Origin: Alphaproteobacteria bacterium
GTDB lineage: Bacteria; Pseudomonadota; Alphaproteobacteria; Bin95
DNA length: 64,000 nucleotides
Reading direction: 5' to 3'
Assembly: GCA_963665325.3 (NCBI GenBank)
Contig: CAXXWS020000002.1
Location: forward strand, 448,001 to 512,000
Both the position numbers and the translations under genes were made by a program. The notes under the pieces are model-generated. The model was not told where the DNA came from. It worked only from the letters and a program-made list of their open reading frames with translations, and did not search any database. Positions 1 through 64,000 of this stretch are shown here, piece after piece. Positions within the stretch are counted from its first letter, which is position 1; each line of letters starts with the position of its first letter.

Positions 1-1548
1 GCCCGCTACAACATGGCCGAGCATGCCTGCGAGCGGCATGTGGGCAGCACCCGGCCGGCGATGATTTGCCCGGACCCGGCGGGCGGCGAGCCGCGCCTCT
101 GGTCGTTTCGGGAACTTTCCCGGTTATCCAACCGGCTTGCCAATGCACTCGCCGCCGCCGGCATCGGGCGCGGCGACCGGGTTGCCGTGCTGCTGGGGCA
201 GGGCGTGGAAACCGGGCTAGCCCATCTCGCCGCCTACAAGCTCGGGGCGGTGGCGCTGCCGCTGTTCACGCTGTTCGGCGAAGAGGCGCTGTCGTACAGG
301 CTCCGCCATTCCGGCGCGAAGGCGCTGATTACGGATGCGGAAGGCCGCGAAAAAGTGGCCGCGCTCGACCTGCCGGACCTCTCGACGGTGATCGCGGAGG
401 GCTTCTGGGAGGTGCTGGAGCGCGGCTCGGACCGCTTCGAGATGGCCGATACCGGCCCCGACGACCCGGCTCTGCTGATCTACACCTCCGGCACGACCGG
501 GCCGCCCAAGGGGGCGCTGCACGGCCACCGGGTGCTGCCGGGGCATCTGCCGGGCGTGGCGCTGCCGCAGGAGTTCTTTCCGCAACCGGGGGACCTGTTC
601 TGGACGCCGGCGGACTGGGCGTGGGCCGGCGGGCTGCTGGACGTGCTGCTGCCGGCTTGGGCGGCGGGCGTGCCGGTGCTGGCCTCGCGTGCGGGCAAGT
701 TCGACCCGGAGGAGGCGTTCGCTCTCATCGCGCGCCACGGTGTGCGCAACGCCTTCCTGCCGCCGACTGCGCTAAAGATGATGCGCCAGGCGTCGGACGC
801 CGCGCAGCGCACGCCCGGCCTTGCCATGCGCAGCATCGGCAGCGGCGGCGAGAGCCTGGGCGAGGAGCTGCTCGGCTGGGGTCGCGATGTGTTCGGCCTC
901 ACGATCAACGAGTTCTACGGCCAGACGGAATGCAACCTGGTGATCGGCAATTGCGCGAGTCTGTTTCCTGTCCGGCCCGGCTGGCTCGGGCGCGCCATTC
1001 CCGGCCATGAGGTCGCGGTGCTGGACGGCGCCGGCAACCCGCTGCCGCCCGGCGAATCGGGCGAGATCGCCGTGCGTCGCCCGGACCCGGTCATGTTCCT
1101 CGGCTACTGGCAGGACCCCGACGCGACGGCGGCCAAGTTCAACGGCGAGTGGCTGCTGACCGGCGATCTCGGCGTGCAGGACGAGGACGGCGCCTTCCGC
1201 TTCGTCGGGCGCGAGGACGATGTGATTTCCTCTGCCGGCTACCGCATCGGCCCCGGCGAGATCGAGGAATGCCTGATGGGCCATCCGGCGGTCGCCATGG
1301 CCGCGGCCGTCGGCGCTCCGGATCCGGTGCGCGGCGACATCGTGAAGGCATTCGTGGTGCTGCGCGAGGGCGAGGCGCCGACGGAGGCGCTGGAGGTCGT
1401 GCTCCGCTCCCATGTCCGCGAGCGCCTTTCCGCACATGAATATCCCCGCGCGGTCGAGTTCGTGGGCGAGTTGCCGATGACCGCCACCGGCAAGATCCGC
1501 CGCCGCGACCTGCGCCAGCGGGAGCGCGAGAAGGCGGGCCTCTCGTGA
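1..1548 (+). CDS. AMP-dependent acyl-CoA synthetase (5' end probably outside window)
   Basis: AMP-binding motifs YTSGTTGPPKG, YGQTE, TGD and GYRIGPGEIE; frame is open from base 1. Confidence 0.93.
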   Translation, partial: ARYNMAEHACERHVGSTRPAMICPDPAGGEPRLWSFRELSRLSNRLANALAAAGIGRGDRVAVLLGQGVETGLAHLAAYKLGAVALPLFTLFGEEALSYRLRHSGAKALITDAEGREKVAALDLPDLSTVIAEGFWEVLERGSDRFEMADTGPDDPALLIYTSGTTGPPKGALHGHRVLPGHLPGVALPQEFFPQPGDLFWTPADWAWAGGLLDVLLPAWAAGVPVLASRAGKFDPEEAFALIARHGVRNAFLPPTALKMMRQASDAAQRTPGLAMRSIGSGGESLGEELLGWGRDVFGLTINEFYGQTECNLVIGNCASLFPVRPGWLGRAIPGHEVAVLDGAGNPLPPGESGEIAVRRPDPVMFLGYWQDPDATAAKFNGEWLLTGDLGVQDEDGAFRFVGREDDVISSAGYRIGPGEIEECLMGHPAVAMAAAVGAPDPVRGDIVKAFVVLREGEAPTEALEVVLRSHVRERLSAHEYPRAVEFVGELPMTATGKIRRRDLRQREREKAGLS

Positions 1549-1598
1549 ATGCCTCCACGGCAGACCGCAACTCGGCCCGCAGGTAGCGTGCCTACCCG

Positions 1599-2834
1599 AT
1601 GAACACGACGGCCCTCATCGTCACGGTCTGCGTCGCCCAGTTCATCGGAATGATGGGCTCCACCACATTCAACGGCCTTCTTCCCGTTCTCCGGGATGAG
1701 TGGGGGATGAGCAACACCCAGGGCGGTTTGATGTCCGGCATCATCTTCGGCGTCTATGCGCTCTCGGTGCTGGTGCTGGTGACGGCGACCGACAGGTTCC
1801 AGGCCCGCCGGATCTACCTGATCGGCGTCTTCGCCAGCACGGTCAGCCATCTGGGCATGGCCTATGTGGCCCATGATTTCGTCACGGGCATGGTGTTCCG
1901 CGCGATTGCCGGCTTCGGCTGGGCGGGGACCTACATGGTCGGGCTCAGGGTGTTGACCGATGAGCTGGAAGGGCGGATGCGGTCGCGCGGCGTGGCCTTT
2001 CACGCGGCCGCGATGGGCACGGGCGGCTCGCTCTCCTTCTTCCTGGCGGGCGAGATCGACCGATGGCTCGGTTGGGAAGCGGCCTTCATGGTCAGCGCGG
2101 CCGGTACGGCAGGCGCTTTTCTGATCGCGCTGGTGCTCTTCCCCCGCCGCGAGCCCACGCCCTCCGGCACGAACCCGTTGGCCGATTTCCGTCATGTGCT
2201 GCGCAACCGCTCGGCGATGGCCTACATCACCTGCTATGGGGTGCACACTTGGGAGATGTTCGCGGTGCGCTCCTGGGCGGTTGCGTTCCTGACTTTCTCG
2301 GCGATGCGCTCCGGCCTCGGGCCGGAATACTGGTTTGCGCCCACCGTGGTCGCCATGCTGATGGAGCTTTTGGGGACCACGAGCAGCCTTGCCGGCAACG
2401 AGCTTGCGATCCGCATCGGCCGCCAGCGCTGGGTATTGCTTGCGATGAGCGTATGCATGGCGCTCGCCTGCGCCACCGGTTTCATCTCCCACTGGGGCTA
2501 CTGGGCGGCGGCAGTACTCTGCATCATCTACAACATGGTGATCTACGCGGACTCGGCGGCCCTCACTGCCGGCACGATCGGCGCCTCGGAGCCCGAACGG
2601 CGCGGCGCCACTCTCGCCGTACACTCGCTGACCGGCTACGGGCTGGGCTTCGTCGGGGCGGTGGTGCTGGGAGGCATCCTCGACGTTATGGGCGGTGAGA
2701 GCGTGCTGGCCTGGGGCGTGGCTTTCGCGCATATAGCTCTGGTGATGGCGCTCGGACCGCTGGCGCTGCTCTTCCTGAAGCCGGCGGACCTTGCGGGCGA
2801 CCGGGCGATCCGTCCCGGGCCGGGGAGGACGTGA
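1599..2834 (+). CDS. MFS transporter
   Basis: 411 aa with ~12 hydrophobic segments and an MFS loop motif (TDRFQARR). Confidence 0.9.
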   Translation: MNTTALIVTVCVAQFIGMMGSTTFNGLLPVLRDEWGMSNTQGGLMSGIIFGVYALSVLVLVTATDRFQARRIYLIGVFASTVSHLGMAYVAHDFVTGMVFRAIAGFGWAGTYMVGLRVLTDELEGRMRSRGVAFHAAAMGTGGSLSFFLAGEIDRWLGWEAAFMVSAAGTAGAFLIALVLFPRREPTPSGTNPLADFRHVLRNRSAMAYITCYGVHTWEMFAVRSWAVAFLTFSAMRSGLGPEYWFAPTVVAMLMELLGTTSSLAGNELAIRIGRQRWVLLAMSVCMALACATGFISHWGYWAAAVLCIIYNMVIYADSAALTAGTIGASEPERRGATLAVHSLTGYGLGFVGAVVLGGILDVMGGESVLAWGVAFAHIALVMALGPLALLFLKPADLAGDRAIRPGPGRT

Positions 2835-3205
2835 CGGCCATGCACGAAGACGAGGTGCTTGCCGCGAACGAGGCTTTCTACCGCGCCTTCGACGACGGCG
2901 ACCGGGATGCGATGCGCAGGCTCTGGGCCGAGCGCGCCCCCGTCGTTTGCGCCCATCCGGGCGGCGCGGCGATCATCGGGCGCGAAGCCGTGCTCGCAAG
3001 CTGGGACGCGATCCTGGGCGCGTCCACACGGCCGGCCATAGTCTGCCTGTCGCCGAACGCGCTGTGCTATGACGGTTTCGCTCTGGTAAGCTGCGTGGAG
3101 CGGCTGGCCGGCGGCGTTCTGGTGGCGACCAACGGGTTCGTGCTGGAGGACGGCGTCTGGCGAATGGCGCTTCACCAGGCCGGCCCGGCGCCCGGAGGCC
3201 GCTGA
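2831..3205 (+). CDS. NTF2/SnoaL-like protein
   Basis: VLAANEAFYRAF...GD...W...HPG...GR..V..SW signature; GTGA overlap with the MFS gene. Confidence 0.85.
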   Translation: MTAMHEDEVLAANEAFYRAFDDGDRDAMRRLWAERAPVVCAHPGGAAIIGREAVLASWDAILGASTRPAIVCLSPNALCYDGFALVSCVERLAGGVLVATNGFVLEDGVWRMALHQAGPAPGGR

Positions 3206-3244
3206 GGCGGCCGTTCCGTTTCCGCGTGGAGGAGAACGCGCACC

Positions 3245-4072
3245 ATGCCGACTGCCCATGTCAACGGCACCGATATATTCTACTCGATCCAGGGGCCGCA
3301 AACCCGGCCGGTCGTGACCCTGTCCCATTCGCTGATGGCGAACCACCGCATGTGGGATGCGCAGATGCCGGCGCTTCGGGACTATTGCGTGCTGCGCTAC
3401 GACACGCGCGGCCACGGCGCCTCGGCGGCCCCGGAAGGCCCCTATTCGCTGGATATGCTGGCCGACGACGCGATTGCCCTGCTCACTGAACTCGGCATCG
3501 AGAAGACGGTGTTCTGCGGGCTCTCAATGGGCGGCATGACCGCCCAGACCTTCGCGCTCAAGCGCCCGGACCTGCTGCGCGGCCTGATCCTCTGCGACAC
3601 CTCCAGCCGCTACGACGCCGAGGCGCGCGAGCAATGGAAGGAGCGCATTGCAGCGGCGGAGGAAAACGGCATCGAGTCCCTCGTCGAAGGCACTATCGAC
3701 CGCTGGTTCTCGCCGGATTTCTGCGAGCATCACGGACAGGAAGTGGATGCCGTCCGCTCCATGATCCGGTCCACGCCGCTCGCCGGTTACAAGGGCTGCG
3801 CGGCGGCCATTTCCAAGCTCGACCTCACCGACCGCCTGCACGAAATTCATGTGCCGACGCTCGCCATCGTCGGCGAGAACGACCCCGGCACGCCGGTGTC
3901 CGCGCATGAGGTGATCGCGAACAAGATCCCTTCGGCGGACCTGCTCGTGCTGCCGCGCGCGCGCCATCTCTCGAATATCGAGGACTCGCTCGGCTTCAAC
4001 ACCGCGCTGCGCGCCTTCCTGATGGAGCACTCAGGCGCCCGCAGCAAGGCGGGGGAGATGTACGGGTTCTGA
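3245..4072 (+). CDS. pcaD: Alpha/beta hydrolase, 3-oxoadipate enol-lactonase-like
   Basis: RYDTRGHG, GLSMGG nucleophile elbow, RWF and HLSNIE motifs. Confidence 0.8.
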   Translation: MPTAHVNGTDIFYSIQGPQTRPVVTLSHSLMANHRMWDAQMPALRDYCVLRYDTRGHGASAAPEGPYSLDMLADDAIALLTELGIEKTVFCGLSMGGMTAQTFALKRPDLLRGLILCDTSSRYDAEAREQWKERIAAAEENGIESLVEGTIDRWFSPDFCEHHGQEVDAVRSMIRSTPLAGYKGCAAAISKLDLTDRLHEIHVPTLAIVGENDPGTPVSAHEVIANKIPSADLLVLPRARHLSNIEDSLGFNTALRAFLMEHSGARSKAGEMYGF

Positions 4073-4102
4073 CCCGCATTTCTCACCAGGGTCATGGTCT
4101 GC

Positions 4103-4129
4103 GCGGTGCTGTCGGCCCGACAGCACCGC
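4103..4129. terminator. Intergenic hairpin between convergent genes
   Basis: Near-perfect palindrome gcggtgctgtcggcccgacagcaccgc; a second hairpin lies at ~4323-4350. Confidence 0.45.
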
Positions 4130-4374
4130 CCTTCGGGTCGCGCCCAGGCGTCCGCCCGCGGCGGCGTAAACGCCGCCATCCAAACAAACTGCCGCGTTGC
4201 GCGCGGCGTCGCGGGCCTCAACCGTAGGCTGTGCTACGCTTTTCGGCCCGCTCCTTGCGGAGCGAACGCCTGAACAGCGACGCAGGCCGTGACCTTGGTG
4301 AGAAATGCGGGCTAACCCGAAAGGGGCCGCATCCTTGCCGGGTGCGGCCCCAATCGGTTCCAGCCGTTACGGCC

Positions 4375-5673
4375 TCAGTCCGCGGCGGCGAGCGCCCGGT
4401 CGAGGTCGGCGATGATGTCGTCGATATGCTCCAGGCCGATGGAGAGGCGCACATATCCGGGCGTGACCCCGGTTGCCGCCTGCTCTTCCTCCGAGAGCTG
4501 CGAGTGGGTGGTGGACGCCGGATGGATGGCGAGGCTGCGCGCGTCGCCGATATTGGCGACATGGAACAGCAGTTCCAGCGCGTCGATAAACGCCCGCCCG
4601 GCCTCCTTGCCGCCCTTGAGCTCGAAGCCCACCAGCGCGCCGTAGCCACCGTCCAGATAGGCGTCGGCCCGGCGTCTCTCCTCCCCGTCCATCAGGCCCG
4701 GATAGATCGTCTTCGCGACCTTGGCGTGGCCGTTCAGGTAGTCGGCTACCGCGGCGGCGTTGCTGTTATGCCGTTCCATGCGCAACGGCAGCGTCTCCAG
4801 CCCTTGCAGCGCCAGGAAGGCGTTCATCGGCGTGGTCGCCGCGCCGAGGTCGCGCAGGAGGGTGGTCCGGGCCTTGATGATGTAGGCAATGGGCCCGAGC
4901 GGCTTGACCGCCTGGGTCCACACGGCGCCGTGATAGCTCGGGTCCGGCTCGTTGAGGTATGGCTGGCGCTCCGGGAATGCCTCCCAGTCGAAATTGCCGC
5001 CGTCGATCAACATGCCACCGATGGAGGTGCCGTGCCCGCCTATATATTTGGTCGTGGAATACATGACGACGGCCGCCCCGTGGTCGAAGGGCCGGCAAAG
5101 CAGCGGCGCGGCGGTGTTGTCCATGATGAGCGGAATGCCGTATTCGCGCCCGATGTCGGCGACCTCCCGGATCGGGAAGACATGGAGCTTCGGGTTCGGC
5201 AGCGTCTCCGCGTAGAAGGCGCGCGTCCTGTCGTCGATGGCGCGGCGGAAGTTCTCGGGGTCCGCCGGATCGACGAAGCGCACTTCGATGCCCTGGTCCT
5301 TCAGCGTATTGGCGAACAGGTTCCAGGTGCCTCCGTAGAGGTCGGTCGCGCTCACCACATTGTCGCCGGCATGGGCGACGTTCTGGAGGGAGAATGCCGT
5401 CGCCGCCTGGCCCGATGCCAGCGCCAGAGCCGCGACCCCGCCTTCCAGCGCCGCCATTCGATCCTCCAACACGGCGTGGGTCGGATTCATGATCCGCGTG
5501 TAGATATTGCCGAGCTCGCTCAGCGCGAACAGGTTCGCGGCGTGCTCGGTATCCCGGAACTGGTAGGACGTGGTCTGGTGGATCGGGACGGCGACCGAAC
5601 CGGTGTTGGGGTCGCCTCGGTGGCCCGCATGGAGCACGATCGTCTCGGGACGCGGGCTGCGGTTGCTTGACAC
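4375..5673 (-). CDS. metY: O-acetylhomoserine aminocarboxypropyltransferase (PLP-dependent)
   Basis: PIHQTTSY, IYTRIMNPT, STTKYIGGHG (PLP lysine) and ANIGDARSL motifs; GTG start at 5673 follows a GAGGAG RBS. Confidence 0.93.
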   Translation of the reverse strand: MSSNRSPRPETIVLHAGHRGDPNTGSVAVPIHQTTSYQFRDTEHAANLFALSELGNIYTRIMNPTHAVLEDRMAALEGGVAALALASGQAATAFSLQNVAHAGDNVVSATDLYGGTWNLFANTLKDQGIEVRFVDPADPENFRRAIDDRTRAFYAETLPNPKLHVFPIREVADIGREYGIPLIMDNTAAPLLCRPFDHGAAVVMYSTTKYIGGHGTSIGGMLIDGGNFDWEAFPERQPYLNEPDPSYHGAVWTQAVKPLGPIAYIIKARTTLLRDLGAATTPMNAFLALQGLETLPLRMERHNSNAAAVADYLNGHAKVAKTIYPGLMDGEERRRADAYLDGGYGALVGFELKGGKEAGRAFIDALELLFHVANIGDARSLAIHPASTTHSQLSEEEQAATGVTPGYVRLSIGLEHIDDIIADLDRALAAAD

Positions 5674-5762
5674 TGGCAGAGAACTCCTCTCTTGCGTGAG
5701 TGGGCGCGGGAACATAAGCGAACGGCTGGGAAAATCAATTCGGGCGGGAGGCCGAACCCAAG

Positions 5763-6125
5763 ATGCAGGTCCTGATTTTGCCGGGCGACGGCATCGGCCC
5801 CGAGATTGCGGGCGCGGCAAGGCGCGGGCTGGAGGCGCTGGACGCCCGGTTCGCGCTCGGGTTGCAGCTCTCGGAAGGCCGCGTTGGCCTCGCGGCGCTC
5901 GAGCGGGACGGCACGACCTGGCCGGATGCCGCAGAAGCAGCGGTGCGCGCGGCGGACCTGACGATCCTGGGTCCGGTCGATACCGCCGCCTATCCTTCGC
6001 CGGAGGAGGGCGGTGTCAATCCGAGCGCCGCCGTCCGCACGCGGCTTGAGCTCTATGCCAACATGCGCCCGAGCCGGGCGCTCAAGGGCGTGCCGGCGCT
6101 GGCGCCCGGCATGGACGTGCTGGGT
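5763..6125 (+). pseudogene. 5' third of an isocitrate/isopropylmalate dehydrogenase-family gene, interrupted
   Basis: LPGDGIGPEI and R..LELYANMRP present; similarity stops at GMDVL, just before the expected RENTEG motif; the rest of the 236-aa ORF is non-homologous read-through. Confidence 0.85.
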
Positions 6126-6297
6126 ACCCGACCGACGCATTCGGAAGATTCGTCAACGAAGCACGTTCGAGGGAGACGGTATTCGCCCGTCATGACGAGG
6201 TCAAGGGGACATCGCAGAAAAAGAGAAGGCCGCCGGTTAGAGCCCAGCGGCCTTCCTGAATGCGGTTTCGCCCTTGCTTCGTTGCCAACCACCCAGT

Positions 6298-6318
6298 GCA
6301 GCAGCAGCAGCAGCAGCA
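6298..6318 (+). repeat. (GCA)7 microsatellite
   Basis: Seven perfect GCA units near the element's left end. Confidence 0.8.
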
Positions 6319-6948
6319 AATCTCAGGCCAATTACCGTCAATCGCGTGACCGGATAATTGGCCGCTGCCGCAGCTTTGTCAAGCGCTGGGTCGGTGGAGC
6401 GGCGCATTTTTCCGCCGCTGCCGGGTTCTCCGTAACTCGATGGAAACACGAGGGTTTTCCAACGCCGGTCTGAACGCCTGCGGATCGGTTCCGAAGAGGC
6501 CTTCCCCGAACCCGTCCGGGAAGCGCAAGCGCCGTCCTCGCACTGGCCGGGCCCGGGACGCGGTCGGTAATCATGCGGGCTTTCCCAAGGGCATGCGCCC
6601 CAGGGAGGCCGTCCACCGCGTGAAAAACGAGGTCACGGCAGCCGGCACCGGACGGTGCCGGAACCGCGAGGGCGCGGTCGGGCTGCCCGCCTTCAGGCTC
6701 TTCCCTGTCCACGAATCGGACTGCCTTGCCGGCAGCCGTGCCTTGGTCCGGAGCTCCACGAGCAAGACGGACGGGAGGTTCGGACGGAGTGTCCGGAAGG
6801 TCCGGAAACGCGAAAATGTGCTGCGGCGGATTAGCGCAGCTTTGCCCAATGACTCTCCGGACTGCGCCCGCACAAGAAGGAAGGGCGCCATCGGCCTCGA
6901 CGGGCTGGACGTGTCCGGCGGCAGTCCCGCTGACGAGGGGGCCGCGCG

Positions 6949-8913
6949 ATGACGGAAGCGGCCATGGACGCGATCCCCGAAGCGGTTCGCCAGGCGCTCG
7001 AGGCGACGAGCAGGCGTTACGGCCGGTATTGCCGGCGATCTCGCGAAGCGGCCGAAGATGCGCTGGAGATCGGCCGCGCGCTGCTCTGGATCAAAGAGCA
7101 GATCCGCCACGGGCTCTGGATGCTGGCGCTAACGGCCATGAAGATTTCCTATGACGCCGCCTCACGCCACATGCGTCTCGTGCGGCGCGGCGCCACTGTC
7201 GAAATGATCCAGGAGCATGGCGTCACCGGCGCGCTGATGCTGCTGTCGCAGCCGCGAGCGCCGGCTCCCGAAAAGGCGGCAGGCGACGCCGCGACGGAAG
7301 ACGCTGAATTTTGCAGTTCTGCAAAATTTGAACCGCCGCCGACGGCGCCCGAATCTGGTGAAGCGCCCGCCCCGCCGGACGAATTCGAGGAACCCGTTCC
7401 GGAGGGCGGGGACGCTGGCGAAGGCGATGCCGGCGCCATCGAGGCGGCCTGGCAGACGGTGCGCGAGCGCCTTCGAAGCGAGTTTGCTGATGGCGAGTTC
7501 AAGGACTGGATCGAGCACTGCCGTATCGAGAGGTGCGAGACCGGGGCGGCCGTCATCGCGCCCACTCGCTTGATCGGTGACCGGGTCCGCAAGGAATACG
7601 GCGATCGCATCCGGGACATGTGGAGGCAGCAACTCCCCGATGTGGAGTTGGATTACGGTGTAGCTCCGGAGCGCGGCACGGCACAGGGCAGGCTGGCGAC
7701 GGAACCGGAGCCGGAGGACGACCCGGACGACACACCGCTGTGGCCTTGGCCGCTCGACATGAAGCATTCGGGCGACCGCATGATCAGCTGTCTCATCGCG
7801 CAGGAGATCAAGCTGCCGCAGGCCCGGGAACCGCTCGCCATCCTGGCCTACTGGAACTTCTTTGACCGGGACGGAAAGCAGCGGCCGGCGTCGATACACA
7901 ATGATCGCCTCGCCAAGCTTTTGAACGTCGATGTGCGTACGGTCCAGGGCTGGCTGGACGATTGCCGACGAGCCGGATGGCTACACTCGGTGCCGCAGCG
8001 CGGCACTCTGCCGGATCTGCAATATGTCTGGCCGAACACACCGCCGGAAATACGCCAGCGAAACATGCCGCTTCCCAGAACCTTTGACCGGACGCACCGG
8101 GCGAGCGCCCTGGAGGCTGCCGAATCCGCTGCGGCCAGGCCAGATGGTGAACCCGGCTTCACGCTGGGGGTGAACCTGGCTTCGTCGCGGGGTGAACCCG
8201 GCTTCACCCCGGGGGTGACGCAGGACTCACCCTTAAACGGGAAAGAAACTGGAATTAAAACGGGAAGGAGGGGGACGCGCGCAGGGCGCGAGACCCCGCA
8301 ACCAGATTCCCCCCACCCCCCTGAGGCAATCCGGGCTTTCGGGATCTGGAACGAGGTCGCTGCCGCAACCGGAATGCGGCCGGCAGTCGAACTCGACGCG
8401 GAGCGCGCGGCGAAGCTGGAGGCGCGCGTCCGGGACGCCGGCGGCATGGACGAGTTTCGCGCGGTCTGCGAGCGCGCCGGCAGAAGCAAGGCGCTCACCG
8501 GCAGGAAGCCGGGAAGCTGGCCGGCGGACCTGGATCAGTTTCTGGAGCCGAGGTTCTTCCGCAGGGTCCGCGAGGGCGGTTGGGACGATGCGCCCGGCGA
8601 GTTGGAGCAGGTCACTCAGGCGCTCCGGGATGCTGACCCGGAGGAGCTGCGCGCCGAGGTGCTCATGTCGCCGCTGGCCGATGACGCGCCCGGTTTCGTC
8701 GCGGCGCTTTGCGAGCGGATCGGCGTCGGCTGGGTCCGATCCTGGCTGAAGGACTGCCGGCTCGAATGGCGCGGCGACAGTGACGCCGGGCTGCTATTCG
8801 CCAGCGGCTTCGCGGCAGACCGCGTCGACAGGGACTACGGCGACGCGATCCGCGACCTTTGGCGGGAACTGCACGGCGGCGAGCTTGTCCTGGAAACGAG
8901 GCGGGCGGCGTGA
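6949..8913 (+). CDS. Replication initiator-like protein: DUF3102-like N-terminus, DnaA N-terminal-like domain, HTH, phage Rep C-terminal-like domain, second DnaA_N-like domain
   Basis: IGRALLWIKE..HG.W; W..VRERLRSEF...F..WI...APTRLIGDRVRKEYGDRI; LAKLLNVDVRTVQGWL; SW.ADLD.FL; final SWL...SGFAADRVDRDYGDAI. Confidence 0.72.
   Translation: MTEAAMDAIPEAVRQALEATSRRYGRYCRRSREAAEDALEIGRALLWIKEQIRHGLWMLALTAMKISYDAASRHMRLVRRGATVEMIQEHGVTGALMLLSQPRAPAPEKAAGDAATEDAEFCSSAKFEPPPTAPESGEAPAPPDEFEEPVPEGGDAGEGDAGAIEAAWQTVRERLRSEFADGEFKDWIEHCRIERCETGAAVIAPTRLIGDRVRKEYGDRIRDMWRQQLPDVELDYGVAPERGTAQGRLATEPEPEDDPDDTPLWPWPLDMKHSGDRMISCLIAQEIKLPQAREPLAILAYWNFFDRDGKQRPASIHNDRLAKLLNVDVRTVQGWLDDCRRAGWLHSVPQRGTLPDLQYVWPNTPPEIRQRNMPLPRTFDRTHRASALEAAESAAARPDGEPGFTLGVNLASSRGEPGFTPGVTQDSPLNGKETGIKTGRRGTRAGRETPQPDSPHPPEAIRAFGIWNEVAAATGMRPAVELDAERAAKLEARVRDAGGMDEFRAVCERAGRSKALTGRKPGSWPADLDQFLEPRFFRRVREGGWDDAPGELEQVTQALRDADPEELRAEVLMSPLADDAPGFVAALCERIGVGWVRSWLKDCRLEWRGDSDAGLLFASGFAADRVDRDYGDAIRDLWRELHGGELVLETRRAA
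8146..8270 (+). promoter_or_regulatory. Iteron-type origin candidate inside the rep gene
   Basis: Four GGTGA...TCAC-type quasi-palindromic repeats at 8146, 8169, 8191 and 8214 (22-23 bp period), followed by an A-rich tract at 8233-8270. Confidence 0.7.
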
Positions 8914-8939
8914 GGCAAGAACAGCCGGAGGAGGAAACG

Positions 8940-9311
8940 ATGGAGCGCAGACGGTTGCCATACACAGAGATGCGCGAGGACGTCGATGGCAATTTGCTCT
9001 CGGCAGCCGGATACATCCAGGCCCCCCGCCACCTTACCGTGATACGGCTGAATTCATCGGACGAGATCGAGAGCTTCCGCAAGAACCCGGAGGGCTTTTT
9101 CGCCGAGAGGCACGGCGCGACTGTCGAGCAATATCGCGACTGGATCGACACGGACGGGCGGCCCCGCTGCGCAGGGCGCACGGCGAAAGGCCGTCATTGC
9201 CGCAAACTCGTACCCGGGGCCCGCTTCTGGCCTTTCGATGCCTGGCTCCGCGCGCACCGGCGCAAGTTCTGCGCCGTTCATCGCGGTCCGCTGGACAGGG
9301 CTGACAGATGA
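8940..9311 (+). CDS. Hypothetical protein with a Cys/His motif (C.G.TAKG..C...FCAVH)
   Basis: GGAGG RBS; first of a chain of coupled ORFs downstream of rep. Confidence 0.7.
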   Translation: MERRRLPYTEMREDVDGNLLSAAGYIQAPRHLTVIRLNSSDEIESFRKNPEGFFAERHGATVEQYRDWIDTDGRPRCAGRTAKGRHCRKLVPGARFWPFDAWLRAHRRKFCAVHRGPLDRADR

Positions 9312-9484
9312 CCATCCGCGAGATCGACGTGCATGTCGGCGCGCCCGGCATCCATCGCTGGCACCGCCTCCGGCTGGACCTGCCCGACGATGCGGACCGC
9401 GAAGCGGTGATGAAGGCCGTCGCCGAGGAGTTCGCGCGCCGCGAGGCCGATTTCTATGCCCGACAGGGGAGGTTGCCGCTATGA
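9308..9484 (+). CDS. Small hypothetical protein (58 aa)
   Basis: ATGA overlaps at both ends; MTIREIDVHV... Confidence 0.55.
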   Translation: MTIREIDVHVGAPGIHRWHRLRLDLPDDADREAVMKAVAEEFARREADFYARQGRLPL

Positions 9485-9774
9485 CCCGCGAATCGCTCTT
9501 TCGCAAGAGGCCCCGGAACGCCGCACCGGCAAGCGAGCTGGAGCGCCGGCTGGCCGACTTTCCCGCACTCGTCGAACCGTTCGCCTGCGACCGCCTGGTG
9601 ATGAGAGTGACGAGACCGCGTTCCGACTTCCCCTTCACGATCGGGATATTTCACCGCGATCCCGACCCGTTCGACTACCGCATCGCCGCCAGGACGGCGT
9701 CGGACGCCGCGGCGATCGTCGCCCGCATGCGCGCGCTCGGGCGCGGCGCATGGATCGCGGAGGTGAACGCATGA
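9481..9774 (+). CDS. Hypothetical protein
   Basis: GGAGG RBS and ATGA coupling. Confidence 0.6.
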   Translation: MTRESLFRKRPRNAAPASELERRLADFPALVEPFACDRLVMRVTRPRSDFPFTIGIFHRDPDPFDYRIAARTASDAAAIVARMRALGRGAWIAEVNA

Positions 9775-9872
9775 GCAGGCCGCCGCGCAGGCAAGCACCG
9801 CCGTCTCCGGCAGCAGAACCGACTTCAGCAAATAAATGCAATTTGGGGCCGTCACCTACAGGGAGCACTCCC

Positions 9873-10538
9873 ATGCCCGACCGTTCGCATTCCACCCCCG
9901 ACATCCTCGCCTTCGTCAGCCAGAAGGGAGGGGCCGGCAAGACGACGCTGGCGCTCAATGTCGCCGCCCATGCCGTCCAGGCCGGGCGCCGGGTCACCGT
10001 TCTCGACTGCGACCCCAATTGCTCGGCCGTCATCTGGGGCGACCTCCGCTCCGAGGCCGCGCCCGAGGTCCGCTACTGCCCCTATCTCCGGCTTGAGAGG
10101 GAGATCGACCGGGCCCGGACGAAGGGTTCGGACTTCATCCTGATCGACACGCCGATGGGCGCGGACGGAGGCCCCGTCGCCGGGGCGCGCCATGCCAACC
10201 TGGTGGTGGTCCCCTGCCGGCAGTCTCTCTTCGACCTCGCCGCGATCCGCGCGAGCCTCGATGTGGCCGCGCTAGCCGGCACGCCGGCCGTCGCGGTGCT
10301 GAATGCAGTCCCGACGCGGGCCGCGCACTGGGAGAGCGAGGCGAGGGACCTGCTCGCCGGCCAGGGGGTGCAGATGCTGCCGGCCGCCATCCGCAACCGC
10401 GTCGCCTTCGTGCGCTCGTCCCGCACCGGCCAGGGCGTCGTCGAGTCCGACCCGCGCGGCGCGGCCGCCAACGAGATCCGCGCCGTGGGCGACGCGCTTC
10501 TCGCCTGGCCGGTCCGCGCGCTCAGGGCCGCCGCATGA
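9873..10538 (+). CDS. parA: ParA-family partition ATPase
   Basis: Deviant Walker A QKGGAGKTT, D.DP and IDTP motifs. Confidence 0.92.
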   Translation: MPDRSHSTPDILAFVSQKGGAGKTTLALNVAAHAVQAGRRVTVLDCDPNCSAVIWGDLRSEAAPEVRYCPYLRLEREIDRARTKGSDFILIDTPMGADGGPVAGARHANLVVVPCRQSLFDLAAIRASLDVAALAGTPAVAVLNAVPTRAAHWESEARDLLAGQGVQMLPAAIRNRVAFVRSSRTGQGVVESDPRGAAANEIRAVGDALLAWPVRALRAAA

Positions 10539-11599
10539 GCAAGGAAAAGCGGAACGCCGGCAGCGCGCTGATCGAGCACATCGAGGACTGGCGCACCCGC
10601 AATCCGGCTGCGGCGGCCGGGGCCTCCCACATCGACCCCTCGACTGCGCGCCAGCGGAGCACTTGGCCGATCGGCCTCGACCAGATCGAGATCGGCCCCC
10701 GCTTGCGCGAGGTGGACGAAGCCGCAGTCAAGCAGCTTGCGGAGTCCATGGACCGGATCGGCCTTCAGAACCCGATCCAGGTCCGCCACAATTTCGGGAT
10801 CGACCCCGATACCGGCGAATACGAGCGCGACCTCGACAAGGGCGGGTTCGCGCTCGTCGCCGGCGCCCACCGGGTCGAGGCCGCGAGGCGTCTCGGATGG
10901 GGCCGGATCGAGGCGTTCGTGCTCGACGATCCGAGCCCTGACGAGCTCGCCCTGGTCGAGGTCGACGAGAATCTGGTCCGCACCGAGCTCACGCCTCTGC
11001 ATCGCGGCCGCTTCGTTGCCAGGCGCGAGGAACTCTATAAGAAACTGCACCCCGAAGCTGGGCACGGCGGTGACCGCAAGAGCCTGGAATACCAAGACAA
11101 AATCAAGTCCGAAACTTTAGGTTTTGATTTTTCGTCGCCTTCGTTCGTCGAAGAGACGGCAGAGCTGACCGCGCTTTCCAAAGGCACAGTCGAGCGCGCG
11201 CGGCGCATCGGCAAGCACATCCTCCCCGAACTGCAGGAAGAGCTTGAAGACACGCCTATCGCGCGCCGGGAAGGCGATCTCTACCGGCTGGCGGGCCTTT
11301 CGGAAGGCCAGCAGCGGCGCGCCCTTGAGCGGCTTCGCGAAGCGGAGGAGCCGCCCGAAACGCTCTCCGCGCTGATGCAGAAGACGGACGCGCCGCCCGC
11401 GCACCCGAGGGAGCCCACGCGAGCGCAGCAATTCGCGAAGCTCGAGAGCGCCTGGTCCGGGATCGCGCCGCACGACCGGGTCACCGCACTCCACCGGCTC
11501 TGCCTGTCGATCGACCGCGAGCAGCGCGACACGCTTGTCGAGGCGCTGGCGGTGCGATCCGGCACCGCTTCCCTGGACGGCGGTGCAGACCGGCCATGA
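10535..11599 (+). CDS. parB: ParB N-terminal domain protein
   Basis: LAESM...GLQNPI, LVAGAHRVEA, ENLVR.ELT and HGGDRKS motifs; coupled to parA. Confidence 0.88.
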   Translation: MSKEKRNAGSALIEHIEDWRTRNPAAAAGASHIDPSTARQRSTWPIGLDQIEIGPRLREVDEAAVKQLAESMDRIGLQNPIQVRHNFGIDPDTGEYERDLDKGGFALVAGAHRVEAARRLGWGRIEAFVLDDPSPDELALVEVDENLVRTELTPLHRGRFVARREELYKKLHPEAGHGGDRKSLEYQDKIKSETLGFDFSSPSFVEETAELTALSKGTVERARRIGKHILPELQEELEDTPIARREGDLYRLAGLSEGQQRRALERLREAEEPPETLSALMQKTDAPPAHPREPTRAQQFAKLESAWSGIAPHDRVTALHRLCLSIDREQRDTLVEALAVRSGTASLDGGADRP

Positions 11600-11713
11600 G
11601 CATCCTCAAACGCTTCCCGGTCGGGTCTCACAAGCCCTTGTCGGCGCCGACGAAACTTCTAGTGCGCCCGCAGGTCGACGTGACCAGCGCCGCCGACGCA
11701 CTTGCTGTTTCCG

Positions 11714-11983
11714 CTAACACGTCTCGTTTATGGCCGCCCAGCGATCATGGGAACGTTCGTCCGGACCCGCAAAAGGGTCTTCCTCCCCAATTGTGCCATC
11801 CATCTCCCCCTGGATTTCCTCGAAGTAGTCGCGACGGTGCCGCTCCTCATAACCGACTTCCGGCTCTGGGCCCTCGTCCAGAACGGGTTCGGTCTGCTCT
11901 GCCCTGGCCCGCGCAATCCGGGCTCTCGGATCGTCCAACGGGGACAACCATGGCAAATCCAGGTCACGTTCATCCGACGTCAT
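11714..11983 (-). CDS. Small acidic hypothetical protein
   Basis: AAGGAG RBS; fills the parB-DUF5131 gap on the opposite strand. Confidence 0.45.
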   Translation of the reverse strand: MTSDERDLDLPWLSPLDDPRARIARARAEQTEPVLDEGPEPEVGYEERHRRDYFEEIQGEMDGTIGEEDPFAGPDERSHDRWAAINETC

Positions 11984-12103
11984 CACGCGCTCCTTGTCGT
12001 TCGGCACCCTATTGTAGGATTGGCACCTGCCGCGGAACAGCGCTCTCTCGCCTCAAGACAAGCCTCAACGTCCACCGCCCCCGCCGCTGCCGGGCGCCTT
12101 CCC

Positions 12104-13087
12104 ATGGCTGAGCGCACCGATATCGAGTGGACCGACGCGACCTGGAACCCGGTGACCGGGTGCAGTATCGCCGGCCCCGGCTGCCGGCACTGCTATGCGA
12201 TGCGTCTCGCGGGGAGCCGGTTGAAGAACCACCCCTCGCGCCGCGGCCTGACCAGGCGAGGCAATGCAGGACCGGTATGGACCGGGAAAGTCCGGCTCAA
12301 CGAGCAATGGCTCATCGATCCTCTCCGCCGCCGCGCCCCGAAGCGCATCTTCGTCTGTGCGCATGCCGATCTCTTCCATCCGTCCGTCCCGACGGAATGG
12401 ATCGATCTCGTCCACGCCGTCATGGCGCATGCGCCGCGCCACGACTTCCAGGTCCTGACCAAGCGGTCCGCGCGCATGGAGGCGTATTTCACCGATCCGG
12501 CCCTGGAAGAGAGGGTGAGAGCCGCGTCCCAGGCGCTGCGGCTGAACTATCCCCGCCGGCGCGATCTCGGCCTGCTACCGGAGCGCCCCCTGTTTCCGCT
12601 GCCGAACGAATGGCTCGGGGTTTCCGTCGAGGATGAGCCTCGAACCCTGCGCATCGACCATCTCAGACGAACGCCGGCTGCCTTACGGTTCGTCTCTTTC
12701 GAGCCGCTGCTGGAGTATCTCGGACCTCTCGATCTCAGCGGGATCTCCTGGGCGATCGTCGGAGGCGAGAGCGGCCCCGGGGCGCGCCCGATGCGGATCG
12801 ACTGGGTCCATGCAATTCACGACGCCTGCTTCGACCAGAACGTCGCCTTCTTCTTCAAGCAGTGGGGCGGCACCCGCCCGAAGAGCGCCGGAAGGCTCCT
12901 CGACGGCGCCCTTCACGACACCATCCCGGAACGGCGCGAGGACGGCTCCTGGTTCATCCCGCTCCCGACCGAAAACCACAACTTCAACGAAGCGGTCCGC
13001 AAGATGGAAGTCATCCTGGACAAATGCCGCCCCGACGCGCCGCCCTCCCACCGGGTGCTTTGCGCGGACGGTAGCCGGCTCGCCTGA
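12104..13087 (+). CDS. DUF5131 / phage Gp37-Gp68 family protein
   Basis: IEWTDATWNPVTGC...GC..CYA, QVLTKR, EPLL, GGESG and FFKQWGG motifs. Confidence 0.92.
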   Translation: MAERTDIEWTDATWNPVTGCSIAGPGCRHCYAMRLAGSRLKNHPSRRGLTRRGNAGPVWTGKVRLNEQWLIDPLRRRAPKRIFVCAHADLFHPSVPTEWIDLVHAVMAHAPRHDFQVLTKRSARMEAYFTDPALEERVRAASQALRLNYPRRRDLGLLPERPLFPLPNEWLGVSVEDEPRTLRIDHLRRTPAALRFVSFEPLLEYLGPLDLSGISWAIVGGESGPGARPMRIDWVHAIHDACFDQNVAFFFKQWGGTRPKSAGRLLDGALHDTIPERREDGSWFIPLPTENHNFNEAVRKMEVILDKCRPDAPPSHRVLCADGSRLA

Positions 13088-13091
13088 GCTT

Positions 13092-14147
13092 ATGGCCCGA
13101 AGACGCCACATGGAGCGCGATGCCGCCATCAGCCGCGCCGTCGCTGCCGGCCAGAGCGTCCGCTCCATTGCCGTCGACTACGACCTCGCCGTCTCGACGG
13201 TCTACGGCATCACCCGCCGCGAGGGCTGGACGTTCCATAACGGCCCGAGGCAGAAGCCCGGCTTCTGCGCTCGCGGCTGCTGCCCGCGTCCCCTGCCGCG
13301 CCCGCGCAACCGCTTCTGCAGCCATGAGTGTTTCGTGGCCTGGCGCCGGGCCCATCTTCCCGTCTGCCCCGGATGCGGAGGCAGGGTCGGGCGCCTCTCC
13401 TCCAAGTTCTGCTCGCGCCTCTGCTACCGGCTCTGGCTCCGGGACCGCTGGGCCGAAATCAACGAGGACCGCGACTGCCGCATCCTCATGGAAGCACGGT
13501 CCGGGAGGCCGCTGGCGCGGATCGCCGCCTTCCACGGCGTCAGCCACAGGACGGTCTCGAAGGTCGTCAACGGCCATCGGCAGGAAGACGGCGCCGTTTG
13601 CTCGGCTCCCGGCTGCCAGGCTCCGCTCCCACGGCGCCGGCTGCGTTTCTGCAGCGCCTCCTGCCGCCGGGCCTGGAACGAGGCACAGAGGCCGCCCTGC
13701 GCGAACGGTTGCGGCGCCCGCGCCAGCCGGCGCTCGGGTCGGTTCTGCGGCTCGCGCTGCCATGCCGCTCATGCCGCAGGCGAGGCCCGCCGGCGCAATC
13801 TCGTCCGCGACACATTCATGGTCCTCGCCGCGGCCGCCGGCGTGCCGCCCGCGGAGATCGCGCTCCGGACCGGCCTCAGCAAAGGCTATGTCTCGCAGAT
13901 CGTCCGCCGCCGCGACCGCCGTCTTCTTTCCGCCCCCGATCGCAAGGAGTCCGTCAGCATGTCCAGCATGCACATCCTGCCCGACGACCCCGACTGCCCG
14001 GATTGCGGCGCCCGCATGTGGAGCCGCACCGCACCCCGGACGAGGGAGTGCCAGGCATGCGGGTTCGTCCAGCATCTCGAGACGCTCGAAGAGAACGCAG
14101 AGCGTCTCCAGCGCGAAATCGACGCCGAAATCGCAAGCGGTGCCTGA
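13092..14147 (+). CDS. Protein with three HTH-like modules alternating with C..C-x-FCS..C zinc-finger pairs
   Basis: Repeated RD..I...A.G...IA...G.S..TV modules, four FC(S/G)..C motifs and a terminal CPDC...CQAC ribbon. Confidence 0.65.
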   Translation: MARRRHMERDAAISRAVAAGQSVRSIAVDYDLAVSTVYGITRREGWTFHNGPRQKPGFCARGCCPRPLPRPRNRFCSHECFVAWRRAHLPVCPGCGGRVGRLSSKFCSRLCYRLWLRDRWAEINEDRDCRILMEARSGRPLARIAAFHGVSHRTVSKVVNGHRQEDGAVCSAPGCQAPLPRRRLRFCSASCRRAWNEAQRPPCANGCGARASRRSGRFCGSRCHAAHAAGEARRRNLVRDTFMVLAAAAGVPPAEIALRTGLSKGYVSQIVRRRDRRLLSAPDRKESVSMSSMHILPDDPDCPDCGARMWSRTAPRTRECQACGFVQHLETLEENAERLQREIDAEIASGA

Positions 14148-14191
14148 CTGCCGCACGCCTTTCCCCCGAATCCCCGCCCCTGGAGGACGAC

Positions 14192-14419
14192 ATGACCCCG
14201 GCAATCCCACCCCGCCTGTTCTACCCGGAACCGCTGTTCATGCACGACACGGCGCGCTGCCGCTGTTGCGGCTGTCACGACCTGGACGCCTGCGTGGACG
14301 AGGACTCCGACATGGCGTGCTGGTGGGTCGAGCCCGATCTCTGCTCGGCCTGCGCTGCCGAGCTGGCCGCAGGGCTCGATCCGGAAATGGCCGGCCTCTA
14401 TGCCGGGGACGGGGAATGA
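14192..14419 (+). CDS. Small Cys-rich protein (CRCCGC..D..AC...C.WVE.DLCSAC)
   Basis: GGAGG RBS; motif typical of small phage zinc-binding proteins. Confidence 0.7.
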   Translation: MTPAIPPRLFYPEPLFMHDTARCRCCGCHDLDACVDEDSDMACWWVEPDLCSACAAELAAGLDPEMAGLYAGDGE

Positions 14420-15132
14420 CCCCCGCGCCCCATGACCGGGCCCGGACGGGACGGCGGTGCGCCTGCCGGCTCCTTGCAGCTGCCGCGCTCGCCGCCTGTC
14501 TCTCCTGGCCCGCCGGGGCGGAGGTGATTTCCGGGAAGGCCCGCGTGGTGGACGGCGACACGCTTGCCGTTGCCGGCCAGCGCATCCGCCTCGACGGGAT
14601 CGACGCCCCCGAGACGCGGCAGACCTGCCGGCGCAACGGACGGCGATGGGCCTGCGGGAAAGCCGCGACGAAGGCCATGCGCCGCCTCATCGGCCGGAAC
14701 CCGGTGCGCTGCGAGGTCAGCGACCGGGACCGCTACGGTCGTGCGGTCGCGACCTGCCATGCGGCCGGCCGGGACCTGCAGCAGGAACTGGTCCGCCAGG
14801 GTCTGGCGCTGGTCTACCGGCGCTACTCGACCCGCTACGTCCCCGAGGAGGATGCCGCGCGCCGGGAGCGCGCCGGCCTCTGGTCCGGGGCGTTCGAGGA
14901 GCCCTGGAACTGGCGCCGGCAGCGCCGCGAACGCAGGCAAACCCGGAACCCGCCGTCCCGCAATGGCGGTTCCTGCCTCATCAAGGGCAACATCTCCCGG
15001 AACGGCCGCATCTACCATGTGCCGGGCGGCGAACATTACGACCGGACCCGCATCGACGAATCCCGGGGCGAGCGCTGGTTCTGCACGGAGGCCGGGGCGC
15101 GGGCCGCCGGCTGGCGTCGCGCCCGGCGGTGA
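14416..15132 (+). CDS. Secreted thermonuclease (SNase) family protein with an ExoI-like C-terminal domain
   Basis: Signal peptide; VVDGDT, IRLDGIDAPE, DRYGR and C.IKGNI...WFC.E..A..AGWR motifs. Confidence 0.9.
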   Translation: MTPAPHDRARTGRRCACRLLAAAALAACLSWPAGAEVISGKARVVDGDTLAVAGQRIRLDGIDAPETRQTCRRNGRRWACGKAATKAMRRLIGRNPVRCEVSDRDRYGRAVATCHAAGRDLQQELVRQGLALVYRRYSTRYVPEEDAARRERAGLWSGAFEEPWNWRRQRRERRQTRNPPSRNGGSCLIKGNISRNGRIYHVPGGEHYDRTRIDESRGERWFCTEAGARAAGWRRARR

Positions 15133-15234
15133 GTGCGTCTTGCCGGCTATGCCCCGAAGGAACGCCGCAGCCCGTTGCCGCCCCGCGCGCGCGGGGCCAG
15201 AGCGTCCCGTCTTTCGAAACCCGAAGGACGGGAC

Positions 15235-16824
15235 ATGACAACGGACGGCTCCCCGATCGCGCGCTTCGCGATCTATGCGCGCTATTCTTCCCCCTTGCAG
15301 GAGATGACCTCGATCGCAGGCCAGCTCCGCCTCTGCCGCGACCGCGTCGCCACTCTGGGCGGCGTGATCGCGGACGAATACACCGACCCGGAGCTTTCGG
15401 GCACGGCCATGCAGTTGCGCCCGGGGCTCCGGCAGCTGATCGAGGACGCCCGCGCGAGACGGTTCGACGCCGTCTACGTCGAAGCTCTCGACCGGCTCGC
15501 CAGGAGCCAGGCCGACATGACTTGGCTCTATCGGGAGCTCCGGTTCCTGGGGATCGACCTGTACAGCCTGGAGGACGGGCAGGTCGACGCCCTGCATGCC
15601 GGCATCAAGGCAATAGTGAGCGAGATGTTCATCGAAAATATCGGCAACAAGACGCGCCGCGGCCAGATCGAGGCCGTGCATGATCTTCGCCTCATCGGGT
15701 CCAGCGTCTATGGCTACAGGATCGCCAACCGCATCGACGAGAGCGGGAAGCCTGTCCGCGGGCTGCGGACCGTCGAACCCGGGGAAGCGGAGGTCGTGCG
15801 GCGCATCTACCGGCTCTATCTGGACGGCATGAGCCCCACCCAGATCGTCCGCCTGCTCGACCGGGAAGACGTGCCCGGCCCGGACGGGGAACCCTGGACG
15901 GTCCGCACCGTGCGCGGCACCAGCCAGAACGGCATCCTGCGCAACGAGATCTATTGCGGGCGGCTGATATACGGGCGCACCCGCAGCCGGCGCCATCCGG
16001 ACACCGGGCGGCGCCATTTCGATGCCGTCCCCCGCGAGCAATGGACCATTACCGAGGCGCCGGAGCTGCGCATCGTCGACGAGGAGACCTTTCAGGCCGT
16101 CCAGGACGAGGTGCAGCGCCGCCGCCGCCGCCACCACGCCGTGGTGACGCCGCAGCGCAAGGCGGCCTATCCGCTGACCGCCAGGGTCCGCTGCGGCCTT
16201 TGCGGCTCGCACATGATCATTGCGGACAGGAACACCTATCGCTGCGTGACCCGCCGGCGCGACCCGGAGAGCTGCAACAACGGCCGCGGCATCCTGCTGG
16301 AGGACCTGGAGGATAGTGCCGCCCGGCAGCTCTTCGGCTGGCTGCTGTCCCGCGACCGCGACTGGCAGGACATGTTCGCGGCCGCCGGGCGCGAGAACGC
16401 CGGGCGCCGCCGCATCCTCCAGGAGCGGGCCGGGGACGCCACCGACGGGATCGGCCGCCTGCTCGCCGTGATCGAAAGCGGCATCCCCTCGACCAGCATC
16501 GGCGACCGGGTTCTCGAGCTTGAGCGCGCCCGCAACGAAGCGTTAGCAGAACTGGAGCGAATGCCGGAACCGCCGCCGCCCGCCAGTTTCGACGTCAGGG
16601 CGTTCATGCGCGGGCGCGTCGCCGAGTTCCGGCGCGCCGTCGCCGGTAGCGCGCGGACCGACCGGCGCGAGCAGGTGCTGCTCGTCCTCCGCGACCTGAT
16701 CGCCCATATCGAGGTGCGCCCGTCCGACGGCCCCGAACGGGTCGAGGTGGAGACGGCCCCCGACATCCCGGCGATCGTCGAGATGATTTCGCGCCATGCC
16801 GCCGCCGGCGAACGCGGCGCATGA
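15235..16824 (+). CDS. Large serine recombinase
   Basis: YARYSS catalytic serine, LDRLAR, recombinase domain (YGY...ILRNEIY.G), zinc ribbon CGLCG and a coiled coil. Confidence 0.92.
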   Translation: MTTDGSPIARFAIYARYSSPLQEMTSIAGQLRLCRDRVATLGGVIADEYTDPELSGTAMQLRPGLRQLIEDARARRFDAVYVEALDRLARSQADMTWLYRELRFLGIDLYSLEDGQVDALHAGIKAIVSEMFIENIGNKTRRGQIEAVHDLRLIGSSVYGYRIANRIDESGKPVRGLRTVEPGEAEVVRRIYRLYLDGMSPTQIVRLLDREDVPGPDGEPWTVRTVRGTSQNGILRNEIYCGRLIYGRTRSRRHPDTGRRHFDAVPREQWTITEAPELRIVDEETFQAVQDEVQRRRRRHHAVVTPQRKAAYPLTARVRCGLCGSHMIIADRNTYRCVTRRRDPESCNNGRGILLEDLEDSAARQLFGWLLSRDRDWQDMFAAAGRENAGRRRILQERAGDATDGIGRLLAVIESGIPSTSIGDRVLELERARNEALAELERMPEPPPPASFDVRAFMRGRVAEFRRAVAGSARTDRREQVLLVLRDLIAHIEVRPSDGPERVEVETAPDIPAIVEMISRHAAAGERGA

Positions 16825-16938
16825 AACCCGCAAGTGTGAGGAAAGCCTGACCCCTGAACCCGAGGGTGCGGTCAAGCCGCGCCCCCTGTCTGCCGGCCCG
16901 GCCGGCCCTGTCACGACAACCCCAGGAGGAACGCTCCC

Positions 16939-17307
16939 ATGTCCAACGTCATCCCGATCGAGCCATACCTGTGGGACCAGGACGCGTCCGAATATCTGTA
17001 TCCGGACGAGGACTTCCACGAATACGACTACGAGCCGCTGCCCGAGCCGGTGCCGGTCTACGAGCCGCGCCCGAAGACCTACGACCTCCAGAAGCTCTCC
17101 GAGCTCACCGCAAAGCTCGGGCGGGAGTCCGGCTTCAATCTCGGCATCGACGAGACCGCGGTCGAGGCCGCCTTCCACTTCGCGAAGGAGCAGGCCGGGC
17201 GCATGGAGGTCCCGCTGGAGCAGGCGCTGGAGATCGCGGGCTGGGCCATTCTCAACTACGAGCGCGGGCGCCGCGACCCGGAACTCTACAGGATCCGGCC
17301 GTTCTGA
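16939..17307 (+). CDS. Acidic hypothetical protein
   Basis: AGGAGG RBS; high-GC3 codon usage. Confidence 0.75.
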   Translation: MSNVIPIEPYLWDQDASEYLYPDEDFHEYDYEPLPEPVPVYEPRPKTYDLQKLSELTAKLGRESGFNLGIDETAVEAAFHFAKEQAGRMEVPLEQALEIAGWAILNYERGRRDPELYRIRPF

Positions 17308-17418
17308 AGCGCCGCCAACCATAACCTCCTCGCCGCGCCGCCGGTCGCTGCCCCGGCAACCCCGGAGCCGGAAATGTCCGGGGCGCCTCGGGAGGGCCAG
17401 GAAGAGGGAGGCGGCGCC

Positions 17419-18447
17419 ATGCGTGGCGATCCAGCGCCAACACACAGCCTGAAGGACCTGAACGCCTTGCTGGCGGCCGATATCGAGGCCGTTTGCCGAC
17501 ATTACCTTCCGAACGGGAAGCGCAACGGCAACTACTGGCAGGTGGGCAGCACCGCCGGCGAGGAGGGCGCCTCGCTGCGCATCAACCTGTCCGGGCGCTG
17601 GCGTGGACGCTGGAGGGACTGGGCCAACCCGAAGGACCGGGGCAGCCCCCTCGACCTGATCCGCGCCGTGCGCAACTACGCCAGCATCGGGGAAGCGGCC
17701 GCCGAGGTGCGCCGCTACCTGGCGCTTCCGGCATATGAGCGGCCCCGGTGCGGTCCCCGCCGCCCGGACGGCGCGCCGGAGGCGCAGACGGGCCTGGAAC
17801 GGGTGCTCGAGGGCGCGAAGACGATCGGGGCAGACGACCCGGCCGGGCGTTATCTCGCCTCGCGCGGCCTCGCCATAGAGGACGCCCGCGCCGCCGGGCT
17901 GCGCTTCCGCCCCGACACCTGGGTCCAGGTGGACGGCAAGAAATGCGAGCTGCCGGCCCTGCTCGCGCCGATCCGCGCGCTCGACGGCACGCTGGAGGGC
18001 CTGCAGCGGATATTCCTCGCCCCGGACGGAAGCAAGGCCTCGATCCCGGACCCGAAACGGACCAGCGGGCGGCTCTTCTCCGGCGCCGTGCGCTGGCCCA
18101 TGTCCGGGGCGAGCCGCATGGTGCTGACCGAGGGGATCGAGGACGCGCTCGCCGTCATAAGGGCACTCGGCGCCGGCCGGCCTCACGATATCGCCGTCGC
18201 GGCCGCGATCTCCGCCGGGCGCGTCCACCGCGTCGGCCTCTCCCCGGACATCCGGCGCGTGACGCTCGTCCAGGACCGCGACATGGCGGGCGAACAGGCA
18301 TGGGTCGCACTCTGCCGCGAGCATGGAGGCTCCGCCCTGCTGCTCGACCGGATCATTCCCGGCAAGAAGGACGCCAATGACGAGCTCCTCGCGCTCGGCC
18401 CCGCCGGGTTCCTGGCGAGGCTCGCGGCCCAGGGACTGTCCGGCTGA
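17419..18447 (+). CDS. Toprim-domain (primase-like) protein, copy 1
   Basis: AVCRHYLP.G...W..G...GE.G.SL; YLASRGL; TEGIEDAL; D.D.AG; KDAND. Confidence 0.85.
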   Translation: MRGDPAPTHSLKDLNALLAADIEAVCRHYLPNGKRNGNYWQVGSTAGEEGASLRINLSGRWRGRWRDWANPKDRGSPLDLIRAVRNYASIGEAAAEVRRYLALPAYERPRCGPRRPDGAPEAQTGLERVLEGAKTIGADDPAGRYLASRGLAIEDARAAGLRFRPDTWVQVDGKKCELPALLAPIRALDGTLEGLQRIFLAPDGSKASIPDPKRTSGRLFSGAVRWPMSGASRMVLTEGIEDALAVIRALGAGRPHDIAVAAAISAGRVHRVGLSPDIRRVTLVQDRDMAGEQAWVALCREHGGSALLLDRIIPGKKDANDELLALGPAGFLARLAAQGLSG

Positions 18448-18618
18448 CACGGGGGCTGCAGGGCCACCGCCGCGCACGCCGCAGCCCTCCCGCCGGCGCC
18501 TCCGTTCCCGGCCGGCCGCCGGAAGTTGGGGAAGGGGTTGCCGAGGTATCGATGCGGGCGCGGCTTGCTTCCGGCCCGTTCCGATCCCATACTCCCCAAC
18601 GGACAGGAGACGAGGCAC

Positions 18619-19161
18619 ATGACCTCTCCCGAAACCCCTTCCCCGGAACCGCAGCGCAGCATGTTCGGCATCGGTGACGGCAGCTGGAAGGCGATGATCC
18701 CGGCCGCCACCGTGCTCACCTTTTTCGTGCTCTTTCTGGTCGGGATACTCGGCTGGTTCGACAGTCGCATCGACGGGGTCGAAATGCGCCTGACCGCCCA
18801 GATCGTCGAGGTGAAGGCGGATCTGACGAACCGGATTGATGAGGTTAAGGCAGACCTCAGAGCAACCGAGACTCGCCTGTCCGACCGGATCGACCGGGTC
18901 GAGACTCGCCTGTCGGACCGGATCGACCGGGTAGAGACCGATCTCGGCACCCGCATCGACGGGGTGAAGGCGGAACTGGCTGCGAGCGAGGCGCGCCGCG
19001 CGGCCGTGGATGCGCAGCTTTCCGCCGATATCGAGCAGGTCTCCGCCGGTGTCGCGGAGAACCGGGCCGCGCATCGCGAGCTCGCCGGCTTCGTGCGCGC
19101 CAGCCGCTCGCAGGAGCCGCCTCCGGCGAGCGACCGGCCGGGTCCCGCACCGCCGCAGTAG
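18619..19161 (+). CDS. Membrane-anchored protein with an 11-aa coiled-coil repeat
   Basis: One TM helix, then RID.VE(T/K)RL repeats; AGGAG RBS; candidate promoter TTGCTT-17-CATACT upstream. Confidence 0.8.
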   Translation: MTSPETPSPEPQRSMFGIGDGSWKAMIPAATVLTFFVLFLVGILGWFDSRIDGVEMRLTAQIVEVKADLTNRIDEVKADLRATETRLSDRIDRVETRLSDRIDRVETDLGTRIDGVKAELAASEARRAAVDAQLSADIEQVSAGVAENRAAHRELAGFVRASRSQEPPPASDRPGPAPPQ

Positions 19162-19287
19162 CCGCACGCACCCCATAGCCGGCGCCGTTTTCGCCCCTTC
19201 CCGGCCCAAGGTCGGGAAGGGGTTTTTCGTGGCGATCCGCGCGGGCCGTCCTGTTCGCGCGTCCCTCCACGACAGGAGACGCTGCCC

Positions 19288-20580
19288 ATGCCCGGCGCGC
19301 CGGCTTCCGTCCCTCGCGACACGCATCAACCCGCCGAAGCGGCGGACTGCAACTGCAACAGCGGCAAGTCCGCGGACGCTACGCCGCCCGTCCGTTCATA
19401 TTCCTGGCACGCGCGGCGCCGGCTCGCCACGCGCGGCCTCTGCCTGAACTGCGGCCAGGTGCCCCCGGCGGACGGCGCGAAATACTGCTCCGGCTGCATC
19501 GAGCGCCGCCGCGCCAGCGACCGCAAGGCCGCCCGCAAACGCCGCCTGCTGCGCCGTAACCGCGGCCTCTGCGCAGAGTGCGGCGCCGTGGCCGAAAAGC
19601 CCCGCCAGCGGCTCTGCGAGGCCTGCAACGACAAACACCGGGCCGTGAGCCGCCGGCGCCAGCAAGACCGAAAGGAAGAACGGAAGCGGGCAGGCCTGTG
19701 CGTACAGTGCGGAGGCAGGGCGCCGGCCGAAGGCAATGCGAGCTGCGACGACTGCCTCGCCCAGCGCCGGCTGGCATACCGCGTCCGCATCGACCGCCGC
19801 CGGCGCCAGGGCGACCGTTCGCTCTGCATCGAGTGCGGCAAGGCGCCCCCGGCTCCCGGCCGCCGCCGCTGCCCGGACTGCCAGCCGCTCACCGCCGGGC
19901 GCGACAGGGACGCCGCCAGACACCGCCGGGAGGCCCGCCGCTCTGTCGGCCTCTGCACAGTCTGCGGGCAGCATTCCGCCGTCCGCGGACGCACGGCCTG
20001 CGAGGCCTGCCTCGCGGGCTGGCTTGACCAGTACAACCGCAAGACCCTGGCCCGCGTCGCGCAAGGCCTTTGCATCCGGTGCGGGAAAGAGCCCCCGGCA
20101 ACCGGGTTCACCGCGTGCGAGCCCTGCCGGGACAGCCACCGCGCCGCCAGTCTTGCGAAGTGGCGCCGGCGCACTGCCGAACGCCGCGCCATGCAGCGCT
20201 GCATACGCTGCGGCGAGGATCTCGCCGACGGGGAGCAGGAGGTCTGCGAGCCCTGCCGCGACACCCAGCGCCTGAGCGCGCGCCGGCGTGCCGACCGCCG
20301 CAAGGCGCTGGGCGTCTGCGTTCGCTGCGGGCGGCGCCCCGCCGGGCGAGGAGCGCGCGACTGCGGCCCCTGCCGCGACCGCCAGCGCGCCTACGCCTGG
20401 CGCGGCATGCCCGACCTGCCGCCCCGCTACACCGTGATCGAGATCGCCACCGGCACCGATCACGGCACCTGGGAAACCGTCCAGGAGGTCGCGGGCGCGC
20501 TCGCCTATGCGAAGCTGACGCTCGACGACGTCGAGATCCTGACCGACGCCGCGCCCATGGCCGCCTTCAGGAGCTGGTGA
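19288..20580 (+). CDS. Tandem C4 zinc-finger repeat protein A (8 x CxxC-x11-CxxC plus basic helix)
   Basis: Eight GLC..CG..P...G...C..C repeats; AGGAG RBS; 59-aa C-terminal tail shared with its paralogue. Confidence 0.8.
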   Translation: MPGAPASVPRDTHQPAEAADCNCNSGKSADATPPVRSYSWHARRRLATRGLCLNCGQVPPADGAKYCSGCIERRRASDRKAARKRRLLRRNRGLCAECGAVAEKPRQRLCEACNDKHRAVSRRRQQDRKEERKRAGLCVQCGGRAPAEGNASCDDCLAQRRLAYRVRIDRRRRQGDRSLCIECGKAPPAPGRRRCPDCQPLTAGRDRDAARHRREARRSVGLCTVCGQHSAVRGRTACEACLAGWLDQYNRKTLARVAQGLCIRCGKEPPATGFTACEPCRDSHRAASLAKWRRRTAERRAMQRCIRCGEDLADGEQEVCEPCRDTQRLSARRRADRRKALGVCVRCGRRPAGRGARDCGPCRDRQRAYAWRGMPDLPPRYTVIEIATGTDHGTWETVQEVAGALAYAKLTLDDVEILTDAAPMAAFRSW

Positions 20581-20715
20581 CGCCGCCTCGCATCCCCTTC
20601 CCGGTCCCCGGCAGCCGCAACGCCGCCAAGGTCGGGAAGGGGTTGTTCGTGCGATCCGCGCGGGTCCGCCATTGGCAACCGCCCGCGCCCGTTTCCCGAT
20701 CAGGAGATATCGCAC

Positions 20716-21027
20716 ATGCCCGGCATGCCCGTTTCCGTCCTTCGCCCCGATGCGAACACCTTTCTGACGCACGTCTTCGGCCGCGGCCTCCAGGACAAGA
20801 CCTATGTGGTCGAGCGCTACCGCACCGGCATCGACGGCGAGATCCGGCGCCTGCCGGGCGGCAGGGGCCATCCGCTCACCCTCTCGCTGGCGACCGTCCG
20901 GGAGCTGCGCCCGGCGCGCAACGAGATCCTGATCTGCCGGTGCGAGAAAAAGCCGGACTCCGGCATCCAGTACTGGGGGGTGTGGGCGACCGGGCTCTTC
21001 GCGGAGGGCAGGCGCAAGGGGCGCTGA
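20716..21027 (+). CDS. Hypothetical protein (103 aa)
   Basis: AGGAG RBS; follows motif copy 3. Confidence 0.75.
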   Translation: MPGMPVSVLRPDANTFLTHVFGRGLQDKTYVVERYRTGIDGEIRRLPGGRGHPLTLSLATVRELRPARNEILICRCEKKPDSGIQYWGVWATGLFAEGRRKGR

Positions 21028-21137
21028 GGCGTTCACGCTCCGGCGCCTCGGTTCTCCCCTTCCCGGTCAGCAAGGTCGGGAAGGGGTTTTTCCTTCCGAA
21101 CCCGCCGTCGCTCGCTTTCCAGTCGTCAGGATCCGCC

Positions 21138-22322
21138 ATGGCACCGAGCCGCACCACCCAGCTGCGCCACGCCCGCCGCGAGGCAGGCCTTTGCCAGGAA
21201 TGCGGACAGGTCCCCCCGGAGGGCAACTCCACGCACTGCGCCGCTTGCAGCCAGCGCCGGCGCGAAAACAGGCGCCGGTCCCAGCAAAAGCGCCGCATGC
21301 GTCTTCGCGAACGCCTGCTCTGCCTGGACTGTGCCAAAGCCGCGCCCGAGCCTGGCCGCGCCCGTTGCTCTTCCTGCGCCGAAACGCACCGCACCGCCAC
21401 CAGGCACACCAACCGGCTCCTCCGCGAAACCCGGCTCAAGGCCGGCCTCTGCCGCCAATGCGGCCAGAAGCCTGCGGCGCCCGGCAATGCCACCTGCGAC
21501 GACTGCCTTGCCGCGCGCCGCCAAGCCTACCGCGCCAGCACCGCCAGGAAACGCCGCCGCACTGACCCCTCTGTCTGCCTTGACTGCGGCAACAACTCTG
21601 CGGCCCCCGGCAAACCCCGTTGCCCCGCATGTGTTCGTCTCGCCGCCAGGGCCCTCCGCGACCGGCTCCGCGCGGCCGGCATCTGCACAACGTGTACGGC
21701 ACGCCCCGTCACCGACGGTCACACCACCTGCGGTCACTGCCGGGACGCCAATCTCGCCTGGTTTCACCGCGAACAGGGCCGCCGCAAATCCGAAGGCCTC
21801 TGCCGCAAGTGCGGGCAGCAACCTCCCCTTGCGGGATTCACGCTCTGCCTGCCATGCCGCGAGAAGAGCCGCTTCGCTGGCCATGCGACCTGGGTCCGGC
21901 AAACGACGGAACGCCTGACATGCGGGTTATGCGTGCGTTGCGGGCAACATCCCGCTGCGGAGGGCGTCCGTGAATGTCCCGCTTGCCGTGAATACTCCCG
22001 CTCACGGGCGCTGGCCTATTACCGCCGAACGTCGTCCGAACGAAAGGCGCTGGGCCTTTGCGTCCGTTGCGGCAGGCGGCCCCCCGAACGCGGCACGCTC
22101 GACTGCGGTCCCTGTGGCGACAAGCAGCGCGCCCGCGAGTATCGCGGCATGCCCGACCTGCCCGACCGGTACACCCTGATCGAGATCGCGACCGGAACCG
22201 ATCACGGCACCTGGGACAACCTCCAGGAAGTCGCGGGCGCGCTGGCCTACGCGAAGCTCACGCTCGACGACGTCGAGATCGTCACCGACGCCGGGCCCAT
22301 GGCCGCCTTCAGGAGCTGGTGA
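21138..22322 (+). CDS. Tandem C4 zinc-finger repeat protein B (8 repeats)
   Basis: Same architecture and near-identical tail as 19288-20580; AGGA RBS. Confidence 0.8.
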   Translation: MAPSRTTQLRHARREAGLCQECGQVPPEGNSTHCAACSQRRRENRRRSQQKRRMRLRERLLCLDCAKAAPEPGRARCSSCAETHRTATRHTNRLLRETRLKAGLCRQCGQKPAAPGNATCDDCLAARRQAYRASTARKRRRTDPSVCLDCGNNSAAPGKPRCPACVRLAARALRDRLRAAGICTTCTARPVTDGHTTCGHCRDANLAWFHREQGRRKSEGLCRKCGQQPPLAGFTLCLPCREKSRFAGHATWVRQTTERLTCGLCVRCGQHPAAEGVRECPACREYSRSRALAYYRRTSSERKALGLCVRCGRRPPERGTLDCGPCGDKQRAREYRGMPDLPDRYTLIEIATGTDHGTWDNLQEVAGALAYAKLTLDDVEIVTDAGPMAAFRSW

Positions 22323-22426
22323 CGCCGGCCCCATCCCCTTCCCGCCCCGGCAGCCGCATGGCCGCCAAAGGTCGGGAAGGGGCTTGTCGAGGGTGACTGC
22401 AAACAGCCACCCGGAGGACATATCCG

Positions 22427-22693
22427 ATGCCCGAGCCCGCCCCCTCGATGCGCACGTTCCGGATCGACGGAATCGGCCATGCCGGCGAGACCCTCGACAC
22501 CTGGTTCGTCGAGGCCCCCTGTTCCCGGCAGGCGCTGTCCCGCCTCTCCGAGAGCCTGGCGGACCGCGCCGAAACCGCCGGCTGGCGCCTCTACACGCTC
22601 CAGTACTGCGCCGATATCCGCATCGACGAAGTCGACGCCGCGCTGGCGTCCCCCGGCGCTGCCGCCTATATTCCGCAACAGGGAGTCGCCTGA
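22427..22693 (+). CDS. Hypothetical protein (88 aa)
   Basis: GGAGG RBS; follows motif copy 5. Confidence 0.72.
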   Translation: MPEPAPSMRTFRIDGIGHAGETLDTWFVEAPCSRQALSRLSESLADRAETAGWRLYTLQYCADIRIDEVDAALASPGAAAYIPQQGVA

Positions 22694-22696
22694 TCC

Positions 22697-23065
22697 ATGG
22701 CCATGACCGCATTCGAAACCGCCACGCTGGCATTCCAGAAGGCGACCGTCGCTTTCCAGGAATCCACCATGCGGTTCCAGGAATCCACTATCGGATTCCA
22801 GAACGCTTCCCTCGAGCTGCAACGCGACGGTCTCTATCTCCAGGAGGCCGCCATCTACGTCCAGGCCGGCGTCGGCCTTCTTCAGGCTGCCCTGATCGGC
22901 TACGGGCTCTGGATGATGCACCGCGCGTCCACGGACCGGAACCGCCTCATGGACGAAGAACGTGTTCGCGCCGATCGGCGACATGAGGAAGCCATGACCG
23001 CCCTCAAGGAGCTGATCGCGCGCACGGCGTCCCCCTCCTCTCCTCCCGGCGCCAGCGCCGCTTGA
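22697..23065 (+). CDS. Heptad-repeat membrane protein
   Basis: FETATLA/FQKATVA/FQESTMR/FQESTIG/FQNASLE heptads followed by a hydrophobic helix. Confidence 0.7.
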   Translation: MAMTAFETATLAFQKATVAFQESTMRFQESTIGFQNASLELQRDGLYLQEAAIYVQAGVGLLQAALIGYGLWMMHRASTDRNRLMDEERVRADRRHEEAMTALKELIARTASPSSPPGASAA

Positions 23066-23198
23066 CCCGCCGGGCGTTCTTCGCCCCGCATCTCCTTCCC
23101 TTCCTGCCCGTTCCCGGCCGCTGCGGCATTCACGCCGCAAAGGTCGGGGACGGGTTTTTCGGGTGGTGCCAACCAGTTCCACCGAAAGGGCTTGAGCG

Positions 23199-23552
23199 AT
23201 GCAGCACATGAACGAGACCATCCGCAGCGTGCTGGCCGCGCACGGCATCGAGCGAAGATTCGCTGTCCTGCTCGCGGACCACGCAAGCAGCAATTTCAAC
23301 GAGCATTCCTACCTGGTCGAGTGGCCGGGCGAGCTCGGCGGCGCGCTCGTCTACCGGAGCGAGGAGGCCTGGCGAGCCGCCGCGGGCGACGACGCCTCCT
23401 GCTTCGACCTCTGGCCCTGGGCCGTCGAGGAAGTCTGCACCGATTACATGTACGCGGCGATGTACGAGGCCGGAATGTTCGACGAACACGGCGAGGTGGC
23501 GGAGGACTGCCCCCAGCGCGAAGCGGCGATCCAACTCTGCCTGGGCAACTGA
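23199..23552 (+). CDS. Acidic hypothetical protein (117 aa)
   Basis: Follows motif copy 6; rich in Glu, Asp and aromatic residues. Confidence 0.72.
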   Translation: MQHMNETIRSVLAAHGIERRFAVLLADHASSNFNEHSYLVEWPGELGGALVYRSEEAWRAAAGDDASCFDLWPWAVEEVCTDYMYAAMYEAGMFDEHGEVAEDCPQREAAIQLCLGN

Positions 23553-23682
23553 CCGGTCCGGCATTCCGGTCGGCGCTTCCCCATCCCCGGCCTTTGCGGC
23601 ATCGACGCTGCGAAGGTGGGGAAGGGGCTTTTCGCGGTGAGTTCGAGCAACTCGCAATCAACCAGTTGCAGGGAGCAACACC

Positions 23683-24102
23683 ATGAACGGCCTGAACCGC
23701 GTCGACCTGATCGGCAACCTCGGCGGCAACCCCGAGATCCGGACCATGCAGAACAGCAGCGAGGTCGCCAATTTCTCCATCGCCACCAACGAGGTCTACA
23801 AGGACCGCCAGACCGGCGAGTACAAGGAGCTCACCGAGTGGCACCGGATCGTCGTCTACCAGCAGGGTCTCATCGACATGCTGAAGAAGCACGGCGAGAA
23901 GGGCCGCCTGGCGCACATCACCGGCAAGCTGCGCACCCGCAAGTGGACGGACCGCGACGGCAACGACCGCTACTCCACCGAGATCGTGGTCGGCCCCCGC
24001 GGCTGCATCAACTTCCTCGACCCCAAGCGGGACGGGGCGGGGAACGGAAACCGTCCGCCGGCGCCGCCCCCGGAAGCCTATCAGGACGATTTCGCCGCCT
24101 GA
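23683..24102 (+). CDS. ssb: Single-stranded DNA-binding protein
   Basis: NRV.LIGNLG..PE, TEWHRIV, G.LRTRKW.D..G..RYSTEI and an acidic tail (DDF). Confidence 0.95.
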   Translation: MNGLNRVDLIGNLGGNPEIRTMQNSSEVANFSIATNEVYKDRQTGEYKELTEWHRIVVYQQGLIDMLKKHGEKGRLAHITGKLRTRKWTDRDGNDRYSTEIVVGPRGCINFLDPKRDGAGNGNRPPAPPPEAYQDDFAA

Positions 24103-24115
24103 GCGAACGCCCCCC

Positions 24116-24150
24116 AGCCCCGGAACCCGAGGGTTCCGGGGCTTCTTCCT
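24116..24150 (+). terminator. Intrinsic terminator-like hairpin after ssb
   Basis: agccccggaaccc-ga-gggttccggggct followed by a pyrimidine run; similar hairpins close other cassettes at 24675-24700, 27274-27306 and 27941-27970. Confidence 0.7.
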
Positions 24151-24406
24151 TGTACGCTCAGCAACGTCCCGGGGCCCGCCTCGGCGCGTTTTTTCGTTGC
24201 CCCCGTCCGCGGGTCCCCCGCACTTCGGTGACCTCCGTCTTCCCGGGCTGGGCCCGGAAGGGATGGCGGAACGCGGCCGCTCTTTGCTGATCGCCGGAGC
24301 GCCGCCCCGGTCCGGAGAAGGTGGGGAAGGGGTTTTCCGGGCGGCATTGCGGGCCTCGCTCCTGCTTGCCCTCGTGCTACAATCCCCCACAGAAAGGAGC
24401 TGCACC

Positions 24407-24664
24407 ATGACCGCAGCCGATCTCGCCCCCTGGACAACGCCCGCGATCACCATCGCCCTCATCGCCTGGCTCCGCATGGACCTCGGCAAGCGCATCGACC
24501 GTCTCGAGGAGCGAATGGACCGGCGCATCGACGGCATCAACGCGCGTCTCCGTGCCCTGGAAATCGCCGTCGGCGCCATGGCGGCCAAGCTCGACCTGCT
24601 CGAGCGCTACTTCCTGCGGCCGAACGAGCCTCTCGACAAGCCGTCCCCGGAAGCGTCCGAGTAG
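24407..24664 (+). CDS. Small TM plus coiled-coil protein (85 aa)
   Basis: AAAGGAG RBS; TGnTACAAT extended -10-like box upstream. Confidence 0.78.
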   Translation: MTAADLAPWTTPAITIALIAWLRMDLGKRIDRLEERMDRRIDGINARLRALEIAVGAMAAKLDLLERYFLRPNEPLDKPSPEASE

Positions 24665-24945
24665 CTTCCCCCTGACCCCGGCCTCCGCGCCGGGGTTTTT
24701 CCATTCCGACGATCCAGCGCCTCGGGCCCCGCCCCCGGGGCGCTTTTTCGTGCCCCCGTTCCCGGCCTGCCCGTACTGCCGGGCGTCCCGCATGCCGGGC
24801 GCTGGCCGGGAAGCGTTCTGTGCGGCCGGCCGTCGCCCATCAGCCGCCGTCGTGCCGGCCGCGAGGCAAGAAAGGTGGGGAAGGGGTCTGTCGGGCGGTA
24901 TCGCGGCCATCCCGGTCGCGACCGCAGCCCGAAAGGATTTTCGGA

Positions 24946-25122
24946 ATGACCGTTCTGCTGGACCTCGCCTTCGACGCGATCGACGATCGCCACGCCGTCG
25001 CCGAGCTCGGACTCGATGCGCTCCCCCTCCGCGACAGCGTCCTGGAGGACAGCCTGCCCCGCTGGGGAGACCAGGCGACCCTGTTCCCCTGGGAGCCCGA
25101 TACCGCCGGAGACGCCGGCTGA
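24946..25122 (+). CDS. Small acidic protein (58 aa)
   Basis: AAAGGA RBS; follows motif copy 9. Confidence 0.6.
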   Translation: MTVLLDLAFDAIDDRHAVAELGLDALPLRDSVLEDSLPRWGDQATLFPWEPDTAGDAG

Positions 25123-25747
25123 ACCCTGTCGCCCCGATGCCCCCCGGCGTCGGGGCGATCGTTCTGTACCGGCTCACCGCCGCGGCCCCCCGGTCCGTGC
25201 CTATATGCCTGCCGGCAGTCGCTTCGCTCCGGTAGCGGCATCGTGGGCGGGGATGGCCGGTCCGGAGCCGGGCCGCATCGAACCCGCCGTCCGGTCGCAG
25301 GCTCCCTCCCGTCACGTCCGCTGCTGACCGCCCGGTTCCAGACCGGCTGCGGGGACGCCGGGCCGCGACCGCCGCGCCGGGCGGGCTTCGCCCTTCCCCC
25401 CGTCACGCCGCCCGCTTGAGGCCCGGCTTGAATCTGAAATCGACACCCTCGCTGCGCTCGCCCGGCGCAGGCGCCGGATGAGGGCCGCTTCGCGCCCTGG
25501 CGGAGCGTGCTGCGCACGCGGGAGGCCGGTCGTGGCCTTCGGCATGCCGGGGGCGCTGCGCTGTGACCCCCCGGCAGGCCGAAAGCCGTTGGTGGGGGGC
25601 AGGGGCAGCCGGAGGCATGGCGGCATGGGGAGACCTGGAAATGCAACCCGCGACCTCGGGCAGGCCTGGAAAAGGTGGGGAAGGGGTTGTTCGGGTGGAT
25701 TCGCGGCCAATCCGGTCGGCGACGGTGATCCGGAAGGAGGATCGGTC

Positions 25748-26776
25748 ATGGCGGTCATGCATGGAGGCATTTCGCTGCAGGAGCTGGCAGCGCGGCTGGC
25801 GACCGAGATCGAGGCGGTCTGCGCCTACTATCTGCCGAACGGCCGGCGTGACGGCCCGTTCTGGCAGGTGGGCAGCGTCGCGGGCGAGCCCGGCAGCTCG
25901 CTGCGCGTCAATCTGGCGGGCCGGCTGCGCGGGCGCTGGAAGGACTGGGCGAACGGGCGGGATCGCGGCGACGCGCTGGACCTGATCCGCGCGGCCCGGG
26001 ACCTGGCGTCGGTCGGCGAGGCCGCGAAGGAGGCCCGGCGCTTCCTGTCCCTGCCCGATGCCGAGCGCCCGGCTTCGGTCGTGTCCGTTGCGGCATGCCG
26101 GCCGGTGAACCGGGCGGGCCTGGAGCAGGTGCTGGCCCGTTCGCGCGCGATCTGCGCCGACGACCCGGCCGGGCGCTATCTCGCCTCGCGCGGGCTGGCG
26201 GTGGACGACGCGCGGGACGCCGGCCTGCGGTTCCGGCCCGACGCCTGGGTGCAGGTGGACGGGCAGAAGCTGGAACTGCCGGCCCTGCTGGCGCCGATCC
26301 GCGCGCCGGACGGGACGCTGGAGGGCCTGCAGCGCATCTTCCTCGCCCCGGACGGCGGGAAGGCGGCGATCGCGGACCCGAAGCGGACCAGCGGGCGGCT
26401 CCACTCCGGCGCCGTGTGGTGGCCTGCTGCCGACGATGCGCGGCACGTGGTGCTGACCGAGGGCGTGGAGGACGCGCTCGCGGTCCGCCGGGCCCTGGGC
26501 GCGCATGGCCGCCGGCATATCGCCATCGCGGCTGCCGTGTCCGCCGGGCGCATCCCGCAGGTCGCCCTGCCGCCCGGCACGGTGCGGGTCACGCTGGTGC
26601 AGGATCGGGACCGCGCGGGCGAGGAGGCCTGGGCCGCGCTGGTCAACAGGCATGCCGGCCCGGATGTGCTGGTCGGGCGCCTCGTCGCCGGCGCGAAGGA
26701 TGCGAATGACGACCTCCTCCGGCTCGGCCCCGCCGGATATCGCCGGCTGCTGCTCTGCGGGGGCCTGCCGGCCTGA
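25748..26776 (+). CDS. Toprim-domain (primase-like) protein, copy 2
   Basis: Paralogue of 17419-18447 with the same 1029-nt length; AAGGAGG RBS. Confidence 0.85.
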   Translation: MAVMHGGISLQELAARLATEIEAVCAYYLPNGRRDGPFWQVGSVAGEPGSSLRVNLAGRLRGRWKDWANGRDRGDALDLIRAARDLASVGEAAKEARRFLSLPDAERPASVVSVAACRPVNRAGLEQVLARSRAICADDPAGRYLASRGLAVDDARDAGLRFRPDAWVQVDGQKLELPALLAPIRAPDGTLEGLQRIFLAPDGGKAAIADPKRTSGRLHSGAVWWPAADDARHVVLTEGVEDALAVRRALGAHGRRHIAIAAAVSAGRIPQVALPPGTVRVTLVQDRDRAGEEAWAALVNRHAGPDVLVGRLVAGAKDANDDLLRLGPAGYRRLLLCGGLPA

Positions 26777-27008
26777 GCCACGATGCCCGGCGCCATCGGC
26801 GTCGGGCATCTGTTGCGTACCGGTCCGGGGCGCAGTTGGCGCCGGCCCCGCCGCGCCGTGGCGGTGGATGGCCGCGGAACGGGCCTGGAAGGGAATGGCG
26901 GGGCGTTCGGGGGATTTCGGCTGCCCGTACGCGCCGGGGCCGGCCGATGCGGCCGGGAGAAAGGTGGGGAAGGGGCTGTTGGGGTAAATCCCGAACAGGA
27001 GAGAGACG

Positions 27009-27266
27009 ATGAACGGCGACGCATACTGGACCGTGGACATCCTGCTGCCCTACTACACCGGCGGGCAGCGCTGGCGGGTCGTGCATGGCGGCGGGAGCGA
27101 GCAGCTCGCCCGGCGCATGCTGGACGCGGAGCGCCGGAACGGCAACCGCGCGCGCCTGCGCTGCTGGACAGCCGAGGTCGTGGACGCCGATGAGGTGCAA
27201 GACCTCGCCGAAGCGGTCCCCGTTCCTCAGCCTGCCGACCGGCTGGACAACGCGGTCCCCTTCTGA
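27009..27266 (+). CDS. Hypothetical protein (85 aa) ending in an SSB-like acidic tail (DNAVPF)
   Basis: AGGAG RBS; follows motif copy 11. Confidence 0.72.
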   Translation: MNGDAYWTVDILLPYYTGGQRWRVVHGGGSEQLARRMLDAERRNGNRARLRCWTAEVVDADEVQDLAEAVPVPQPADRLDNAVPF

Positions 27267-27599
27267 AGCAGAGAGCCCCGGCGCCTCCGGCGCCGGGGCT
27301 TCTTCTATGTACCGCTCCGGCGGCCTCCTCCCGGGCGGCCGGGAGACCGGCTCCGCTATCCGGAACCCTGGCGGGGCCTCCGCAGGCTCCGGCCCCGCCA
27401 GGAACCCGGAAGACTGCGCCTGGAAGTTCCTCCTGACGGCGACGTCTGGCGCAAGCGCCAGGTCGCTTCGCTCCCGGGCCGGGAAGGAGGAATGCTGTCG
27501 GCCGGCGCTTCGGCGGCGAAATCCAAAAGGTAGGGAAGGGGTTGTTCGGGTGGAATTGCGGTCAATCCCGGCCGCGATCGCGAAGAGATGGAGACAGCG

Positions 27600-27932
27600 A
27601 TGTCGATTCCCGCCAACCGGGCCCTCGTGCCGTTCCGCCCGTTCCTGATCGTCCGCGTGGCCGAGTTCGATGACGAGCCCGCCGAGATCCGCACCGCTGC
27701 CAGCCGCGAGGACTGCGAGCGCGCCCTGTTCGACTGGATCGAGGAGAGCGTCGTCCCCAACGAGATCTCCGGCGGGTCCTTCAATCCCGGTGAGGGCTGT
27801 TACACCTTCGCCGCCAGTGAATATGGCGAGCTTCGCCACCAGCGGACCGAACGCCCGGACGGAGGCTGCCACTTCGGTCCCTGGGCCGAAGAAGCCCGTC
27901 CCGCCGCCGGCAACGACCCGTGGCCGTTCTGA
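27600..27932 (+). CDS. Hypothetical acidic protein ending DPWPF
   Basis: GGAG RBS; follows motif copy 12; terminator downstream. Confidence 0.7.
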   Translation: MSIPANRALVPFRPFLIVRVAEFDDEPAEIRTAASREDCERALFDWIEESVVPNEISGGSFNPGEGCYTFAASEYGELRHQRTERPDGGCHFGPWAEEARPAAGNDPWPF

Positions 27933-28149
27933 TCCCGATCGCCCGGCGCCGAAAGGCGTCGGGCTTTCTTCATGTTGCGGTCGCCGGGACGGCTCGCCCT
28001 CAACGCTGCGTTGCGCCCCGTCCGGCTCCCGCATTACCTGCCGGAGCCCGGGGTTTCCTGCCGATTGTCCGGCCCGCACCCCGCTTCACCCATCGGGGCC
28101 CCTTGCGCCGATCCGCGCCGCTGCCCTATCCTTCGCTCATGAGGTATGC

Positions 28150-28330
28150 CCTGGAGAATGTCGAGAAAATAGGTTGGCACACCTGTGCACCCAGGTGCAA
28201 TTCAAACTATCAACAATTTCAACGACTTATCCGGTCGATGAAATTCGGAAGGCGCGGCACACGGAACCCGGAGGACCAGCCGCCCGGTGGATGTATCCGG
28301 GGAGCACCGATCGCATGCTCCGATCGGCCA
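28150..28330. promoter_or_regulatory. Candidate oriT / relaxase promoter region
   Basis: AT-rich non-coding island between the cassette array and the relaxase genes; short inverted repeats cacctg-N6-caggtg (28180-28197) and ccgatcg...cgatcgg; nic site not identified. Confidence 0.4.
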
Positions 28331-28370
28331 TTCCTGCGCTTGCCTGTTACGTGAACACTGGGCCCTGACG

Positions 28371-29627
28371 ATGGTAGCGAGGATCACCAAACTGACGAAA
28401 CCGGACCTCTATGCCGGACGCAGGGCGCCCTGGACCGGCAAATGGCGCAACCCGTCAGGCCTGCTGCATCTCGCGGACGGCGGCGCCGTTTCCGACAGGG
28501 ACTTCCTTTCCCTGTGGAGGGGGTTCGCGCCCGGAGACGGCTGGCCCCTGTCGCGCCGCGCCCTCAGCCGGACCCACATGCCCGGCTTCGACATCGTGCT
28601 CTCGCCCGACAAGTCGATCTCGGCGCTCTGGGCCATCTCTCCGGAGTTCGACCGCAAGCGCATCGAGCGCACGGTCATGGACGCGGCCGGGATCGCGATC
28701 ACCCGCACGGTCTTCCGGCATTGCGCTGTCACCCGGGCCGGTACGTCCGGCAGGAATTTTCAGGTTGAGACCGGCGACATCCTGGTCGCGATCTTCCCGT
28801 TCCACATCTCCCGCGAACTCGATCCGCAACTGGACGTCAGCTGCGCCATCTTCAATTTGGTGCAGACGCACCGGGACCTGAGGTTCCGGACCCTGCACGC
28901 CTATCCCCTGTATTCCTGGCAGAAGGCCATCGGCGCCACTTTCCGGAGCCGTTTGGCGTATCGGTTGCGCAGCCGCCTCAGCATCGGGATGGAACGGCAT
29001 GGCGAGCAAGGCGAATACACCCGCATCCGGTGCATGGACCCCGGCCTCGAAGAGTTCTGGAGCAAACGGAAATCAAAGTTGTTGGCCAGTCGGGCAAGGA
29101 AGACAATGCCCGACCCGACATCCCTCCACGGCGCCCAATCATCGAGTGCGCCTCTGCGGATCAAACGCACGGCGATCGACGCTGACACGGCCAGGTTCAG
29201 GGATGAAGCAGCCGCATTCGTCGATCCCGATGCCCTGCATACACGGATCGTCCGGTCCGCATCCAATGACGTGACTGAACGCCAGCACGACAGCGTCCGC
29301 CGGGAGATCGACGACATTCCCCGCACGCTCGCCGCGTCGGACCTGGTCTTCAACACGGCCGACATCGTCGCCCGGGTGGAGAACGCCGCCGGCGGCCTGT
29401 TCGACGACGACGCCATGGACGGGTGGCTCGAATTCGCCCTGGCCGCCGACAACCTGCTCCCGCTGGACCATGAAGACCCGAACCCCGACGCCGTCGCCGG
29501 CATGGCCCACAAGCGCCTGTTCACGACCCGTGACATCCTGGACGCCAACCCGGATCACAAGCGGCTTTCCGGCCTCAGAGTTGCGCCTCTACAGCCGGAA
29601 GCACCCACGGAGCCTTCGCGGTGGTAG
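28371..29627 (+). CDS. Degenerate MOBF (TrwC-like) relaxase domain lacking catalytic residues
   Basis: Colinear with the N-terminus of 29621-35974 (PGFDI..S.DKSISALWA), but has no YY pairs and HISRELDPQLDVS in place of H.SR..DPQLHVH. Confidence 0.82.
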   Translation: MVARITKLTKPDLYAGRRAPWTGKWRNPSGLLHLADGGAVSDRDFLSLWRGFAPGDGWPLSRRALSRTHMPGFDIVLSPDKSISALWAISPEFDRKRIERTVMDAAGIAITRTVFRHCAVTRAGTSGRNFQVETGDILVAIFPFHISRELDPQLDVSCAIFNLVQTHRDLRFRTLHAYPLYSWQKAIGATFRSRLAYRLRSRLSIGMERHGEQGEYTRIRCMDPGLEEFWSKRKSKLLASRARKTMPDPTSLHGAQSSSAPLRIKRTAIDADTARFRDEAAAFVDPDALHTRIVRSASNDVTERQHDSVRREIDDIPRTLAASDLVFNTADIVARVENAAGGLFDDDAMDGWLEFALAADNLLPLDHEDPNPDAVAGMAHKRLFTTRDILDANPDHKRLSGLRVAPLQPEAPTEPSRW

Positions 29628-32600
29628 CGACGATCGCCAAGATGGCCGTGCCGTCCTACTACATCGAGAGCCAGGCGGCGCATGAGGGCTACTACACGGG
29701 CGGCGGCAAGGAGCGCCCGGGCGAGTGGTACAACCCGACCGGCCTCTTCCGTCTGAAGGATGGCGGCCTCGTCTGGGAGAAGAAGTTCTACGCCCTCTGT
29801 GGCGGCCGGTCGCCGGAACTCGACGGCACCGACCTCGTGCGCAATGCCGGCTCGGAGAAACGGTCGCCCGGCTTCGACATCACCTTCTCGGCCGACAAGT
29901 CGATATCCGCGCTCTGGGCGGTCTCGCCGAGGGCGGAAGACCGCGAGAAGATCGAGCGCGCCGTGATCGACGCCGCGCGCTGCGCTCTCGACGAGACCGT
30001 GTTCAGGCATTGCGCGACCACGCGTGTCGGCAAGTCAGGCGTGGATCTCCGTATCGAGACCGGCGACATGCTGGCGGCGATCTTCCTCCACCGCACGTCG
30101 CGCGAGGGCGATCCGCAGCTGCACGTGCATTCGACGATCTTCAATGTCGTCAAGACGCACTCTGACGGCAAATACCGCGCCCTGCACGGCTATCCGCTCT
30201 ATTCCTGGAAGAAGGCCGCAGGCGCGGCGTTCCGGGGCCATCTCGCCCACATCATGCAGGAACGCCTCGGCATCGCCATGGAGCGGCACGGGCCCGAGGG
30301 CCAGTACAGCCGCATCCGCGAGATGGACGGCGATCTGGAGCAGTTGTGGAGCAAGCGGCGCGCCCAGCTCGTTGCGACCGTTGCCGAACATCTGGGCGAG
30401 GAAGCGCTCGCCAACCCGGCCCAGATGGCCGCCGCGACGCTTGCAACCCGTTCGCGAAAGCCCGAGGGCGGTCCCTCGACGGAGGAAGACATCGAGCGCT
30501 TCCTGGAGGAGGCCGCTGAACTCGTCGATGTCGCGGAACTCCGGGACCGCATCCGCAATGCCGGGATCGAGGAGCTCACCCACGAGCGCATCGCCGAAAT
30601 CCACGACGAGATCGTCGCGATCCCGGAGAAGCTCGCGCGGATGGAGGCCGTCTTCAATGTCCCGAACATCATGGAGAAGCTCGAGAACGCACTTGCCGGC
30701 GCCGTCGACCGCGAGGCCATGCAGCGCTGGCGCGAGGTTGCGCTCGGGAATGCCGAGCTGGTCTCCCTCGAATATCCGGAGCCCGCCATCGAGGCCCAGG
30801 CCGGCATGGCGCACAAGCAGATCTTCACCACGAAGGAAACGCTCCGCGCCGAGCGCACCCTGCGCCACATCTCCGGCCTCTCGGTTTCGGACCGCACCCA
30901 CGCCGCCGATCCGGACAAGGTCGCGCGGCTCCTCGAGGACCTCGGCAACCGGGGCAAGCGCTTCAGCGCCGAGCAACGCAGGGCCATCCAGTACGCCGCG
31001 GCGGACTCCGGGCGGATCGCCCTCATCGAGGGGGCGGCCGGCGCCGGCAAGTCCCACGTGCTGGGGCCGCTCGCGGACCTCTGGCGCGCCGAAGGCTACA
31101 AGGTGCGCGCACTCGCGGTCGCCTGGTCGGTCGCACGCGAGCTCGCCAGCGACATCGACGCGCCGCCGAGCGCCGTCCATCCCTTCCTGAAGGACGTCCA
31201 CAAGGGCGCCGTCAATGTCGGCCCCGACACCGTCCTGGTCGTGGACGAAGCCGGCATGCTGTCGACGCGCCAGACGCTGCAGCTCGCCAGGCTGAGCGAG
31301 GAGACCGGCTGCAAGCTCCTGCTGGTCGGCGACACGCAGCAGCAGCAGCCGATCGAAGCCGGGCCGGGCATGCGCATCGTCAAACAGCGCGTGAAGGGCG
31401 TGCGCATCGACCGCATCCGCCGACAGCTCCCGACGGTCGAGGACTATCTGCGCGAGATCGTGGGCCTGCCGGCTGAAGAAGCCATTGCGACGGCGGCGCC
31501 GATGACCCGCGAGGAACGCGACGCCGCCAGCAAGCGCTACACCGCCATGCGCCGCGAACGCCGGGCGGCCGGCGAGGAGCCCCTCTCCATCAAGCGCCCC
31601 TGGCAGCTCGGCGTATCGGCGCTGCTGCGCACGGGCGCCATGCACCAGGCGTTCATCGAGATCCACAAGCGCGGCCGCTTCACGCTGGCCGAAGGCAAGG
31701 AAGACGCGCTGCTCCGGCTCGTCGCCCACTGGTCCGCCTGGATGGCGGAGAACCCGGAGGGCGAGGCCGTCGTCATGGCGCGCACCCGCGCCGACGTGCG
31801 CGCGCTGAACGCCCTGCTTCGCGCCCGGCACCACGGCGCGAACGCACCGCCCGACTACAATCCCGCGACGGACTCCGCCGTCATCCGGATCCACCGCTTC
31901 CGCGACCGGGGCAAGGCCGTGGAGGACGATTTAGAGGTCCGCATCGGCGACCGCCTCCGGATCGGTGCCACCGTCTCCCGGCTCGGCCTCTACAACCGCG
32001 ACGCGGTCACCGTCACCGGGCTCGAAAAGCAGCAGGCCGAGGACGGCAGCACGCAGGTCCGCATCACGGCCCGAACGCAGGACAATCGAACGGTCCGCTT
32101 CGAGCCCGGCGACATCCGGAACTGGACCGGCGAGATCGCCATTGACTACGCCTATGCGGCGACCTGCACGACCGCCCAGGGCCTCACCATCGACGCCGGC
32201 TTCCTTTTGCTGGACGAAGGCATGGCGCGCGAGACCACCTATCCGGCCGCCACCCGGCACACGCGCCACCTGCAGGTCGTCGCCGACCGCCTGCCGGTCG
32301 CGATCGCGATCGCCGGCGCCACGCCCGACGGCGAGCCCGGCCATGAGGTCTCCGACGAGGAGATCGTCGCCACGCTCGGCCGGCTCTGCGGGCGCTCGCA
32401 GCCCAAGCAGGCCGCGATCGACTACATCCTGGCCGCAAACCAGGCGGACATGCCGCTCCAGGGCGAGCTCGAGATCGGGCGCGAGCCGGTCCCGGCCGCC
32501 GAAGCCGCCAACGACGCCGTCCAGCCCGGCACGGCCGGCGCCGGGCCGCGCTCTCCGGGCGAGCCTCCCGGCGCGGCCGTGCGCCGGCATGCCGACCGCG

Positions 32601-35600
32601 CCGCCGTCCAGCGCATCCTTGCGGAGGCGAAGCGCCAGATCCCCGAGAACGCCGCCCGGGCCGAGGCCGTGGCGCTCGCCGCCGACATGGAGGAGGTCGA
32701 AGAGGACTGGGCCCGGATCGCGGCCGATCCCGCCCCTTCACCCGACCTCGCGCCGCAGGTGCAGCACGCCCTCGACCGGCATCGCCAGGTCCTGCGTCGC
32801 GTGCGCGTGTTCCTGCGCAACCGCAACCGCACGCGCGGCAAGAGCGACAGCCGGGACCGAACCCGCGTCTCGGACCGGGGGCTCGAGCGGTTCGCGCGGC
32901 TCAGGCGCAACATGCGGGGCCGCTGGCGCGACACCCTCAACGAAGCCAAGGCCGAACGGACCGCAGAGGCGCTCGACCGCGACTGGAAGGAACTCCGGTC
33001 CCGGGTCGGCCCCGATCCGCTCGCATTCCTCGAAGAGCCCGAACATGCGGTCCTCGTCCGCCGCACCGCCGAACTGGCCGGGAGCCGAACCGCCGCCCCC
33101 GCGACGGCTCGCGACTGGCGCGCCTTCCTCGACGAACACTTCACCTCCCTGTCGCTCGAACTCTGGCGGGTCTGGAACGCCGCGCATCCGGGCGCGCCGG
33201 AAAGGAACCGGTCGGCCCGGGATGTCGCTGCCTACCGCACGCTTCTCCGACAGGCCCATACGACCCTGGCGACCTTCCGCTGTCTCACCGGCCGCAACAA
33301 TGCGCTGGAACTCCAGCGCTGGCGCGACTTGCTCGTCCATGCGCCTACCTACCGGGAGGCGCTCGGAAGCCTCGCCCGCTCCCTGGACAATGAAGAAAAG
33401 GACCTCCGGCGCCGGGAGACCAAGCTCGCAGGCTCCACCCTGCCCACGAGGCGGCTGGCCGACCACATGGCGAACCTCGGCGCCGCCGCCCGCCTTCCCA
33501 GCTTCAGGGAGAGCCAGCGCAAGACGATCCGCCGCTTCGTCCGCCAGCACCGCCAGGCGCGCAAGGAGGCTGGCGTCACGCGCACCGACGCGCCCTGGCC
33601 GACCGATGGGCAGATCGAACGCCGGATCGAGACCGGACGCGAACTCCGCGAGGGCTGGCGCCGGGTCCGCGAAGTCACCCGCGACGATCCGCTGGCCGCC
33701 CTCGACTACCTCGAAGCCCGGTTGGTGATCGAGCGCTCCGCCGAACAGGCGCTGGACCCTTCGCTCGACGCCGATACCGCGAGGGAACGCACGGCGTTCC
33801 TTGTCCGGGAGCTGCAACAGCTGGACACGGCGCTGGAGGCGGCCCGGACCGCCGTCCGCGCGCCGACCGCCTCCCCGGGATGGAGCCATGCGGAGTTCGA
33901 GCAATATGCCCGCCTGTGGAACCGCGCCGCCGCGTTCACCCGCACCCTCACGATGCTGCCCGACGGATTCGCCGTTCCGAGCGTCCCCGGAGGCAAATGG
34001 CAGGACTGGCTGAGCGCCACGCCGAACACGCGGGAGGCGTCCGACATGCTGCTGCGGTCCATACGGGCCGAGGAGGCCGCGATCCGCGACCGCGAAACCG
34101 TCCTGCCCGGTTACACCCTGCTGACCCGGCGCCTCCACGACCACATGGAAACCCTCGAGGCGCTCACCGGACCCGGCGAAGACACGGCCTTGAGGAGCGA
34201 CGGCGAGCGTCGCGAGCTCCGGAACCTGCTGGAGTCCTGGGTCGAGGCGCGCGAGGCCGCCGGCGTCACCCGCACGGACGTCCGATGGCTCTCCGACAGC
34301 GAAGCCGATCAGGCCGCCGCAAGGAGGGCCGAGGGACGCGCCCTCAACAAGGCATGGCGGGACTTCAGAACCGGCGATCGTCCGGTCCATCCGGCTCTGC
34401 TCGACCAGCCGGACCACGGCAGTCTCATCGCCCGCACGGCCGCATTCGCCCTGGATCTGGAGGACAGACGCCCCGAAACCGGACGGAAATGGCGCGAGCT
34501 TCTCGAGATGCACCTCCAGCAGCTTGCCCGCCAACTGAACGACGCATTCGAGAGCATAGCCGGAAGCAGCGACCGTAGCGCCCGCAATGTCGAGCAGTTC
34601 AACCGGTATTTCCGGCTGCCCCGGCGCGTCGACGCCCTCGCGGACATGCTTGCGGCGGTGCCTCCGGCCATGACGCAGCCGGTCGATTTCGACCTGCAGG
34701 ACTGGAAGCGCCGCCTCGCTGAGGCGCCCTCAGGCGACGATGTCTATGAACGGCTTGTCGAGGACCTCTTCGAGGAAGAGCGTATCGTCACGGAGCGGGA
34801 GGACGGCCTTCCCGGTTCGACCCTTCCGACCCGCCGCCTTGGCGAACATATGGCCGTGCTCGAGGCGCTGATCTCGAGCGACGTGGTGGGCTCCGGGGAC
34901 AAGGAGTATTTCCGGGGCCTCCTGGACGCCCATCGGCAGGCCCGGGCGGACGCGGGCGTCACGGTTGCAGACCTGCCATGGCCCGACACGCCCGAACTCC
35001 AGGTCGAGCATGACTATCGACGCATTCGCAACGCCGTCGAACGGGCCGCCGGCCGAGCCAGCGACAGCGCGCTCATCAACGAGCCCGGCATCGAGGCTCT
35101 CGGGCCCGAAGCAGCACGCCTGCTCGCAACGCCCTGGCTTTCCGCCGACGGCCGCCGCTACCTCGATAAATTCCAGGACCTGATCGACACGGAAATCCGG
35201 CAGCGCAACGATGTTTCCGGAACCATCGAAAGGGCCCGCGCCCATCTCCAGGAATACCCTGCAATTCTCGACCGCGCGCTTGCCCCCAAACCGCCTGAGC
35301 CCACCCCGGACGACCAGGACACCCGCCCGGGCCTTTTCGGCCGCGTCCGCCGGCTTCTCGGCGCCGAGGACGACATTCCCGCCCGCCCCGCGGATCCGGC
35401 CCCGGCGCCGCAGGCGCTCAACGATTTCGATCCGGACTACCGCAAGTGGGATGTCCTGGCTGAGCAACTCGTCAAGAGGTTCCGGCATTGGCGCTCGGCA
35501 GCCCAGCTCGCCCGCCGCGATTTCGTCGAGCGCCGATGGATCGACATGGCCGATCTCATCGCCGAGTTCGAAGCGATCCGCAGCGCCGCTCGCGACCCGA

Positions 35601-35974
35601 AGGCCGAACCCTATCGGATCGAAACCCCGGATGCCGGCGCCTTCGCGGCCGCAGACCAGCGCCACGATCCCGACCGCCTCGCGACCCTGCTGCGCGACGT
35701 CATCGGGCCCGAAGACGAGCGCAGCAGCGAAGCCGTGCTCGAACTCGCCCGCAGGAACCGCGCCTGGCCCGACGAGACCCTCGCCGTCTTTCGCCGGCAT
35801 GCCAGGCAGGCAGCCGCCGCCGGCGAAACCCGTTCCCTGTCGCGGCTCGCGGCCGGCCTGCCCAGAAACCTCACCCGGAGCCTCACGAACCTGTCGGAGG
35901 TGACCTGGCAACATCAGGGCGAGGACATAGACCGCCGGCGAGAGCGTGAGCAGGGATACGACCGCTCAATGTGA
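29621..35974 (+). CDS. MOBF relaxase-helicase (TrwC/TraI-like) with a long C-terminal extension
   Basis: SYY...GYY tyrosines, DKS.S and HRTSREGDPQLHVH HUH motif; RecD-like GAAGAGKS, VDEAGM, LVGD..Q and YAYA.T...AQG.T motifs. Confidence 0.95.
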   Translation: MVATIAKMAVPSYYIESQAAHEGYYTGGGKERPGEWYNPTGLFRLKDGGLVWEKKFYALCGGRSPELDGTDLVRNAGSEKRSPGFDITFSADKSISALWAVSPRAEDREKIERAVIDAARCALDETVFRHCATTRVGKSGVDLRIETGDMLAAIFLHRTSREGDPQLHVHSTIFNVVKTHSDGKYRALHGYPLYSWKKAAGAAFRGHLAHIMQERLGIAMERHGPEGQYSRIREMDGDLEQLWSKRRAQLVATVAEHLGEEALANPAQMAAATLATRSRKPEGGPSTEEDIERFLEEAAELVDVAELRDRIRNAGIEELTHERIAEIHDEIVAIPEKLARMEAVFNVPNIMEKLENALAGAVDREAMQRWREVALGNAELVSLEYPEPAIEAQAGMAHKQIFTTKETLRAERTLRHISGLSVSDRTHAADPDKVARLLEDLGNRGKRFSAEQRRAIQYAAADSGRIALIEGAAGAGKSHVLGPLADLWRAEGYKVRALAVAWSVARELASDIDAPPSAVHPFLKDVHKGAVNVGPDTVLVVDEAGMLSTRQTLQLARLSEETGCKLLLVGDTQQQQPIEAGPGMRIVKQRVKGVRIDRIRRQLPTVEDYLREIVGLPAEEAIATAAPMTREERDAASKRYTAMRRERRAAGEEPLSIKRPWQLGVSALLRTGAMHQAFIEIHKRGRFTLAEGKEDALLRLVAHWSAWMAENPEGEAVVMARTRADVRALNALLRARHHGANAPPDYNPATDSAVIRIHRFRDRGKAVEDDLEVRIGDRLRIGATVSRLGLYNRDAVTVTGLEKQQAEDGSTQVRITARTQDNRTVRFEPGDIRNWTGEIAIDYAYAATCTTAQGLTIDAGFLLLDEGMARETTYPAATRHTRHLQVVADRLPVAIAIAGATPDGEPGHEVSDEEIVATLGRLCGRSQPKQAAIDYILAANQADMPLQGELEIGREPVPAAEAANDAVQPGTAGAGPRSPGEPPGAAVRRHADRAAVQRILAEAKRQIPENAARAEAVALAADMEEVEEDWARIAADPAPSPDLAPQVQHALDRHRQVLRRVRVFLRNRNRTRGKSDSRDRTRVSDRGLERFARLRRNMRGRWRDTLNEAKAERTAEALDRDWKELRSRVGPDPLAFLEEPEHAVLVRRTAELAGSRTAAPATARDWRAFLDEHFTSLSLELWRVWNAAHPGAPERNRSARDVAAYRTLLRQAHTTLATFRCLTGRNNALELQRWRDLLVHAPTYREALGSLARSLDNEEKDLRRRETKLAGSTLPTRRLADHMANLGAAARLPSFRESQRKTIRRFVRQHRQARKEAGVTRTDAPWPTDGQIERRIETGRELREGWRRVREVTRDDPLAALDYLEARLVIERSAEQALDPSLDADTARERTAFLVRELQQLDTALEAARTAVRAPTASPGWSHAEFEQYARLWNRAAAFTRTLTMLPDGFAVPSVPGGKWQDWLSATPNTREASDMLLRSIRAEEAAIRDRETVLPGYTLLTRRLHDHMETLEALTGPGEDTALRSDGERRELRNLLESWVEAREAAGVTRTDVRWLSDSEADQAAARRAEGRALNKAWRDFRTGDRPVHPALLDQPDHGSLIARTAAFALDLEDRRPETGRKWRELLEMHLQQLARQLNDAFESIAGSSDRSARNVEQFNRYFRLPRRVDALADMLAAVPPAMTQPVDFDLQDWKRRLAEAPSGDDVYERLVEDLFEEERIVTEREDGLPGSTLPTRRLGEHMAVLEALISSDVVGSGDKEYFRGLLDAHRQARADAGVTVADLPWPDTPELQVEHDYRRIRNAVERAAGRASDSALINEPGIEALGPEAARLLATPWLSADGRRYLDKFQDLIDTEIRQRNDVSGTIERARAHLQEYPAILDRALAPKPPEPTPDDQDTRPGLFGRVRRLLGAEDDIPARPADPAPAPQALNDFDPDYRKWDVLAEQLVKRFRHWRSAAQLARRDFVERRWIDMADLIAEFEAIRSAARDPKAEPYRIETPDAGAFAAADQRHDPDRLATLLRDVIGPEDERSSEAVLELARRNRAWPDETLAVFRRHARQAAAAGETRSLSRLAAGLPRNLTRSLTNLSEVTWQHQGEDIDRRREREQGYDRSM

Positions 35975-36427
35975 TCGCGTCGGCCCGGCCGGAGGTGCGC
36001 CCCCGGACCCGCTTCCTCTTCTCCCATTGCGATGTGCCAGGTCGTCGACCGTATAGCGATCGAACACTGCGAAGAAGGCTTCCTCCGCTTCCGTGAGAAT
36101 GGACCGGTAGCGGCAGCATGAGGCGGTCCGGCACGCGCCGGCCCCGTCGGGAAAGCACTCGGCGAGCGGTATGGAACTCTCGACATGACGCACTATCGCG
36201 CCAAGCGAAATTGTCCCTGGCGGACGAGCCAGCCTGACCCCGCCGTTCTTTCCGCGAACCGTCTCCACGTGCCCGGCCCGTCCCAGCTGCCAGACGACCC
36301 TGGTCAGGTGGCTTCGGGAAATCCCGCAGCACTCCGCGATCTCGCGGATGGTGGAGAGGCGCTCTTCGTATACGGCGAGATACACGAGCGCCCGCAGGGC
36401 ATAGGCGGTATGCTTGCTCAGCCGCAT
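35966..36427 (-). CDS. Rrf2-family regulator, NsrR-like
   Basis: T.YALRALVYLA, IREIA...IS..HL..VV, RGKNGG and three C-terminal Fe-S Cys (ECF...C...C). Confidence 0.88.
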   Translation of the reverse strand: MRLSKHTAYALRALVYLAVYEERLSTIREIAECCGISRSHLTRVVWQLGRAGHVETVRGKNGGVRLARPPGTISLGAIVRHVESSIPLAECFPDGAGACRTASCCRYRSILTEAEEAFFAVFDRYTVDDLAHRNGRRGSGSGGAPPAGPTRSH

Positions 36428-36812
36428 TGCCTGCCTCCGGCGTGGCCCGACGAGGGCATGGACTCACGGCACCATCCTCCTCAGCTTGAGCGCAAGCGCA
36501 TTCATGGTCCAGCGCCGAATGCTGGCCCCGATCGGCGGATCGACTTTCCTTCGCGGTCTGTGCCAGGCTGCTGCTGCGCGGTGCTGAACCTCCAATGGGC
36601 GCCGCGTAGCGCCCTGGCGGAGGTCAACGACAATGCTCCGGGCGCCGCCAGGGCGCTCCTCATGAAAGCCGGGTGACGACACCCCGATCGGGAGGAGTCT
36701 TCCAGCCGCCCGATCCCCGGAAACTGGAGGCGCATCCAGGCCTGTGTCAAACTGCGATCCCGTGCCGGAGCGGCGCGGTTCGACCGTTATCGACCAGTAT
36801 GGGAACGCCGCC

Positions 36813-39800
36813 ATGTCCGATTACGACAGTTCCGATGGAATAGCTGCCGGCACGGCCGATATCATCGACAATCTGACGCCCGGCGCCGGTCCCGGCTTCC
36901 GCGAGCATGACGGGCGCGAGGCCGGCGATGTCGAGATGGCCCGCACCGGCGTCGACCTGCTGTTCGCCTCGATCGGCTCGGGGCTTTGCCCCGACGGCTC
37001 CGTCCTTGCCGACGACCGCGACCGCCTGCTCTGGAACGCCGTCGAGCAGCTGCGCAGCCATGTCGGGCGCCTGGAAGCGCGGCTGGAGAGCCGTCTTCGG
37101 GAACCGACAGAGGAGCAGCGCGAACAGCGCGCCGGCGACAACGAGGCCGACGGCGGAGAGACCGACGTCCTGCTTGCGCAGGGGGCCGAGAACACGCAGC
37201 TGCAGCGCGACATCCTTCGCCGGACCCTCGACCATGCGCTGAACCGCTATGGCGAGGTCGTGGGGCGTCCGTGGCTCGCGCGCCATGGCACGGTGAATAC
37301 CGGCGCGTCGGAACACGGGCTCGGCAACCAGGTCGACGCTTCGGCATGGTTCGCCGCGCGGGAGCTCCGGGAACCCGCTCCCAATATCGTGACCCATGTC
37401 CGCGAGGCCATGGAATATGCGGACAGGAAGCGCGCCGCGCTCCGCGATGCAGCCGGGGAGCAGGAGCTTCTGCCCCGTCTCGAGGACCTGACCTTTCCCT
37501 TCGACGCCGGCGGCCGCGAAGAGACGGCGGCTTCCGTCGCCGGCATGTTCCAGGCGCTGGAGCTGATCTTTCCCGACGGGACCCAGCTCCAGGACGAGCG
37601 CCGCGCTGGCGCCTGGCGCACGGTGCGCATGTTCGACGCCGGCGCCATCAGGGCCGCGGAGGACGCGCTCCGGCGCATGACGGACCATCCCGCGCTCGGG
37701 CCCGACCCGGCCCCGGAGGCCGCGGCCCTCTTCGACGAAGGCACCCGGGAGTCGATGCTGCGCGTCCAGCAGCTCTCCAGGGCGGCCGATGCGGCCGGCG
37801 CCCTCTATTGCGAGACCACAGGCGAGGAAGAGTGGAAACGCCGCGACCCCTCCATGACGGCGGCCGGAGGTCCCCGCGACCGGACGTCCCTTACCGGCCG
37901 GCACTACGCGGCCGCCGGGCGCGCCGTCGCTCTCGGACATCCCGCGCCGCATCAGCTCGACGGGCCGAACGTCGTCATCGTCGGCAGTCCCGATCTCGAC
38001 ATGGTCCGGGACCGCGAGACCGTGGAAAGGCGGCTCTCGCAGCTGCATCGGCAATATCCGCAAATGGTGCTGCATTACGGCGCCCGGCTGCGCGACGCCG
38101 GAGGCGTGGACCGCCTCAAGGGCATCGACGCCATCGTCCACCGCTGGGCCACCGGCCGGGGTGTGCCGCTTGTTCCCAACCCGCCTGTCTGGGACGCGGA
38201 GAACAAGCGCTTCAACCTCCATGCCCGCGACGACGCCTGGATCGCGACGAACCCCGACCTGGTCGTCGATTTCGGCGGCACCGGCAATGCCCACATGCGC
38301 TTTCTTGCGCTGGCCCGGGAGAAGGGCCTCGGATCTCCCGGCCAGCATGCCGGTCCGCGCAGCTACGAGACCGGCAAGGCCTGCGTCTTCCGGAGCACGC
38401 GCGGCGAGTGGGGCATATTCAACAACTCCGCGCGCCTGCCCGAACCGATCTCCGCTGCGGACCGCGCCTTCGCGACGTCGGAACATCTCTACCAGGCAGC
38501 CAGGTTCCGCCGATCGCCCGAAGTCCAGGCCCGGATCGCCGGCGCGCGCTCCGCAGTAGACGCCGCGAAAATCGGCAGTGACGAGACCAACGGGCCCGAT
38601 GCCGACTGGAACCGCCGCCGCGTCGACGCCATGCGCTGGGTCATCCGCATGAAGCGCGAGGCCCATCCCGGGCTTGTCGATGCCGCCCTCCAGAAGACCG
38701 GCGACCGGGAGATCGTCGGATCCTCGGACGAAGACCGGTTCTGGGGGGCGCGGCCGGAGGACGGCAGGCTGGTCGGCCAGAACACTCTCGGGCGCCTCTG
38801 GATGGAGCTGCGCCAGCAGCTCCGGGAGGGCGATCCGCTGTTCCGCGCGTCGGCCTGGACGAATCCCCTGACGCCCGACCCCCGCTCCGCCGGCGCCGTC
38901 GCACACACTTCCGAAGCGATCGTCACGGAAGAACAAGCCGGGACATCCCGGTCCGATGGCGAGGCCCGCATCCTTCGCTGGGCCGGCATCGGCTCCCGTG
39001 ACACGCCCGCCGACGTCCTGAACGACATGACCAGCCTGGCTCGCCGTATGGCGGACTCAGGTTGGCACCTTTTCTCTGGGGGCGCCAAGGGCGCTGACAC
39101 GGCATTTGCAGCCGGCACTCCGGCCGACCAGCGAACCATATGGCTTCCCAAGCCGGGTTTCGAAGGCCTCCGTGGACCCGACTGCCGCGTTCTTTCTCCG
39201 GATCGCGCGCAGGAATGCATGGCGATCGCCGAGCGACTTCACCCCGCCTGGGACCGGTGCGACGACTTCGCTCGCAAAGCCCATACCCGCAACGTCGCCG
39301 TTCTCCTCGGGCCGAACCTGGACACTCCCGTCGATGCCGTCGTCTGCTGGACCGAGGACGGAAAGATCAAGGGCGGTACCGGCATGGGCCTCCTGATCGC
39401 CCGGGAGGCGAATATCCCCGTCATCAACCTCGCGACAGAATCCGCAGGGTCCGCATGGGAACGGCTCCGGCAGCTGCAGCACCGGCCGCCTGCCGCACGG
39501 ACTGCGACCGCCACGACATCCGCGACCGCAACCAGGTCGCGGGGTCCCGATCCCGACCAGCGCCGGGAGTTCCGGCAGCAACGGCTCCAGGCCAGCTTGC
39601 GCGGGATGCTGCACGGCCTGCCCCTCAAGCGCCTGGACCGTCCGGTCCTGGCCGAACTCCACCGTGAGAGGGCCCGCACCGCCGCCGAGGAGCGCCTCGA
39701 CAGCCTGTCCCGCGACCAGCTGCACGACGCCCTCGAGAGCATCGAGGAGCAGGCCGGGCAGCTGCGCGCCGAATTGGGCGCCGGCGGCCGCTCCGGCCCC

Positions 39801-42107
39801 CATGCGGCCGAGACGGGCAAGCAGATCGCCGCGCTGGACGCCGCCGGCGACCGCATCCACGCGGTGCTGGCCGAAAAGAACTTGGCGGCGCTTCGCGAAC
39901 AGGAAGGCCTGGACACCGAAATCGCGGCGGACGCCCAGGAGCGCGTCATGTCCGTCATGCTGTCCGTCTGGAAGCTCGCCTCGGAAGGCCCGCTCGCCAT
40001 GGAGCCCAATCTCCTTCTCGGCGCGGCCGCCGGCATCTTCATTGGCGAGGCCGGCAAGGTCGGCGTGGACCTTGCCGACCGGACGCGCATCCGCTCCGGG
40101 CATGCGCTGGCGCATACGCCGGGCTCCGAGGAGGAGACGCTCGCGCTGGCAAGCCGCGGCCCCGGCCAGGATCCCAAGAAGTCCGGCGAGGCCTTCGAGC
40201 ACATGCTGACCGACGTCGAAACCAAGGAACGCGACGAGCAGTACAAGGCCCTTGCGCATCGCAGTCGCCTGCTCGACGTCATGGCCGAGACCGCTCAGAC
40301 CTTCGCCCAGGCGAGCCGCGTGGACATGCGCCGGCAGGCCGCCGCCCGCGAACGGCGCCTGACCGGGCACCTCGAGGGCGTGGCGTCCGGACCGGCCGTC
40401 CAGCGCCGCCAGGACGAGCTTCGCGCCGCCCATGGCGAGCTCATCGACAACATGTTCGGAAACCTGGCCGCCCTCTGCCCCGTGGACCATGTCTCCGCGG
40501 CCGATCCGCATCACGGCTCGTCCTCGGACCGCGACCGGCTCCTGGCCCGCTTCGCGTCCCTCTTCCGGGAGGTCGATCGCAAGATCGGGAAGCAGATCGA
40601 CCGCATCTCGGGCACCGGCAAGGACCCACGCAATACCGGCAGGCTCCGCGAAGCCGGCGCCTGGCTACGCGAGCTCGCCGGCCATGCGGAACAGGCCATC
40701 GGCAAGCATACCGGCCGCGCTCCGCTCCTCTGGAACCGGCGGGAAACGCAGACCGCCGGGGAATGGCTGATGGCACGCCAGCGCCGCGCACTTCAACTCG
40801 AGAAGGCCGAGGCGCTCGCACCCGACGGCCGCCATGTCGCCATCGTCGGAGGGCGCGACCTACACAGCCGCCATGCCGGCCGCATCGCGGAGCTGCTCAA
40901 CCGCGAGCGCGCCGCCAATTCCGGCGAGCCGCTGGTCCTGCACTGCATCGCCCGGGACGGCGCCGGGCGCTACGCCGCCGAATGGGCCGCCTCGCACGGC
41001 GTCACCTGCGTCACCCACCGCCCGCACCGCTACTCGCCGGCGCATCTCAGGCGCCGCGACGACCTGGTTCTCGGCATCCCGCCCGACACCGTCTGGAACT
41101 TCGGCGCCGAAGGCGGCCATGAACGGGCCGCAAGCATGCTTCTCGACCGCGCGAGGGAGCAGGGCGACGGCATCGATATCCGCGACATGGCCTCCGAACT
41201 GGAAGGCCCGCTCTCCGGGGATATCGTCATCGAGCCGCGCGAGCAGGTGGAACGGGACTATGCCCGCATCCATTACGCCTGGCAGAAGGCGGAGGCGCTC
41301 GCCGGCGACGGGCCGCTGATCTACCGGGAGGGCGTAGAGGAGCTCCTGCCCGATATCGCCCGCACTCTTGCCAGCCCGCATCTCGCCGGCAAGGAACGGC
41401 GTTTCCTCGACGCGTTCAAGGGCTCGATCGAGAGCGAGGTCCGGGTGCGCGACGAGATCTCCCGCGCCATCGACCGCGCCCGGGACCATCTCGCGTCCTA
41501 CGGGGCGCTGCTGGAGCGGCGCGGACCGCACCAGGCCGGCACGGTGCTCAACGACGTCGATACCGACTACCGCAAGTGGGATGTCCGGGCCGAGCTGATG
41601 GTCCAGACCTTCGACAACTGGTTCGGCACCGGCAACACGGCCCACCGCGAGCACCTGGACCGCCGGCGCCTCGACCTCACCGACCTCGGCGCCGAGCTCC
41701 GCGCCATCCGCAAGGCCGCCCGCGATCCGGAGGCCGAGCCCCACCGGGTCGAGGTCTCTGTCGAGATCGGGGTCCATTCCTGGGACCAGCTCTTCGAACG
41801 CAGGCGTTTCACCGAACTCACCCTGGAGACCCTCAAGCCCGAGGACGAGCGCAGCCCGGAAACCGTCGCCGAGTTCGCCCGCTGGTCCCGGGCCTGGCCG
41901 AAGGAAACCCAGGCGACCTTCAAGACGATCGCGACCGAGGCGGCGCGCGAGAAGGAGCAGCTTCACACCAAACGCCTCGCCGCCGGCCTCCCGCCCGGCC
42001 TCGCCGCCGGCATGCTCCACATCAGCGAGGAAATCTGGTCCTACCAGGGCGAGGAGATCATGAGGCGGCAGGCCGAGCGCAGCCGAGGCATGGGAATGTC
42101 AGCATGA
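36813..42107 (+). CDS. Polyvalent protein: DUF2493-type SLOG modules, NADAR, a further SLOG domain and a relaxase-like C-terminal domain
   Basis: SLOG ~37960-38330 (MVLHYG..KGID); NADAR ~38360-38830 (TSEHLYQA, D.FWG, GQN.LGRLWMELR); SLOG ~38970-39480 (AGIGSR.TP, SGGAKGAD, GGTG); SLOG ~40825-41190. Confidence 0.85.
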   Translation: MSDYDSSDGIAAGTADIIDNLTPGAGPGFREHDGREAGDVEMARTGVDLLFASIGSGLCPDGSVLADDRDRLLWNAVEQLRSHVGRLEARLESRLREPTEEQREQRAGDNEADGGETDVLLAQGAENTQLQRDILRRTLDHALNRYGEVVGRPWLARHGTVNTGASEHGLGNQVDASAWFAARELREPAPNIVTHVREAMEYADRKRAALRDAAGEQELLPRLEDLTFPFDAGGREETAASVAGMFQALELIFPDGTQLQDERRAGAWRTVRMFDAGAIRAAEDALRRMTDHPALGPDPAPEAAALFDEGTRESMLRVQQLSRAADAAGALYCETTGEEEWKRRDPSMTAAGGPRDRTSLTGRHYAAAGRAVALGHPAPHQLDGPNVVIVGSPDLDMVRDRETVERRLSQLHRQYPQMVLHYGARLRDAGGVDRLKGIDAIVHRWATGRGVPLVPNPPVWDAENKRFNLHARDDAWIATNPDLVVDFGGTGNAHMRFLALAREKGLGSPGQHAGPRSYETGKACVFRSTRGEWGIFNNSARLPEPISAADRAFATSEHLYQAARFRRSPEVQARIAGARSAVDAAKIGSDETNGPDADWNRRRVDAMRWVIRMKREAHPGLVDAALQKTGDREIVGSSDEDRFWGARPEDGRLVGQNTLGRLWMELRQQLREGDPLFRASAWTNPLTPDPRSAGAVAHTSEAIVTEEQAGTSRSDGEARILRWAGIGSRDTPADVLNDMTSLARRMADSGWHLFSGGAKGADTAFAAGTPADQRTIWLPKPGFEGLRGPDCRVLSPDRAQECMAIAERLHPAWDRCDDFARKAHTRNVAVLLGPNLDTPVDAVVCWTEDGKIKGGTGMGLLIAREANIPVINLATESAGSAWERLRQLQHRPPAARTATATTSATATRSRGPDPDQRREFRQQRLQASLRGMLHGLPLKRLDRPVLAELHRERARTAAEERLDSLSRDQLHDALESIEEQAGQLRAELGAGGRSGPHAAETGKQIAALDAAGDRIHAVLAEKNLAALREQEGLDTEIAADAQERVMSVMLSVWKLASEGPLAMEPNLLLGAAAGIFIGEAGKVGVDLADRTRIRSGHALAHTPGSEEETLALASRGPGQDPKKSGEAFEHMLTDVETKERDEQYKALAHRSRLLDVMAETAQTFAQASRVDMRRQAAARERRLTGHLEGVASGPAVQRRQDELRAAHGELIDNMFGNLAALCPVDHVSAADPHHGSSSDRDRLLARFASLFREVDRKIGKQIDRISGTGKDPRNTGRLREAGAWLRELAGHAEQAIGKHTGRAPLLWNRRETQTAGEWLMARQRRALQLEKAEALAPDGRHVAIVGGRDLHSRHAGRIAELLNRERAANSGEPLVLHCIARDGAGRYAAEWAASHGVTCVTHRPHRYSPAHLRRRDDLVLGIPPDTVWNFGAEGGHERAASMLLDRAREQGDGIDIRDMASELEGPLSGDIVIEPREQVERDYARIHYAWQKAEALAGDGPLIYREGVEELLPDIARTLASPHLAGKERRFLDAFKGSIESEVRVRDEISRAIDRARDHLASYGALLERRGPHQAGTVLNDVDTDYRKWDVRAELMVQTFDNWFGTGNTAHREHLDRRRLDLTDLGAELRAIRKAARDPEAEPHRVEVSVEIGVHSWDQLFERRRFTELTLETLKPEDERSPETVAEFARWSRAWPKETQATFKTIATEAAREKEQLHTKRLAAGLPPGLAAGMLHISEEIWSYQGEEIMRRQAERSRGMGMSA

Positions 42108-42427
42108 GCGCCGGCGATGCCTCCGGCGGGTCCGGTTCCTATCGAACCCTCGCCGACCGCTTCACGGAGCGCTACGAAGCCGACGATTCATGGTGGAGCA
42201 AGGTCGAGGAACGCTGGCGCGAGGACGACGAGGAAAACCGTATCCTGCTGGCACCCGTCTCGCGCACCGTCGACTATGGCGACATGGAAGGCTCCGACCA
42301 CCTCACCGTTACCTGGAAGGACGCCTCGGCCATCATCGTCACCTTCCTCGGAACCGAAGACGAGAACTGGGACTTCATCGACGATCACGGCCGGGTCCGG
42401 GGGGTCCGGCTCGACACCGGCCGGTAG
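42104..42427 (+). CDS. Small acidic protein coupled to the polyvalent gene
   Basis: ATGA overlap; 107 aa rich in D, E and W. Confidence 0.68.
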   Translation: MSAGDASGGSGSYRTLADRFTERYEADDSWWSKVEERWREDDEENRILLAPVSRTVDYGDMEGSDHLTVTWKDASAIIVTFLGTEDENWDFIDDHGRVRGVRLDTGR

Positions 42428-42858
42428 CTCCGGGCCCGGACGCCTGCCGCCGCATCCAGTGGTGGCATTGTTCCCGCTGGCGCGCCCCGGCGGCACAGGA
42501 GCCTGGCTTCCCTGGCATTTTCCTTCCCGGAAGTCGTTTCCGGGCCTGTGAACGGTCGTATCGCGACAAGTGTCGATCCTCCGTCACGGGCGATTCTCTT
42601 CCCGGCACAGACAGACGGCACCCATGACAGGCGGCCGGGCTGTTCCGGGAGATGGGATCGTCATGTCGCTGCTCGTCGGTTCCCGTCGCCCCTCGGCCTG
42701 TCATGTCCGGGTCGTGCCGTCCCTTCGTCCCGACAACGGCGCACCGGCGCGAACAGAGGCCTGATCCCATGGATGCTTGCGCGATCATGCATGACGAACC
42801 GGACCTGGAGGTCCGCTGGCAAAGCGGCGAGCCGACGGGTCTTCTGTCGGTTGTCTCG

Positions 42859-43251
42859 ATGTCGAAACCTGCGATCGTCGACCAGGCCGATCTCGAGTGG
42901 GAAGGCGGCGAGGACGCCAGCCTTGCCGCGGGAGAAGGGATTCGCTGGAAGGTGCTGATCGCCGGCGAGCGGACCGAGACCCGTGGCCTTGCCACCGGGA
43001 TTGCCGAGGTCGCACCGGGGGCGGAACTCATGTGTCACCGCCATGAGCCTGCCGAGATCTATTTCATCGTCAGCGGCCGGGGCGAGATGGAAATCGAGGA
43101 CCGGTCGCAGCCGGTGGGGCCCGGCTGTGCGGTCTACATCCCGCCCGACGTCAGGCACGCGCTGCGCTGCACCGGGGCGGAGCCACTCGTACTCGTGTTC
43201 GCCTTTCCCCGCGACCGCTTCGACGAGATCGCCTATCACTTCGAGCGCTGA
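42859..43251 (+). CDS. Cupin-domain protein resembling DddK/DddW DMSP lyases
   Basis: GIRWK.LI, G.AE.APG..L..HRH.PAEIY, YIP....HAL and FP.DRF.EI.Y motifs; start uncertain. Confidence 0.75.
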   Translation: MSKPAIVDQADLEWEGGEDASLAAGEGIRWKVLIAGERTETRGLATGIAEVAPGAELMCHRHEPAEIYFIVSGRGEMEIEDRSQPVGPGCAVYIPPDVRHALRCTGAEPLVLVFAFPRDRFDEIAYHFER

Positions 43252-43460
43252 CCTCCCCGGATAATGCGCGATTCGCGATACGCTGCCGGCGCCCGGCCGT
43301 AACCGTCAAACCGCCTGCGCATGCTCTGTCCGCAAGGGGATCGCCCGGCGGACAATGCCGGCCGCGATCCCGACCCACGCAAAACCGGGGCCCTGACTGT
43401 CTCATATGACTGGTACGGAAAGAATTGCAAAAGCGGGACCTTATCCGTACAGCTTTCCTC

Positions 43461-44135
43461 ATGACGGAAACGCTCATCGGATATGCGCGCTGCTCCACCG
43501 ACAGGCAGGATCTGGCCGCCCAGCGCCAGGCGCTCCTGGAGCTGGGCGTGGCCGAGGAGCGCATCTATACCGATCACGGCCTCACCGGCACGACCCGGCC
43601 CCGGCCCGGCCTGGACCAGGCCCTCGCCGCCGTGCGCGAGGGCGACACGCTCGTCGTGCCGAAACTCGACCGGCTGGCAAGGTCCGTCCCGGACGCCCGC
43701 GCCATCGCCAACCGGCTGTTGGAGCGCGGCGTAAAGCTGGCCCTCGGCCGGGCGCTCTACGACCCGGGCGGCCCGATGGGAAAGATGTTCTTCAACATCC
43801 TCGCCACATTCGCCGAGTTCGAGGCCGATCTCATCCGCACGCGCACCCGCGAGGGCATGGCCATCGCTCGCGCCAGGGGAAAACTGCGCGGCAAGCAACC
43901 CAAGCTGTCCGACAAACAGCAGCGGGAACTCTGTCGCATGCATGCTACCGGCGACTACTCCGTCAGCGACCTCGCCGAACTCTTCTCCGTCTCGAGGCCT
44001 ACCATCTATCGAACCCTCAATCGGCGCCGACCCCTTAGCACACATATCTGCTCCCTACCGGAATCCACCCGAGGAAACCGCCAAACCGCTCTCCCTAAAG
44101 CGCCAGGACGATCCTGCCAGTCGCCTAAGCGGTAA
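43461..44135 (+). CDS. Small serine resolvase/invertase (C-terminus extended through an IR)
   Basis: IGYARCST, KLDRLARS, AEFE..LI..RT.EG and HTH LAELFSVSRPTIYR. Confidence 0.93.
   Translation: MTETLIGYARCSTDRQDLAAQRQALLELGVAEERIYTDHGLTGTTRPRPGLDQALAAVREGDTLVVPKLDRLARSVPDARAIANRLLERGVKLALGRALYDPGGPMGKMFFNILATFAEFEADLIRTRTREGMAIARARGKLRGKQPKLSDKQQRELCRMHATGDYSVSDLAELFSVSRPTIYRTLNRRRPLSTHICSLPESTRGNRQTALPKAPGRSCQSPKR
44034..44071 (-). repeat. Degenerate 38-bp Tn3-family terminal IR
   Basis: Reverse complement CGGGTGGATTCCGGTAGGGAGCAGATATGTGTGCTAAG fits the GGGG...CTAAG pattern. Confidence 0.6.
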
Positions 44136-44182
44136 TACTCTGCTAGCCACGACCGTGACTTTCGAACTTGAGAGGCAAACTC

Positions 44183-44506
44183 ATGGGAAAACATTTCATT
44201 GCTGTCCTCGCGACAATCGTCTTCGTCGCAGGTTGCTCGACGCAGCAGGACAGGGAAGATCTCGCTGTCGAGTGGCGAAAGTGCGTGGACGGCATCGTTA
44301 TCGCCGGCTGGACATTGAACCAGGTGGCACCGTCATCCGACTTCGGAAAAACAACTGGGTTGGCTATCCGCCAGTGCGGAACCGGCGGTCTGAGCGCTGC
44401 CGAAAGGTTCAAGTATGTCGCGACCAGTCTAAAATCGATCCAAGAGAACGCTGACGGTTTCGTGCGCGAGTTCGAAGCGCGCGAGGACAAATCAAAAATC
44501 AATTGA
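44183..44506 (+). CDS. Small lipoprotein
   Basis: Signal peptide with lipobox VAG-C; GAGG RBS. Confidence 0.7.
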   Translation: MGKHFIAVLATIVFVAGCSTQQDREDLAVEWRKCVDGIVIAGWTLNQVAPSSDFGKTTGLAIRQCGTGGLSAAERFKYVATSLKSIQENADGFVREFEAREDKSKIN

Positions 44507-44566
44507 AATGCGGCTCGGTCCCAGAGCCGATCCGGGGTCGTTTACGGATGAGTGGCAAATGACACT

Positions 44567-45178
44567 CTAAGCGCCGAGCATGCGCTTGCCGTGGTCTCGG
44601 AGATTTCCCTGCGGATCGACATAGCGGTAAAGGGTGACAGGCGAGATTCCGAGTTCGCTGCACAGTTCCGATACCGACGTATCCTGATGCGCCATGGCCG
44701 CCTGGATCGTGCGGATCTGGGCCTTTGTCAGGGCGGGCTTCCGCCCGCCCTTGCGGCCGCGCGCCCGGGCCGCCCGAAGCCCGGCCATGGTCCGCTCGCG
44801 GATGAGCTCGCTCTCGAACTCCGCAAGCGCGGCGAAAATGCCGAAGGACAGCCGCCCGGCGGCGGTGGTCGTGTCGATCTGCGCGCCCTGGCCGGTGAGG
44901 ACCTTGAGGCCGACGCCGGCGTCCGAGAGCCCGGTCACGGTTTTCACCAGGTGATGCAGGCTGCGTCCCAGGCGGTCGAGCTTCCAGATGACGAGCACGT
45001 CGCCTTCGCGCAGCGCCTTCAGGCAGACATCGAGCCCCGGCCGCTCGTCCTTCTTGCCGGAGGCATGATCCGTATAGATTCGACGCTCCTCGACGCCGGC
45101 AGCGACCAGCGCGTCGCGCTGCAGGTCGAGCGATTGGCTGCCGTCGGCCTTCGAGACGCGGGCGTAGCCGATCAGCAT
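44567..45178 (-). CDS. tnpR: Tn3-family resolvase
   Basis: MLIGYARVS, KLDRLGRS, AEFE.ELIRERT and HTH; stop codon lies inside the IR. Confidence 0.92.
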   Translation of the reverse strand: MLIGYARVSKADGSQSLDLQRDALVAAGVEERRIYTDHASGKKDERPGLDVCLKALREGDVLVIWKLDRLGRSLHHLVKTVTGLSDAGVGLKVLTGQGAQIDTTTAAGRLSFGIFAALAEFESELIRERTMAGLRAARARGRKGGRKPALTKAQIRTIQAAMAHQDTSVSELCSELGISPVTLYRYVDPQGNLRDHGKRMLGA

Positions 45179-45345
45179 CTTTCACAAACGTTCGTTTGCG
45201 GAAGACCCCGACGGCGGCAGGCATCAAGCATGAAATCCGTTCCTTATCCCATCTCTAAAACAACAATACACAATCGCTGACGTTCGGGACAAAGGTCACA
45301 CGGTCCGTCGCACGCCCATCCCGAACAGGTAACCCCGCAGCGCAC

Positions 45346-45759
45346 TCAAGGAGCCGCCTGCGGAAGAACTGCAATATTCTCATCGTTGGCAGCCTTCGAC
45401 AGCGCGCGATCGAGCGTGGCCAGCATATCGCCCCGGCGCCACGCGGTTTCGAGATAGACGGCGTCGTAAGCGCTCAATGCATGTTTGCGGGCCATTTCCA
45501 GGACGACGCCGTGATCCTGGGTGTCGTCGCGTTCGAGATGCAGCATGCGCAGACGTGCCAGGCTGGAAAGACCGCGTTCTCGCGAGATGCGCCCACGACG
45601 TTCATTCACTATCAGGACACTGCATATCTCATGCCAGAAAAGGCCGGGCACGACGCCTCGTGCTGCCGCGAGGCCGTCCAGTACGAGATCGGCTGCCGGC
45701 GAACTCTCGCCTGGCAGGAACCAAGAGGCGGCAACCGAGGCATCGATGACGATCGCCAT
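45346..45759 (-). CDS. vapC: VapC PIN-domain toxin
   Basis: IVIDASV..W...E, LSAYDA.YL and LATLD..L motifs. Confidence 0.9.
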   Translation of the reverse strand: MAIVIDASVAASWFLPGESSPAADLVLDGLAAARGVVPGLFWHEICSVLIVNERRGRISRERGLSSLARLRMLHLERDDTQDHGVVLEMARKHALSAYDAVYLETAWRRGDMLATLDRALSKAANDENIAVLPQAAP

Positions 45760-45992
45760 CAGGCGCGCCCTTCCTCCTTCGCGGCCCGGATGTCCTCGGC
45801 AGAAACGCGGGGGCCTTCGGGCCGTTCCCGCTTGATGAGTTCGATAACCTCGGAAACAGGCCTGTCGATGGGAACGATGCGGGCTGCGGGAACCCCGTTG
45901 CGTGCCAGAATGACCTCCTGTCCCTCTTCAGCCTCAGCAATCAGGTGCGACAACCGCGCTTTGGCCTCTCCAATGTTGACGGTGTGAGACAT
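45759..45992 (-). CDS. Phd/YefM-family antitoxin
   Basis: VNIGEAKARLS.LI...E.G.EV...RNG.P.ARIVP; overlaps the toxin start. Confidence 0.9.
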   Translation of the reverse strand: MSHTVNIGEAKARLSHLIAEAEEGQEVILARNGVPAARIVPIDRPVSEVIELIKRERPEGPRVSAEDIRAAKEEGRA

Positions 45993-46099
45993 GCGCGAAT
46001 CTCCAAAGAATCGGGTTGACGTGAGCTTCCGATAACAGCGCGTTTTCGCTTGGTCAAGGCATGGTCCAGCGAGAGACCGGCGGTTGCCTCGGTTGGCCT

Positions 46100-46228
46100 T
46101 GTCGGGCGAGTATTCCATCAGTGATCTCGCCGAACTCTTCTCCGTCTCGCGGCCGACCGTTTATCGCACTCTCAACCGGCGACAATCCGCGTGACATACC
46201 GTCCTGTCCCTTGCCGGAATCGATTCAT
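46100..46228 (+). pseudogene. 3' remnant of a resolvase plus a decayed IR
   Basis: Encodes GEYSISDLAELFSVSRPTVYRTLNRR, paralogous to 43950-44030, followed by IR-like ccggaatcga. Confidence 0.75.
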
Positions 46229-46255
46229 GGATACTCGTCCGGCCGGGCTGGAGTG

Positions 46256-47776
46256 TCAGTCGAACAGATCGCCCGTCATATCCACCGTCGGCCACTTCCG
46301 GCGATGCCGAACCTCCTCGTAGCGTTCTTGCGCCAACGCTCGGGCATGTCGCGCTAATTTAACGTCTCGCATCCACCCGGCCTTGCGATTTTCATCGAAC
46401 AGACCGTGCATAGTCAGCCTCGCGCCCTTCCTTCCGTTGCATGGGCGGCAAAGCAGAACCCGATTCGAAATGTCGTTCTCGCCGCCGTCTGCGCGAGGCT
46501 GGACATGGTCAAGCTCCATGAACGGCGCTTCCAGCTCCCGGCCGCAACCGGCACACAGGACAAGCCCTTCGGTCACGCTCTGCGCCTCGGCCAACTCCCT
46601 CACGATCTCCGCACGCGACAGCCTCTGCCACGGCTCCAAGGGCAGAGCGCGCCTTTCAATGGTTCGTAGGAAGGACGCCGCGGTCTCGCCGTTGTCGGTG
46701 CGCTCCGGAAGCTCTTTCTCGTGATGAATGTCGCCAAATGACAAGCTGGCTCTCTCTTGCCCGTCCGGCCCGCGAAGCATCCCGTCCTTCTTCAGGCGTT
46801 CAATGACGACCTCGTACGCCTTCTCCCAAATGTCGATCCCGGTCCACTGCCTGCCGTTTTTCTCCGCCGCGACGCATGTCGTCGCGCAACCGGCGAACGG
46901 GTCAAGCACCATGTCACCGGGATCGCTCGAAGCCCGTATAATGCGCTCGTAAAGCGCAAGTGGCTTCTGTGTCGGGTATCCGGTTCGCTCTGACTTGGGT
47001 GCGCGGCCGATGTTGACAAGGACATCCCGCGCCGCAACTCCCTTGGAGTCGGACAGATAGAATTTACGGCGCGGCTGGCCATTCCGGGACCAGTGGATCA
47101 GTCCGTCCGCTTCCAGGCGCTCCAGACTCTCCACCGTGAAGCGCCAGTTCACGGCCTGAATCCCGCGCCACGTGAATTCATAGGTCTGGCCGGATACCCC
47201 GCCGCCCTTCAATGGCATGGTGGTGTAACGGCCCCGCTCATCCCGATCCCGATAGTTTTGCCTGATATATTCCGGTGTCAGCGGGTCGTATTGCTGGTTC
47301 CACACTGCGTGATCGGAATTGGTGTAGTAGAGAATTCCGTCATGAACACGCGCGTAGGACTTGGCATCGCTGCGACCTGCGGAGCGTTCCCAAATGATCT
47401 CGTTTCGGAAGTTCTTCCGTCCGAATATCGCGTCCATAACCGCTTTGAGGTAGTGAGATGCAGCATCATCGCAGTGCAGATAGATGCTGCCTGTCCGCTT
47501 CAGGATACGGCGCATTTCCAATAGCCGAACGGCCATGAAGCACATAAAGGCCCCCATGCCGTCCGAGTGTGCGTAGCGAGCGCTCTCGATAGCCTCCATG
47601 AGCCGGGGATAGTCGTCGGTGATCTGGTCAACCCAGTCCTGCTGCACGTCATCCTTCCACGACCACCGGTCCTGAAACTTTGCACCCCTGGCGAGGCTAT
47701 CTGGCGTTGCATGGAAATCCCGGCCTTTATTGAAAGGCGGGTCCGTTGCAATCAGATCCACGCACGCGCTGTTCAT
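46256..47776 (-). CDS. Beta-class N6/N4 DNA methyltransferase fused to a C-terminal HNH domain
   Basis: DPPF, YPTQKP and LDPFAGCATT motifs; then CAGC...LDHVQPR..GG.N...N...LC..CN..K. Confidence 0.9.
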   Translation of the reverse strand: MNSACVDLIATDPPFNKGRDFHATPDSLARGAKFQDRWSWKDDVQQDWVDQITDDYPRLMEAIESARYAHSDGMGAFMCFMAVRLLEMRRILKRTGSIYLHCDDAASHYLKAVMDAIFGRKNFRNEIIWERSAGRSDAKSYARVHDGILYYTNSDHAVWNQQYDPLTPEYIRQNYRDRDERGRYTTMPLKGGGVSGQTYEFTWRGIQAVNWRFTVESLERLEADGLIHWSRNGQPRRKFYLSDSKGVAARDVLVNIGRAPKSERTGYPTQKPLALYERIIRASSDPGDMVLDPFAGCATTCVAAEKNGRQWTGIDIWEKAYEVVIERLKKDGMLRGPDGQERASLSFGDIHHEKELPERTDNGETAASFLRTIERRALPLEPWQRLSRAEIVRELAEAQSVTEGLVLCAGCGRELEAPFMELDHVQPRADGGENDISNRVLLCRPCNGRKGARLTMHGLFDENRKAGWMRDVKLARHARALAQERYEEVRHRRKWPTVDMTGDLFD

Positions 47777-47963
47777 GGCGCGAAGGAAGTCAAGATTGTC
47801 CCCTTGGAAGAGGGTCCGGTTGGACCAATTCGGCCTGGCTTCATTGAGTCGGCGGTCGGCGGTCCCTTTTTCACCTTATCCCGTGCCATATCGGAGGTCC
47901 AATTCGAGTTGTTCGCGCAGCTTCGGAAATGCCCGCCGATCGACAGTCGATCAACGCAGGCGG

Positions 47964-48200
47964 TCAACCTTGTGCCGCGAGCCGGTGAGCACGGGCGCGG
48001 ACGTGTTCGGGGCGTCGGCGCAGGCGGGGATCGTGACGGCATTCCACCATCCGTCGCGGGCCGCTATCGAGGTCGGCGTCTATGCCGTGCGCTTCGAAGT
48101 AATCCCGCTCAAGCTCGCCCGCTTCGCGGGTGTTGCACTCGAACCAGAATAGCGGCCTGCCGTCAGCATCGTAGATGGTCAGCACATGCACATACATCAT
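47964..48200 (-). CDS. Small hypothetical protein
   Basis: ATGA-coupled to the upstream ORF. Confidence 0.45.
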   Translation of the reverse strand: MMYVHVLTIYDADGRPLFWFECNTREAGELERDYFEAHGIDADLDSGPRRMVECRHDPRLRRRPEHVRARAHRLAAQG

Positions 48201-48403
48201 GGATATCCGTCGCGCCTTTCCCTGTTGAGTCTGCGCCAGTCGTCGAGGCAGGCCGGGCAATACTGCCGGTCGCCTTCGGTGTTGATTTCGTCGAGCGGGT
48301 CGAGGCAGCGTTCGCAATACGGCTCGCTGAGCGGCTGTCCTGCCAGAAGGCAGGCGTCCATCTGTCGGCTGTTGGCGTCGCGCCGGTCGCGCCAGTCGGG
48401 CAT
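48197..48403 (-). CDS. Small zinc-ribbon protein
   Basis: CERC...CPAC motif. Confidence 0.5.
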   Translation of the reverse strand: MPDWRDRRDANSRQMDACLLAGQPLSEPYCERCLDPLDEINTEGDRQYCPACLDDWRRLNRERRDGYP

Positions 48404-48548
48404 TGCGTTTCGTCCGATTGCAGCCGGTGTTGCACGGCTGCGAGTTCATTGAGTTCGGTTTGCCATCGTTGCGATGAGCGGGCGAAGCAGCCGCATAGCG
48501 TAATGGGAGGTGCACAATGACGGAACTGGAAGCAATTCAAAACGCCGG

Positions 48549-49235
48549 TCACTGACGGCCGGCAGCCGCCGATATCTGTTCTCCGATCAGGGAATCGAGC
48601 TCGGAAATGCGGCCCTTAGCGGCCAGTTCGAGGGCCGCCAGGACGAAAGCCGGGCTTGCCGGCGCCAGGACAGCGGAGACTGTCAGCTCCTCCGGCCCGC
48701 CTGGAGCCTGGAGGTCGAGCAGAATGGCCTCCCTGGTGTTTCCGGCTATGTCCAGCCGCCACATTTCGGGAACGCCCAGACGGCGGTAGAAATCGGGTTT
48801 GTCCCCGTCTCCATGGCTGCGTTCGACCTCGATGACGAGATCGGGCGGCGTCCGGGCTTCGAAGTCCCGGACCTTGTCCGCTTCCCGCCGATCCGCCTCG
48901 ATCCAGCGGTCGGCCGTCGAGCCCAGATAGTAGCATGCGTCAGGTTCGGCGCCCGTGTTCTCCGGGTCGCCCGGAAGCCGCCACCGCGTCGATCCGAGAC
49001 CGATCGCATTGACCCCGAGGCTTCTGCCCATGGCATCCATGAACCGGTCGGCGCCCCGGCTGTAGCGCTCGTGCTCCGGAGACGGCGTCATCAGCGCTAC
49101 GAGCCCGCTCACAGGGTCGATAAAGACCCTCCTGGCGATAATGTCCCAGTCGAGCTTCGCGAGGAGCGGGATCGCTTCGGGATCGAGATGCAGGCGGGTG
49201 TATTCCGATCCCATGCTGCCGATGGTGCGTTCCAT
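48549..49235 (-). CDS. Uma2 (DUF820) PD-(D/E)xK nuclease-like protein
   Basis: M.PS.EHE, EPDACYY, PPDLVIEV, K..FY..LGVPE.W..D. Confidence 0.88.
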   Translation of the reverse strand: MERTIGSMGSEYTRLHLDPEAIPLLAKLDWDIIARRVFIDPVSGLVALMTPSPEHERYSRGADRFMDAMGRSLGVNAIGLGSTRWRLPGDPENTGAEPDACYYLGSTADRWIEADRREADKVRDFEARTPPDLVIEVERSHGDGDKPDFYRRLGVPEMWRLDIAGNTREAILLDLQAPGGPEELTVSAVLAPASPAFVLAALELAAKGRISELDSLIGEQISAAAGRQ

Positions 49236-49338
49236 GCCGGTTCTCCCGCTTGCAGGCGGCCGCTTTCACCCCGACATTACCGGTGAATTCGTCGCCGGGG
49301 AAATCCTGAAGCCGGGCGAACATGTACGGAAGCGGGCG

Positions 49339-50121
49339 CTATTGCAGCAGCCGCTTGATCCGGTCCTGCCAGGTCCGGGTATGAATGATCCTGTCTCGGT
49401 GCAGATTGCCTTCCAGGATTTCCGCCTTTGTCATTTGCGATACCCGATGCCAGTCCAGGTCGAAGACATAAGTGGCGTTGTCGAGCATGGCGCTCTCAAG
49501 GACTGCAAGCCCCCTGGTCCTGAATATGTATGCGACATAGGCTCTGAAGCCCCGTTCGCCGATGTAAATTTCATCGGGGCCGAAGGAGGCGAGTGTCTCG
49601 AGCCGTGACAGGACCGGGGCAGATGCGAGCGGATCGCCGGATTCGAGAATCCTGGTGACGCGTTGGTGGATCTGGCTCCACGGGTATTGGCCAGGAGGCA
49701 GGAGAGACCAGTTTGCGTTGCGGATCGTGGGCGACGGTTCCGCGCCGGCAGGCGGGAAAAGGCTGGGGGGTTGAGGCCTGTCCTTGGACTGTTCGCCGCC
49801 AGGGGCCTGGGTGGCCATGCCGAAATATTCGAGCCAGGAAGGGTCGAGAGTTTCCCTGGCGGTCGGCATCGTCTCGAGGACGAGGGAAACAAGGCGCCGG
49901 CCCTGGTCCCTGCAGTCGGGTGACGGGCAGATAGCAACCAGTCCCCAAGGATAGCGGCCGTCGGCAGCGGCTTTCCCGTCATGGGCCTCGATCCTGAACC
50001 AGCCGGGCTCGGCGTAGCATGTACGCCCGCAGAGCGAGCAGGACATGTGGCCGGAAACGGTCTGCTTTCCGAGAAGGGACTCGATTTCGTGCAGGCCGCG
50101 GGGGCATTCCAGTTTACGCAT
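49339..50121 (-). CDS. Hypothetical protein: N-terminal Cys cluster plus a globular C-terminal domain
   Basis: C/H/C/C ribbon; F..Y..Y.F...AVLES...NATYVF...W...S..TK.EIL...RIIH...W. Confidence 0.7.
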   Translation of the reverse strand: MRKLECPRGLHEIESLLGKQTVSGHMSCSLCGRTCYAEPGWFRIEAHDGKAAADGRYPWGLVAICPSPDCRDQGRRLVSLVLETMPTARETLDPSWLEYFGMATQAPGGEQSKDRPQPPSLFPPAGAEPSPTIRNANWSLLPPGQYPWSQIHQRVTRILESGDPLASAPVLSRLETLASFGPDEIYIGERGFRAYVAYIFRTRGLAVLESAMLDNATYVFDLDWHRVSQMTKAEILEGNLHRDRIIHTRTWQDRIKRLLQ

Positions 50122-50205
50122 GGAGTCGACCCGTCAGAGTGTCATTCGCCACTCATGCGGAATCGACCCAAATGCGGGCAAGGCGCCCGTCGAACTTCCT
50201 TTGCA

Positions 50206-51759
50206 TCACCTTCCCCGAACCTTGATCGTGCAATCCACGTACCCGCTTTCGTCTTGTTCCGCCCGCTGGAAACACCCCCTTATGGCCGAACCGTAGTGCT
50301 CCCAGATATGGTCCTTCCAGCCCAGGGTGGGGTCCGCCCGGGGCAGGAACGGCAAGCGGCTCTGGACCGCCGCGCCGCCGGCGAAGAAAACCAGCGCCAG
50401 CGCCGCCGCCGCCAGTGCCGTCCTTGCCACACGCCGGCGTCCCCGCCTGCGATCCACGGCGATGACGGCCGTCGAGCCCGACAGCATTTCCATCTGCGGG
50501 CCCATCTTCGCGCTCCATGCCTCGATCCTGTCCACGACGCCGCGAATGCCGTCCAGGTTCTCGGCCAGGTTGGCGACCGACTCCTCGCTGAGCCTGTTTC
50601 CCGCCCCGATTTCCTTCTCGGCTTCGGCGTCACTTTGCCTCCTGGCGTCCAATGTCGACTCGCCCGATCCCTCGGAACCGTCCTCCTCGTCTGCAGGGCT
50701 TTCCCGGTTCGCCTGCGGCCCCGTCTCCGGTTCGTCCCGGGCGGCCTCGGCGCGCTCTTCCCCGGCAGGGCTCACTTTACGGCTTCCCGACATCATCTCC
50801 TTGCCTAGCTTGACGGCCTTGCCTGCCACTCCCTTCGCGATATCGAGCCCCTTCTTTGCCTTTCCAGGTCGTGGGGCTGCCGTTTCCGCTTCGCCCGCCC
50901 CTCCTTCGCCTTCGCCTCGACCCGGCGCCCCGCGCTCGTCGTCATCGACATCGGCATCCGGATATCCGCTTGCAGCGTGCGCCCCGCCAGGCGCGTCGCG
51001 GCCTCTTTCCGTTCCGGTCCCGCTTTCAGCTTCCACGCGAGGCATCCCGGACCGGTCGGCGCCCCCGGCCGTCTCTGCAACCTCTCCGTAGCGGTCGGTC
51101 GCTCCAGACCCGGTCACCTTGGCGATCGCCCCGGCCAGAGCCGCATCCGTCTGGCCGTCGTCGGCTTGCCCTTCGGGGACAGCTTCCGGCTCCCGGCTCG
51201 TGTCCGGGCCTTGCCCTACACTTTCGATTTCCAAGCCATCATCCGGGTCCCGGTATTCTCCCTCGCCTTCCGACAGAATCAGGCCGGTCTCCGTGTCGTA
51301 TCTGTCGCCGGAGGGAGTCACCGACACAGCGCGCGTTCCGGCCCCGTCGCCGGCGCCCGGCGCCTCTTCCATGGCCGCGTCATTCGGCGGAGGTTCCGCT
51401 GCCCGTTCCGGCTCGGTGCTGTCCTGCGGGGCCGGGTTGTCGGCGTCCTCAGCCGGCGACGTTTCGACAGCGGTCTCCACACCCCCATCGCCGACCGCTT
51501 CGCTCAGGATTTTCCGCGCTGCCGTCCTCGCCTCTTCGAGGTTCATGTCTGCGTAGCGGGCGATCCGGATCCGGCGGCTCCGGACTTTCCCATCCTCCTG
51601 CCTCGTCCTGGCACTGACGATCCACGATTTTGTTCCCGAAGGCAGGATACGTAATCCGAAACCGGCCAAACCCTCGTCCCAGGCGACCCACTCCCTTTCC
51701 TTGGGCTTCAATGCATCGACGCTCGCCTGATCGAACTCAAACCTCCCTGACATCATCAC
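50206..51759 (-). CDS. Integrase arm-type DNA-binding domain, acidic linker, TM helix and small extracytoplasmic domain
   Basis: WD..L.GFGLRI.PSGTKSW...R..I..Y..M.LEEAR..A; no R-H-R-Y catalytic domain; TM segment ALAAAALALVFFAGGAAV. Confidence 0.8.
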   Translation of the reverse strand: MMMSGRFEFDQASVDALKPKEREWVAWDEGLAGFGLRILPSGTKSWIVSARTRQEDGKVRSRRIRIARYADMNLEEARTAARKILSEAVGDGGVETAVETSPAEDADNPAPQDSTEPERAAEPPPNDAAMEEAPGAGDGAGTRAVSVTPSGDRYDTETGLILSEGEGEYRDPDDGLEIESVGQGPDTSREPEAVPEGQADDGQTDAALAGAIAKVTGSGATDRYGEVAETAGGADRSGMPRVEAESGTGTERGRDAPGGAHAASGYPDADVDDDERGAPGRGEGEGGAGEAETAAPRPGKAKKGLDIAKGVAGKAVKLGKEMMSGSRKVSPAGEERAEAARDEPETGPQANRESPADEEDGSEGSGESTLDARRQSDAEAEKEIGAGNRLSEESVANLAENLDGIRGVVDRIEAWSAKMGPQMEMLSGSTAVIAVDRRRGRRRVARTALAAAALALVFFAGGAAVQSRLPFLPRADPTLGWKDHIWEHYGSAIRGCFQRAEQDESGYVDCTIKVRGR

Positions 51760-51801
51760 CTCCCGCTACAGCCTTTCGTCGCACAGTTCCGGCTCACGCT
51801 G

Positions 51802-52403
51802 GCGCGCCATGGAGCGGCCGTGGATTCCTGGAGCGCGCCCGTGGCGCTGGACCGCGCGCCATGGAGCGGCCGTGGATTCCTGGAGCGCGCCCGTGGCGCT
51901 GGACCGCGCGCCATGGAGCGGCCGTGGATTCCGTGGCGCGCGCCCGTGGGGCTGGCCCGCGCGCCATGGAGCGGCCGTGGATTCCTGGAGCGCGCCCGTG
52001 GGGCTGGCCGCGCGCCATGGAGCGGCCGTGGATTCCGTGGCGCGCGCCCGTGGGGCTGGCCCGCGCGCCATGGAGCGGCCGTGGATTCCTGGAGCGCGCC
52101 CGTGGCGCTGGACCGCGCGCCATGGAGCGGCCGTGGATTCCTGGAGCGCGCCCGTGGGGCTGGACCGCGCGCCATGGAGCGGCCGTGGATTCCTGGAGCG
52201 CGCCCGTGGGGCTGGCCGCGCGCCATGGAGCGGCCGTGGATTCCGTGGCGCGCGCCCGTGGGGCTGACCGCGCGCCATGGAGCGGCCGTGGATTCCGTGG
52301 CGCGCGCCCGTGGGGCTGACCGCGCGCCATGGAGCGGCCGTGGATTCCGTGGCGCGCGCCCGTGGGGCTGGCCGTGCGCCATGGAGCGGCCGTGGATTCC
52401 TGG
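51802..52403. repeat. Non-coding tandem array, 12 copies of a 51-53 bp unit
   Basis: Invariant core ccatggagcggccgtggattcc at 51807, 51859, 51911, 51964, 52015, 52068, 52120, 52172, 52223, 52275, 52327 and 52379. Confidence 0.97.
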
Positions 52404-52445
52404 GGCGCAGCCGGCTCCACTGCTTCGTCGGTTTTCCGCCGAGCC

Positions 52446-54488
52446 TCACTCTGCCGCTGCCGGCATGGACGCCGCCGGGCCGAGGCGCTTGCGTATCTTC
52501 CCGATTTCCTGCGCAAGGTCCCGGTCGAACCGGTCCAGTTCCGACATGGCCTCCCGCCGGCGCAGCAGTCCGGCTGCTTTGAGCTTCCGCTCCACATAGG
52601 GATTGGGATCGGCATCGCCTCGCAGCGCGGCATGCTCCCAGTAGCGGGTGATGGCGAGCCGCATGGCGTCCCTCGGGAGCTCCTTGGAGGCGGCGATCAC
52701 ATACTGCTCGTCCGGTTTCATCATCACCAGGTCCTCGGGGCGCACGATGCGCTCCTTGACGAGGTTGCGGCTGTCGCCGGTGGTGACCTTGTTGGCGGCG
52801 AGCAGGACCGAGCGGCCCATGGGCGTGCCGGAGGAGGTCTGGGTGTAGCCCTCGAAGGTGGCGTGGCCGATGGCCTTGGAGACTTCCTCCGCGCCGGCGG
52901 CGTCCGCGCGCGACCAGCCGAGGATCTGGACGACTTCGGAGAGGTCGATCATCTCCTGGCGGCGCTGCTTGCCCCAGCTGCCGTCGATCCCGGAGAGCGC
53001 CTGGGCGAAGGCCCAGAAATGGACGCCGCGCCCGGCGCCCGTCCTCCAGGCGTCCATGACGGGTTCGAGGTAGCCGACGGCCGGCATCTCGTCCATGACG
53101 ACCAGCATGTCCTTCTTCAGAGACCGGCGGGCGGCGACGGCGAACGGGATCGCGATCCAGAGCCTGAGCCAGGGGCGCGCCGCCTTGAGGACCTCCTCCG
53201 GCACCACGACGAAGATGTCCATGTTGCCTTCGGCCAGGTCGTGCGGATCGAATGTGCTGGCCGCCGTCTGCGCCTGGATCTTCGGATGCGCCAGGAACTG
53301 CATCTGGTTGGCGATCGTGGTGTAGTTCGAACCGCTCTCCTGCTTGCCGATGGCCTGCTCGGACTCCATGGCGCGGTGCGCGAGCCCGCCGGCGAACATG
53401 TCGCCCTCGAGGATCTGCGCCATCAGTGCGCTGCGCCTGTCGGGACCGGCCGAGAGGTTGTCGAACACGTGGGCCAGGTTCCGCTTCTCCTTCTCCGCCC
53501 CATAGGCCGCCCAGGCGATATGGCCGGAGATCAGGCGCTTGGCGCTCTCGTGGAAATGGCGGCTGTTGCCGCCGTCGTTCGCGGGCGGCGTGAGCAGGCC
53601 CTGGACGAGCACATCGACATCCTGGACGGCCTTCTCCTCGCCGCGCAGGAAATCGAGCGGGTTGTAGGTGTGCTTCTTCGCGAAGCGCGGCAGGTGGCAA
53701 TGGGGATGCTGTTCGCGGTGGCGGTCGATAACGCCATAGGGGTCGAGCAGGATGACCTCGCGGCCGAGCTCGCGCCGGCGGCGGGCGACGATCGGATAGA
53801 GCTCGCCGCGCGGGTCGATGGTGACGGTCGAGCCCTGCCAGCCGCGCCCGTGGGGGGCCAGCATGTTGGCGGCGATGAGCGCGCCCTTGCCGGTGCGGGG
53901 CGGGGCGATGGTGACGGCATGGCCCTCGAGCGGCCAGACGGCGAGCGGGGCGCGGCTGCCGGGCCCGGTCTGGCCGAGCAGGATGCCGTCCTGGCGCCGC
54001 GCGAGCTTCCGGAGATGGCGCGCGCCCATGAGCTTCGAGGCGCCGTGGAGCTCGGACTTCGACCGCCTGCGCCTGGCGATCCGCCCGGCGCCGGTGAGCG
54101 CGGTCAGCAGCGCTACCAGCCAGAGGAACCCGAGCAGGGGCGCGATGAGCAGCGGCGCCGCCAGCCGGAACGCGTCGATCGCCGCGCTGCCCTTGGCCAG
54201 CGCCAGGACCCCGCCGAACTCGCCGGCGAGCAGGAACGGCGCCGTGTCGATCGCGATCGACATGGCGGCGATGGCGGCCGTCGGTCCCCAGACGCCGATC
54301 TTCCAGCCGAGGCCGCCGCGCTTGAGCTCGGTGAACAGCAGCACGGCGAGCGAGGCCGCGGCCATGCCGGCAAGCGCCCAGCCCCGCAGCTCCGGATCGG
54401 GCCGTTCGGTCCAGAGCCACCAGACGAGGCCGGCGCCCGGAATGCCGGTCGCCAGCGCCAGGCCCAGATGGGTTGCAAATCCGCCCAT
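52446..54488 (-). CDS. virD4: Type IV coupling protein, VirD4/TraG family
   Basis: N-terminal TM helices, HGA motif, APPRTGKG Walker A, DPRGEL, YNPLD and VMDEM Walker B. Confidence 0.9.
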   Translation of the reverse strand: MGGFATHLGLALATGIPGAGLVWWLWTERPDPELRGWALAGMAAASLAVLLFTELKRGGLGWKIGVWGPTAAIAAMSIAIDTAPFLLAGEFGGVLALAKGSAAIDAFRLAAPLLIAPLLGFLWLVALLTALTGAGRIARRRRSKSELHGASKLMGARHLRKLARRQDGILLGQTGPGSRAPLAVWPLEGHAVTIAPPRTGKGALIAANMLAPHGRGWQGSTVTIDPRGELYPIVARRRRELGREVILLDPYGVIDRHREQHPHCHLPRFAKKHTYNPLDFLRGEEKAVQDVDVLVQGLLTPPANDGGNSRHFHESAKRLISGHIAWAAYGAEKEKRNLAHVFDNLSAGPDRRSALMAQILEGDMFAGGLAHRAMESEQAIGKQESGSNYTTIANQMQFLAHPKIQAQTAASTFDPHDLAEGNMDIFVVVPEEVLKAARPWLRLWIAIPFAVAARRSLKKDMLVVMDEMPAVGYLEPVMDAWRTGAGRGVHFWAFAQALSGIDGSWGKQRRQEMIDLSEVVQILGWSRADAAGAEEVSKAIGHATFEGYTQTSSGTPMGRSVLLAANKVTTGDSRNLVKERIVRPEDLVMMKPDEQYVIAASKELPRDAMRLAITRYWEHAALRGDADPNPYVERKLKAAGLLRRREAMSELDRFDRDLAQEIGKIRKRLGPAASMPAAAE

Positions 54489-54634
54489 GGCGTTCCTTCC
54501 TTCGGAGCTTGTCTGCATTTCCGGTCATGCGGTTGTTCCGGGGGCCGACCCCGACCCGACCCGTCAATCCGGGGCGGCCGAAGCCGCCCCGATCTCCTTT
54601 ATTTTCTTCATCGTGCTGCTCCAGTCGGCGATCT

Positions 54635-56956
54635 TCACAGCCCGTCATCCACGGGCGATTGCGGGCCCGGCCCCCCGCGGCCGGTCGGCAGCCGCCCGCC
54701 GCCGCGCCCTCTTTGACCGACCCGCATCGGTCCGACGCGCCCGAACGCGCCCGCGATGCCGCCGCCGAGGCGGTCGGCCTCGCCGTCCCTGCCGTCGCGC
54801 CCGCCGATCCAGTCCATGGCGATCGAGGGCAGGTGGTCGATCAGCTTGAAACAGCCGTTCATCAGCCCGTAGACGGTCATCAGGTAGATCGCCAACATGG
54901 CGAGCCAGCCGAGCACGCCGATCCCGTCCGAGGCGCCGGCGTCGAACACGAGGCCCCGGAACACGTCGTTGAAGGTGTCCATGATCGTGACGAACAGCAG
55001 GTAGCCAGTGACGAGGCCGAACAGCATCAGCACCGGGCGCAGGATCAGCCCGGGCAGGAAGAGCCAGCCCTGGCGGGTCGCCTGCGTGACGAACCCCTCG
55101 CCGCGCACGGTGTGGCCGGCGAGCCAGACCGGCATGGCGAACACGGCCGCGATGACGGCGACCAGCCAGGCGAGCAGGCCGAACAGGAACCGCAGGAACG
55201 GCAGCACCGGCACGAGATAGGCCAGCACCAGGCCGGCCAGGATCATCACGCCCAGTATGGTCGAGATGAAGCTGTCCATGACCTGCCATGCCGCCTCGAA
55301 CGCATCCAGCCCGCCGCCGATGAGCGGGATGGAGTTCAGCAGGTTCGATCCCGTCGCAAGGCCGCCGAGCAGCAGAATCGAGCCGAGCGCCTTGGTGACC
55401 AGGCTGTGTCCGAGCGAGACCAGGTCCAGGATCGGGTTGCCGCTGTCGACCAGCTGGATGTCCTCGATGTCGAGCCAGTCGAAGGAGCCGCGCCCGATCC
55501 CGCCGATGCCGCCGGAGCCGGGCGCGGGGTCCGCGCCGGCGCCCAGCACGGCCGGATATTCGAGCGAGCCGGCAAGCTGCTCGGCCGCCGCGGTCACCGC
55601 CGCGCTCGCCTGCGGGACGCGCTCGCCGAGCCGTGCGGACGGGCCCGCAACCCTCGGAATGCTTCCCGCGCCCAACTGGTATTCGCCGACATGGCGGGTT
55701 ATGGTCATGAACAGCGAGGCCGCGAGCGTCCAGGGGCTGTTCTTCGCCTCCTCCTGCAGCGCCTCTTCGAGCGCGTTCGTGGCCTCGTCCCGGGTCGAGT
55801 CCGCCGCCGCCCTCACGGTCGCCAGATACGTCCCGAGCGGATCGGCGCCGACCAGCAGCGCCTCGATATCGGGCAGCGGGCCGTCATTGCGCACCGTGCC
55901 GGGGGGTGCGGCAAACCATAGGGCCACCCGGTCCGCAATGGCGCCCAGCGCCGGACGGATGGCGTCGAACGCGGCGCTCTGGGCCTCCGCCATCTTTCCG
56001 CCTGGCGTCACGCCGCCGTCGAGGCCCGACAGCCTGACGCTGCCGCACATGCCCTTCGGCATGCCGCCGGCCTTGCCGTCATAGCTTAGCGTCCGGAAGC
56101 CCCGGCCCCTGTAGGCCCTTCTCTGCTGCTGCAGGGGGCTGGACCTCTGCGTCTCCGTCACCTCGACATAGGGCGGGTCGCCGACCTCCCGGGCCGCCAG
56201 GTTGGCGGTGCGCGCGCAGAGTTCCGCCAGGAAGATCCCCGCAATGGCGGCCCGGAGCGGGCGCTGGTGCGGCGCCGGCGCCACCATGGTCCCGTTGCCG
56301 AGCACGTCGCGGGAGAACTCGCCCCAGACGATCTGGGCGATATCGCCGCCGGTGCGGGCGAGCGAGAGCGCGATATGCTGGCCGCCGGAGAGCCCGCCGG
56401 CGAGCGGGACCATGAGCAGGAACGCGGCCACGATCCGGAGCGTCTCCTTGCCGGTGAACCCCCAGCGGCCCCGGCTTGCGGTATCGACCGTGCCGGCCGC
56501 CGTCCACCAGACGAGCAGCACGCCGGCGAGAACCAGGATCGCGCCGTTGTAGATCGTCAGCATGCCGGAGAGCGCGGTATTGTTGCCGGCATCGAGATCG
56601 GAGAGGAACGCCAGCAGGGCGCGTCCCGCTTGATCGGGCTCGCCCGACAGGTCCGGGACGGGCGGTGTCTGGGCCTCCGCCGGCGAGGACCCTGTCCACA
56701 TGGCGAGCGCGGCCATGGCGATCCATATCAGCCCGGCGAGCGCCATGGCGACGCCGAGCCAGCCGAGCGGCCCGCGCGGGCGCGGCAGTCCGCTCTTGCC
56801 GCGCCGACGTGGCAGTCCGCCTCCCGCTCCCTGCGGCCGTCGCAGGCCGCCGGATATCGTGCGCAGCAGGCCGGCGGCGTCCCCGAGCGCCCGCGCGGCC
56901 GGGCCGAACAGATCGGGCAGCAGGATATAGCGGGCGAGGGAGGGACGGCGCGCCAT
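54635..56956 (-). CDS. DotA/TraY-family membrane protein
   Basis: T..TA..G...LR...A..L..P..GG.S..Q; C-terminal L.Y.VP.LPF..F, P.W...H and RP.LM.FG..L...P...WIG motifs. Confidence 0.85.
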   Translation of the reverse strand: MARRPSLARYILLPDLFGPAARALGDAAGLLRTISGGLRRPQGAGGGLPRRRGKSGLPRPRGPLGWLGVAMALAGLIWIAMAALAMWTGSSPAEAQTPPVPDLSGEPDQAGRALLAFLSDLDAGNNTALSGMLTIYNGAILVLAGVLLVWWTAAGTVDTASRGRWGFTGKETLRIVAAFLLMVPLAGGLSGGQHIALSLARTGGDIAQIVWGEFSRDVLGNGTMVAPAPHQRPLRAAIAGIFLAELCARTANLAAREVGDPPYVEVTETQRSSPLQQQRRAYRGRGFRTLSYDGKAGGMPKGMCGSVRLSGLDGGVTPGGKMAEAQSAAFDAIRPALGAIADRVALWFAAPPGTVRNDGPLPDIEALLVGADPLGTYLATVRAAADSTRDEATNALEEALQEEAKNSPWTLAASLFMTITRHVGEYQLGAGSIPRVAGPSARLGERVPQASAAVTAAAEQLAGSLEYPAVLGAGADPAPGSGGIGGIGRGSFDWLDIEDIQLVDSGNPILDLVSLGHSLVTKALGSILLLGGLATGSNLLNSIPLIGGGLDAFEAAWQVMDSFISTILGVMILAGLVLAYLVPVLPFLRFLFGLLAWLVAVIAAVFAMPVWLAGHTVRGEGFVTQATRQGWLFLPGLILRPVLMLFGLVTGYLLFVTIMDTFNDVFRGLVFDAGASDGIGVLGWLAMLAIYLMTVYGLMNGCFKLIDHLPSIAMDWIGGRDGRDGEADRLGGGIAGAFGRVGPMRVGQRGRGGGRLPTGRGGPGPQSPVDDGL

Positions 56957-56962
56957 GGCGGA

Positions 56963-58102
56963 TCAGTTCGCCCCCGCCCGTCCGGCGACCCTGCGGTCGC
57001 GGTCGATCCGCGCCGCCAGCATCGCGGCCTGGATGGCGAGGCGGCGCTCCTCCAGGCGGAACCGCTCGCGGTCGAGCAGCAGCGAGGCCGCAAGCAGCGA
57101 GGCGGTCTCGCGCAAGAGCGCCTCGCCGCCCATGGACTGGAGCTCCGTCCACCAGGCCGTGCGCTCGAACCGTTTCGCGGCCAGCAGGTCGACCAGCTCC
57201 AGCCGGCTGACAGCCGCTTCCGGATCGCGGTCCGGATCGACCGCCGCCGCCCAGGCGCCGAGTTCGGGTCCGGGCGCCCTGAGCGCGCGCAGATGGCCGA
57301 GCGCCTCGGCCGCCAGCGCGCGCCGGGCGGCGGCCGACCGCGAGGCCATGACGCGCGCGCGCTCCGAGGCGGAGTCGACGGCGCCGAGCGGCTCGGGGTC
57401 CTCGACCGCCGGCACGGTCAGGTTGCGGGAGAGGTCGATCGCCGCCTGCAGCTCGTTTTCCGAGGCGAAGGTCTCGACGCCGAACAGGCTGTCGGGGCGC
57501 AAGTCCGCGCCATGGTCCTCGGACGCGCCCGAGCAGGCCGCGCTCTGGAGCGGCGCGCGGTCCGGGCTGCACCAGCGCTCCAGGATGCGCCGGTAGCGCT
57601 CGGCGCTGTCGGTGGCGGCTGCCGGTGCCGATCCCGTCGCCCGGTCGCCGGCGATGCGGCCGGTCTCGGAGACGGCGGCCGCGCGGCCCGCGAGTCGGCT
57701 CGCGGCGCGCGCCTGGGCGAGGCCCTCCGCGCCGGTGGTCACGGTGCAGGCCGAGCGCGAGGGCCGGCGCGCGACCTGCGCCTTCACCTCGGCCGCCTCG
57801 CGCTCGGTCTGCGCGCGCACCGCGGCATGGCTGTCGATCGCCGTGGTGATCGCCTTCGCGCTCTGCGCGATGTAGCCCGACTGCTGGCCGGTCTGCCTCA
57901 CCAGCGCGTCATGGATGGTGCGTTCCAGGATCGCGATGCGGGCGTTCACCCTGGTGATCACCCGGCTCGCCTCGCTCACCGTCTTCCAGGTCGGCGTGCA
58001 TTTGCCACCGCCGCCGAAGAACGCCTCCGCTGGCGTGGCGGCGAGCGCCCAGGCCGCGACAATTGCCGCCCCGGCCGTCAGGAACCGCGCCGTCCTGCTC
58101 AT
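56963..58102 (-). CDS. Secreted transfer protein (TraW/IcmX-like by position)
   Basis: Signal peptide; helical; RF...W..EL..M...LLRE; directly upstream of dotA. Confidence 0.6.
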   Translation of the reverse strand: MSRTARFLTAGAAIVAAWALAATPAEAFFGGGGKCTPTWKTVSEASRVITRVNARIAILERTIHDALVRQTGQQSGYIAQSAKAITTAIDSHAAVRAQTEREAAEVKAQVARRPSRSACTVTTGAEGLAQARAASRLAGRAAAVSETGRIAGDRATGSAPAAATDSAERYRRILERWCSPDRAPLQSAACSGASEDHGADLRPDSLFGVETFASENELQAAIDLSRNLTVPAVEDPEPLGAVDSASERARVMASRSAAARRALAAEALGHLRALRAPGPELGAWAAAVDPDRDPEAAVSRLELVDLLAAKRFERTAWWTELQSMGGEALLRETASLLAASLLLDRERFRLEERRLAIQAAMLAARIDRDRRVAGRAGAN

Positions 58103-58629
58103 TGCGTCGTTCCCCCGAAGAGGCGGCGGAATCGCTCGCGCTCGATACCGGCGTCCTCGAGGACATTGCCGCGCACGGTCGTGGTCCGCGTCCCCGGAAT
58201 GTCATGGACCGGGCCGGCGAACACGCGCGCGTCGAGGCTTCGCCCGACATGGCGGTTGTAGACGTCGCGGGCCTCCGAGCAGATCCGCTTGCGGGCGAGG
58301 TTGAGGATGCGGTCGAGCGCGGCGCCCGGATCGTGGAGGATGTTGAAGCCGCGATAGTCGAACATGTCCCACACGCAGCTGAGGTCGAGGATCGAGTCCG
58401 GCTTGCGAATGCCCTGGTCGGAATGGCGGATGACCTGGAAATCCGCCTGCACGCCGGCCTCGGCCGCATCCACCAGCGCTTCCGCGACCCGGGGATCGCA
58501 GTCGGCCGGCCCGGAAGGGGGAGTGCCCGGCGCGTCCTGCGCAGCGGCCGGCCCCGCCGATATCAGCAGCAGGGCGAGCAGCGCCGCCGGTCCCCTTCTC
58601 GCCGCCATGCCTGCCTTCGCTGTCTTCAT
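58099..58629 (-). CDS. Secreted hypothetical transfer protein with three Cys
   Basis: Signal peptide (AAA-Q); ATGA-coupled on both sides. Confidence 0.7.
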   Translation of the reverse strand: MKTAKAGMAARRGPAALLALLLISAGPAAAQDAPGTPPSGPADCDPRVAEALVDAAEAGVQADFQVIRHSDQGIRKPDSILDLSCVWDMFDYRGFNILHDPGAALDRILNLARKRICSEARDVYNRHVGRSLDARVFAGPVHDIPGTRTTTVRGNVLEDAGIERERFRRLFGGTTQ

Positions 58630-61600
58630 GCCGCCGCTCCACGCCGCTGTTGTCTGCCGGCCAGCCGGTCGGCCATGGCGTCCAGCACCTCGCGCACCGA
58701 GGCGCGGGAGCGGGCGCCGCGCGCCTCCAGCTCTGCCAGCACGTGCTCGATCTGCTGGAGAGCTGATCCGGCCGGGAACGCCTCGGCGAGCACGCGCCGC
58801 GCCTCGGCCGGCCCGAGGCGGGACTGGACCCTGCGCCTCAGCGCCACGTCCACCGGCCTTGTATTGAGCGCCCAGAGCTCCTGCGGCCCGGGCGCATTGA
58901 CCACCAGCTGCTCCAGCCGCCCGCGTTCGCCGGGGGCGATCAGCAGCGCCGGCGCGCCGCCCGGGCCGGGTCCCGTCAGCTCGAACTTCACGATGTCGTT
59001 CAGCGTGTCCGTCAGGCCGAACGTGGCCGCCATGGCCTCGACCTCGCGCGCCTGGCCGCCCGCGCCCAGGATCCAGTATTGCGTCGCCAAATCGACCAGG
59101 CCGTCGCCGAAGTCCTCCAGCCGCTGGCTGGAGAGCGCGAGCCGGGCGCCCGCCTTCCTTGCCTCGCGCACGTCGCGCTCCACCTGGGCGCGCACGGCCG
59201 GCGCCCCGGCCGTGCGGTGGTATTCGTCGTAGCAGAGCCGCTTCGGGGTCTCGCGGACCTCCCGGTTGCGCCTGGCGTGCCAGTCGCGGTAGCGCTCCGG
59301 CACCCCGGCCAGGTCCTCTTCCGCCAGCCACCAGGTCCGCGTCAGCGCATGGCGGGCCAGCATGTAGAACGCCGCCGTCTGCCGGTCGGCCTCGGGGCTG
59401 CCCGTCGGCGCGACTTCGGCGAGATCGATCACCGCGAGGCGCGCATTGCCGATATCGAAGGACGTCGCCCGGAACATGTTCGGCCAGGCTGAGGAGAGCC
59501 CCGTCAGGATGCGCCGGAACGCGGCCGTCACCGTCTCGCCGCCGGACCCGTAACGGGCCTCGCGCACCAGGCCCTGCACGGCTTCGGCCTGCGCCGCCGA
59601 GGGCAGCTCCGCGAATGTCGGCGCCGCGCGGCGCTGCGCCCGGATGGCGGCCTCGACGGCGCCGGCCTCGAAGAGCGCATCGACGACCTCCCATTGCAGC
59701 GCCTCTCCGTGCAGGGCGATCCCGTAGAGGTCGAGCGCGGCATCCACTTGCGCGTCCTCGCCCCGGTTCCAGAGCTTCGGCTCGCCGTTCCTCGCCGTGT
59801 CGGAGGCGAGCTTGTAGGCTTCCTCGACGGTGGCCCCGATCAGCTCGCGCATGCCGTCGGGCAGGCCGCCGCTGCCGACCGGCGTCACCATCAGCGAGAG
59901 CAGGTTCACGAGGAACGCGCGCTCGGCCGGCAGCGGGAAGCGGCAGCCGAGCTGCGTGTCCATGGGGTTGACGGCATCGGAGGCGTCCATGCGCCAGCGC
60001 CAGCGGCCCGCCTCGTGGCGCCGCGAGACCGGCAATGCGTCGCGCACCATCTCCACGAGCCCGGCCGCCGAGGGCCCGATATCGACGACGGCCTGCAGCG
60101 GCAGGCGCGCCTGGCCGCCCTGGAGGCAGAAGGCGAGCCCGAGCGTGTTCAGCAGCACCGACTTGCCCCGCCCCGGAATGCCGTGGATCAGGTCGAAGCC
60201 GTGCTCGGCGCCCTCGAAGCCGAAGGGCAGCGCCTTGCCGTCGGGCGCCATGAACATGTGCGAGGCGGCCGCCATCCGGTCCGACCGCGCGAGCGGCGCC
60301 GGGCGCGACACCGGCAGCATGCGCAGCACCTGGTGAAGAGGCGCCAGGCCCGCCACCGCAGTCGAGCCGCAGGCGAAGCCCGGCGCCGACATCGCCAGCG
60401 CCTGGAGCGGGTCTCCGGTGACGCGCGTCACCGCGATCTCACCCCAGCCCTCGACGAGCTGCTGCAGACGGCTCGCGCGGCGCGTCAGCTCCTCCCGCCT
60501 CGCTTCCGTCGCGATCGGCCCGTCCACCCAAGTCAGGAACTGGACCCGGACCCTGACCACGGCGCGCCCGGTGTCGGCATGGGCGGCAAGCGCCCGCGAG
60601 GCGTCGCGCACCGCCAGGCTGTCCGAGGAGGAGAACGCCAGGAACGGCGCGAGCGCATGGCGCAGCACCGCGCCCGCATGCTTCATGCCGCCGCCTTCGA
60701 TCAGCACCGAGACGCGGAGCGGCAGGTTGCCGGCGGCCGCCAGCCGCGCCATCAGCTCGGAGAACGGCCTCACGATGCGGGGTCCGAGCTCCATGTCGAA
60801 CGGCGCCCAGAGGCGCGGGCCCAGCAGCACCGTGCGGGCGTCGAGAACCTCCGGGTCCTGGATCAGCACCTGCGGGGCGAGCGGCGGCGGGAAGGCGCCC
60901 AGGATCGCGGGCTCCAGCTGGCGCGGCGGGGCCTCGTTGGCCGAGGTCACCGGAACCCAGCCGTCGCCGACGCTCTCCGGGCCCATCAGCCACCAGCGCA
61001 GCACGCGCACCGCGTCATGCGCGCCGAGAACCCGTGCGACCAGGCCCGTCTCCTCCAGCACGGCCTGCACGGACTCCGTGAACGCCAGATGCCTTGCGCC
61101 CAGCGCGCCGTCGGCCGCGAACGGGCATTGCGACTCGTCATCGCCCGGCGCCCAGTCCTGCATCCGGCGCTCGATCGCCTTCCTCTCGCGCTTCGCCTGG
61201 TCGCGCGGCAGCACGGCCGCGCCGCTCCAGCAGGCGATGGTGAGCCGCTCGCCCGCCGCCCGGGGCGCCAGGCGCTCAACCCTCTCGGCGATCGGGCCCT
61301 CGAGATCGAGCCCGAGCCGGGCGCAGCTCTGCCGCTGGCGCCCGGCCGCGTCCTCGAGCAACCGCCTTCCTTCCTCCGGCGCGCGCTCGAAGACGACATG
61401 CAGCGTGTGGCCGCGCTCCAGGAACGCCGTGCCGAGCCGGCGCTCGACCGTCTCCACCAACCGGTCCAGCTCCGCCTCTCCCATCGCGCTGCGGGCGCCG
61501 CCGACATCGATGACCGACGCAAGCGAGCCGTCATGGCCGATCAGCAGGCCCGTCCCGTCGCGCTCGGCCGCGGCGCGCACCAGCATGAAGCTCTCCAGCG

Positions 61601-61667
61601 GCTTGCGCCGCACGTCCCACGACCAGTGAAGCAGGTCCTCCAGCCCGTCCGCGAGGCCCCGCCGCAT
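58626..61667 (-). CDS. IcmB/DotO (TraU) VirB4-like ATPase
   Basis: DGSL.S...V.G, GIPGRGKS Walker A, IDIG.S, NP.DT.LG.R.P, YDEYHRT and ELWAL.T...D..LR motifs. Confidence 0.9.
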   Translation of the reverse strand: MRRGLADGLEDLLHWSWDVRRKPLESFMLVRAAAERDGTGLLIGHDGSLASVIDVGGARSAMGEAELDRLVETVERRLGTAFLERGHTLHVVFERAPEEGRRLLEDAAGRQRQSCARLGLDLEGPIAERVERLAPRAAGERLTIACWSGAAVLPRDQAKRERKAIERRMQDWAPGDDESQCPFAADGALGARHLAFTESVQAVLEETGLVARVLGAHDAVRVLRWWLMGPESVGDGWVPVTSANEAPPRQLEPAILGAFPPPLAPQVLIQDPEVLDARTVLLGPRLWAPFDMELGPRIVRPFSELMARLAAAGNLPLRVSVLIEGGGMKHAGAVLRHALAPFLAFSSSDSLAVRDASRALAAHADTGRAVVRVRVQFLTWVDGPIATEARREELTRRASRLQQLVEGWGEIAVTRVTGDPLQALAMSAPGFACGSTAVAGLAPLHQVLRMLPVSRPAPLARSDRMAAASHMFMAPDGKALPFGFEGAEHGFDLIHGIPGRGKSVLLNTLGLAFCLQGGQARLPLQAVVDIGPSAAGLVEMVRDALPVSRRHEAGRWRWRMDASDAVNPMDTQLGCRFPLPAERAFLVNLLSLMVTPVGSGGLPDGMRELIGATVEEAYKLASDTARNGEPKLWNRGEDAQVDAALDLYGIALHGEALQWEVVDALFEAGAVEAAIRAQRRAAPTFAELPSAAQAEAVQGLVREARYGSGGETVTAAFRRILTGLSSAWPNMFRATSFDIGNARLAVIDLAEVAPTGSPEADRQTAAFYMLARHALTRTWWLAEEDLAGVPERYRDWHARRNREVRETPKRLCYDEYHRTAGAPAVRAQVERDVREARKAGARLALSSQRLEDFGDGLVDLATQYWILGAGGQAREVEAMAATFGLTDTLNDIVKFELTGPGPGGAPALLIAPGERGRLEQLVVNAPGPQELWALNTRPVDVALRRRVQSRLGPAEARRVLAEAFPAGSALQQIEHVLAELEARGARSRASVREVLDAMADRLAGRQQRRGAAA

Positions 61668-62056
61668 TACTGGAACTTCGGCTTCTGGAGCCCGGGATCG
61701 CGGTCGAGGCCGATACCTTCGACGATCGAATCGATCAGCGCCGGCGCCGAGGCCAGAGCCACCGCGACCAGAATGCCCACCACCGGCAAAGCGAGCCCGC
61801 CGCGCTGCTGGTTCTCCAGGTTGGTCTTGAAGCGCAGGATCGCCCAGCCGCCGACGAATATCGCCAGCCCATAGAACACCCATTCCATCAGGACCATCGC
61901 CTCCTCGATCTGGGTGGCTCCGTCCTCCGCCAGCTCGCCCAGCGTCACCGCCTTCGCCGGACCCGCCCGGAACAGCACCGCGGTGAACGCCGCCGCCGCC
62001 AGTCCCGCCATGAACTCCCGGACCTGCCGGGCCATGGCTTCCATTCTCTCCTTCAT
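61667..62056 (-). CDS. Pilin-like small membrane protein (IcmD/TraR-like)
   Basis: Signal peptide plus two TM helices; GGAGG RBS; coupled to the ATPase gene. Confidence 0.7.
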   Translation of the reverse strand: MKERMEAMARQVREFMAGLAAAAFTAVLFRAGPAKAVTLGELAEDGATQIEEAMVLMEWVFYGLAIFVGGWAILRFKTNLENQQRGGLALPVVGILVAVALASAPALIDSIVEGIGLDRDPGLQKPKFQ

Positions 62057-62091
62057 CTCCAACCTCCTTCTTCCGGTTGAAATCCGCCGTC

Positions 62092-62448
62092 TCATTCGCC
62101 GCGCCAGACGGGCGGTTCATGTCCAATGGCCAAACCCTCCAGCAGCGCCTCGATCAGCGAGGGCGCCGTGGCCAGCGCGACCGCGAAGGCGATCCCCACC
62201 ACCGGCGTAATCAGGCCGCCGGGCTTCGGGGCATCGAAATGCATTTTGAGCCTCAGGAGCGCCCAACCGCCGACGCACACTGCCAGCGCGTAGAATGTCC
62301 ATGTCACCAGCCACGGCAGCAGGTCCTCGAGCGGATGGCCGGGGCGGTACAAGAGGTCCTCGCCCATCCCGTAAGGCTTCGCGACCGCCATGCCGGCCGC
62401 CAGCGACGCGCCGGCCGCGAAGGCGGAATACGCCGCCCGCCGCCTCAT
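62092..62448 (-). CDS. Second pilin-like paralogue
   Basis: W.FY.LA..VGGWA.LR.K...GGL..PVVGI..AVALA.AP.LI shared with 61667-62056. Confidence 0.7.
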   Translation of the reverse strand: MRRRAAYSAFAAGASLAAGMAVAKPYGMGEDLLYRPGHPLEDLLPWLVTWTFYALAVCVGGWALLRLKMHFDAPKPGGLITPVVGIAFAVALATAPSLIEALLEGLAIGHEPPVWRGE

Positions 62449-62978
62449 ATCGGCACCGCCTGGACGCCGAGCGTCTCCTGAAGGGCGCGGACCAGGCCCG
62501 CCATGTGCCAGGCGAGCACGCCGCCCAAGAGGTGCGAGCCGGCCTGCGCCAGCGTCGCCTGGCCGCGCCCGTCCACCGCGTGCTTCAGCACGAACAGGCC
62601 GCGCATGAACGCGAACACGCCGATCCACGCCACCACGGTGAACGCCGCCTGGACCGCGGCGCCGAAGCGCGCCCACTCGCCCGAGGCGGGCGGGATCCAC
62701 GCCACCGCCGCCGCCGCCTCGCGCTCGGCGCCGAACAGCGACTCGCCGCCCGCGGCCAGCACCGCCGGCAGCTGGGCCAGCAGCGGCGCCAGCAGGAACA
62801 GCATCGCCGTGCCCGTCGCCGTGCCGGGCCAGTGGCCGCCCGCATGGCGCAACAGGCGCAGGCACGCCCCCAGGAAGCAGAACGCCGCGAGCGCATAGCA
62901 GACCCAGGTCATCAGCGTCCGGAGCGCCGGGTCGACGTTCTCGACCAGCGCCCGGAAGGCCTCCTCCAGACCGTTCAT
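62445..62978 (-). CDS. IcmC/DotE (TraQ)-like membrane protein
   Basis: Four TM helices; IG..AF.RG...L...H..GG.LA....TLG motif. Confidence 0.7.
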   Translation of the reverse strand: MNGLEEAFRALVENVDPALRTLMTWVCYALAAFCFLGACLRLLRHAGGHWPGTATGTAMLFLLAPLLAQLPAVLAAGGESLFGAEREAAAAVAWIPPASGEWARFGAAVQAAFTVVAWIGVFAFMRGLFVLKHAVDGRGQATLAQAGSHLLGGVLAWHMAGLVRALQETLGVQAVPI

Positions 62979-64000
62979 TGCGCGGCGCCCACGTTGGGCC
63001 GGATGACGGCCCCGCCGGCATCGATCGTGGCGACGGGAGGTTCGCGTCCGGGCGGTGCGGCGCCTGACGCAGGCTCCGCACTGCCGCCACGCTCCTCCGG
63101 CTCGGGCGGCGCGGTCACGACCAGCACCAGCTCGGTGTCGACCGGGACCCGGACCGTCGGCCCGTCCGGAGCGGACTCCAGCAGCACCCGGCTCGCGACC
63201 CGGGCCGCGCTGGCCGCGCCCGCATGGACCTGCTGGCGGTGCGTGGGGGCCCCGCTCTCCACCGTTATCGAGTTGCCCGAGGCATCGCGCGTCACGATCT
63301 GCGCCGTGCGCGCGGCCGCATCGAGGAACCCTTCCGCGAAGGCCAGCGCCGAGGGCAGCAGCACGCGCTGGAACCAGTGCCGGTCGACCTCCCCCGGAAT
63401 GCCGTAGCAGGCGCAGCCCGGGTCCACCGCCCAGCCCTCGACCGCCCAGCTTCGCCGCCCGAGCGAAAGCCGGTCGATCCGGATCACCAGCCGCTCGCCC
63501 TGCTCCTGGAACGCCCCGGTCGCGACGGCGCCCGCCAGAGGCGGCTCCAGCACCTCCAGCACCACCGGGCCCGGCCAGTCGCTGTTCGCTTCGTAGAGCG
63601 TGCGCGCATAGAGGCCCCGGCCGACGGCCAGGGCCGCGAGCGCCGCCGGCAGCCGGGACGCGGCCCGGCCCCGTTCCGGACCGGCCCGGGCGCTCTCCAC
63701 CGTCTCTTCGCGGGCGTATTCCAGCCAGGCCGCCTTGCCCGGCGGCTCGCCCAGCACTTCCAGCAGCGCGTCGAGCGGCGAAGACGACGCCTCCCGGTCG
63801 CGGCCGCGCTCGGGCAGGCGCTCGCGGTATCCGGCCGCCGGCTCGGCGCGTTGCCGCTCCACCGGATCGTCCGGGGCCGGCCGGGCCTCCGGAGGAGCCT
63901 CCACGATGTCGGGAGGCGGTCCGGCTTCGGCGGCGGGCACGGCCGGGATCGTCGCCGGGGGCGGTCCCTCCCGCACAGCGGGCCCGGGAGGTGCTGGCCG
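62975..64000 (-). CDS. DotG/IcmE (TraO, VirB10-like) core protein, 5' part outside window
   Basis: YA......NSD.PGPV, GA...G.F, AVDP and VD.H...R...P.A..F..G motifs; Pro-rich linker. Confidence 0.82.
   Translation of the reverse strand, partial: RPAPPGPAVREGPPPATIPAVPAAEAGPPPDIVEAPPEARPAPDDPVERQRAEPAAGYRERLPERGRDREASSSPLDALLEVLGEPPGKAAWLEYAREETVESARAGPERGRAASRLPAALAALAVGRGLYARTLYEANSDWPGPVVLEVLEPPLAGAVATGAFQEQGERLVIRIDRLSLGRRSWAVEGWAVDPGCACYGIPGEVDRHWFQRVLLPSALAFAEGFLDAAARTAQIVTRDASGNSITVESGAPTHRQQVHAGAASAARVASRVLLESAPDGPTVRVPVDTELVLVVTAPPEPEERGGSAEPASGAAPPGREPPVATIDAGGAVIRPNVGAAQ

Follow-up and report, generated by a model that had tools for sequence, protein, structure and literature searches.

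A conserved 24-nt box at the head of every unit in a conjugative leading-region array, possibly a composite terminator/promoter-or-operator element

Leading regions decide the survival of a conjugative element on its entry into a new cell, and the means of turning on their genes are understood in only a few enterobacterial plasmids. An integrated element from an uncultured alphaproteobacterial lineage with 70% G+C raises this question for what appears to be a very clean regulon, in which 12 units share an invariant box and lack ordinary promoter boxes. The array lies, within the 64-kb stretch of DNA that was analysed (64,000 nt, hereafter the window), between a primase-like gene and a candidate oriT followed by relaxase genes. 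All of its genes are oriented toward the TrwC relaxase and ssb is one of them, in agreement with a preliminary description of this DNA. The only recognised array proteins are SSB and the primase-like proteins, and the enrichment in anti-defence genes that had been suggested was not borne out. The genes and sites of the array and its neighborhood are as follows.

12633..14147, + strand: multi-HTH protein, 504 aa, with a weak match to the phage family PHROG 836 'late transcriptional activator' (4.4e-11)
17374..18447, + strand: DUF7146 plus Toprim_3 primase-like gene, directly upstream of the array, without a box
18619..19161, + strand: unit 1 gene, coiled-coil protein, 180 aa
19288..20580, + strand: unit 2 gene, Cys-rich zinc-ribbon repeat protein, 430 aa
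20716..21027, + strand: unit 3 gene, 103 aa, no family match
21138..22322, + strand: unit 4 gene, 394 aa, Cys-rich paralogue of unit 2
22427..23065, + strand: unit 5, ORFs of 88 and 122 aa behind a single box
23199..23552, + strand: unit 6 gene, 117 aa, no family match
23683..24102, + strand: unit 7 gene, SSB (Pfam SSB, 4.7e-28)
24407..24664, + strand: unit 8 gene, 85 aa
24946..25122, + strand: unit 9 gene, 58 aa
25748..26776, + strand: unit 10 gene, DUF7146 plus Toprim_3, matching PHROG 510 'DNA primase' at 1.6e-27
27009..27266, + strand: unit 11 gene, 85 aa
27600..27932, + strand: unit 12 gene, 110 aa
28177..28199, - strand: oriT candidate with the hairpin TGCACC-CA-GGTGCA (28186-28199), which covaries across 6 loci
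28287..35974, + strand: tandem TrwC/MobF relaxase genes, 446 aa (relaxase domain only) and 2117 aa (relaxase-helicase)

The box is a purine-rich, non-palindromic sequence of 24 nt with the consensus A-AGG(T)-S-GGGAAGGGG-yTkTyCGGG. As had been claimed, 12 co-oriented copies stand shortly before start codons, all on the + strand between 18523 and 27548, with 48-95 nt from the start of the box to the chosen start codon. A 22-mer search allowing up to 3 mismatches gave 11 matches on the + strand, compared with 0 in 100 shuffles, and the copy found twelfth, the weaker AAGTTGGGGAAGGGG at 18523, was detected by the 15-mer with 1 mismatch and also by a profile search. The profile search found no further copy in the 64-kb window, and neither the gene interiors nor the opposite strand contain a box. 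The array contains 12 boxes and 13 ORFs because unit 5 consists of two ORFs with no box between them; since these two ORFs share one box, the box marks units rather than genes. A repeated upstream element, by which the IncN CUP/ArdK regulon is recognised, was found at all 12 unit heads. In addition, copies 9, 10 and 12 have a further ~35 nt in common, as described before. The copies are listed below.

Header box 1, 18523..18544, + strand: weak variant AAGTTGGGG... without a local left arm; a sigma70-like TTGCTT-N17-CATACT then follows at 18565-18593
Header box 2 (19208-19229), 19193..19229, + strand: in a 14-bp hairpin plus TTTTTCG, also the terminator of unit 1
Header box 3 (20628-20649), 20594..20649, + strand: right arm of a long bulged hairpin
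Header box 4 (21072-21093), 21056..21093, + strand: in a 13-bp hairpin plus TTTTTCC, terminator-like
Header box 5 (22368-22389), 22335..22389, + strand: right arm of a long hairpin
Header box 6 (23140-23161), 23106..23161, + strand: variant GGGGACGGG paired with the left arm CCCGTTCCC
Header box 7 (23613-23634), 23579..23634, + strand: hairpin right arm, heads ssb
Header box 8, 24318..24339, + strand: without a local left arm; extended -10-like TGCTACAAT at 24375-24383
Header box 9, 24872..24893, + strand: without a conserved left arm; a degenerate left-arm-like tract lies ~100 nt upstream
Header box 10, 25672..25693, + strand: without a left arm, heads the second primase-like gene
Header box 11, 26961..26982, + strand: 48 nt to the ATG
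Header box 12, 27527..27548, + strand: found by the 22-mer search

The box is specific to the array. The exact 15-mer has 10 matches in the 5.58-Mb genome, all of them within the array, and allowing 1 mismatch adds 4 more (1 in the array and 3 elsewhere), which is the number given by a reversed control pattern. A REP-like genome-wide repeat was ruled out, as exact copies are confined to the array and the outside 1-mismatch matches are at control level; on this point the preliminary description was supported. No relevant Rfam family was found at E up to 1, and a megablast against PLSDB gave no match. Similar arrays with 4-11 copies each were found in 9 of 16 congeners, and wherever the flanks were long enough (10 loci, without exception) the array sits between a primase-like gene and a TrwC relaxase. 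The arrays of relatives have this same position and different cassette content, which is what the preliminary description had predicted for relatives. Among 34 distinct leader families from 16 arrays, positions -1 to +13 vary hardly or not at all, although the search pattern itself imposes part of this invariance; conservation is 60-85% at +14 to +22 and close to background in the flanks. A profile search added AAGGC variants in locus L006. A comparable header is missing in distant relatives of the relaxase (37-41% identity), which therefore provide no comparative handle on a protein that would read the box.

Half of the boxes in the array are part of a hairpin. On folding, copies 2-7 form strong local hairpins in which the box is paired with a C-rich left arm, the upstream pyrimidine arm noted previously, with stems of 13-21 bp (copies 2-7 only) followed by a T-run. 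Two of them, copies 2 and 4, were picked up by the terminator scan (stems of 14 and 13 pairs with a T-run), and copies 3, 5, 6 and 7 show by folding the same anatomy of an intrinsic (Rho-independent) terminator, namely a GC-rich stem and then a T-run directly after the stop codon. In contrast to such terminators, the 3' arm here is a fixed 15-nt sequence that is present in all units and is kept without a 5' arm: copies 1 and 8-12 lack the terminator anatomy and have no conserved pairing partner, and yet the box is retained. A crude fold test of the copies in all arrays found no local left arm in 45 of 95. The proposal that the hairpin is the shared signal was not supported, because about half of the copies keep the box without it. 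A separate terminator-like hairpin lies upstream of 4 of the 50 hairpin-class copies versus 21 of the 45 others, and the 8 nt after the box contain 3.88 T's in the hairpin class versus 3.18 in the others. As for the co-varying pairing that had been reported, copy 6 and its L003 orthologue do have GGGAACGGG or GGGGACGGG facing CCCGTTCCC, and the S position is matched in some copies, but a two-sided change was found in only 1 of 13 predicted pairs in an alignment of 31 hairpin copies; the covariation is thin, but real. Copies with and without a pairing partner conserve the box to the same degree, and therefore selection acts on the sequence and not on the fold. The T-run hairpins read better as terminators of the preceding unit than as the shared signal.

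No consensus promoter was found on either strand by a strict scan of positions 17300-29700. A relaxed scan of the array spacers found two on the + strand but none on the - strand: units 1 and 8 each have a sigma70-like promoter 40-60 nt downstream of the box, which in these two units would serve as a second promoter or else as an upstream site. The other 10 of the 12 units are without a sigma70-like promoter even under relaxed rules and sit behind terminator-like hairpins, and in unit 11 merely 33 nt separate the 15-nt core from the ATG. Therefore, initiation must use the box or the DNA immediately around it. When a -10 element was sought at a fixed offset, no offset exceeded 2 of 34 families at 4/6 matches to TATAAT, and the sole other common feature is a weak A/T patch at +22 to +27.

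Two alternatives bear directly on these observations. If the boxes were 3' halves of one intrinsic-terminator family copied with the cassettes, the arm-less copies would be decayed relics and the promoters would be elsewhere. Copies 2-7 are indeed good terminators, a T-rich stretch follows every box, and the tract upstream of copy 9 could be such a relic. However, relics should decay, whereas the arm-less copies retain the box while their flanks diverge; moreover, terminator stems do not need a fixed sequence, the arm-less units already have canonical terminators upstream, and 10 of 12 units would be left without a promoter candidate, all of which makes this explanation improbable. The other alternative is that the box works in RNA, as part of one long transcript on which a bound protein or RNA would control read-through (antitermination), processing or stability. 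A single promoter would need read-through control at the six hairpin plus U-run junctions, G.T pairs on the + strand are present in the stems and leader hairpins, and processive antitermination of establishment genes has reportedly been described in a Gram-positive plasmid. Nevertheless, an RNA-level role has only a slim chance of being correct, since the scanned ORFs yielded no antiterminator family, NusG/RfaH-like or other, no Rfam family matched, double terminators precede several arm-less boxes, and no promoter upstream of the whole array was visible in the relaxed scan.

Our preferred explanation, to which we assign a probability of roughly one half, is that the box is a composite terminator/promoter-or-operator element of a leading-region regulon. 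The 24-nt box (A-AGGY-S-GGGAAGGGG, a T-rich hexamer and GGG) would be a sequence-specific cis-signal on duplex DNA that starts each unit, being either the recognition element of an unusual promoter (activator- or alternative-factor-dependent) or an operator overlapping such a promoter. Owing to its G-richness and the T's behind it, the box becomes an intrinsic terminator of the preceding unit once a complementary C-rich arm stands just upstream. The gain of this arm in about half of the copies would have given compact terminator/promoter junctions, and the remaining units would end in separate terminators. Most likely, the box is thus the shared transcription signal of the units and, in half of them, also the stop hairpin of the preceding unit. 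That it controls initiation, that it is read as duplex and which protein reads it are points that we infer. A Pfam scan of 52 distinct ORFs, with small ORFs partly covered, detected no sigma factor or ArdK/KorA/TrfB-type regulator; the only candidate regulator seen is the multi-HTH protein, and to tie it to the box would be pure conjecture. The lack of a -10 at a fixed distance and of a sigma factor or ArdK-like regulator among the scanned ORFs counts against the preferred explanation, and a non-palindromic box is unusual for the operator of a dimeric repressor, which counts against the operator reading. A promoter or operator role would imply an unknown factor controlling the establishment genes and would make the box a simple marker for cataloguing these genes, nearly all of which are of unknown function.

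The position of the array next to oriT raises the question of whether the box is read on single-stranded DNA, which would make it a new class of entry signal. A conserved CACACC adjoins the oriT-candidate hairpin and on the - strand gives GGTGTG 3' of the hairpin (6 loci), which suggests that the - strand moves, so that the array would enter first and the transferred strand would likely be the template of all array genes. The complement of the box on this strand could then be a sequence-specific start for the element's own primase-like proteins (the two DUF7146-Toprim genes) or for a polymerase, with RNA synthesis beginning at the GGG after the T-rich stretch and yielding primers and/or early transcripts at 12 sites during entry. 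The 15-nt specificity block, T-rich hexamer and GGG resemble what we take to be compact single-protein start sites, and the two primase-like genes, one with the 'DNA primase' match, flank or sit in the array. The orientation also agrees with the rule reported for leading regions (PMC11541004), and in pESBL six leading-region operons are described, each with its own ssDNA promoter (PMC12672017). Even so, such a start appears unlikely: about half of the copies hide the box in a 13-21-bp stem and the others leave it free, which is awkward for a single-strand reader, neither folding energy (greater stability of the + strand in 22-23 of 38) nor spacer z-scores, alike on both strands, favour one strand, -35 and -10 boxes are not rebuilt, and copies outside the first 10 kb are absent. 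The most far-reaching version, in which the box represents a novel type of start site on the incoming strand, is in our judgement quite unlikely. Here a 15-nt polypurine/polypyrimidine specificity block, a T-rich stretch for melting and a GGG start would be read by the element's own P4-alpha-like Toprim primase or by a polymerase that it recruits, with the units primed and/or transcribed separately on entry and the hairpin copies serving also as roadblocks or terminators. If true, it would be a plasmid-specified, sequence-specific counterpart of the hairpin-type ssDNA promoters.

The Frpo/ssi-type promoter favoured by the preliminary description is a different matter. Such elements in F, ColIb-P9 and pESBL (PMC12672017, PMC11541004) resemble the box in lying upstream of leading-region units, of which each region has several, and these units are oriented so that the transferred strand, here a putative assignment, is their template; in pESBL, the six units have ssDNA promoters of three classes (PMC12672017). 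Unlike the box, they are large stem-loops that rebuild -35 and -10. Here, the stems of 13-21 bp are missing in half of the copies and rebuild no such boxes on either strand, no large stem-loop was found, and 3 of the 12 spacers fold like shuffles, with z near 0 on both strands, so that this assignment was not supported.

The nearest analogues of the preferred composite element are IncN CUP elements and T4 PeSLs. CUP elements were reportedly first described by Delver and Belogurov in 1997. Those of IncN plasmids (pKM101/R46) head leading-region genes and are ArdK binding sites (PMC6289460). The CUP genes form one regulon and share with our array a repeated conserved sequence before several conjugative leading-region genes. 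In contrast, the sequences are not alike, a scan of 52 distinct ORFs yielded no ArdK/TrfB/KorA-type protein here, the box is a non-palindromic polypurine tract of which half of the copies double as terminator arms, and there are 12 units rather than a handful, in an uncultured alphaproteobacterial host. The PeSLs of T4-type phages (PMC4122927) are composite terminator/promoter motifs mediating module shuffling: small conserved intergenic motifs among many small genes of unknown function, with indels between relatives ending in the motif. The likeness is a stem-loop terminator joined to the start signal of the next gene, although here the terminator half is seen in 6 of 12 copies and the promoter half is presumed. 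PeSLs occur in phage genomes and carry an early promoter, as the name 'promoter-early stem-loop' says, whereas our array belongs to a conjugative element and lacks sigma70-like hexamers, and breakpoint enrichment at the box is not significant. A fusion of terminator and start signal would allow cassette-like units to be insulated and shuffled without an integrase.

Under the preferred explanation, the box and other short shared tracts would serve as microhomology through which unequal crossing-over gains or loses units. The suggestion that the box is a recombination handle was upheld in one respect, since one clear crossover lies inside a box (a unit-5 head joined to a unit-8 leader, in L002), but not in another: 12 of 87 endpoint clusters are near boxes (p 0.0013 versus the whole region), whereas within non-coding DNA the figure is 12 of 44 versus 19.5% expected (p 0.14). 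This crossover and the IncN CUP and T4 PeSL precedents count in favor of the preferred explanation. The differing cassette content and the deletion junction within a box could also mean that a dedicated recombinase acts at the boxes and that the array is an integron-like cassette platform. This is very doubtful, because non-coding DNA shows no breakpoint enrichment at boxes, the other crossovers fall at a ribosome-binding site or within paralogous genes, the box is not a palindrome, and no IntI-type tyrosine recombinase was found beside the array. An integron attC/cassette array was rejected on the latter two grounds. The neighbouring recombinases are of the serine type and include one large serine recombinase, typical of element integration; a tyrosine-type Arm-DNA-binding protein is encoded at 50206-51759, distant from the array and on the opposite strand.

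From about 6.4 kb onward, the window (G+C content about 70%) is spanned by an integrated conjugative element. An isocitrate/isopropylmalate dehydrogenase-like ORF at 5763-6473 is cut by the element, with profile positions 2-108 of 348 left, and is the probable left insertion border. The genes of the element follow in this order:

Main features of the element, in window positions
First genes of the element: DnaA_N-domain protein, ParA and ParB-like protein
12633-14147: 504-aa protein with multiple HTH domains (multi-HTH protein), followed by a nuclease-domain protein
15133-16824: large serine recombinase
17374-18447: primase-like protein (DUF7146 and Toprim), just before the array
18.5-27.9 kb: array of units headed by the box, followed by an A+T-richer spacer
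28287-29627 and 29621-35974: two TrwC/MobF relaxase genes
36744-42107: 1787-aa protein with YAcAr (SLOG) and NADAR domains and a weak DprA-like match, directly 3' of the relaxase
Opposite strand, after the NADAR/SLOG gene: coupling protein and type IVB transfer genes (DotA/TraY, TraQ, TraW, TrbI-like)

Several further features of the element were observed. The relaxases at 28287-35974 form a tandem of a 446-aa protein with the TrwC/MobF domain only and a 2117-aa relaxase-helicase, with 46% identity over the common domain. Among the array loci fetched from relatives (L001 and so on), the pair is also found in L006-L008, L010, and L013, and L001-L005 have the long gene only; a second, more distant pair is located elsewhere in the window's own genome (G000:C1:2048578-2051081). 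A very acidic 122-aa protein with a Pro/Glu/Tyr-rich N-terminus, encoded at 16939-17307 between the serine recombinase and the first primase-like gene, matches no family and is conserved at the same place in every array with enough flank. The region 44000-50200 is an insert of lower G+C content (0.60-0.63), with genes for two resolvases, a PIN/Phd toxin-antitoxin pair, an N6/N4 methylase-HNH fusion, and a Uma2-family nuclease.

The repeated header motif proposed in the preliminary description was borne out, since 12 co-oriented copies of the box were found, one per unit head, starting 48-95 nt before the chosen start codon. A 22-mer search allowing up to 3 mismatches gave 11 matches, all on the + strand, and none in 100 dinucleotide-preserving shuffles; the twelfth copy, at 18523, is weaker and heads unit 1. 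The array contains 13 ORFs, and one box serves both ORFs of unit 5. No further copies were detected in the 64-kb window with a profile built from the copies. In the 5.58-Mb genome, all 10 exact matches to the 15-mer were inside the array, and outside it there were 3 matches with one mismatch, against 4 for a reversed control pattern. The box is thus no REP-like repeat, and the genome-wide scatter that had been named as one case against the proposal was not seen. An Rfam scan of 16-30 kb at E up to 1 returned only one chance-level miRNA match, and a megablast of the array against PLSDB returned no match.

Among the 37 genomes of the family, the 15-mer was found in 10, namely the window's genome and 9 of its 16 congeners, and in none of the 10 genomes of either of two other genera; the order contains the same 37 genomes, and scanning at that level adds none. 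In the relatives, the copies form clusters of 4-11, all co-oriented. When one genome per species was scanned with the 22-mer (~185,000 species), 22 loci were obtained, 20 of them in records titled only as alphaproteobacterial MAGs, and two single matches in unrelated phyla were taken as chance. Fifteen arrays were fetched for comparison, of which 10 reach far enough downstream for the relaxase to be checked; the remaining five end too early or, as for L009, represent a remnant. In all 10, the last box is followed, 0.7-2.8 kb downstream, by a co-oriented TrwC-type relaxase gene, and in 9 of them the array is preceded by the serine recombinase gene and the first primase-like gene. The genes between these landmarks vary: SSB and a second primase-like gene are found repeatedly, as are several small ORFs, and other families are present in only one to three arrays. 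The expected clustering next to relaxases with variable cassette content was observed. Relatives of the relaxase at 37-41% identity were found in three other genera, and the same genome contains a second related element; among 400 other genomes of the class, 4 gave matches at E up to 1e-30. A comparable header was absent from the distant relaxase relatives, for which 8 loci were screened for 11-mers repeated at least 4 times and 3 of the 8 by repeat search. Among the genomes searched, the box system appears to be specific to this element family.

The box is not always part of a hairpin. Copies 2-7 in the window pair with a C-rich left arm located upstream; copies 2 and 4 were called as canonical terminators (14 pairs and TTTTTCG for copy 2, 13 pairs and TTTTTCC for copy 4), and copies 3, 5, 6, and 7 fold into longer hairpins with bulges and a weaker T-run behind the stem. 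Copies 1, 8, 10, 11, and 12 have no local pairing partner, and for copy 9 there is no more than a degenerate arm-like tract, located about 100 nt upstream. With a crude fold test, requiring at least 10 of 13 core bases to be paired within -50 to +14, the 95 copies with full flanks were divided into 50 hairpin copies and 45 others; the test mislabels a few copies, such as window copy 9. Conservation of the box is equal in the two classes. Across 34 distinct leader families, every copy has an A at -1, which the search pattern did not demand; conservation is 60-85% at positions +14 to +22 (yTkTyCGGG) and drops to near background on either side of the box. The collecting pattern, which missed the AAGGC variants of L006, accounts for part of the invariance seen in the 15-nt core. 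The hairpin had been described as co-varying and as the signal common to all units. The compensated G-to-C change of copy 6 is real, and with its L003 orthologue it was counted as one event, but two-sided changes were found at only 1 of the 13 predicted pairs in 31 aligned hairpin copies, and covariation support for the hairpin is thin. A role as the common signal was not upheld, because the arm-less copies keep the box equally conserved. Many arm-less boxes are preceded by a conserved hairpin, GCGGCCGGC...GCCGGCCGC, with GAGGCAnGAA after it, that ends within a few nucleotides of the box (24820-24868 in the window, with equivalents in L006, L010, L011, and L013).

The hairpin copies resemble terminators of the preceding unit. 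They begin soon after the stop codon of the preceding gene, and the T count in the 8 nt after the stem was 3.88 for these copies versus 3.18 for the others. A separate upstream terminator-like hairpin accompanies only 4 of the 50 hairpin copies, in contrast to 21 of the 45 others, and in the window the units preceding the arm-less boxes 8-12 end in another, canonical terminator family. The left arm is thus present at junctions that lack any other terminator. Every array unit sits behind a terminator-like structure. Units 7 and 9-12 end in canonical terminators that are followed by a second short conserved tract (TTCTxTGTACCGSTC-like), at 24143-24160, 25160-25175, 26812-26825, 27301-27315, and 27965-27980.

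The preliminary description noted no obvious sigma70 boxes. Under relaxed rules this holds for 10 of the 12 units, but sigma70-like matches were found in unit 1 (TTGCTT-N17-CATACT at 18565-18593) and unit 8 (TGCTACAAT at 24375-24383). All unit heads have in common the box and a weak A/T patch at +22 to +27, and nothing else; in unit 11, only 33 nt separate the core from the ATG. The most likely reading is that the box serves as the recognition site of a promoter of unusual type, or as an operator that overlaps such a promoter, and is read on duplex DNA; its foldability would then be irrelevant. The closest functional analogues are the conserved upstream elements (CUP) of IncN plasmids, which are repeated upstream of leading-region genes and to which ArdK binds (PMC6289460), and the promoter-early stem-loops (PeSLs) of T4-type phages, composite terminator/promoter motifs by which modular shuffling is mediated (PMC4122927). 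A box of this kind is the best-supported explanation, at a probability of roughly one half. In contrast to both, the box has a different sequence and host lineage, it heads units without recognisable promoter hexamers, and here the box itself supplies an arm of the terminator. Furthermore, neither a sigma factor nor an ArdK/KorA-type protein was found among the 52 distinct ORFs scanned. By its position and type, the multi-HTH protein is a candidate reader of the box; it has a weak match (4.4e-11, ~45 residues) to a phage 'late transcriptional activator' family. A PDB sequence search with the multi-HTH and primase-like proteins gave no match. When the aligned copies were compared by eye, sigma54, ECF, LexA-box, and T-run-as-minus-35 readings were dropped due to misfits in spacing or key bases. 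Pairing of the box with a C-rich tract 3' of the -10 in units 1 and 8 was also dropped, since it did not covary across arrays.

The spacer before the relaxase contains a short hairpin, TGCAYY-NN-RRTGCA (28186-28199), with two-sided changes across six loci. A conserved CACACC adjoins it, so that GGTGTG lies 3' of the hairpin on the - strand only. In the sites of HUH relaxases, the hairpin is 5' and the conserved nicking core 3'. If this rule applies, the - strand would be transferred, the array would enter first, and the transferred strand would be the template of all array genes. Such an orientation has been reported for leading regions (PMC11541004). On the same condition, the leading-region geometry that had been proposed is supported, with all array genes facing the relaxase. 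The box sequence AGGTGGG resembles the GGTGTG tract of the candidate oriT over a 4-5-mer only, on opposite strands.

The proposed mechanism, expression from hairpin promoters on single-stranded DNA, was not supported. Known ssDNA promoters (Frpo/ssi) are large stem-loops in which -35 and -10 boxes are re-formed (PMC12672017). A strict scan of both strands detected no consensus promoter, and a relaxed scan of the - strand of the array spacers detected none. Three of the 12 spacers fold no better than shuffles, and neither strand is energetically favoured (the + strand in 22-23 of 38). Since this defining anatomy is missing, the boxes were not filed as Frpo-type. The main rival to a box read on duplex DNA, a single-strand start site for the element's own primase, seems unlikely to us.

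The box had also been suggested to serve as a recombination handle. In L002, the unit-8 leader is fused to a segment made up of the 3' end of a Cys-rich gene, its left arm, and a unit-5-type box; units 5-7 are missing, and the switch point is within about 10 nt after the box core. In L003, another switch falls at the ribosome-binding site. Short metagenome contigs from four runs contained alternative joins, for example 22647 to 23561 (two runs) and 24822 to 26958 (one run), which were not limited to boxes; some fell in spacers or within paralogous genes. Where contigs end near boxes, the cause may be an assembly break at a repeat. BLAST homology endpoints were near boxes in 12 of 87 cases versus 5% expected over the whole region (p 0.0013), but in 12 of 44 versus 19.5% expected within non-coding DNA alone (p 0.14). 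The suggestion is partly supported by the L002 switch. We read the endpoint pattern as ordinary recombination at any short common tract, the box included, rather than at a dedicated site.

Other rearrangements were also observed. In L005 (~6426-9058 of the oriented copy), a 2.6-kb insertion 3' of the ssb terminator carries ORFs of 117 and 212 aa and no pattern-detected box. Units 2 and 3 encode unrelated proteins that have the same leader and first ~10 codons (MPGxPxSV..., 19288-19320 and 20716-20750), and module boundaries can therefore fall within the N-terminus. The paralogous arginine-rich proteins at 19288-20580 and 21138-22322 contain ~8-9 CxxC...CxxC zinc-ribbon repeats and a common C-terminal domain, with no Pfam, NCBIfam, or PHROG family above threshold; their relatives are present in most arrays, and recombination between the paralogues was seen in metagenome contigs (join 20502 to 22014).

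Follow-up and report, generated by a model that had tools for sequence, protein, structure and literature searches.

The locus raises the question of what two neighbouring genes, here called ZnA and ZnB, that encode long strings of zinc-finger-like units might be doing for the mobile element that carries them. The whole stretch of DNA that was analysed (the window, 64 kb) also holds genes for a serine recombinase, two DUF7146/Toprim proteins, a protein that binds single-stranded DNA (ssb), two TrwC relaxases and a giant YAcAr/NADAR protein. An earlier note on the sequence had read the two products as modular nucleic-acid readers of different specificity with a constant effector or docking tail. 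We conclude that the two genes form a tandem pair that belongs to an undescribed protein family on conjugative islands of Alphaproteobacteria, and we give about an even chance to the explanation that their products serve, together with SSB, as a nucleic-acid coat or chaperone at the establishment stage, docking by way of the tail.

Features of the ZnA/ZnB locus (window positions; the tail profile was built in part from the ZnA and ZnB tails themselves)
Feature	Position	Strand	Remarks
Intergenic motif copy (CCCCTTCCCGG..CGGGAAGGGG and T run), upstream of ZnA	19193..19232	+	terminator-like hairpin, 14 pairs
ZnA	19288..20580	+	430 aa; 8 units of CxxC-x11-CxxC and Arg-helix, then C-terminal tail
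ZnA tail domain (RGMPDLP...FRSW), acidic	20401..20580	+	tail profile match, E 2.8e-35
Intergenic motif copy 3' of ZnA	20587..20652	+	within the raised ZnA/ZnB similarity just past the stop codon
Small conserved gene P0003	20716..21027	+	103 aa; the family's usual upstream neighbour
Intergenic motif copy between small gene and ZnB	21056..21096	+	terminator-like hairpin, 13 pairs
ZnB	21138..22322	+	394 aa; 8 units, then tail
ZnB tail domain	22143..22322	+	tail profile match, E 4.9e-35
Intergenic motif copy 3' of ZnB	22329..22392	+	homologous to the copy after ZnA
ssb	23683..24102	+	Pfam SSB, E 4.7e-28; the family's usual downstream neighbour

The two ORFs are real, as had been claimed, and their products are paralogous arrays of C4 units (200/394 identities, or 51%, by BLASTP; E 1e-117). 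An AGGAGA ribosome-binding site lies 7 nt ahead of the ATG of ZnA, the third-position GC in frame (0.88 for ZnA and 0.80 for ZnB) is like that of the neighbouring genes, and contigs from four public runs match parts of 20999-22259 with 0-1 differences. P0004, an orthologue of ZnA, retains the N-terminal extension of ZnA in frame and is without one unit and one Cys, which suggests that individual modules can decay. The CxxC-x11-CxxC spacing is identical in 16/16 units of the pair; in unit 7 of ZnB the regular expression caught an extra upstream Cys, and the true unit (CVRC...CPAC) is also x11. These four Cys are the only residues invariant across the 16 units, and just 2 of the 34 Cys in ZnA and 1 of the 33 in ZnB fall outside the motifs. 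The units recur with a period of 36-43 aa and are joined by linkers of 17-24 aa. In the AlphaFold2 model of ZnB (pLDDT 88.2, pTM 0.40), a helix is predicted to begin at the second CxxC of every unit, and the scores are those of a model with confident modules and an overall shape that is not fixed.

The earlier note had recognised no named family, and the curated libraries, solved structures and literature that we searched contain none that accounts for ZnA or ZnB. Neither ZnA nor ZnB, nor the small protein encoded between them, had a match in NCBIfam, PHROGs or PADLOC, and the Pfam zinc-ribbon matches to the ZnA and ZnB units were all below threshold. A Foldseek search of the whole ZnB model against the PDB gave 0 matches at E<=1e-3; a wide VIA-align search with the same model reached a best Z of 4.2 and the tail alone a best Z of 3.9, neither of them above background. 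Profile searches of the PDB with the tail and the small protein matched only designed WD40/Kelch repeat proteins, which we judged to be artefacts because their scores sum many insignificant stretches. The nearest clusters in the ESM Atlas are either nameless or generic double zinc ribbons of phages. The plasmid collection contained no match to the 10-kb stretch, and tblastn with ZnB, P0006 and the small protein likewise found none there. A phrase search of the literature on tandem or repeated zinc ribbons matched no paper, and in a paper on polyvalent proteins (PMC5512222) the terms 'YAcAr', 'ZnR', 'Zn-ribbon' and 'NADAR' are absent, and at least 8 of the 9 places that contain 'zinc' refer to zincin-type proteases or belong to a reference title.

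The family itself extends well beyond this locus. We collected 36 homologues, none of which bears a name given by its source, and the tail profile matches 203 clusters at E<=1e-3, 120 of them at E<=1e-10, among 1.84 billion representatives. By the same profile the family is present in 8/401 sampled genomes of the class (the source genome and seven others), with 1-9 matches in each and mostly in several copies; the source genome has 9. The number of modules varies from 4 to 8 across the family, with a mode of 5, the spacer between the Cys pairs may be x9 (64 units), x10 (57) or x11 (172), and the linkers range from 16 to 50 aa. Among 171 distinct units, Arg occupies helix positions 24 (71%), 28 (81%), 30 (64%) and 35 (56%). 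This Arg ladder, together with an array net charge of +44 to +48 in ZnA and ZnB, makes it plausible from sequence that the proteins bind nucleic acid, as had been proposed.

Whether they might read particular sequences is a different matter. On such a reading each module would contact a few bases, and the two arrays would have different targets and would regulate genes of the island or of the host. About half of the array residues do differ between ZnA and ZnB, with all 32 motif Cys kept in each, and although the arrays are collinear, units 2, 5 and 7 are strongly diverged (28-30% identity). The claim that helix residues differ between repeats and between paralogues stands as far as ZnA and ZnB are concerned, but hypervariable helices are not a feature of the family: in 19 orthologues of the 5-unit subfamily, positional entropy is lower in the helices (1.21 bits) than in the loops (1.48 bits) and close to that of the tail (1.33). 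The Arg ladder is conserved over the 171 units, and the spread of linker lengths argues that the modules keep no fixed register. A further point that might favour sequence-specific reading is the intergenic motif (repeat family D3/D6), which surrounds the genes in 12 copies. However, AGGT[CGA]GGGAAGGGG has 10 exact matches in the 5.58-Mb genome, every one in this single element, and the motif array adjoins 0/7 of the other zinc-module copies of the source genome. The array motif had been suggested as a probe for binding; since it is confined to one element, we ruled it out as the binding target of the family. Taken as a whole, the reading of ZnA and ZnB as sequence-specific modular DNA readers seems to us quite improbable.

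The C-terminal tail behaves as a domain in its own right. It is conserved, about 55-60 aa long and acidic (net charge -6 to -7, pI about 4.1), and the ZnB tail folded alone is predicted with a pLDDT of 91.6 and an order of strand-strand-helix-strand-helix. It is a constant C-terminal module, as had been described, and a separable one. The term 'effector', on the other hand, finds no backing, for the fold and sequence searches matched nothing that suggests an activity. Within the family ZnA and ZnB belong to a divergent subgroup, whose tail has RGMPDLP..DHGTW in place of the common type RGIPVWDP..REHGPFD.

The near identity of the two tails in DNA was also borne out. Taken in 60-nt segments, the DNA identity of ZnA and ZnB is 0.38-0.77 over the aligned arrays and climbs to 0.88-0.95 between 20405/22147 and about 20585/22327; a segment beginning just 3' of the stop codons still has 0.85, after which the values drop to 0.62 and 0.35, so that the raised similarity extends ~60 nt beyond the stop codon. 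A repeat search delimited the corresponding repeat (D2) at 20299-20585 versus 22041-22327, with 85% identity. Where the two proteins share a residue, the tail has the same codon at 40/48 positions, units 1 to 7 at 73/124 and the last unit at 14/24. Codon identity and segment identity both indicate that the likeness is one of DNA and not of protein alone. The excess of identical codons in the tail over the first seven units and the passage of the likeness through the stop codon are best explained by gene conversion between tandem copies, and we favour this over a special function of the homogenised DNA.

A tail of this kind might also be imagined as a recognition signal for a coupling protein, by which the array would be exported together with the DNA by the type IV secretion system and so reach the recipient. 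Substrates of type IV systems carry C-terminal secretion signals, and among the matches listed, fragments aside, the end of the tail usually coincides with the C-terminus or lies a few residues from it. In one sequence, P0037, and only there, it follows an unrelated N-terminal domain, that of RepC. But known type IV signals tend to lack structure and to be basic or hydrophobic, whereas this tail is predicted to be a folded acidic domain. Other apparent fusions of the tail, with N-termini of integrase, transposase, strawberry-notch and orf20716-like type (P0047, P0053, P0100 and P0046), look like decayed or chimeric ORF calls, and P0037, being a single sequence, may be a recombination chimera like them. 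A search for fused forms of 691-2000 aa found none, which is weak evidence. We regard co-transfer of the protein as very unlikely.

More can be drawn from the company that the genes keep. The module found on the conjugative islands has the order of a small gene of ~100 aa, the zinc-module gene, ssb and a SLOG/YAcAr gene. The small gene lies upstream of 7/7 other copies in the source genome and at 14/15 loci in other genomes; ssb is found within about 1.5 kb downstream of 6/7 and downstream at 10/15, respectively. At the present locus ZnB fits this order: 110 nt separate it from the small gene upstream, ssb follows 1.36 kb further on, and ZnA is without an upstream small gene of its own. The small protein P0003 has 116 homologues, none of them in Pfam, and contains invariant His, Asp, Glu and Arg residues.

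The surroundings resemble a leading or establishment region in having ssb, the Toprim genes and, downstream, the relaxase genes in one orientation: all genes from the array to the relaxases are on the + strand. Just ahead of the relaxase genes, an AT-rich dip (GC 0.52) with an inverted repeat at 28215-28245 is a candidate oriT, toward which the array genes are transcribed. In PMC11541004, SSB genes are described as frequent in the leading regions of plasmids, and leading-region SSB and anti-defence families as encoded on the T-strand. By this comparison the ZnA/ZnB region could be a leading region, bounded by an oriT that is itself only putative, and ZnA and ZnB might, judging from position only, be expressed on entry into a recipient, as the earlier note had supposed. 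A consensus scan for sigma-70-like promoters between 16800 and 29600 yielded 0 candidates. On another island of the source genome the module is convergent to, and downstream of, TraD-TraI, an arrangement that does not fit a simple F-like layout.

The same surroundings bear on the possibility that ZnA and ZnB are anti-defence effectors, which would neutralise a host defence system on entry, for instance by tying up a nucleic acid that serves as guide or signal, or by presenting the acidic tail as a decoy to a DNA-binding defence protein. They share a block with ssb, the Toprim genes and the YAcAr/NADAR giant protein, and leading regions are enriched in anti-defence genes according to PMC11541004. 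The patchy and multi-copy distribution over the sampled genomes and the fast divergence of the two paralogues would also agree with such a role. Against it, neither protein resembles any PHROGs or PADLOC family or any solved structure, and the core position beside ssb suggests island housekeeping rather than a variable accessory gene. We consider an anti-defence function to be unlikely.

The explanation that we prefer, in which the proteins coat or chaperone nucleic acid in company with SSB, can be set out as follows. In each module a CxxC knuckle and the second CxxC, placed at the N-terminus of an Arg-rich helix of 17-24 residues, would hold one Zn. In binding nucleic acid the basic array would rely chiefly on backbone contacts or on molecular shape and not on a base code, and its likely target, shared with SSB, would be the single-stranded or freshly replicated DNA of the element once it has reached a new host. 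For the acidic tail we envisage a role in docking a partner or in self-masking, and the small upstream protein is the first candidate for such a partner. The observations themselves establish that the genes are real, what their architecture, family and synteny are, and that the tails have been homogenised in DNA; zinc binding and nucleic-acid binding are predicted from the sequences of the modules, and when the proteins act and what the tail pairs with are likewise what we infer. The lost unit of P0004, the missing small gene ahead of ZnA and the TraD-TraI arrangement on the other island count against the explanation.

A more elaborate form of the coat explanation, which we offer tentatively and think somewhat doubtful, would unite the small protein, the zinc-module protein and SSB in one machine, so far undescribed, by which conjugative islands handle their DNA. 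Next to SSB, the incoming single strand would be wrapped by the zinc-stapled string of Arg helices, and the acidic tail would recruit the small protein, which could be an enzyme, so that they would jointly shield the DNA or prime it. Duplication in tandem, with the tail kept homogeneous, might then have produced two coats with different nucleic-acid preferences and the same partner.

A family that is in no curated library occupies a recurrent place beside ssb, on islands that reach nine copies per genome. Should it be true that the family binds incoming DNA, it would represent a new establishment factor and also, among bacterial zinc-module proteins that bind nucleic acid, a new kind, and the small conserved upstream gene would be a second uncharacterised factor alongside it. 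The tandem pair with its homogenised tail is in effect a natural experiment, in which one docking end has been combined with two arrays.

Comparison with known systems helps to place the units. The Pfam family DZR_2 (PF18912) consists of generic paired CxxC motifs such as those in ZnA and ZnB, and a precomputed match to it exists for 5/36 homologues, but the scores of 18.4 bits for ZnA (E 0.002) and 10.4 bits for ZnB are below its gathering cut-off of 27, and the model covers neither the helix, the tail nor the genomic context of the family. With C2H2 poly-zinc-finger and TALE proteins the arrays share a tandem arrangement of small modules that each have a helix; they differ in their C4 ligands, their variable linkers and their lack of both hypervariable specificity positions and a cognate repeated target. 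The analogy to poly-zinc-finger or TALE arrays of different specificities, as first drawn, is accordingly one that we do not retain. The zinc ribbon of eL37 (PF01907) has, like the ZnA and ZnB units, a CxxC-x11-CxxC motif followed by a basic stretch, and is the only sequence likeness in the PDB, a marginal one (E 3.6e-4, 23.5 bits) that may reflect Cys and Arg composition; its Pfam model is touched by 1/16 units with an E of 0.037, far under the cut-off. In eL37, moreover, there is a single rRNA-binding module in a ribosomal protein, whereas ZnA and ZnB have eight, and we make no claim of common descent.

The ways in which conjugative elements protect and establish single-stranded DNA in a new cell are known mainly from enterobacterial plasmids, through SSB, PsiB, ArdA and similar proteins. 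The zinc ribbons of topoisomerase I (TopA) are all-beta with longer spacers, unlike the modules of ZnA and ZnB, in which the second Cys pair is predicted to cap a long helix. The 27 PDB sequences matched at E<=1 include no topoisomerase chain, and at that threshold the 16 units touched 22 Pfam families without any topoisomerase zinc-finger model among them. As an analogy of function these ribbons are still the nearest, in that the tandem C4 zinc domains at the C-terminus of E. coli TopA are described in PMC4678816 as binding ssDNA, and a string of zinc modules holding single-stranded DNA is what ZnA and ZnB might likewise provide.

The earlier note had described ZnA and ZnB as two paralogous C4 zinc-finger genes of eight units each, and both are real open reading frames as described, with in-frame third-position GC (0.88 for ZnA, 0.80 for ZnB) like that of the neighbouring genes and the spacing CxxC-x11-CxxC common to 16/16 units, eight per protein. 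Unit 7 of ZnB has an additional Cys three residues upstream of the unit, the unit spacing being still x11. Across the 16 units only the four Cys are invariant; unit periods run from 36 to 43 aa and linkers from 17 to 24 aa. The arrays carry a net charge of +44 to +48, and the last 55 residues, which belong to the C-terminal tail, a charge of -6 to -7 with a pI of about 4.1. Contigs from four public runs differ at 0-1 positions from the parts of ZnB that they span (20999-22259), and in the same runs' contigs ZnA is present in diverged versions.

Features of the gene block around ZnA and ZnB (window coordinates)
Feature	Position	Strand	Remarks
Large serine recombinase	15133-16824	+	
DUF7146/Toprim gene	17374-18447	+	
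Coiled-coil membrane protein	18526-19161	+	
ZnA	19288-20580	+	430 aa; AGGAGA site 7 nt before ATG
Small gene	20716-21027	+	103-aa ORF, between ZnA and ZnB
ZnB	21138-22322	+	394 aa
Three small ORFs	between ZnB and ssb	+	
ssb	23683-24102	+	
Shorter relative of the coiled-coil protein	24407-24664		repeat family D5
Second DUF7146/Toprim gene	25328-26776	+	
Inverted repeat	28215-28245		AATTTCAACGAC/GTCGATGAAATT
Stand-alone TrwC-domain gene	28287-29627	+	
TrwC relaxase-helicase	29534-35974	+	2146 aa
YAcAr + NADAR protein	36666-42107	+	1813 aa

ZnA and ZnB are 51% identical (BLASTP, 200/394, E 1e-117), and in a unit-by-unit comparison the same-number units 1-8 gave identities of 47, 30, 60, 44, 28, 51, 28 and 67%; this shows the two to be collinear copies of an entire gene, with strong divergence of units 2, 5 and 7. 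In 60-nt windows their DNA identity is 0.38-0.77 over the aligned arrays, 0.88-0.95 from 20405/22147 up to the stop codons (also repeat family D2 of the window), 0.85 in the 60-nt segment beginning just 3' of the stops, and falls after that to 0.62 and 0.35, which bears out the observation that the tails are nearly identical at the DNA level and that the likeness passes the stop codon. Where the residues are the same, the codons are identical at 40/48 positions in the tail, at 73/124 in units 1-7 and at 14/24 in unit 8. In our reading the 3' ends of the tandem copies have probably recombined, or been homogenised by gene conversion, recently, since protein-level selection would by itself preserve neither synonymous sites nor an untranslated hairpin.

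An AlphaFold2 model of ZnB (23 aligned sequences) has a mean pLDDT of 88.2 and a pTM of 0.40, a combination that indicates confidently predicted modules whose overall shape is not fixed. The second Cys pair forms the helix start in every unit of the model, with helices of 17-24 residues, and the tail has the order strand-strand-helix-strand-helix; modelled in isolation (42 sequences), the tail reaches a pLDDT of 91.6 and a pTM of 0.69. Fold searches returned no match with Foldseek at E<=1e-3, and with VIA-align best Z scores of 4.2 (whole model) and 3.9 (tail), neither above background.

A word-indexed search found a source-given name on none of the 36 homologues. Among 35 proteins (homologues plus ZnA and ZnB), 20 have five units, seven have six, five have four and three have eight; no longer fused forms were found, which is weak evidence. 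Against 1.84 billion representatives, a profile built from six tails matched 203 clusters with E<=1e-3, of which 120 reach E<=1e-10, and the match, fragments aside, usually reaches the C-terminus or stops a few residues short of it. That the protein is moved through a secretion system with the tail as its signal is a possibility that we consider improbable. At least one full C4 unit is present in 47 of the 149 listed representatives (P0040-P0188); 86 of the 102 others are shorter than 150 aa, and those sampled look like fragments. Tails behind an integrase piece, an IS transposase, a strawberry-notch C-terminus or a piece resembling the small gene's product were set aside as decayed or chimeric calls by appearance and are not counted as architectures. 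In a single case, P0037, the tail sits behind a RepC N-terminal domain. A distant relative of 623 aa (P0039) has two kinds of repeat, CxxC...GLCxxH and CxxC-x11-CxxC, between N- and C-terminal regions that are unrelated to the zinc-module family and have no Pfam match, and the zinc module may also serve in proteins of different architecture.

The earlier note took the helices to be variable specificity elements, as in a sequence-specific modular reader. However, among 171 distinct x11 units, with the consensus GLCxRCGxxPPxPGRxxCExCxEKRRAADRARYARRRAAG, Arg occupies helix positions 24, 28, 30 and 35 in 56-81% of units, and in 19 orthologues of the five-unit subfamily the mean column entropy is lower in the helices (1.21 bits) than in the tail (1.33) or the loops (1.48). 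The helices are no hypervariable reading surface. The intergenic motif consists of AAGGTSGGGAAGGGG and a T-rich run after it and occurs in twelve copies in the intergenic spaces of the gene array (window 18522-27551); in several copies the complementary CCCCTTCCCGG stands before AAGGTSGGGAAGGGG, and two are perfect terminator-like hairpins. Its core, AGGT[CGA]GGGAAGGGG, has 10 exact matches genome-wide (5.58 Mb), all in this element (window 19209-27528), and no comparable repeat array lies around the other seven zinc-module copies of the genome, which rules the motif out as a target of the family. One and the same stem sequence recurs at many gene boundaries. Variation in the linkers, confinement of the motif to one element, the conserved Arg positions and the low helix entropy all weaken the modular-reader interpretation, and we consider it quite improbable.

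We give about an even chance to the reading of these sequences that has the best support, in which a very basic, zinc-stapled helical string would bind nucleic acid through its ladder of Arg residues and would act as part of the island's ssb module, with the acidic tail possibly serving as a docking or self-masking domain. In the window, two DUF7146/Toprim paralogues (~63% identical; DNA repeats D1, D4 and D19) stand on either side of the array. Repeats of 11 residues (RIDxVExRL...) occur in the membrane-anchored coiled-coil protein, whose shorter relative follows ssb. Over its last ~300 residues the 1813-aa protein shares ~40% identity with the C-terminal end of the TrwC protein, and its YAcAr domain is a SLOG domain. 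This protein may be a polyvalent anti-defence protein, because NADAR domains reverse DNA ADP-ribosylation.

Two relaxase domains lie in tandem, the stand-alone TrwC gene directly before the 2146-aa one, and an AT-rich dip (GC 0.52, within 28100-29627) together with the inverted repeat just before the relaxase genes marks a candidate oriT. In the F paradigm the leading region comprises the genes on the far side of oriT, transcribed towards it. The layout of the window would be compatible with a leading region, the oriT being a candidate only. Leading regions often carry SSB genes, and leading-region SSB and anti-defence families are encoded on the T-strand (PMC11541004). That the zinc-module protein is itself an anti-defence effector seems unlikely to us. 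In one island of the same genome the block is convergent to, and downstream of, the TraG_N, TraD and TraI genes, an arrangement at odds with a simple F-like map.

Across the 5 contigs of the 5.58-Mb genome the tail is present in nine copies. A homologue of the small gene is directly upstream in 7/7 copies outside the window, and in 6/7 an ssb gene follows within ~1.5 kb downstream and then a YAcAr protein. Many related conjugative islands are present on contigs C1, C3, C4 and C5, with near-identical zinc-module pairs (C3:3480/C5:5634, C1:611811/C3:1058319, C4:75768/C4:944381), and the genome gives >20 ssb-like matches. Among 401 evenly sampled genomes of the class, 8 carry the tail (7/400 without the window's own), with 1 to 9 matches each; of 15 loci taken from those seven others, 14 have the small gene upstream and 10 have ssb downstream. 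At one locus (L045, G191:C3:1465000-1476000) a zinc-module gene is apparently split by an insertion of ~3.7 kb with a serine-recombinase-like piece, the 5' part adjoining the small gene and the tail lying 3.7 kb beyond. Neither the zinc-module family nor that of the small gene was found in a plasmid collection. The family of the small gene is well conserved, with 116 homologues of ~100 aa, many at 75-90% identity, and the invariant residues of its product include H19, D27, R34, R65, E70 and Q85. The product matches no Pfam family and has no genuine relative in the PDB; it could act as a small enzyme or as a partner of the tail.

The remark that no named family was recognised agrees with the database searches: the one Pfam match, DZR_2, scored 18.4 bits where the cut-off is 27, single units touched 22 Pfam zinc models with none close to cut-off, and NCBIfam, PHROGs and PADLOC gave no match. 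A likeness to the zinc ribbons of topoisomerase I showed up neither in the Pfam comparison of single units nor in a profile search of all PDB sequences. A literature phrase search for tandem or repeated zinc ribbons returned nothing matching, and such arrays are not mentioned in passages of a survey of polyvalent proteins in phages and conjugative elements (PMC5512222). When a profile of the 16 units was compared with all PDB sequences, the best match was the eL37 ribosomal zinc ribbon (E 3.6e-4, 23.5 bits; marginal, with composition effects possible), and the top 19 rows were all eL37, a zinc ribbon with the same x11 spacing as the units of ZnA and ZnB.

Follow-up and report, generated by a model that had tools for sequence, protein, structure and literature searches.

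Conjugation by IncI1 plasmids, which use a type IVB (MPF_I) machine, exports Sog primase, a large plasmid protein, to recipients, and we know of no shared relaxase-type module for Sog. The signals of type IV secretion system (T4SS) effectors are usually C-terminal (PMC10025392). The BID domain, a helical C-terminal module serving as a T4SS/coupling protein (T4CP) signal, is common to Bartonella effectors and conjugative relaxases, and the XVIPCD is a C-terminal VirD4-binding domain (PMC10025392), conserved on several substrates of one T4SS and needed for transfer (PMC10025392; PMC8740702). In the F system, the coupling protein TraD owes its specificity for the cognate relaxosome to a short and variable tail at its C-terminus, and docking between relaxosome and T4CP is a requirement for protein substrates, as described for TraD and TraM (PMC8406263). 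The polyvalent proteins of conjugative elements (Iyer, Burroughs, Anand, de Souza and Aravind, 2017) are very large multidomain proteins and combine several domains related to nucleotides or NAD; their genes lie next to those for DNA transfer, and the proteins have been proposed to move into the recipient alongside the DNA (PMC5512222).

The window, that is, the whole stretch of DNA analyzed here, comprises 64,000 nt of an Alphaproteobacteria bacterium (Bin95; GCA_963665325.3, contig CAXXWS020000002.1, forward strand, 448,001-512,000) and encodes a MOBF relaxase and a polyvalent protein that end in the same domain (Table 1). This arrangement resembles the BID systems, in that a helical module is carried, always C-terminally, by relaxases and nonrelaxases of alphaproteobacteria; it differs from them in the size of the domain (~290 aa), in its near-neutral rather than positive tail, in the type IVB machine, which takes the place of VirB/VirD4, and in the cargo, which would be a polyvalent protein aimed at bacteria and not a host-cell effector. 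The XVIPCD, to which the conserved C-terminal position on several putative substrates is similar, is set apart by its description (~120 aa, a Gln-rich tail, a bacteria-killing VirB-type system and no report on relaxases). The F TraI signals TSA and TSB are internal, whereas the candidate signal described here is a terminal helical domain. The transfer machine is of the same broad class as that of IncI1, but the relaxase is of the MOBF type. The polyvalent protein has the properties listed by Iyer et al.; a targeting module shared with a relaxase is not named in the passages of PMC5512222 drawn on here, and such a candidate module is identified in the present locus.

Table 1. Features of the locus, in window coordinates
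Feature	Position	Strand	Properties
Short TrwC-only paralogue, directly upstream of relaxase	28287..29627	+	Pfam TrwC E 3.7e-35
MOBF relaxase-helicase	29621..35974	+	2117 aa from GTG 29621
Three tandem ~225-aa repeats in relaxase (aa ~1114-1795), immediately N-terminal to shared domain	32960..35005	+	
Shared C-terminal domain, relaxase copy	34991..35974	+	327 aa, Pro/Arg-rich linker of ~40 aa, ends ...QGYDRSM-stop
Rrf2-family regulator between relaxase and polyvalent genes, opposite strand	35966..36427	-	Pfam Rrf2 E 7e-37
Polyvalent protein	36813..42107	+	1764 aa from ATG 36813; 1787 aa from GTG 36744
Conserved N-terminal helical region, no assigned function	36813..37958	+	75% mean column identity, 10 orthologues
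YAcAr (SLOG) domain 1	37968..38195	+	Pfam PF10686, E 1.1e-17, two stretches, best aa 409-484
NADAR domain	38400..38837	+	Pfam NADAR 71.5 bits (cut-off 35.1); PHROG 1017 aa 553-698
DprA-like SLOG/Rossmann domain	38976..39488	+	phrog_768 'DprA-like DNA recombination-mediator protein', E 1.2e-53, aa 745-915
YAcAr (SLOG) domain 2, limits approximate	40797..41138	+	Second Pfam YAcAr stretch; phrog_289 aa 1352-1465
Shared C-terminal domain, polyvalent copy	41235..42107	+	290 aa, without linker, ends ...RGMGMSA-stop
VirD4/TraG-type coupling protein (T4CP)	52446..54518	-	690 aa, Pfam T4SS-DNA_transf E 1.6e-39
Start of type IVB (MPF_I) transfer genes: DotA/TraY, TraQ-like, TraO/DotG-like	54635..63976	-	Continue past window

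The shared C-terminal domain

In the BLASTP comparison of the translated ORFs, relaxase residues 1791-2116 align with residues 1498-1786 of the polyvalent protein (counted from GTG 36744) with 210 bits and an E value of 4e-58. The match is end-to-end (326 aa versus 289 aa), with 132 of 327 positions identical (40%) and 39 gap positions, nearly all of which belong to one Pro/Arg-rich linker that is present in the relaxase copy only. This is in agreement with the initial annotation of the sequence, in which the two regions were placed at ~35000-35974 and ~41240-42107 (34991-35971 and 41235-42104 in the alignment) and whose conserved blocks (LND.D.DYRKWDV, AIR.AARDP.AEP, PEDERS, RAWP.ET, RLAAGLP and SE..W..QGE) are seen in the pairwise alignment. 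All other local matches between the proteins have E values of at least 2; the two proteins therefore share nothing beyond this domain, as had also been stated.

When 23 sequences of the domain are aligned, 20 columns are invariant and 32 nearly so. In all 24 full C-termini the stop follows exactly one residue past the penultimate position, which is a serine in 23 of them, and the tail consensus is G/D-x-G/D-x-S-X in the relaxases and G-x-G-[ML]-[SG]-A in the polyvalent proteins. Over its final 30 residues the domain is near neutral (3-7 K/R versus 1-7 D/E) and not positively charged. The AF2 model of the polyvalent copy (pLDDT 88.8, pTM 0.83) has 12 helices and an all-helical fold of the generic helical bundle type. 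No convincing match to this fold was obtained in the fold searches: neither the sequence searches nor the Foldseek/VIA fold searches, in which the second subdomain (aa ~189-287) is barely covered, list BID, TraI or another secretion-signal domain, and neither protein has a BID sequence match at E ≤0.01.

The relaxase and the polyvalent protein

The relaxase has Pfam matches to TrwC (aa 12-282, E 1.5e-57) and AAA_30 (aa 448-603, E 6.3e-38) and scores 175 bits against NCBIfam MobF NF041492 (cut-off 100). Its tandem repeats (30% identity over 571 columns, E 6e-37, from self-BLASTP with the three copies aligned) are unrelated to the shared domain, since a profile comparison gives a probability of 0.5%. 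The TrwC-only paralogue has LDVSC where the relaxase has LHVHS; the relaxase is likewise preceded by a copy of this paralogue (68-69% identity) in three loci (L026, L027 and L028). The relaxase and polyvalent genes are on the same strand with 770 bp between them, and a homologue of the intervening Rrf2 gene (71-86% identity) has the same position in 3 of 13 loci searched (L022, L025 and L031). Genes for an SSB of its own and for two Toprim proteins are likewise found close by in the element.

The start of the polyvalent protein is assigned to ATG 36813 because 10 of 10 orthologues begin with MS[DE] there, and with this start the previously given length of 1764 aa is right; the gene end had been placed too far downstream, at 42427: its stop lies at 42107, and the ORF of 41576-42427 overlaps the gene in a different frame. 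The protein is orthologous over its whole length in seven other elements. Its N-terminal region is helical in the AF2 model (pLDDT 60), with no Foldseek match at E ≤1e-3 and no atlas match. The DprA-like domain also has a weak Pfam DNA_processg_A match, and the second YAcAr domain has an equivalent position in orthologues. NADAR is an optional cassette, being present in 4 of the 10 other polyvalent ORFs scanned. When the NADAR domain is compared with 2B3W, 8BAU and the orthologues, Gly is found at the catalytic Glu125, Ser at Arg79 and Arg at Lys50 (residue roles as given in PMC11543638), which confirms the caveat, raised from the IVGSS motif, that relatives have Glu. Because these three residues are replaced and the cassette is optional, the removal of DarT1-type ADP-ribose proposed for this protein is doubtful for the window copy. 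The constant payload consists of three SLOG-type domains, including the strong DprA-like match, and the proposal that it counters ADP-ribosylation or NAD-based defenses is to be weighed against the handling of incoming ssDNA, to which this constant set points at least equally.

Distribution and evolution of the domain

A profile search finds 22 proteins with E ≤1e-3 among 1,835,955,588 representatives, and the domain is C-terminal in every one. The Pfam scan of 20 of these 22 identifies four TrwC/AAA_30 relaxases or pieces thereof, three YAcAr proteins and 13 short proteins without a Pfam family; as the initial annotation would have it, nothing was matched beyond relaxases, YAcAr polyvalent proteins from this family of elements and short fragments that allow no assignment. 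Among genomes, the domain is confined to one alphaproteobacterial genus, where 11 elements hold both the relaxase and the polyvalent copy, 6-13 kb apart on the same strand. Only one element, E3, is decayed; its polyvalent gene is disrupted, and there is no T4CP in the vicinity. The second type IVB element of the genome encodes three polyvalent-like proteins with a different common C-terminal module, which its relaxase does not have, so that the sharing of C-termini between relaxase and polyvalent protein is not a general rule.

In the domain tree (25 rows), the 15 relaxase copies and the nine polyvalent copies form separate clades (100/100 support) with mirrored branching, which points to one old duplication and no recent conversion. 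In each of the 11 pairs the dN/dS ratio of the domain is less than 1 (0.14-0.86; 0.14-0.33 for the polyvalent copies). As judged from these data, the duplication was followed by codivergence under purifying selection, and the shared region is well supported as a discrete, selected domain. A second, distantly related lineage of MOBF relaxases (~1570 aa) was found in two genomes, G009 (complete, on one contig) and G006. The G009 relaxase is 30% identical to that of the window in the TrwC/helicase part and 59% identical in the shared domain, and by this comparison the domain has been swapped between relaxase lineages. With the query used, neither genome has a T4CP match, nor is there a DotA/TraY match, and in G009 there are no T4SS genes within 20 kb; this is what a mobilizable element that borrows the domain as a label would look like.

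The secretion system and its coupling protein

The T4SS is of type IVB, IncI-like (MPF_I), and not VirB-like. DotA_TraY (TIGR04346) is matched with 240 bits (cut-off 100), the TraQ and TraO/DotG matches score below their cut-offs, and the downstream locus (L046) encodes two DotI/IcmL proteins, a T2SSE ATPase, T4SS_TraI, TcpQ and DotD. Six other places have a T4CP orthologue (77-97% identity) at 4-15 kb from the domain pair. The T4CP core does not codiverge with the domain: E11 and E5 share 94% identity with the window in the former and about 56% or less in the latter. The variable tail of the T4CP, the last ~45 aa (about 52449-52583), exists as two types, and the type tracks a subclade of the domain tree and not the similarity of the T4CP core. 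The tails switched once in evolution, which plain physical linkage could explain because the 3' end of the T4CP gene faces the relaxase module. The predicted complex of T4CP residues 150-690 with the domain scores 0.52 (runs 0.52, 0.00 and 0.53; best control 0.01). This exceeds a mark passed by 58 of the 80 solved complexes and by 2 of the 110 mismatched pairs, and it falls in a range (above the mark and up to 0.60) that holds 7 of these solved complexes and both passing mismatches. Agreement between the runs is at least 0% of contacts, with none in common, and the partner pLDDT is at least 79; this prediction lends weak support to a contact between T4CP and domain.

Discussion

The reading that we favor, at about even probability, is that the shared domain is a portable docking or translocation module, acting as a substrate address label of type IVB integrative conjugative elements. 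Such a label would sit at the very C-terminus as an all-helical domain of ~290-330 aa with the tail G-x-G/D-x-S-X-COOH, and its carrier would dock on the element's VirD4/TraG-type coupling protein, possibly via the variable C-terminal tail of the latter, or else on the relaxosome bound to it. A role of this tail would be reminiscent of TraD; for the present T4CP, one covariation event and the weak complex prediction suggest such a contact. The label family would belong to type IVB (IncI-like, MPF_I) elements of one uncultured alphaproteobacterial genus, in which three scaffolds bear the domain: the ~2100-2250-aa MOBF relaxase, the distant ~1570-aa relaxase and the conserved polyvalent protein. 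The idea of the initial annotation that an effector borrows the C-terminal module of a relaxase fits the tree, the swap between lineages and the conserved free C-terminus; of its interpretation, the discrete domain, the restricted matches and this borrowing logic are kept, the BID likeness is not supported by the searches, and the NADAR function is doubtful for the window copy. Several observations count against an address label: the signals of the MOBF/F-type relaxases TrwC and TraI were mapped internally and not at the C-terminus (PMC10025392), the near-neutral tail is unlike the Arg-rich VirB/D4 signals, no secretion-signal domain is listed by the searches, the T4CP core does not codiverge with the domain, the single tail switch could be due to linkage, the runs of the complex prediction disagree, and the relaxase of the second type IVB element lacks the C-terminal module of its polyvalent-like proteins.

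It is conceivable, if rather unlikely, that the domain is instead a donor-side relaxosome module, which binds oriT DNA, an accessory protein or itself, like the C-terminal region of F TraI, and that the polyvalent protein is a DNA-processing accessory factor that works with the relaxosome in the donor and is not exported. The domain is chiefly a relaxase one, judging from the copies in the tree, the polyvalent gene is a conserved backbone gene adjoining the relaxase gene and encodes a DprA-like, ssDNA-handling domain, and generic helical bundles are often seen in protein-protein contacts. A fixed free C-terminal tail, however, is found more typically in secretion signals than in oligomerization domains, the occurrence of the domain in the second relaxase lineage, whose genomes have no T4SS match, fits a label read by a foreign machine, and the T4CP complex prediction passed its controls, if weakly; a relaxosome function is moreover compatible with piggy-back export. 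We consider it improbable that the domain acts in the recipient, where the two proteins would contact through it a common target of the host or the element (SSB, RecA, the replisome or the T-strand end, for instance) to aid establishment, export depending on other signals. Both proteins plausibly meet incoming ssDNA, the polyvalent protein through its DprA-like and YAcAr domains, the SSB and Toprim genes are close by, and internal signals are known for MOBF relaxases (PMC10025392), but no host-factor motif is seen, the sequence and fold searches gave no match to known binders of SSB, RecA or clamps, and neither the fixed stop past the penultimate serine nor the correspondence of the T4CP tail type with a subclade of the domain would be explained. 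The proximity of the two genes and the wealth of duplicated conjugation genes in the genome (24 TrwC matches) might suggest a leftover of duplication or gene conversion between neighbors, with no function of its own. This is already contradicted by the conservation data and is very improbable, given the two clades with mirrored branching across 11 elements, the dN/dS ratios, the invariant columns, the confidently predicted fold and the state of the decayed element E3.

If the domain is an address label, the polyvalent protein would be recruited in the way the relaxase is and would reach the recipient together with the T-strand. Its DprA-like and YAcAr SLOG domains, in some elements joined by a NADAR, would there target the incoming ssDNA or defenses based on nucleotides or ADP-ribose. 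A giant protein may thus enter recipient cells alongside the DNA.

A C-terminal domain is shared by the relaxase and the polyvalent protein

The C-terminal regions of the MOBF relaxase and of the polyvalent protein encoded downstream of it are homologous. In the BLASTP comparison, residues 1791-2116 of the relaxase align with residues 1498-1786 of the polyvalent protein with 40% identity over 327 columns (E 4e-58), and this is the single strong match between the two proteins, all remaining local matches having E values of at least 2. The gaps in this alignment correspond to one Pro/Arg-rich linker, which is present in the relaxase only. The shared C-terminal region, its coordinates and its motif blocks, as described in the initial annotation, are confirmed by BLASTP and pairwise alignment; its end at 42427 was placed too far downstream, the stop codon being at 42107.

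The N-terminal part of the relaxase is a TrwC domain (Pfam PF08751, 195.9 bits versus a cut-off of 25, E 1.5e-57), which is followed by an SF1B helicase part (AAA_30 at residues 448-603, E 6.3e-38; TraI_hel_assoc_N, 32.5 bits versus a cut-off of 27), and the protein also matches the MobF model of NCBIfam (NF041492, 175 bits, cut-off 100). The translated stretch ...LHRTSREGDPQLHVHS... contains the histidine-triad metal site of MOBF relaxases, such that TrwC domain, SF1B helicase domain and histidine-triad site, as expected for a MOBF relaxase-helicase, are found together in one protein. In the short TrwC-only paralogue encoded directly upstream, the same stretch reads ...HISRELDPQLDVSC..., and its metal site looks lost, because LDVSC replaces the LHVHS of the relaxase. 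This paralogue ends at the point where the first ~410 residues of the relaxase end. Copies with 68-69% identity are present 5' of the relaxase in three of the extracted loci (L026, L027 and L028), and the same paralogue-relaxase arrangement is seen in the second type IVB element of the same genome (G000). The three tandem repeats of the relaxase have invariant motifs, including TRRL..HM and AGVT..D..W, and their BLAST alignment extends into the first ~90 residues of the shared domain. The possibility that the shared domain is a fourth repeat was rejected, as the profile-profile probability is 0.5%. The Rrf2 gene overlaps the stop codon of the relaxase gene, and a homologue is present at the equivalent place in 3 of the 13 loci searched.

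Features of the element and of related sequences in its genome (coordinates refer to the window, or to contigs C1 and C3 of G000 where so prefixed)
Feature	Coordinates	Strand	Remarks
Short TrwC-only paralogue	28287-29627	+	directly 5' of the relaxase, overlapping the relaxase start
Relaxase ORF	29621-35974	+	one of two long same-strand ORFs
Three tandem repeats of the relaxase	32960-35005	+	~225 aa each, ~33% identity
Shared domain, relaxase copy	34991-35974	+	
Rrf2-family regulator	35966-36427	-	Pfam E 7e-37; between the relaxase and polyvalent genes
Polyvalent ORF	36744-42107	+	770 bp 3' of the relaxase; T4CP and type IVB genes within 22 kb
Shared domain, polyvalent copy	41235-42107	+	
VirD4/TraG-type T4CP	52446-54518	-	element-encoded
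Third shared-domain copy, relaxase-type fragment	G000:C1:1231705-1232412	-	in-frame TAG; 392-aa frame, no Pfam family
Second C-terminal module, ~360 aa	G000:C1:2072706-2085658 and G000:C3:611956-615066		three adjacent proteins and one on contig 3

Several observations concern the surroundings of these genes. Upstream, the match of an ORF at 5763-6473 (+) to the isocitrate/isopropylmalate dehydrogenase profile (348 positions) is confined to positions 2-108; this gene may have been cut by insertion of the element and would then mark its left boundary. It is followed by a gene for a DnaA_N-domain protein, ParA/ParB-like genes and a large serine recombinase gene (15133-16824). Genes for an SSB and for two DUF7146+Toprim proteins lie 5' of the relaxase gene on the same strand (17374-18447, 23683-24102 and 25478-26776, +) and plausibly serve the establishment of the element. 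The stretch at ~43400-51800, between the polyvalent gene and the T4CP gene, has a G+C content of 60-63%, versus ~70% for the window, and looks like a secondary insertion; it includes genes for two resolvases, a PIN protein and a DNA methylase-HNH fusion, and an integrase-like gene with an Arm-DNA-binding match only.

Distribution and evolution of the shared domain

When a profile made from the two copies is searched against 1,835,955,588 representative proteins, 22 matches are found at the threshold of E 1e-3, 14 of them with E ≤1e-30. The 20 matches that were scanned with Pfam (two 58-aa fragments being left out) are four TrwC/AAA_30 relaxases or relaxase pieces, three YAcAr proteins, one of which has a NADAR domain, and 13 short proteins without a Pfam family. 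Every match that reaches the profile end stops at most nine residues short of the end of its protein. The named relatives are metagenome-assembled records labeled 'Alphaproteobacteria bacterium'. The domain has no match in PHROGs or PADLOC, the polyvalent copy has no tblastn match among the PLSDB plasmids, and a limited literature search found no published description. In a survey of 101 genomes, the window's own among them, the domain is present in 9 of the 16 other genomes of the same genus; it is absent from the 20 genomes that represent two further genera of the family and from the 64 genomes of other families.

HMM searches of the loci identify eleven elements (E1-E11), each with the domain on a relaxase and, 6-13 kb away on the same strand, on a polyvalent protein. 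Among them, E3 is a decayed element, its polyvalent gene being interrupted by TAG, with the pieces in different frames and no T4CP nearby. The third copy in G000 looks like the remnant of another element. In the maximum-likelihood tree of 25 rows (from which both pieces of the E3 polyvalent copy and the truncated E10 copy were dropped), the relaxase and polyvalent copies are split at 100/100, with an identical branching order in both clades. The tree thus points to a single old duplication, after which the two copies co-diverged, rather than to recent gene conversion.

Four further relaxases of ~1570 aa have the shared domain but no polyvalent partner. The comparison of one of these solitary relaxases (of genome G009) with the relaxase of the window shows 30% identity (186/625) for the TrwC/helicase part and 59% identity (188/317) for the shared domain, and there is no match to the repeat region; the shared domain has thus moved between two distant MOBF lineages, in addition to its move onto the polyvalent protein. 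G009 (complete, one contig) and G006 (98% complete), the genomes with such solitary relaxases, have no match to the T4CP of the window or to DotA/TraY. Within 20 kb of the G009 relaxase no T4SS genes are found, and IS66 transposases, a NikA-like protein, an SSB, an S24 peptidase and integrases are encoded there. We infer that this locus looks like a mobilizable element, whose relaxase would bear the label of another element's machine.

Fold and C-terminal end of the shared domain

The AlphaFold2 model of the shared domain, calculated with the 23-sequence alignment, is all-helical (pLDDT 88.8, pTM 0.83), with 12 helices in two subdomains. The Foldseek comparison of this model with the PDB gives no match at E ≤1e-3 (best E 0.079, TM 0.22), and in the wide VIA search the best Z-score is 8.3, which is below the meaningful level for helical bundles, the matches being generic three-helix bundles. 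No BID, TraI or XVIPCD entry is among the Foldseek and VIA results, in which the second subdomain is barely covered. When the profile is compared with the sequences of the PDB, nothing better than E 0.76 is found, and for neither full-length protein does Pfam return a BID family at E ≤0.01.

In each of the 24 complete C-termini the protein ends exactly one residue past a penultimate position that is occupied by serine in 23 of them. The 15 relaxases have a tail of the form G/D-x-G/D-x-S-[MYLH], and the nine polyvalent proteins one of the form G-x-G-[ML]-[SG]-A. BID has a positively charged tail, whereas the last 30 residues of the shared domain are not positively charged, having 3-7 K/R versus 1-7 D/E in 23 sequences, and 4 versus 5 and 5 versus 7 in the two copies of the window.

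Domains of the polyvalent protein

The polyvalent protein most likely starts at the ATG at 36813, which gives a length of 1764 residues, because 10 of 10 orthologues begin with MS[DE] at this point. It is built from a helical N-terminal region, a YAcAr domain, a NADAR domain, a DprA-like domain, a long helical stretch, a second YAcAr domain and the shared domain. Several effector-type domains (two YAcAr, NADAR and DprA-like) are thus present in one protein encoded inside a conjugative element beside transfer genes, as expected for a polyvalent protein. Orthology extends over its full length in the seven other elements that were compared, the mean identity of the 100-aa blocks being 37-73%. The N-terminal 382 residues are conserved and helical, and have no usable atlas match; their AF2 model has a pLDDT of only 60 and no Foldseek match at E ≤1e-3. 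The DprA-like domain is assigned by phrog_768 (residues 745-915, E 1.2e-53), the Pfam DprA-like match being weak.

The NADAR domain (PF08719, 71.5 bits versus a cut-off of 35.1; phmmer E 3.8e-14 with YbiA, 2B3W) is optional, as Pfam detects it in only 4 of 10 further polyvalent ORFs that were scanned, and the alignment occupancy falls to 0.58 in this region. The alignments with YbiA (2B3W) and the Phytophthora nicotianae enzyme (8BAU) bear out the caveat, already raised from the sequence, that a glycine (IVGSS) is opposite the glutamate of these proteins. This position is Glu125 in P. nicotianae numbering and Asp171 in Escherichia coli C7; according to PMC11543638, Glu125 coordinates the distal ribose, D171 is needed for efficient hydrolysis and DarT1 rescue, and the K95R variant keeps activity in vitro and loses rescue in vivo. 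In the orthologues, this position is Glu in E9 and E11, Asp in E10 and Gly in E2. The window copy retains the Glu43 equivalent (TSEH), the Lys50 position is Arg in all five NADAR domains (window and four orthologues), and the Arg79 position is Ser in the window only and Arg in the other four. The proposed removal of ADP-ribose is therefore doubtful for the window copy, since the catalytic Glu is replaced by Gly, with Ser at the Arg79 position. The DprA-like and YAcAr domains, which are invariant, would point at least as much to handling of the incoming single strand or of nucleotide signals.

The coupling protein and the type IVB machine

The element has a DotA/TraY protein (TIGR04346, 240.4 bits versus a cut-off of 100), the TraQ-like and TraO/DotG-like matches being both under their own cut-offs, and just outside the window Pfam detects DotI/IcmL twice, a T2SSE (DotB-like) ATPase, T4SS_TraI, TcpQ and DotD. 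With DotA/TraY and other I-type components present, the system is of the type IVB (MPF_I) class. Orthologues of the T4CP, with 77-97% identity, lie 4-15 kb from domain pairs at six other places. The T4CP core (residues 150-645) is 82-98% identical among orthologues, and the last ~45 residues occur in two forms, type A in E1, E2, E4, E6 (diverged) and the E7 remnant, and type B in E5, E11 and one copy of genome G007. The switch of the tail is one change, on a well-supported subclade (E8, E9, E5 and E11) of both domain trees. The T4CP core and the shared domain do not show co-divergence; the cores of E5 and E11 (94%) are nearer to that of the window than are those of E4 (89%) or E6 (82%). The variation of the T4CP tail recalls the specificity contact between the TraD tail and TraM of F plasmids (PMC8406263). 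The link of the tail with the domain subclade is one event, and physical linkage alone could explain it, because the 3' end of the T4CP gene faces the relaxase module.

The complex of T4CP residues 150-690 with the shared domain was predicted in three runs. The score of 0.52 (runs 0.52, 0.00 and 0.53; best control 0.01) is graded as weak support: among solved complexes 58 of 80 reach the mark, as do 2 of 110 among mismatched pairs, and scores at the mark of up to 0.60 are found for only 7 of the 80 solved complexes, plus both passing mismatches. Contact agreement between the runs is at least 0%, and the partner pLDDT is at least 79. This prediction shifts the odds of docking to the T4CP only a little upward.

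A second module and the C-terminal tails in the same genome

G000 has 24 TrwC matches in 5.58 Mb, and its second type IVB element is at ~2.03-2.09 Mb of contig 1. In this sister element, the second module is carried by three proteins encoded side by side (one DUF4326/DprA-like, one of 559 aa and one with YAcAr), with 35-41% module identity. Its position is invariably the extreme C-terminus, and its last residues are ...SMSA or ...AMSA. No such common module is found in the relaxase of the sister element. The database relatives of this class of protein combine NADAR, DUF4326 and Macro domains. The hhalign match between the second module and the shared domain (against P0064, probability 4.8%, E 0.008, ~107 columns) is too weak to support a relationship.

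Many relaxases of G000 end with GGG[MI]SMS, GGGISA, QGRSM or GMSIL, and another group ends with DLGL or DLGM. Among 3796 GC3-filtered ORFs of at least 100 residues, the ending MS[AMI]L? is found in six, all six being conjugation proteins, and the ending [MILR]S[MA]S? in 19, of which six are relaxases and five are of polyvalent type (the composition expectation being ~0.003 per ORF), and these counts are hypothesis-generating only, because the patterns were chosen after the proteins had been seen. They suggest that a short C-terminal tail may be common to many candidate substrates in G000.

Discussion

The best-supported reading, with about even odds, is that the shared domain is a portable C-terminal recruitment module, which would mediate docking or translocation via the T4CP or via the relaxosome docked to it; recruited in this way, the polyvalent protein would accompany the T-strand into the recipient. 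The shared domain represents a new family of narrow distribution, and its logic is a known one, in which a relaxase-type C-terminal module is reused on non-relaxase cargo. The same logic of a C-terminal recruitment module applies to BID and XVIPCD (PMC10025392); the shared domain has no detectable relation to BID, and the T4SS class differs, being type IVB here. The shared module described in the initial annotation is real, and the interpretation given there, of an effector with a borrowed relaxase domain, is supported in part; the NADAR activity is doubtful, and the export is a prediction. The polyvalent-protein hypothesis (PMC5512222) would obtain a concrete targeting element from this domain.

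Docking or translocation has to be weighed against several points. The mapped translocation signals of TrwC and TraI are internal (PMC10025392), a basic tail is lacking, co-divergence with the domain is not seen for the T4CP core, and the common module of the sister element is absent from its relaxase, and each of these counts against it. A donor-side function, in the relaxosome or in self-association, is the less probable alternative that retains some weight; the presence of the domain on the solitary relaxases, in genomes where no T4SS was found, and the weakly supported complex prediction with the T4CP count against it. Binding of a common target on the recipient side is rather improbable; it would apply to the relaxase and the polyvalent protein alike. 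That the domain is a remnant without function is hardly credible: all 11 close pairs have a Nei-Gojobori dN/dS of less than 1 (0.14-0.33 for the polyvalent copies, 0.28-0.66 for the paired relaxases, and 0.57 and 0.86 for the solitary type), and 20 columns are invariant and 32 nearly invariant in the 23-sequence alignment.

Beyond the recruitment module as such, a wider reading is tentative and rather doubtful, namely that C-terminal modules form a genus-wide 'address label' system that marks proteins for type IVB conjugative export. Interchangeable helical modules, each with a short ...G-x-S-X-COOH tail, would then define the set of exported proteins; these modules would be the shared domain and the unrelated ~360-aa module on three or four proteins of the sister element. 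Relaxases, polyvalent counter-defence proteins and mobilizable relaxases without a T4SS would carry or pirate the label, and the variable tail of the T4CP would be its reader.

The export of large polyvalent counter-defence proteins together with DNA has been proposed but seldom made testable, and it raises the question of how such proteins are selected by the transfer machine. The shared domain is a defined, portable and conserved C-terminal module common to a relaxase and a polyvalent protein, for which natural controls exist: two relaxase lineages, elements with and without NADAR, two types of T4CP tail and one decayed element. Its confinement to one uncultured genus limits the reach of the finding and hampers experiments. 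If confirmed, this would be the second natural case, BID being the first, in which protein delivery makes use of a relaxase-type module, here in a type IVB conjugation system and from bacterium to bacterium. If the address-label reading is true, the substrate repertoires of conjugative T4SSs could become predictable from sequence.
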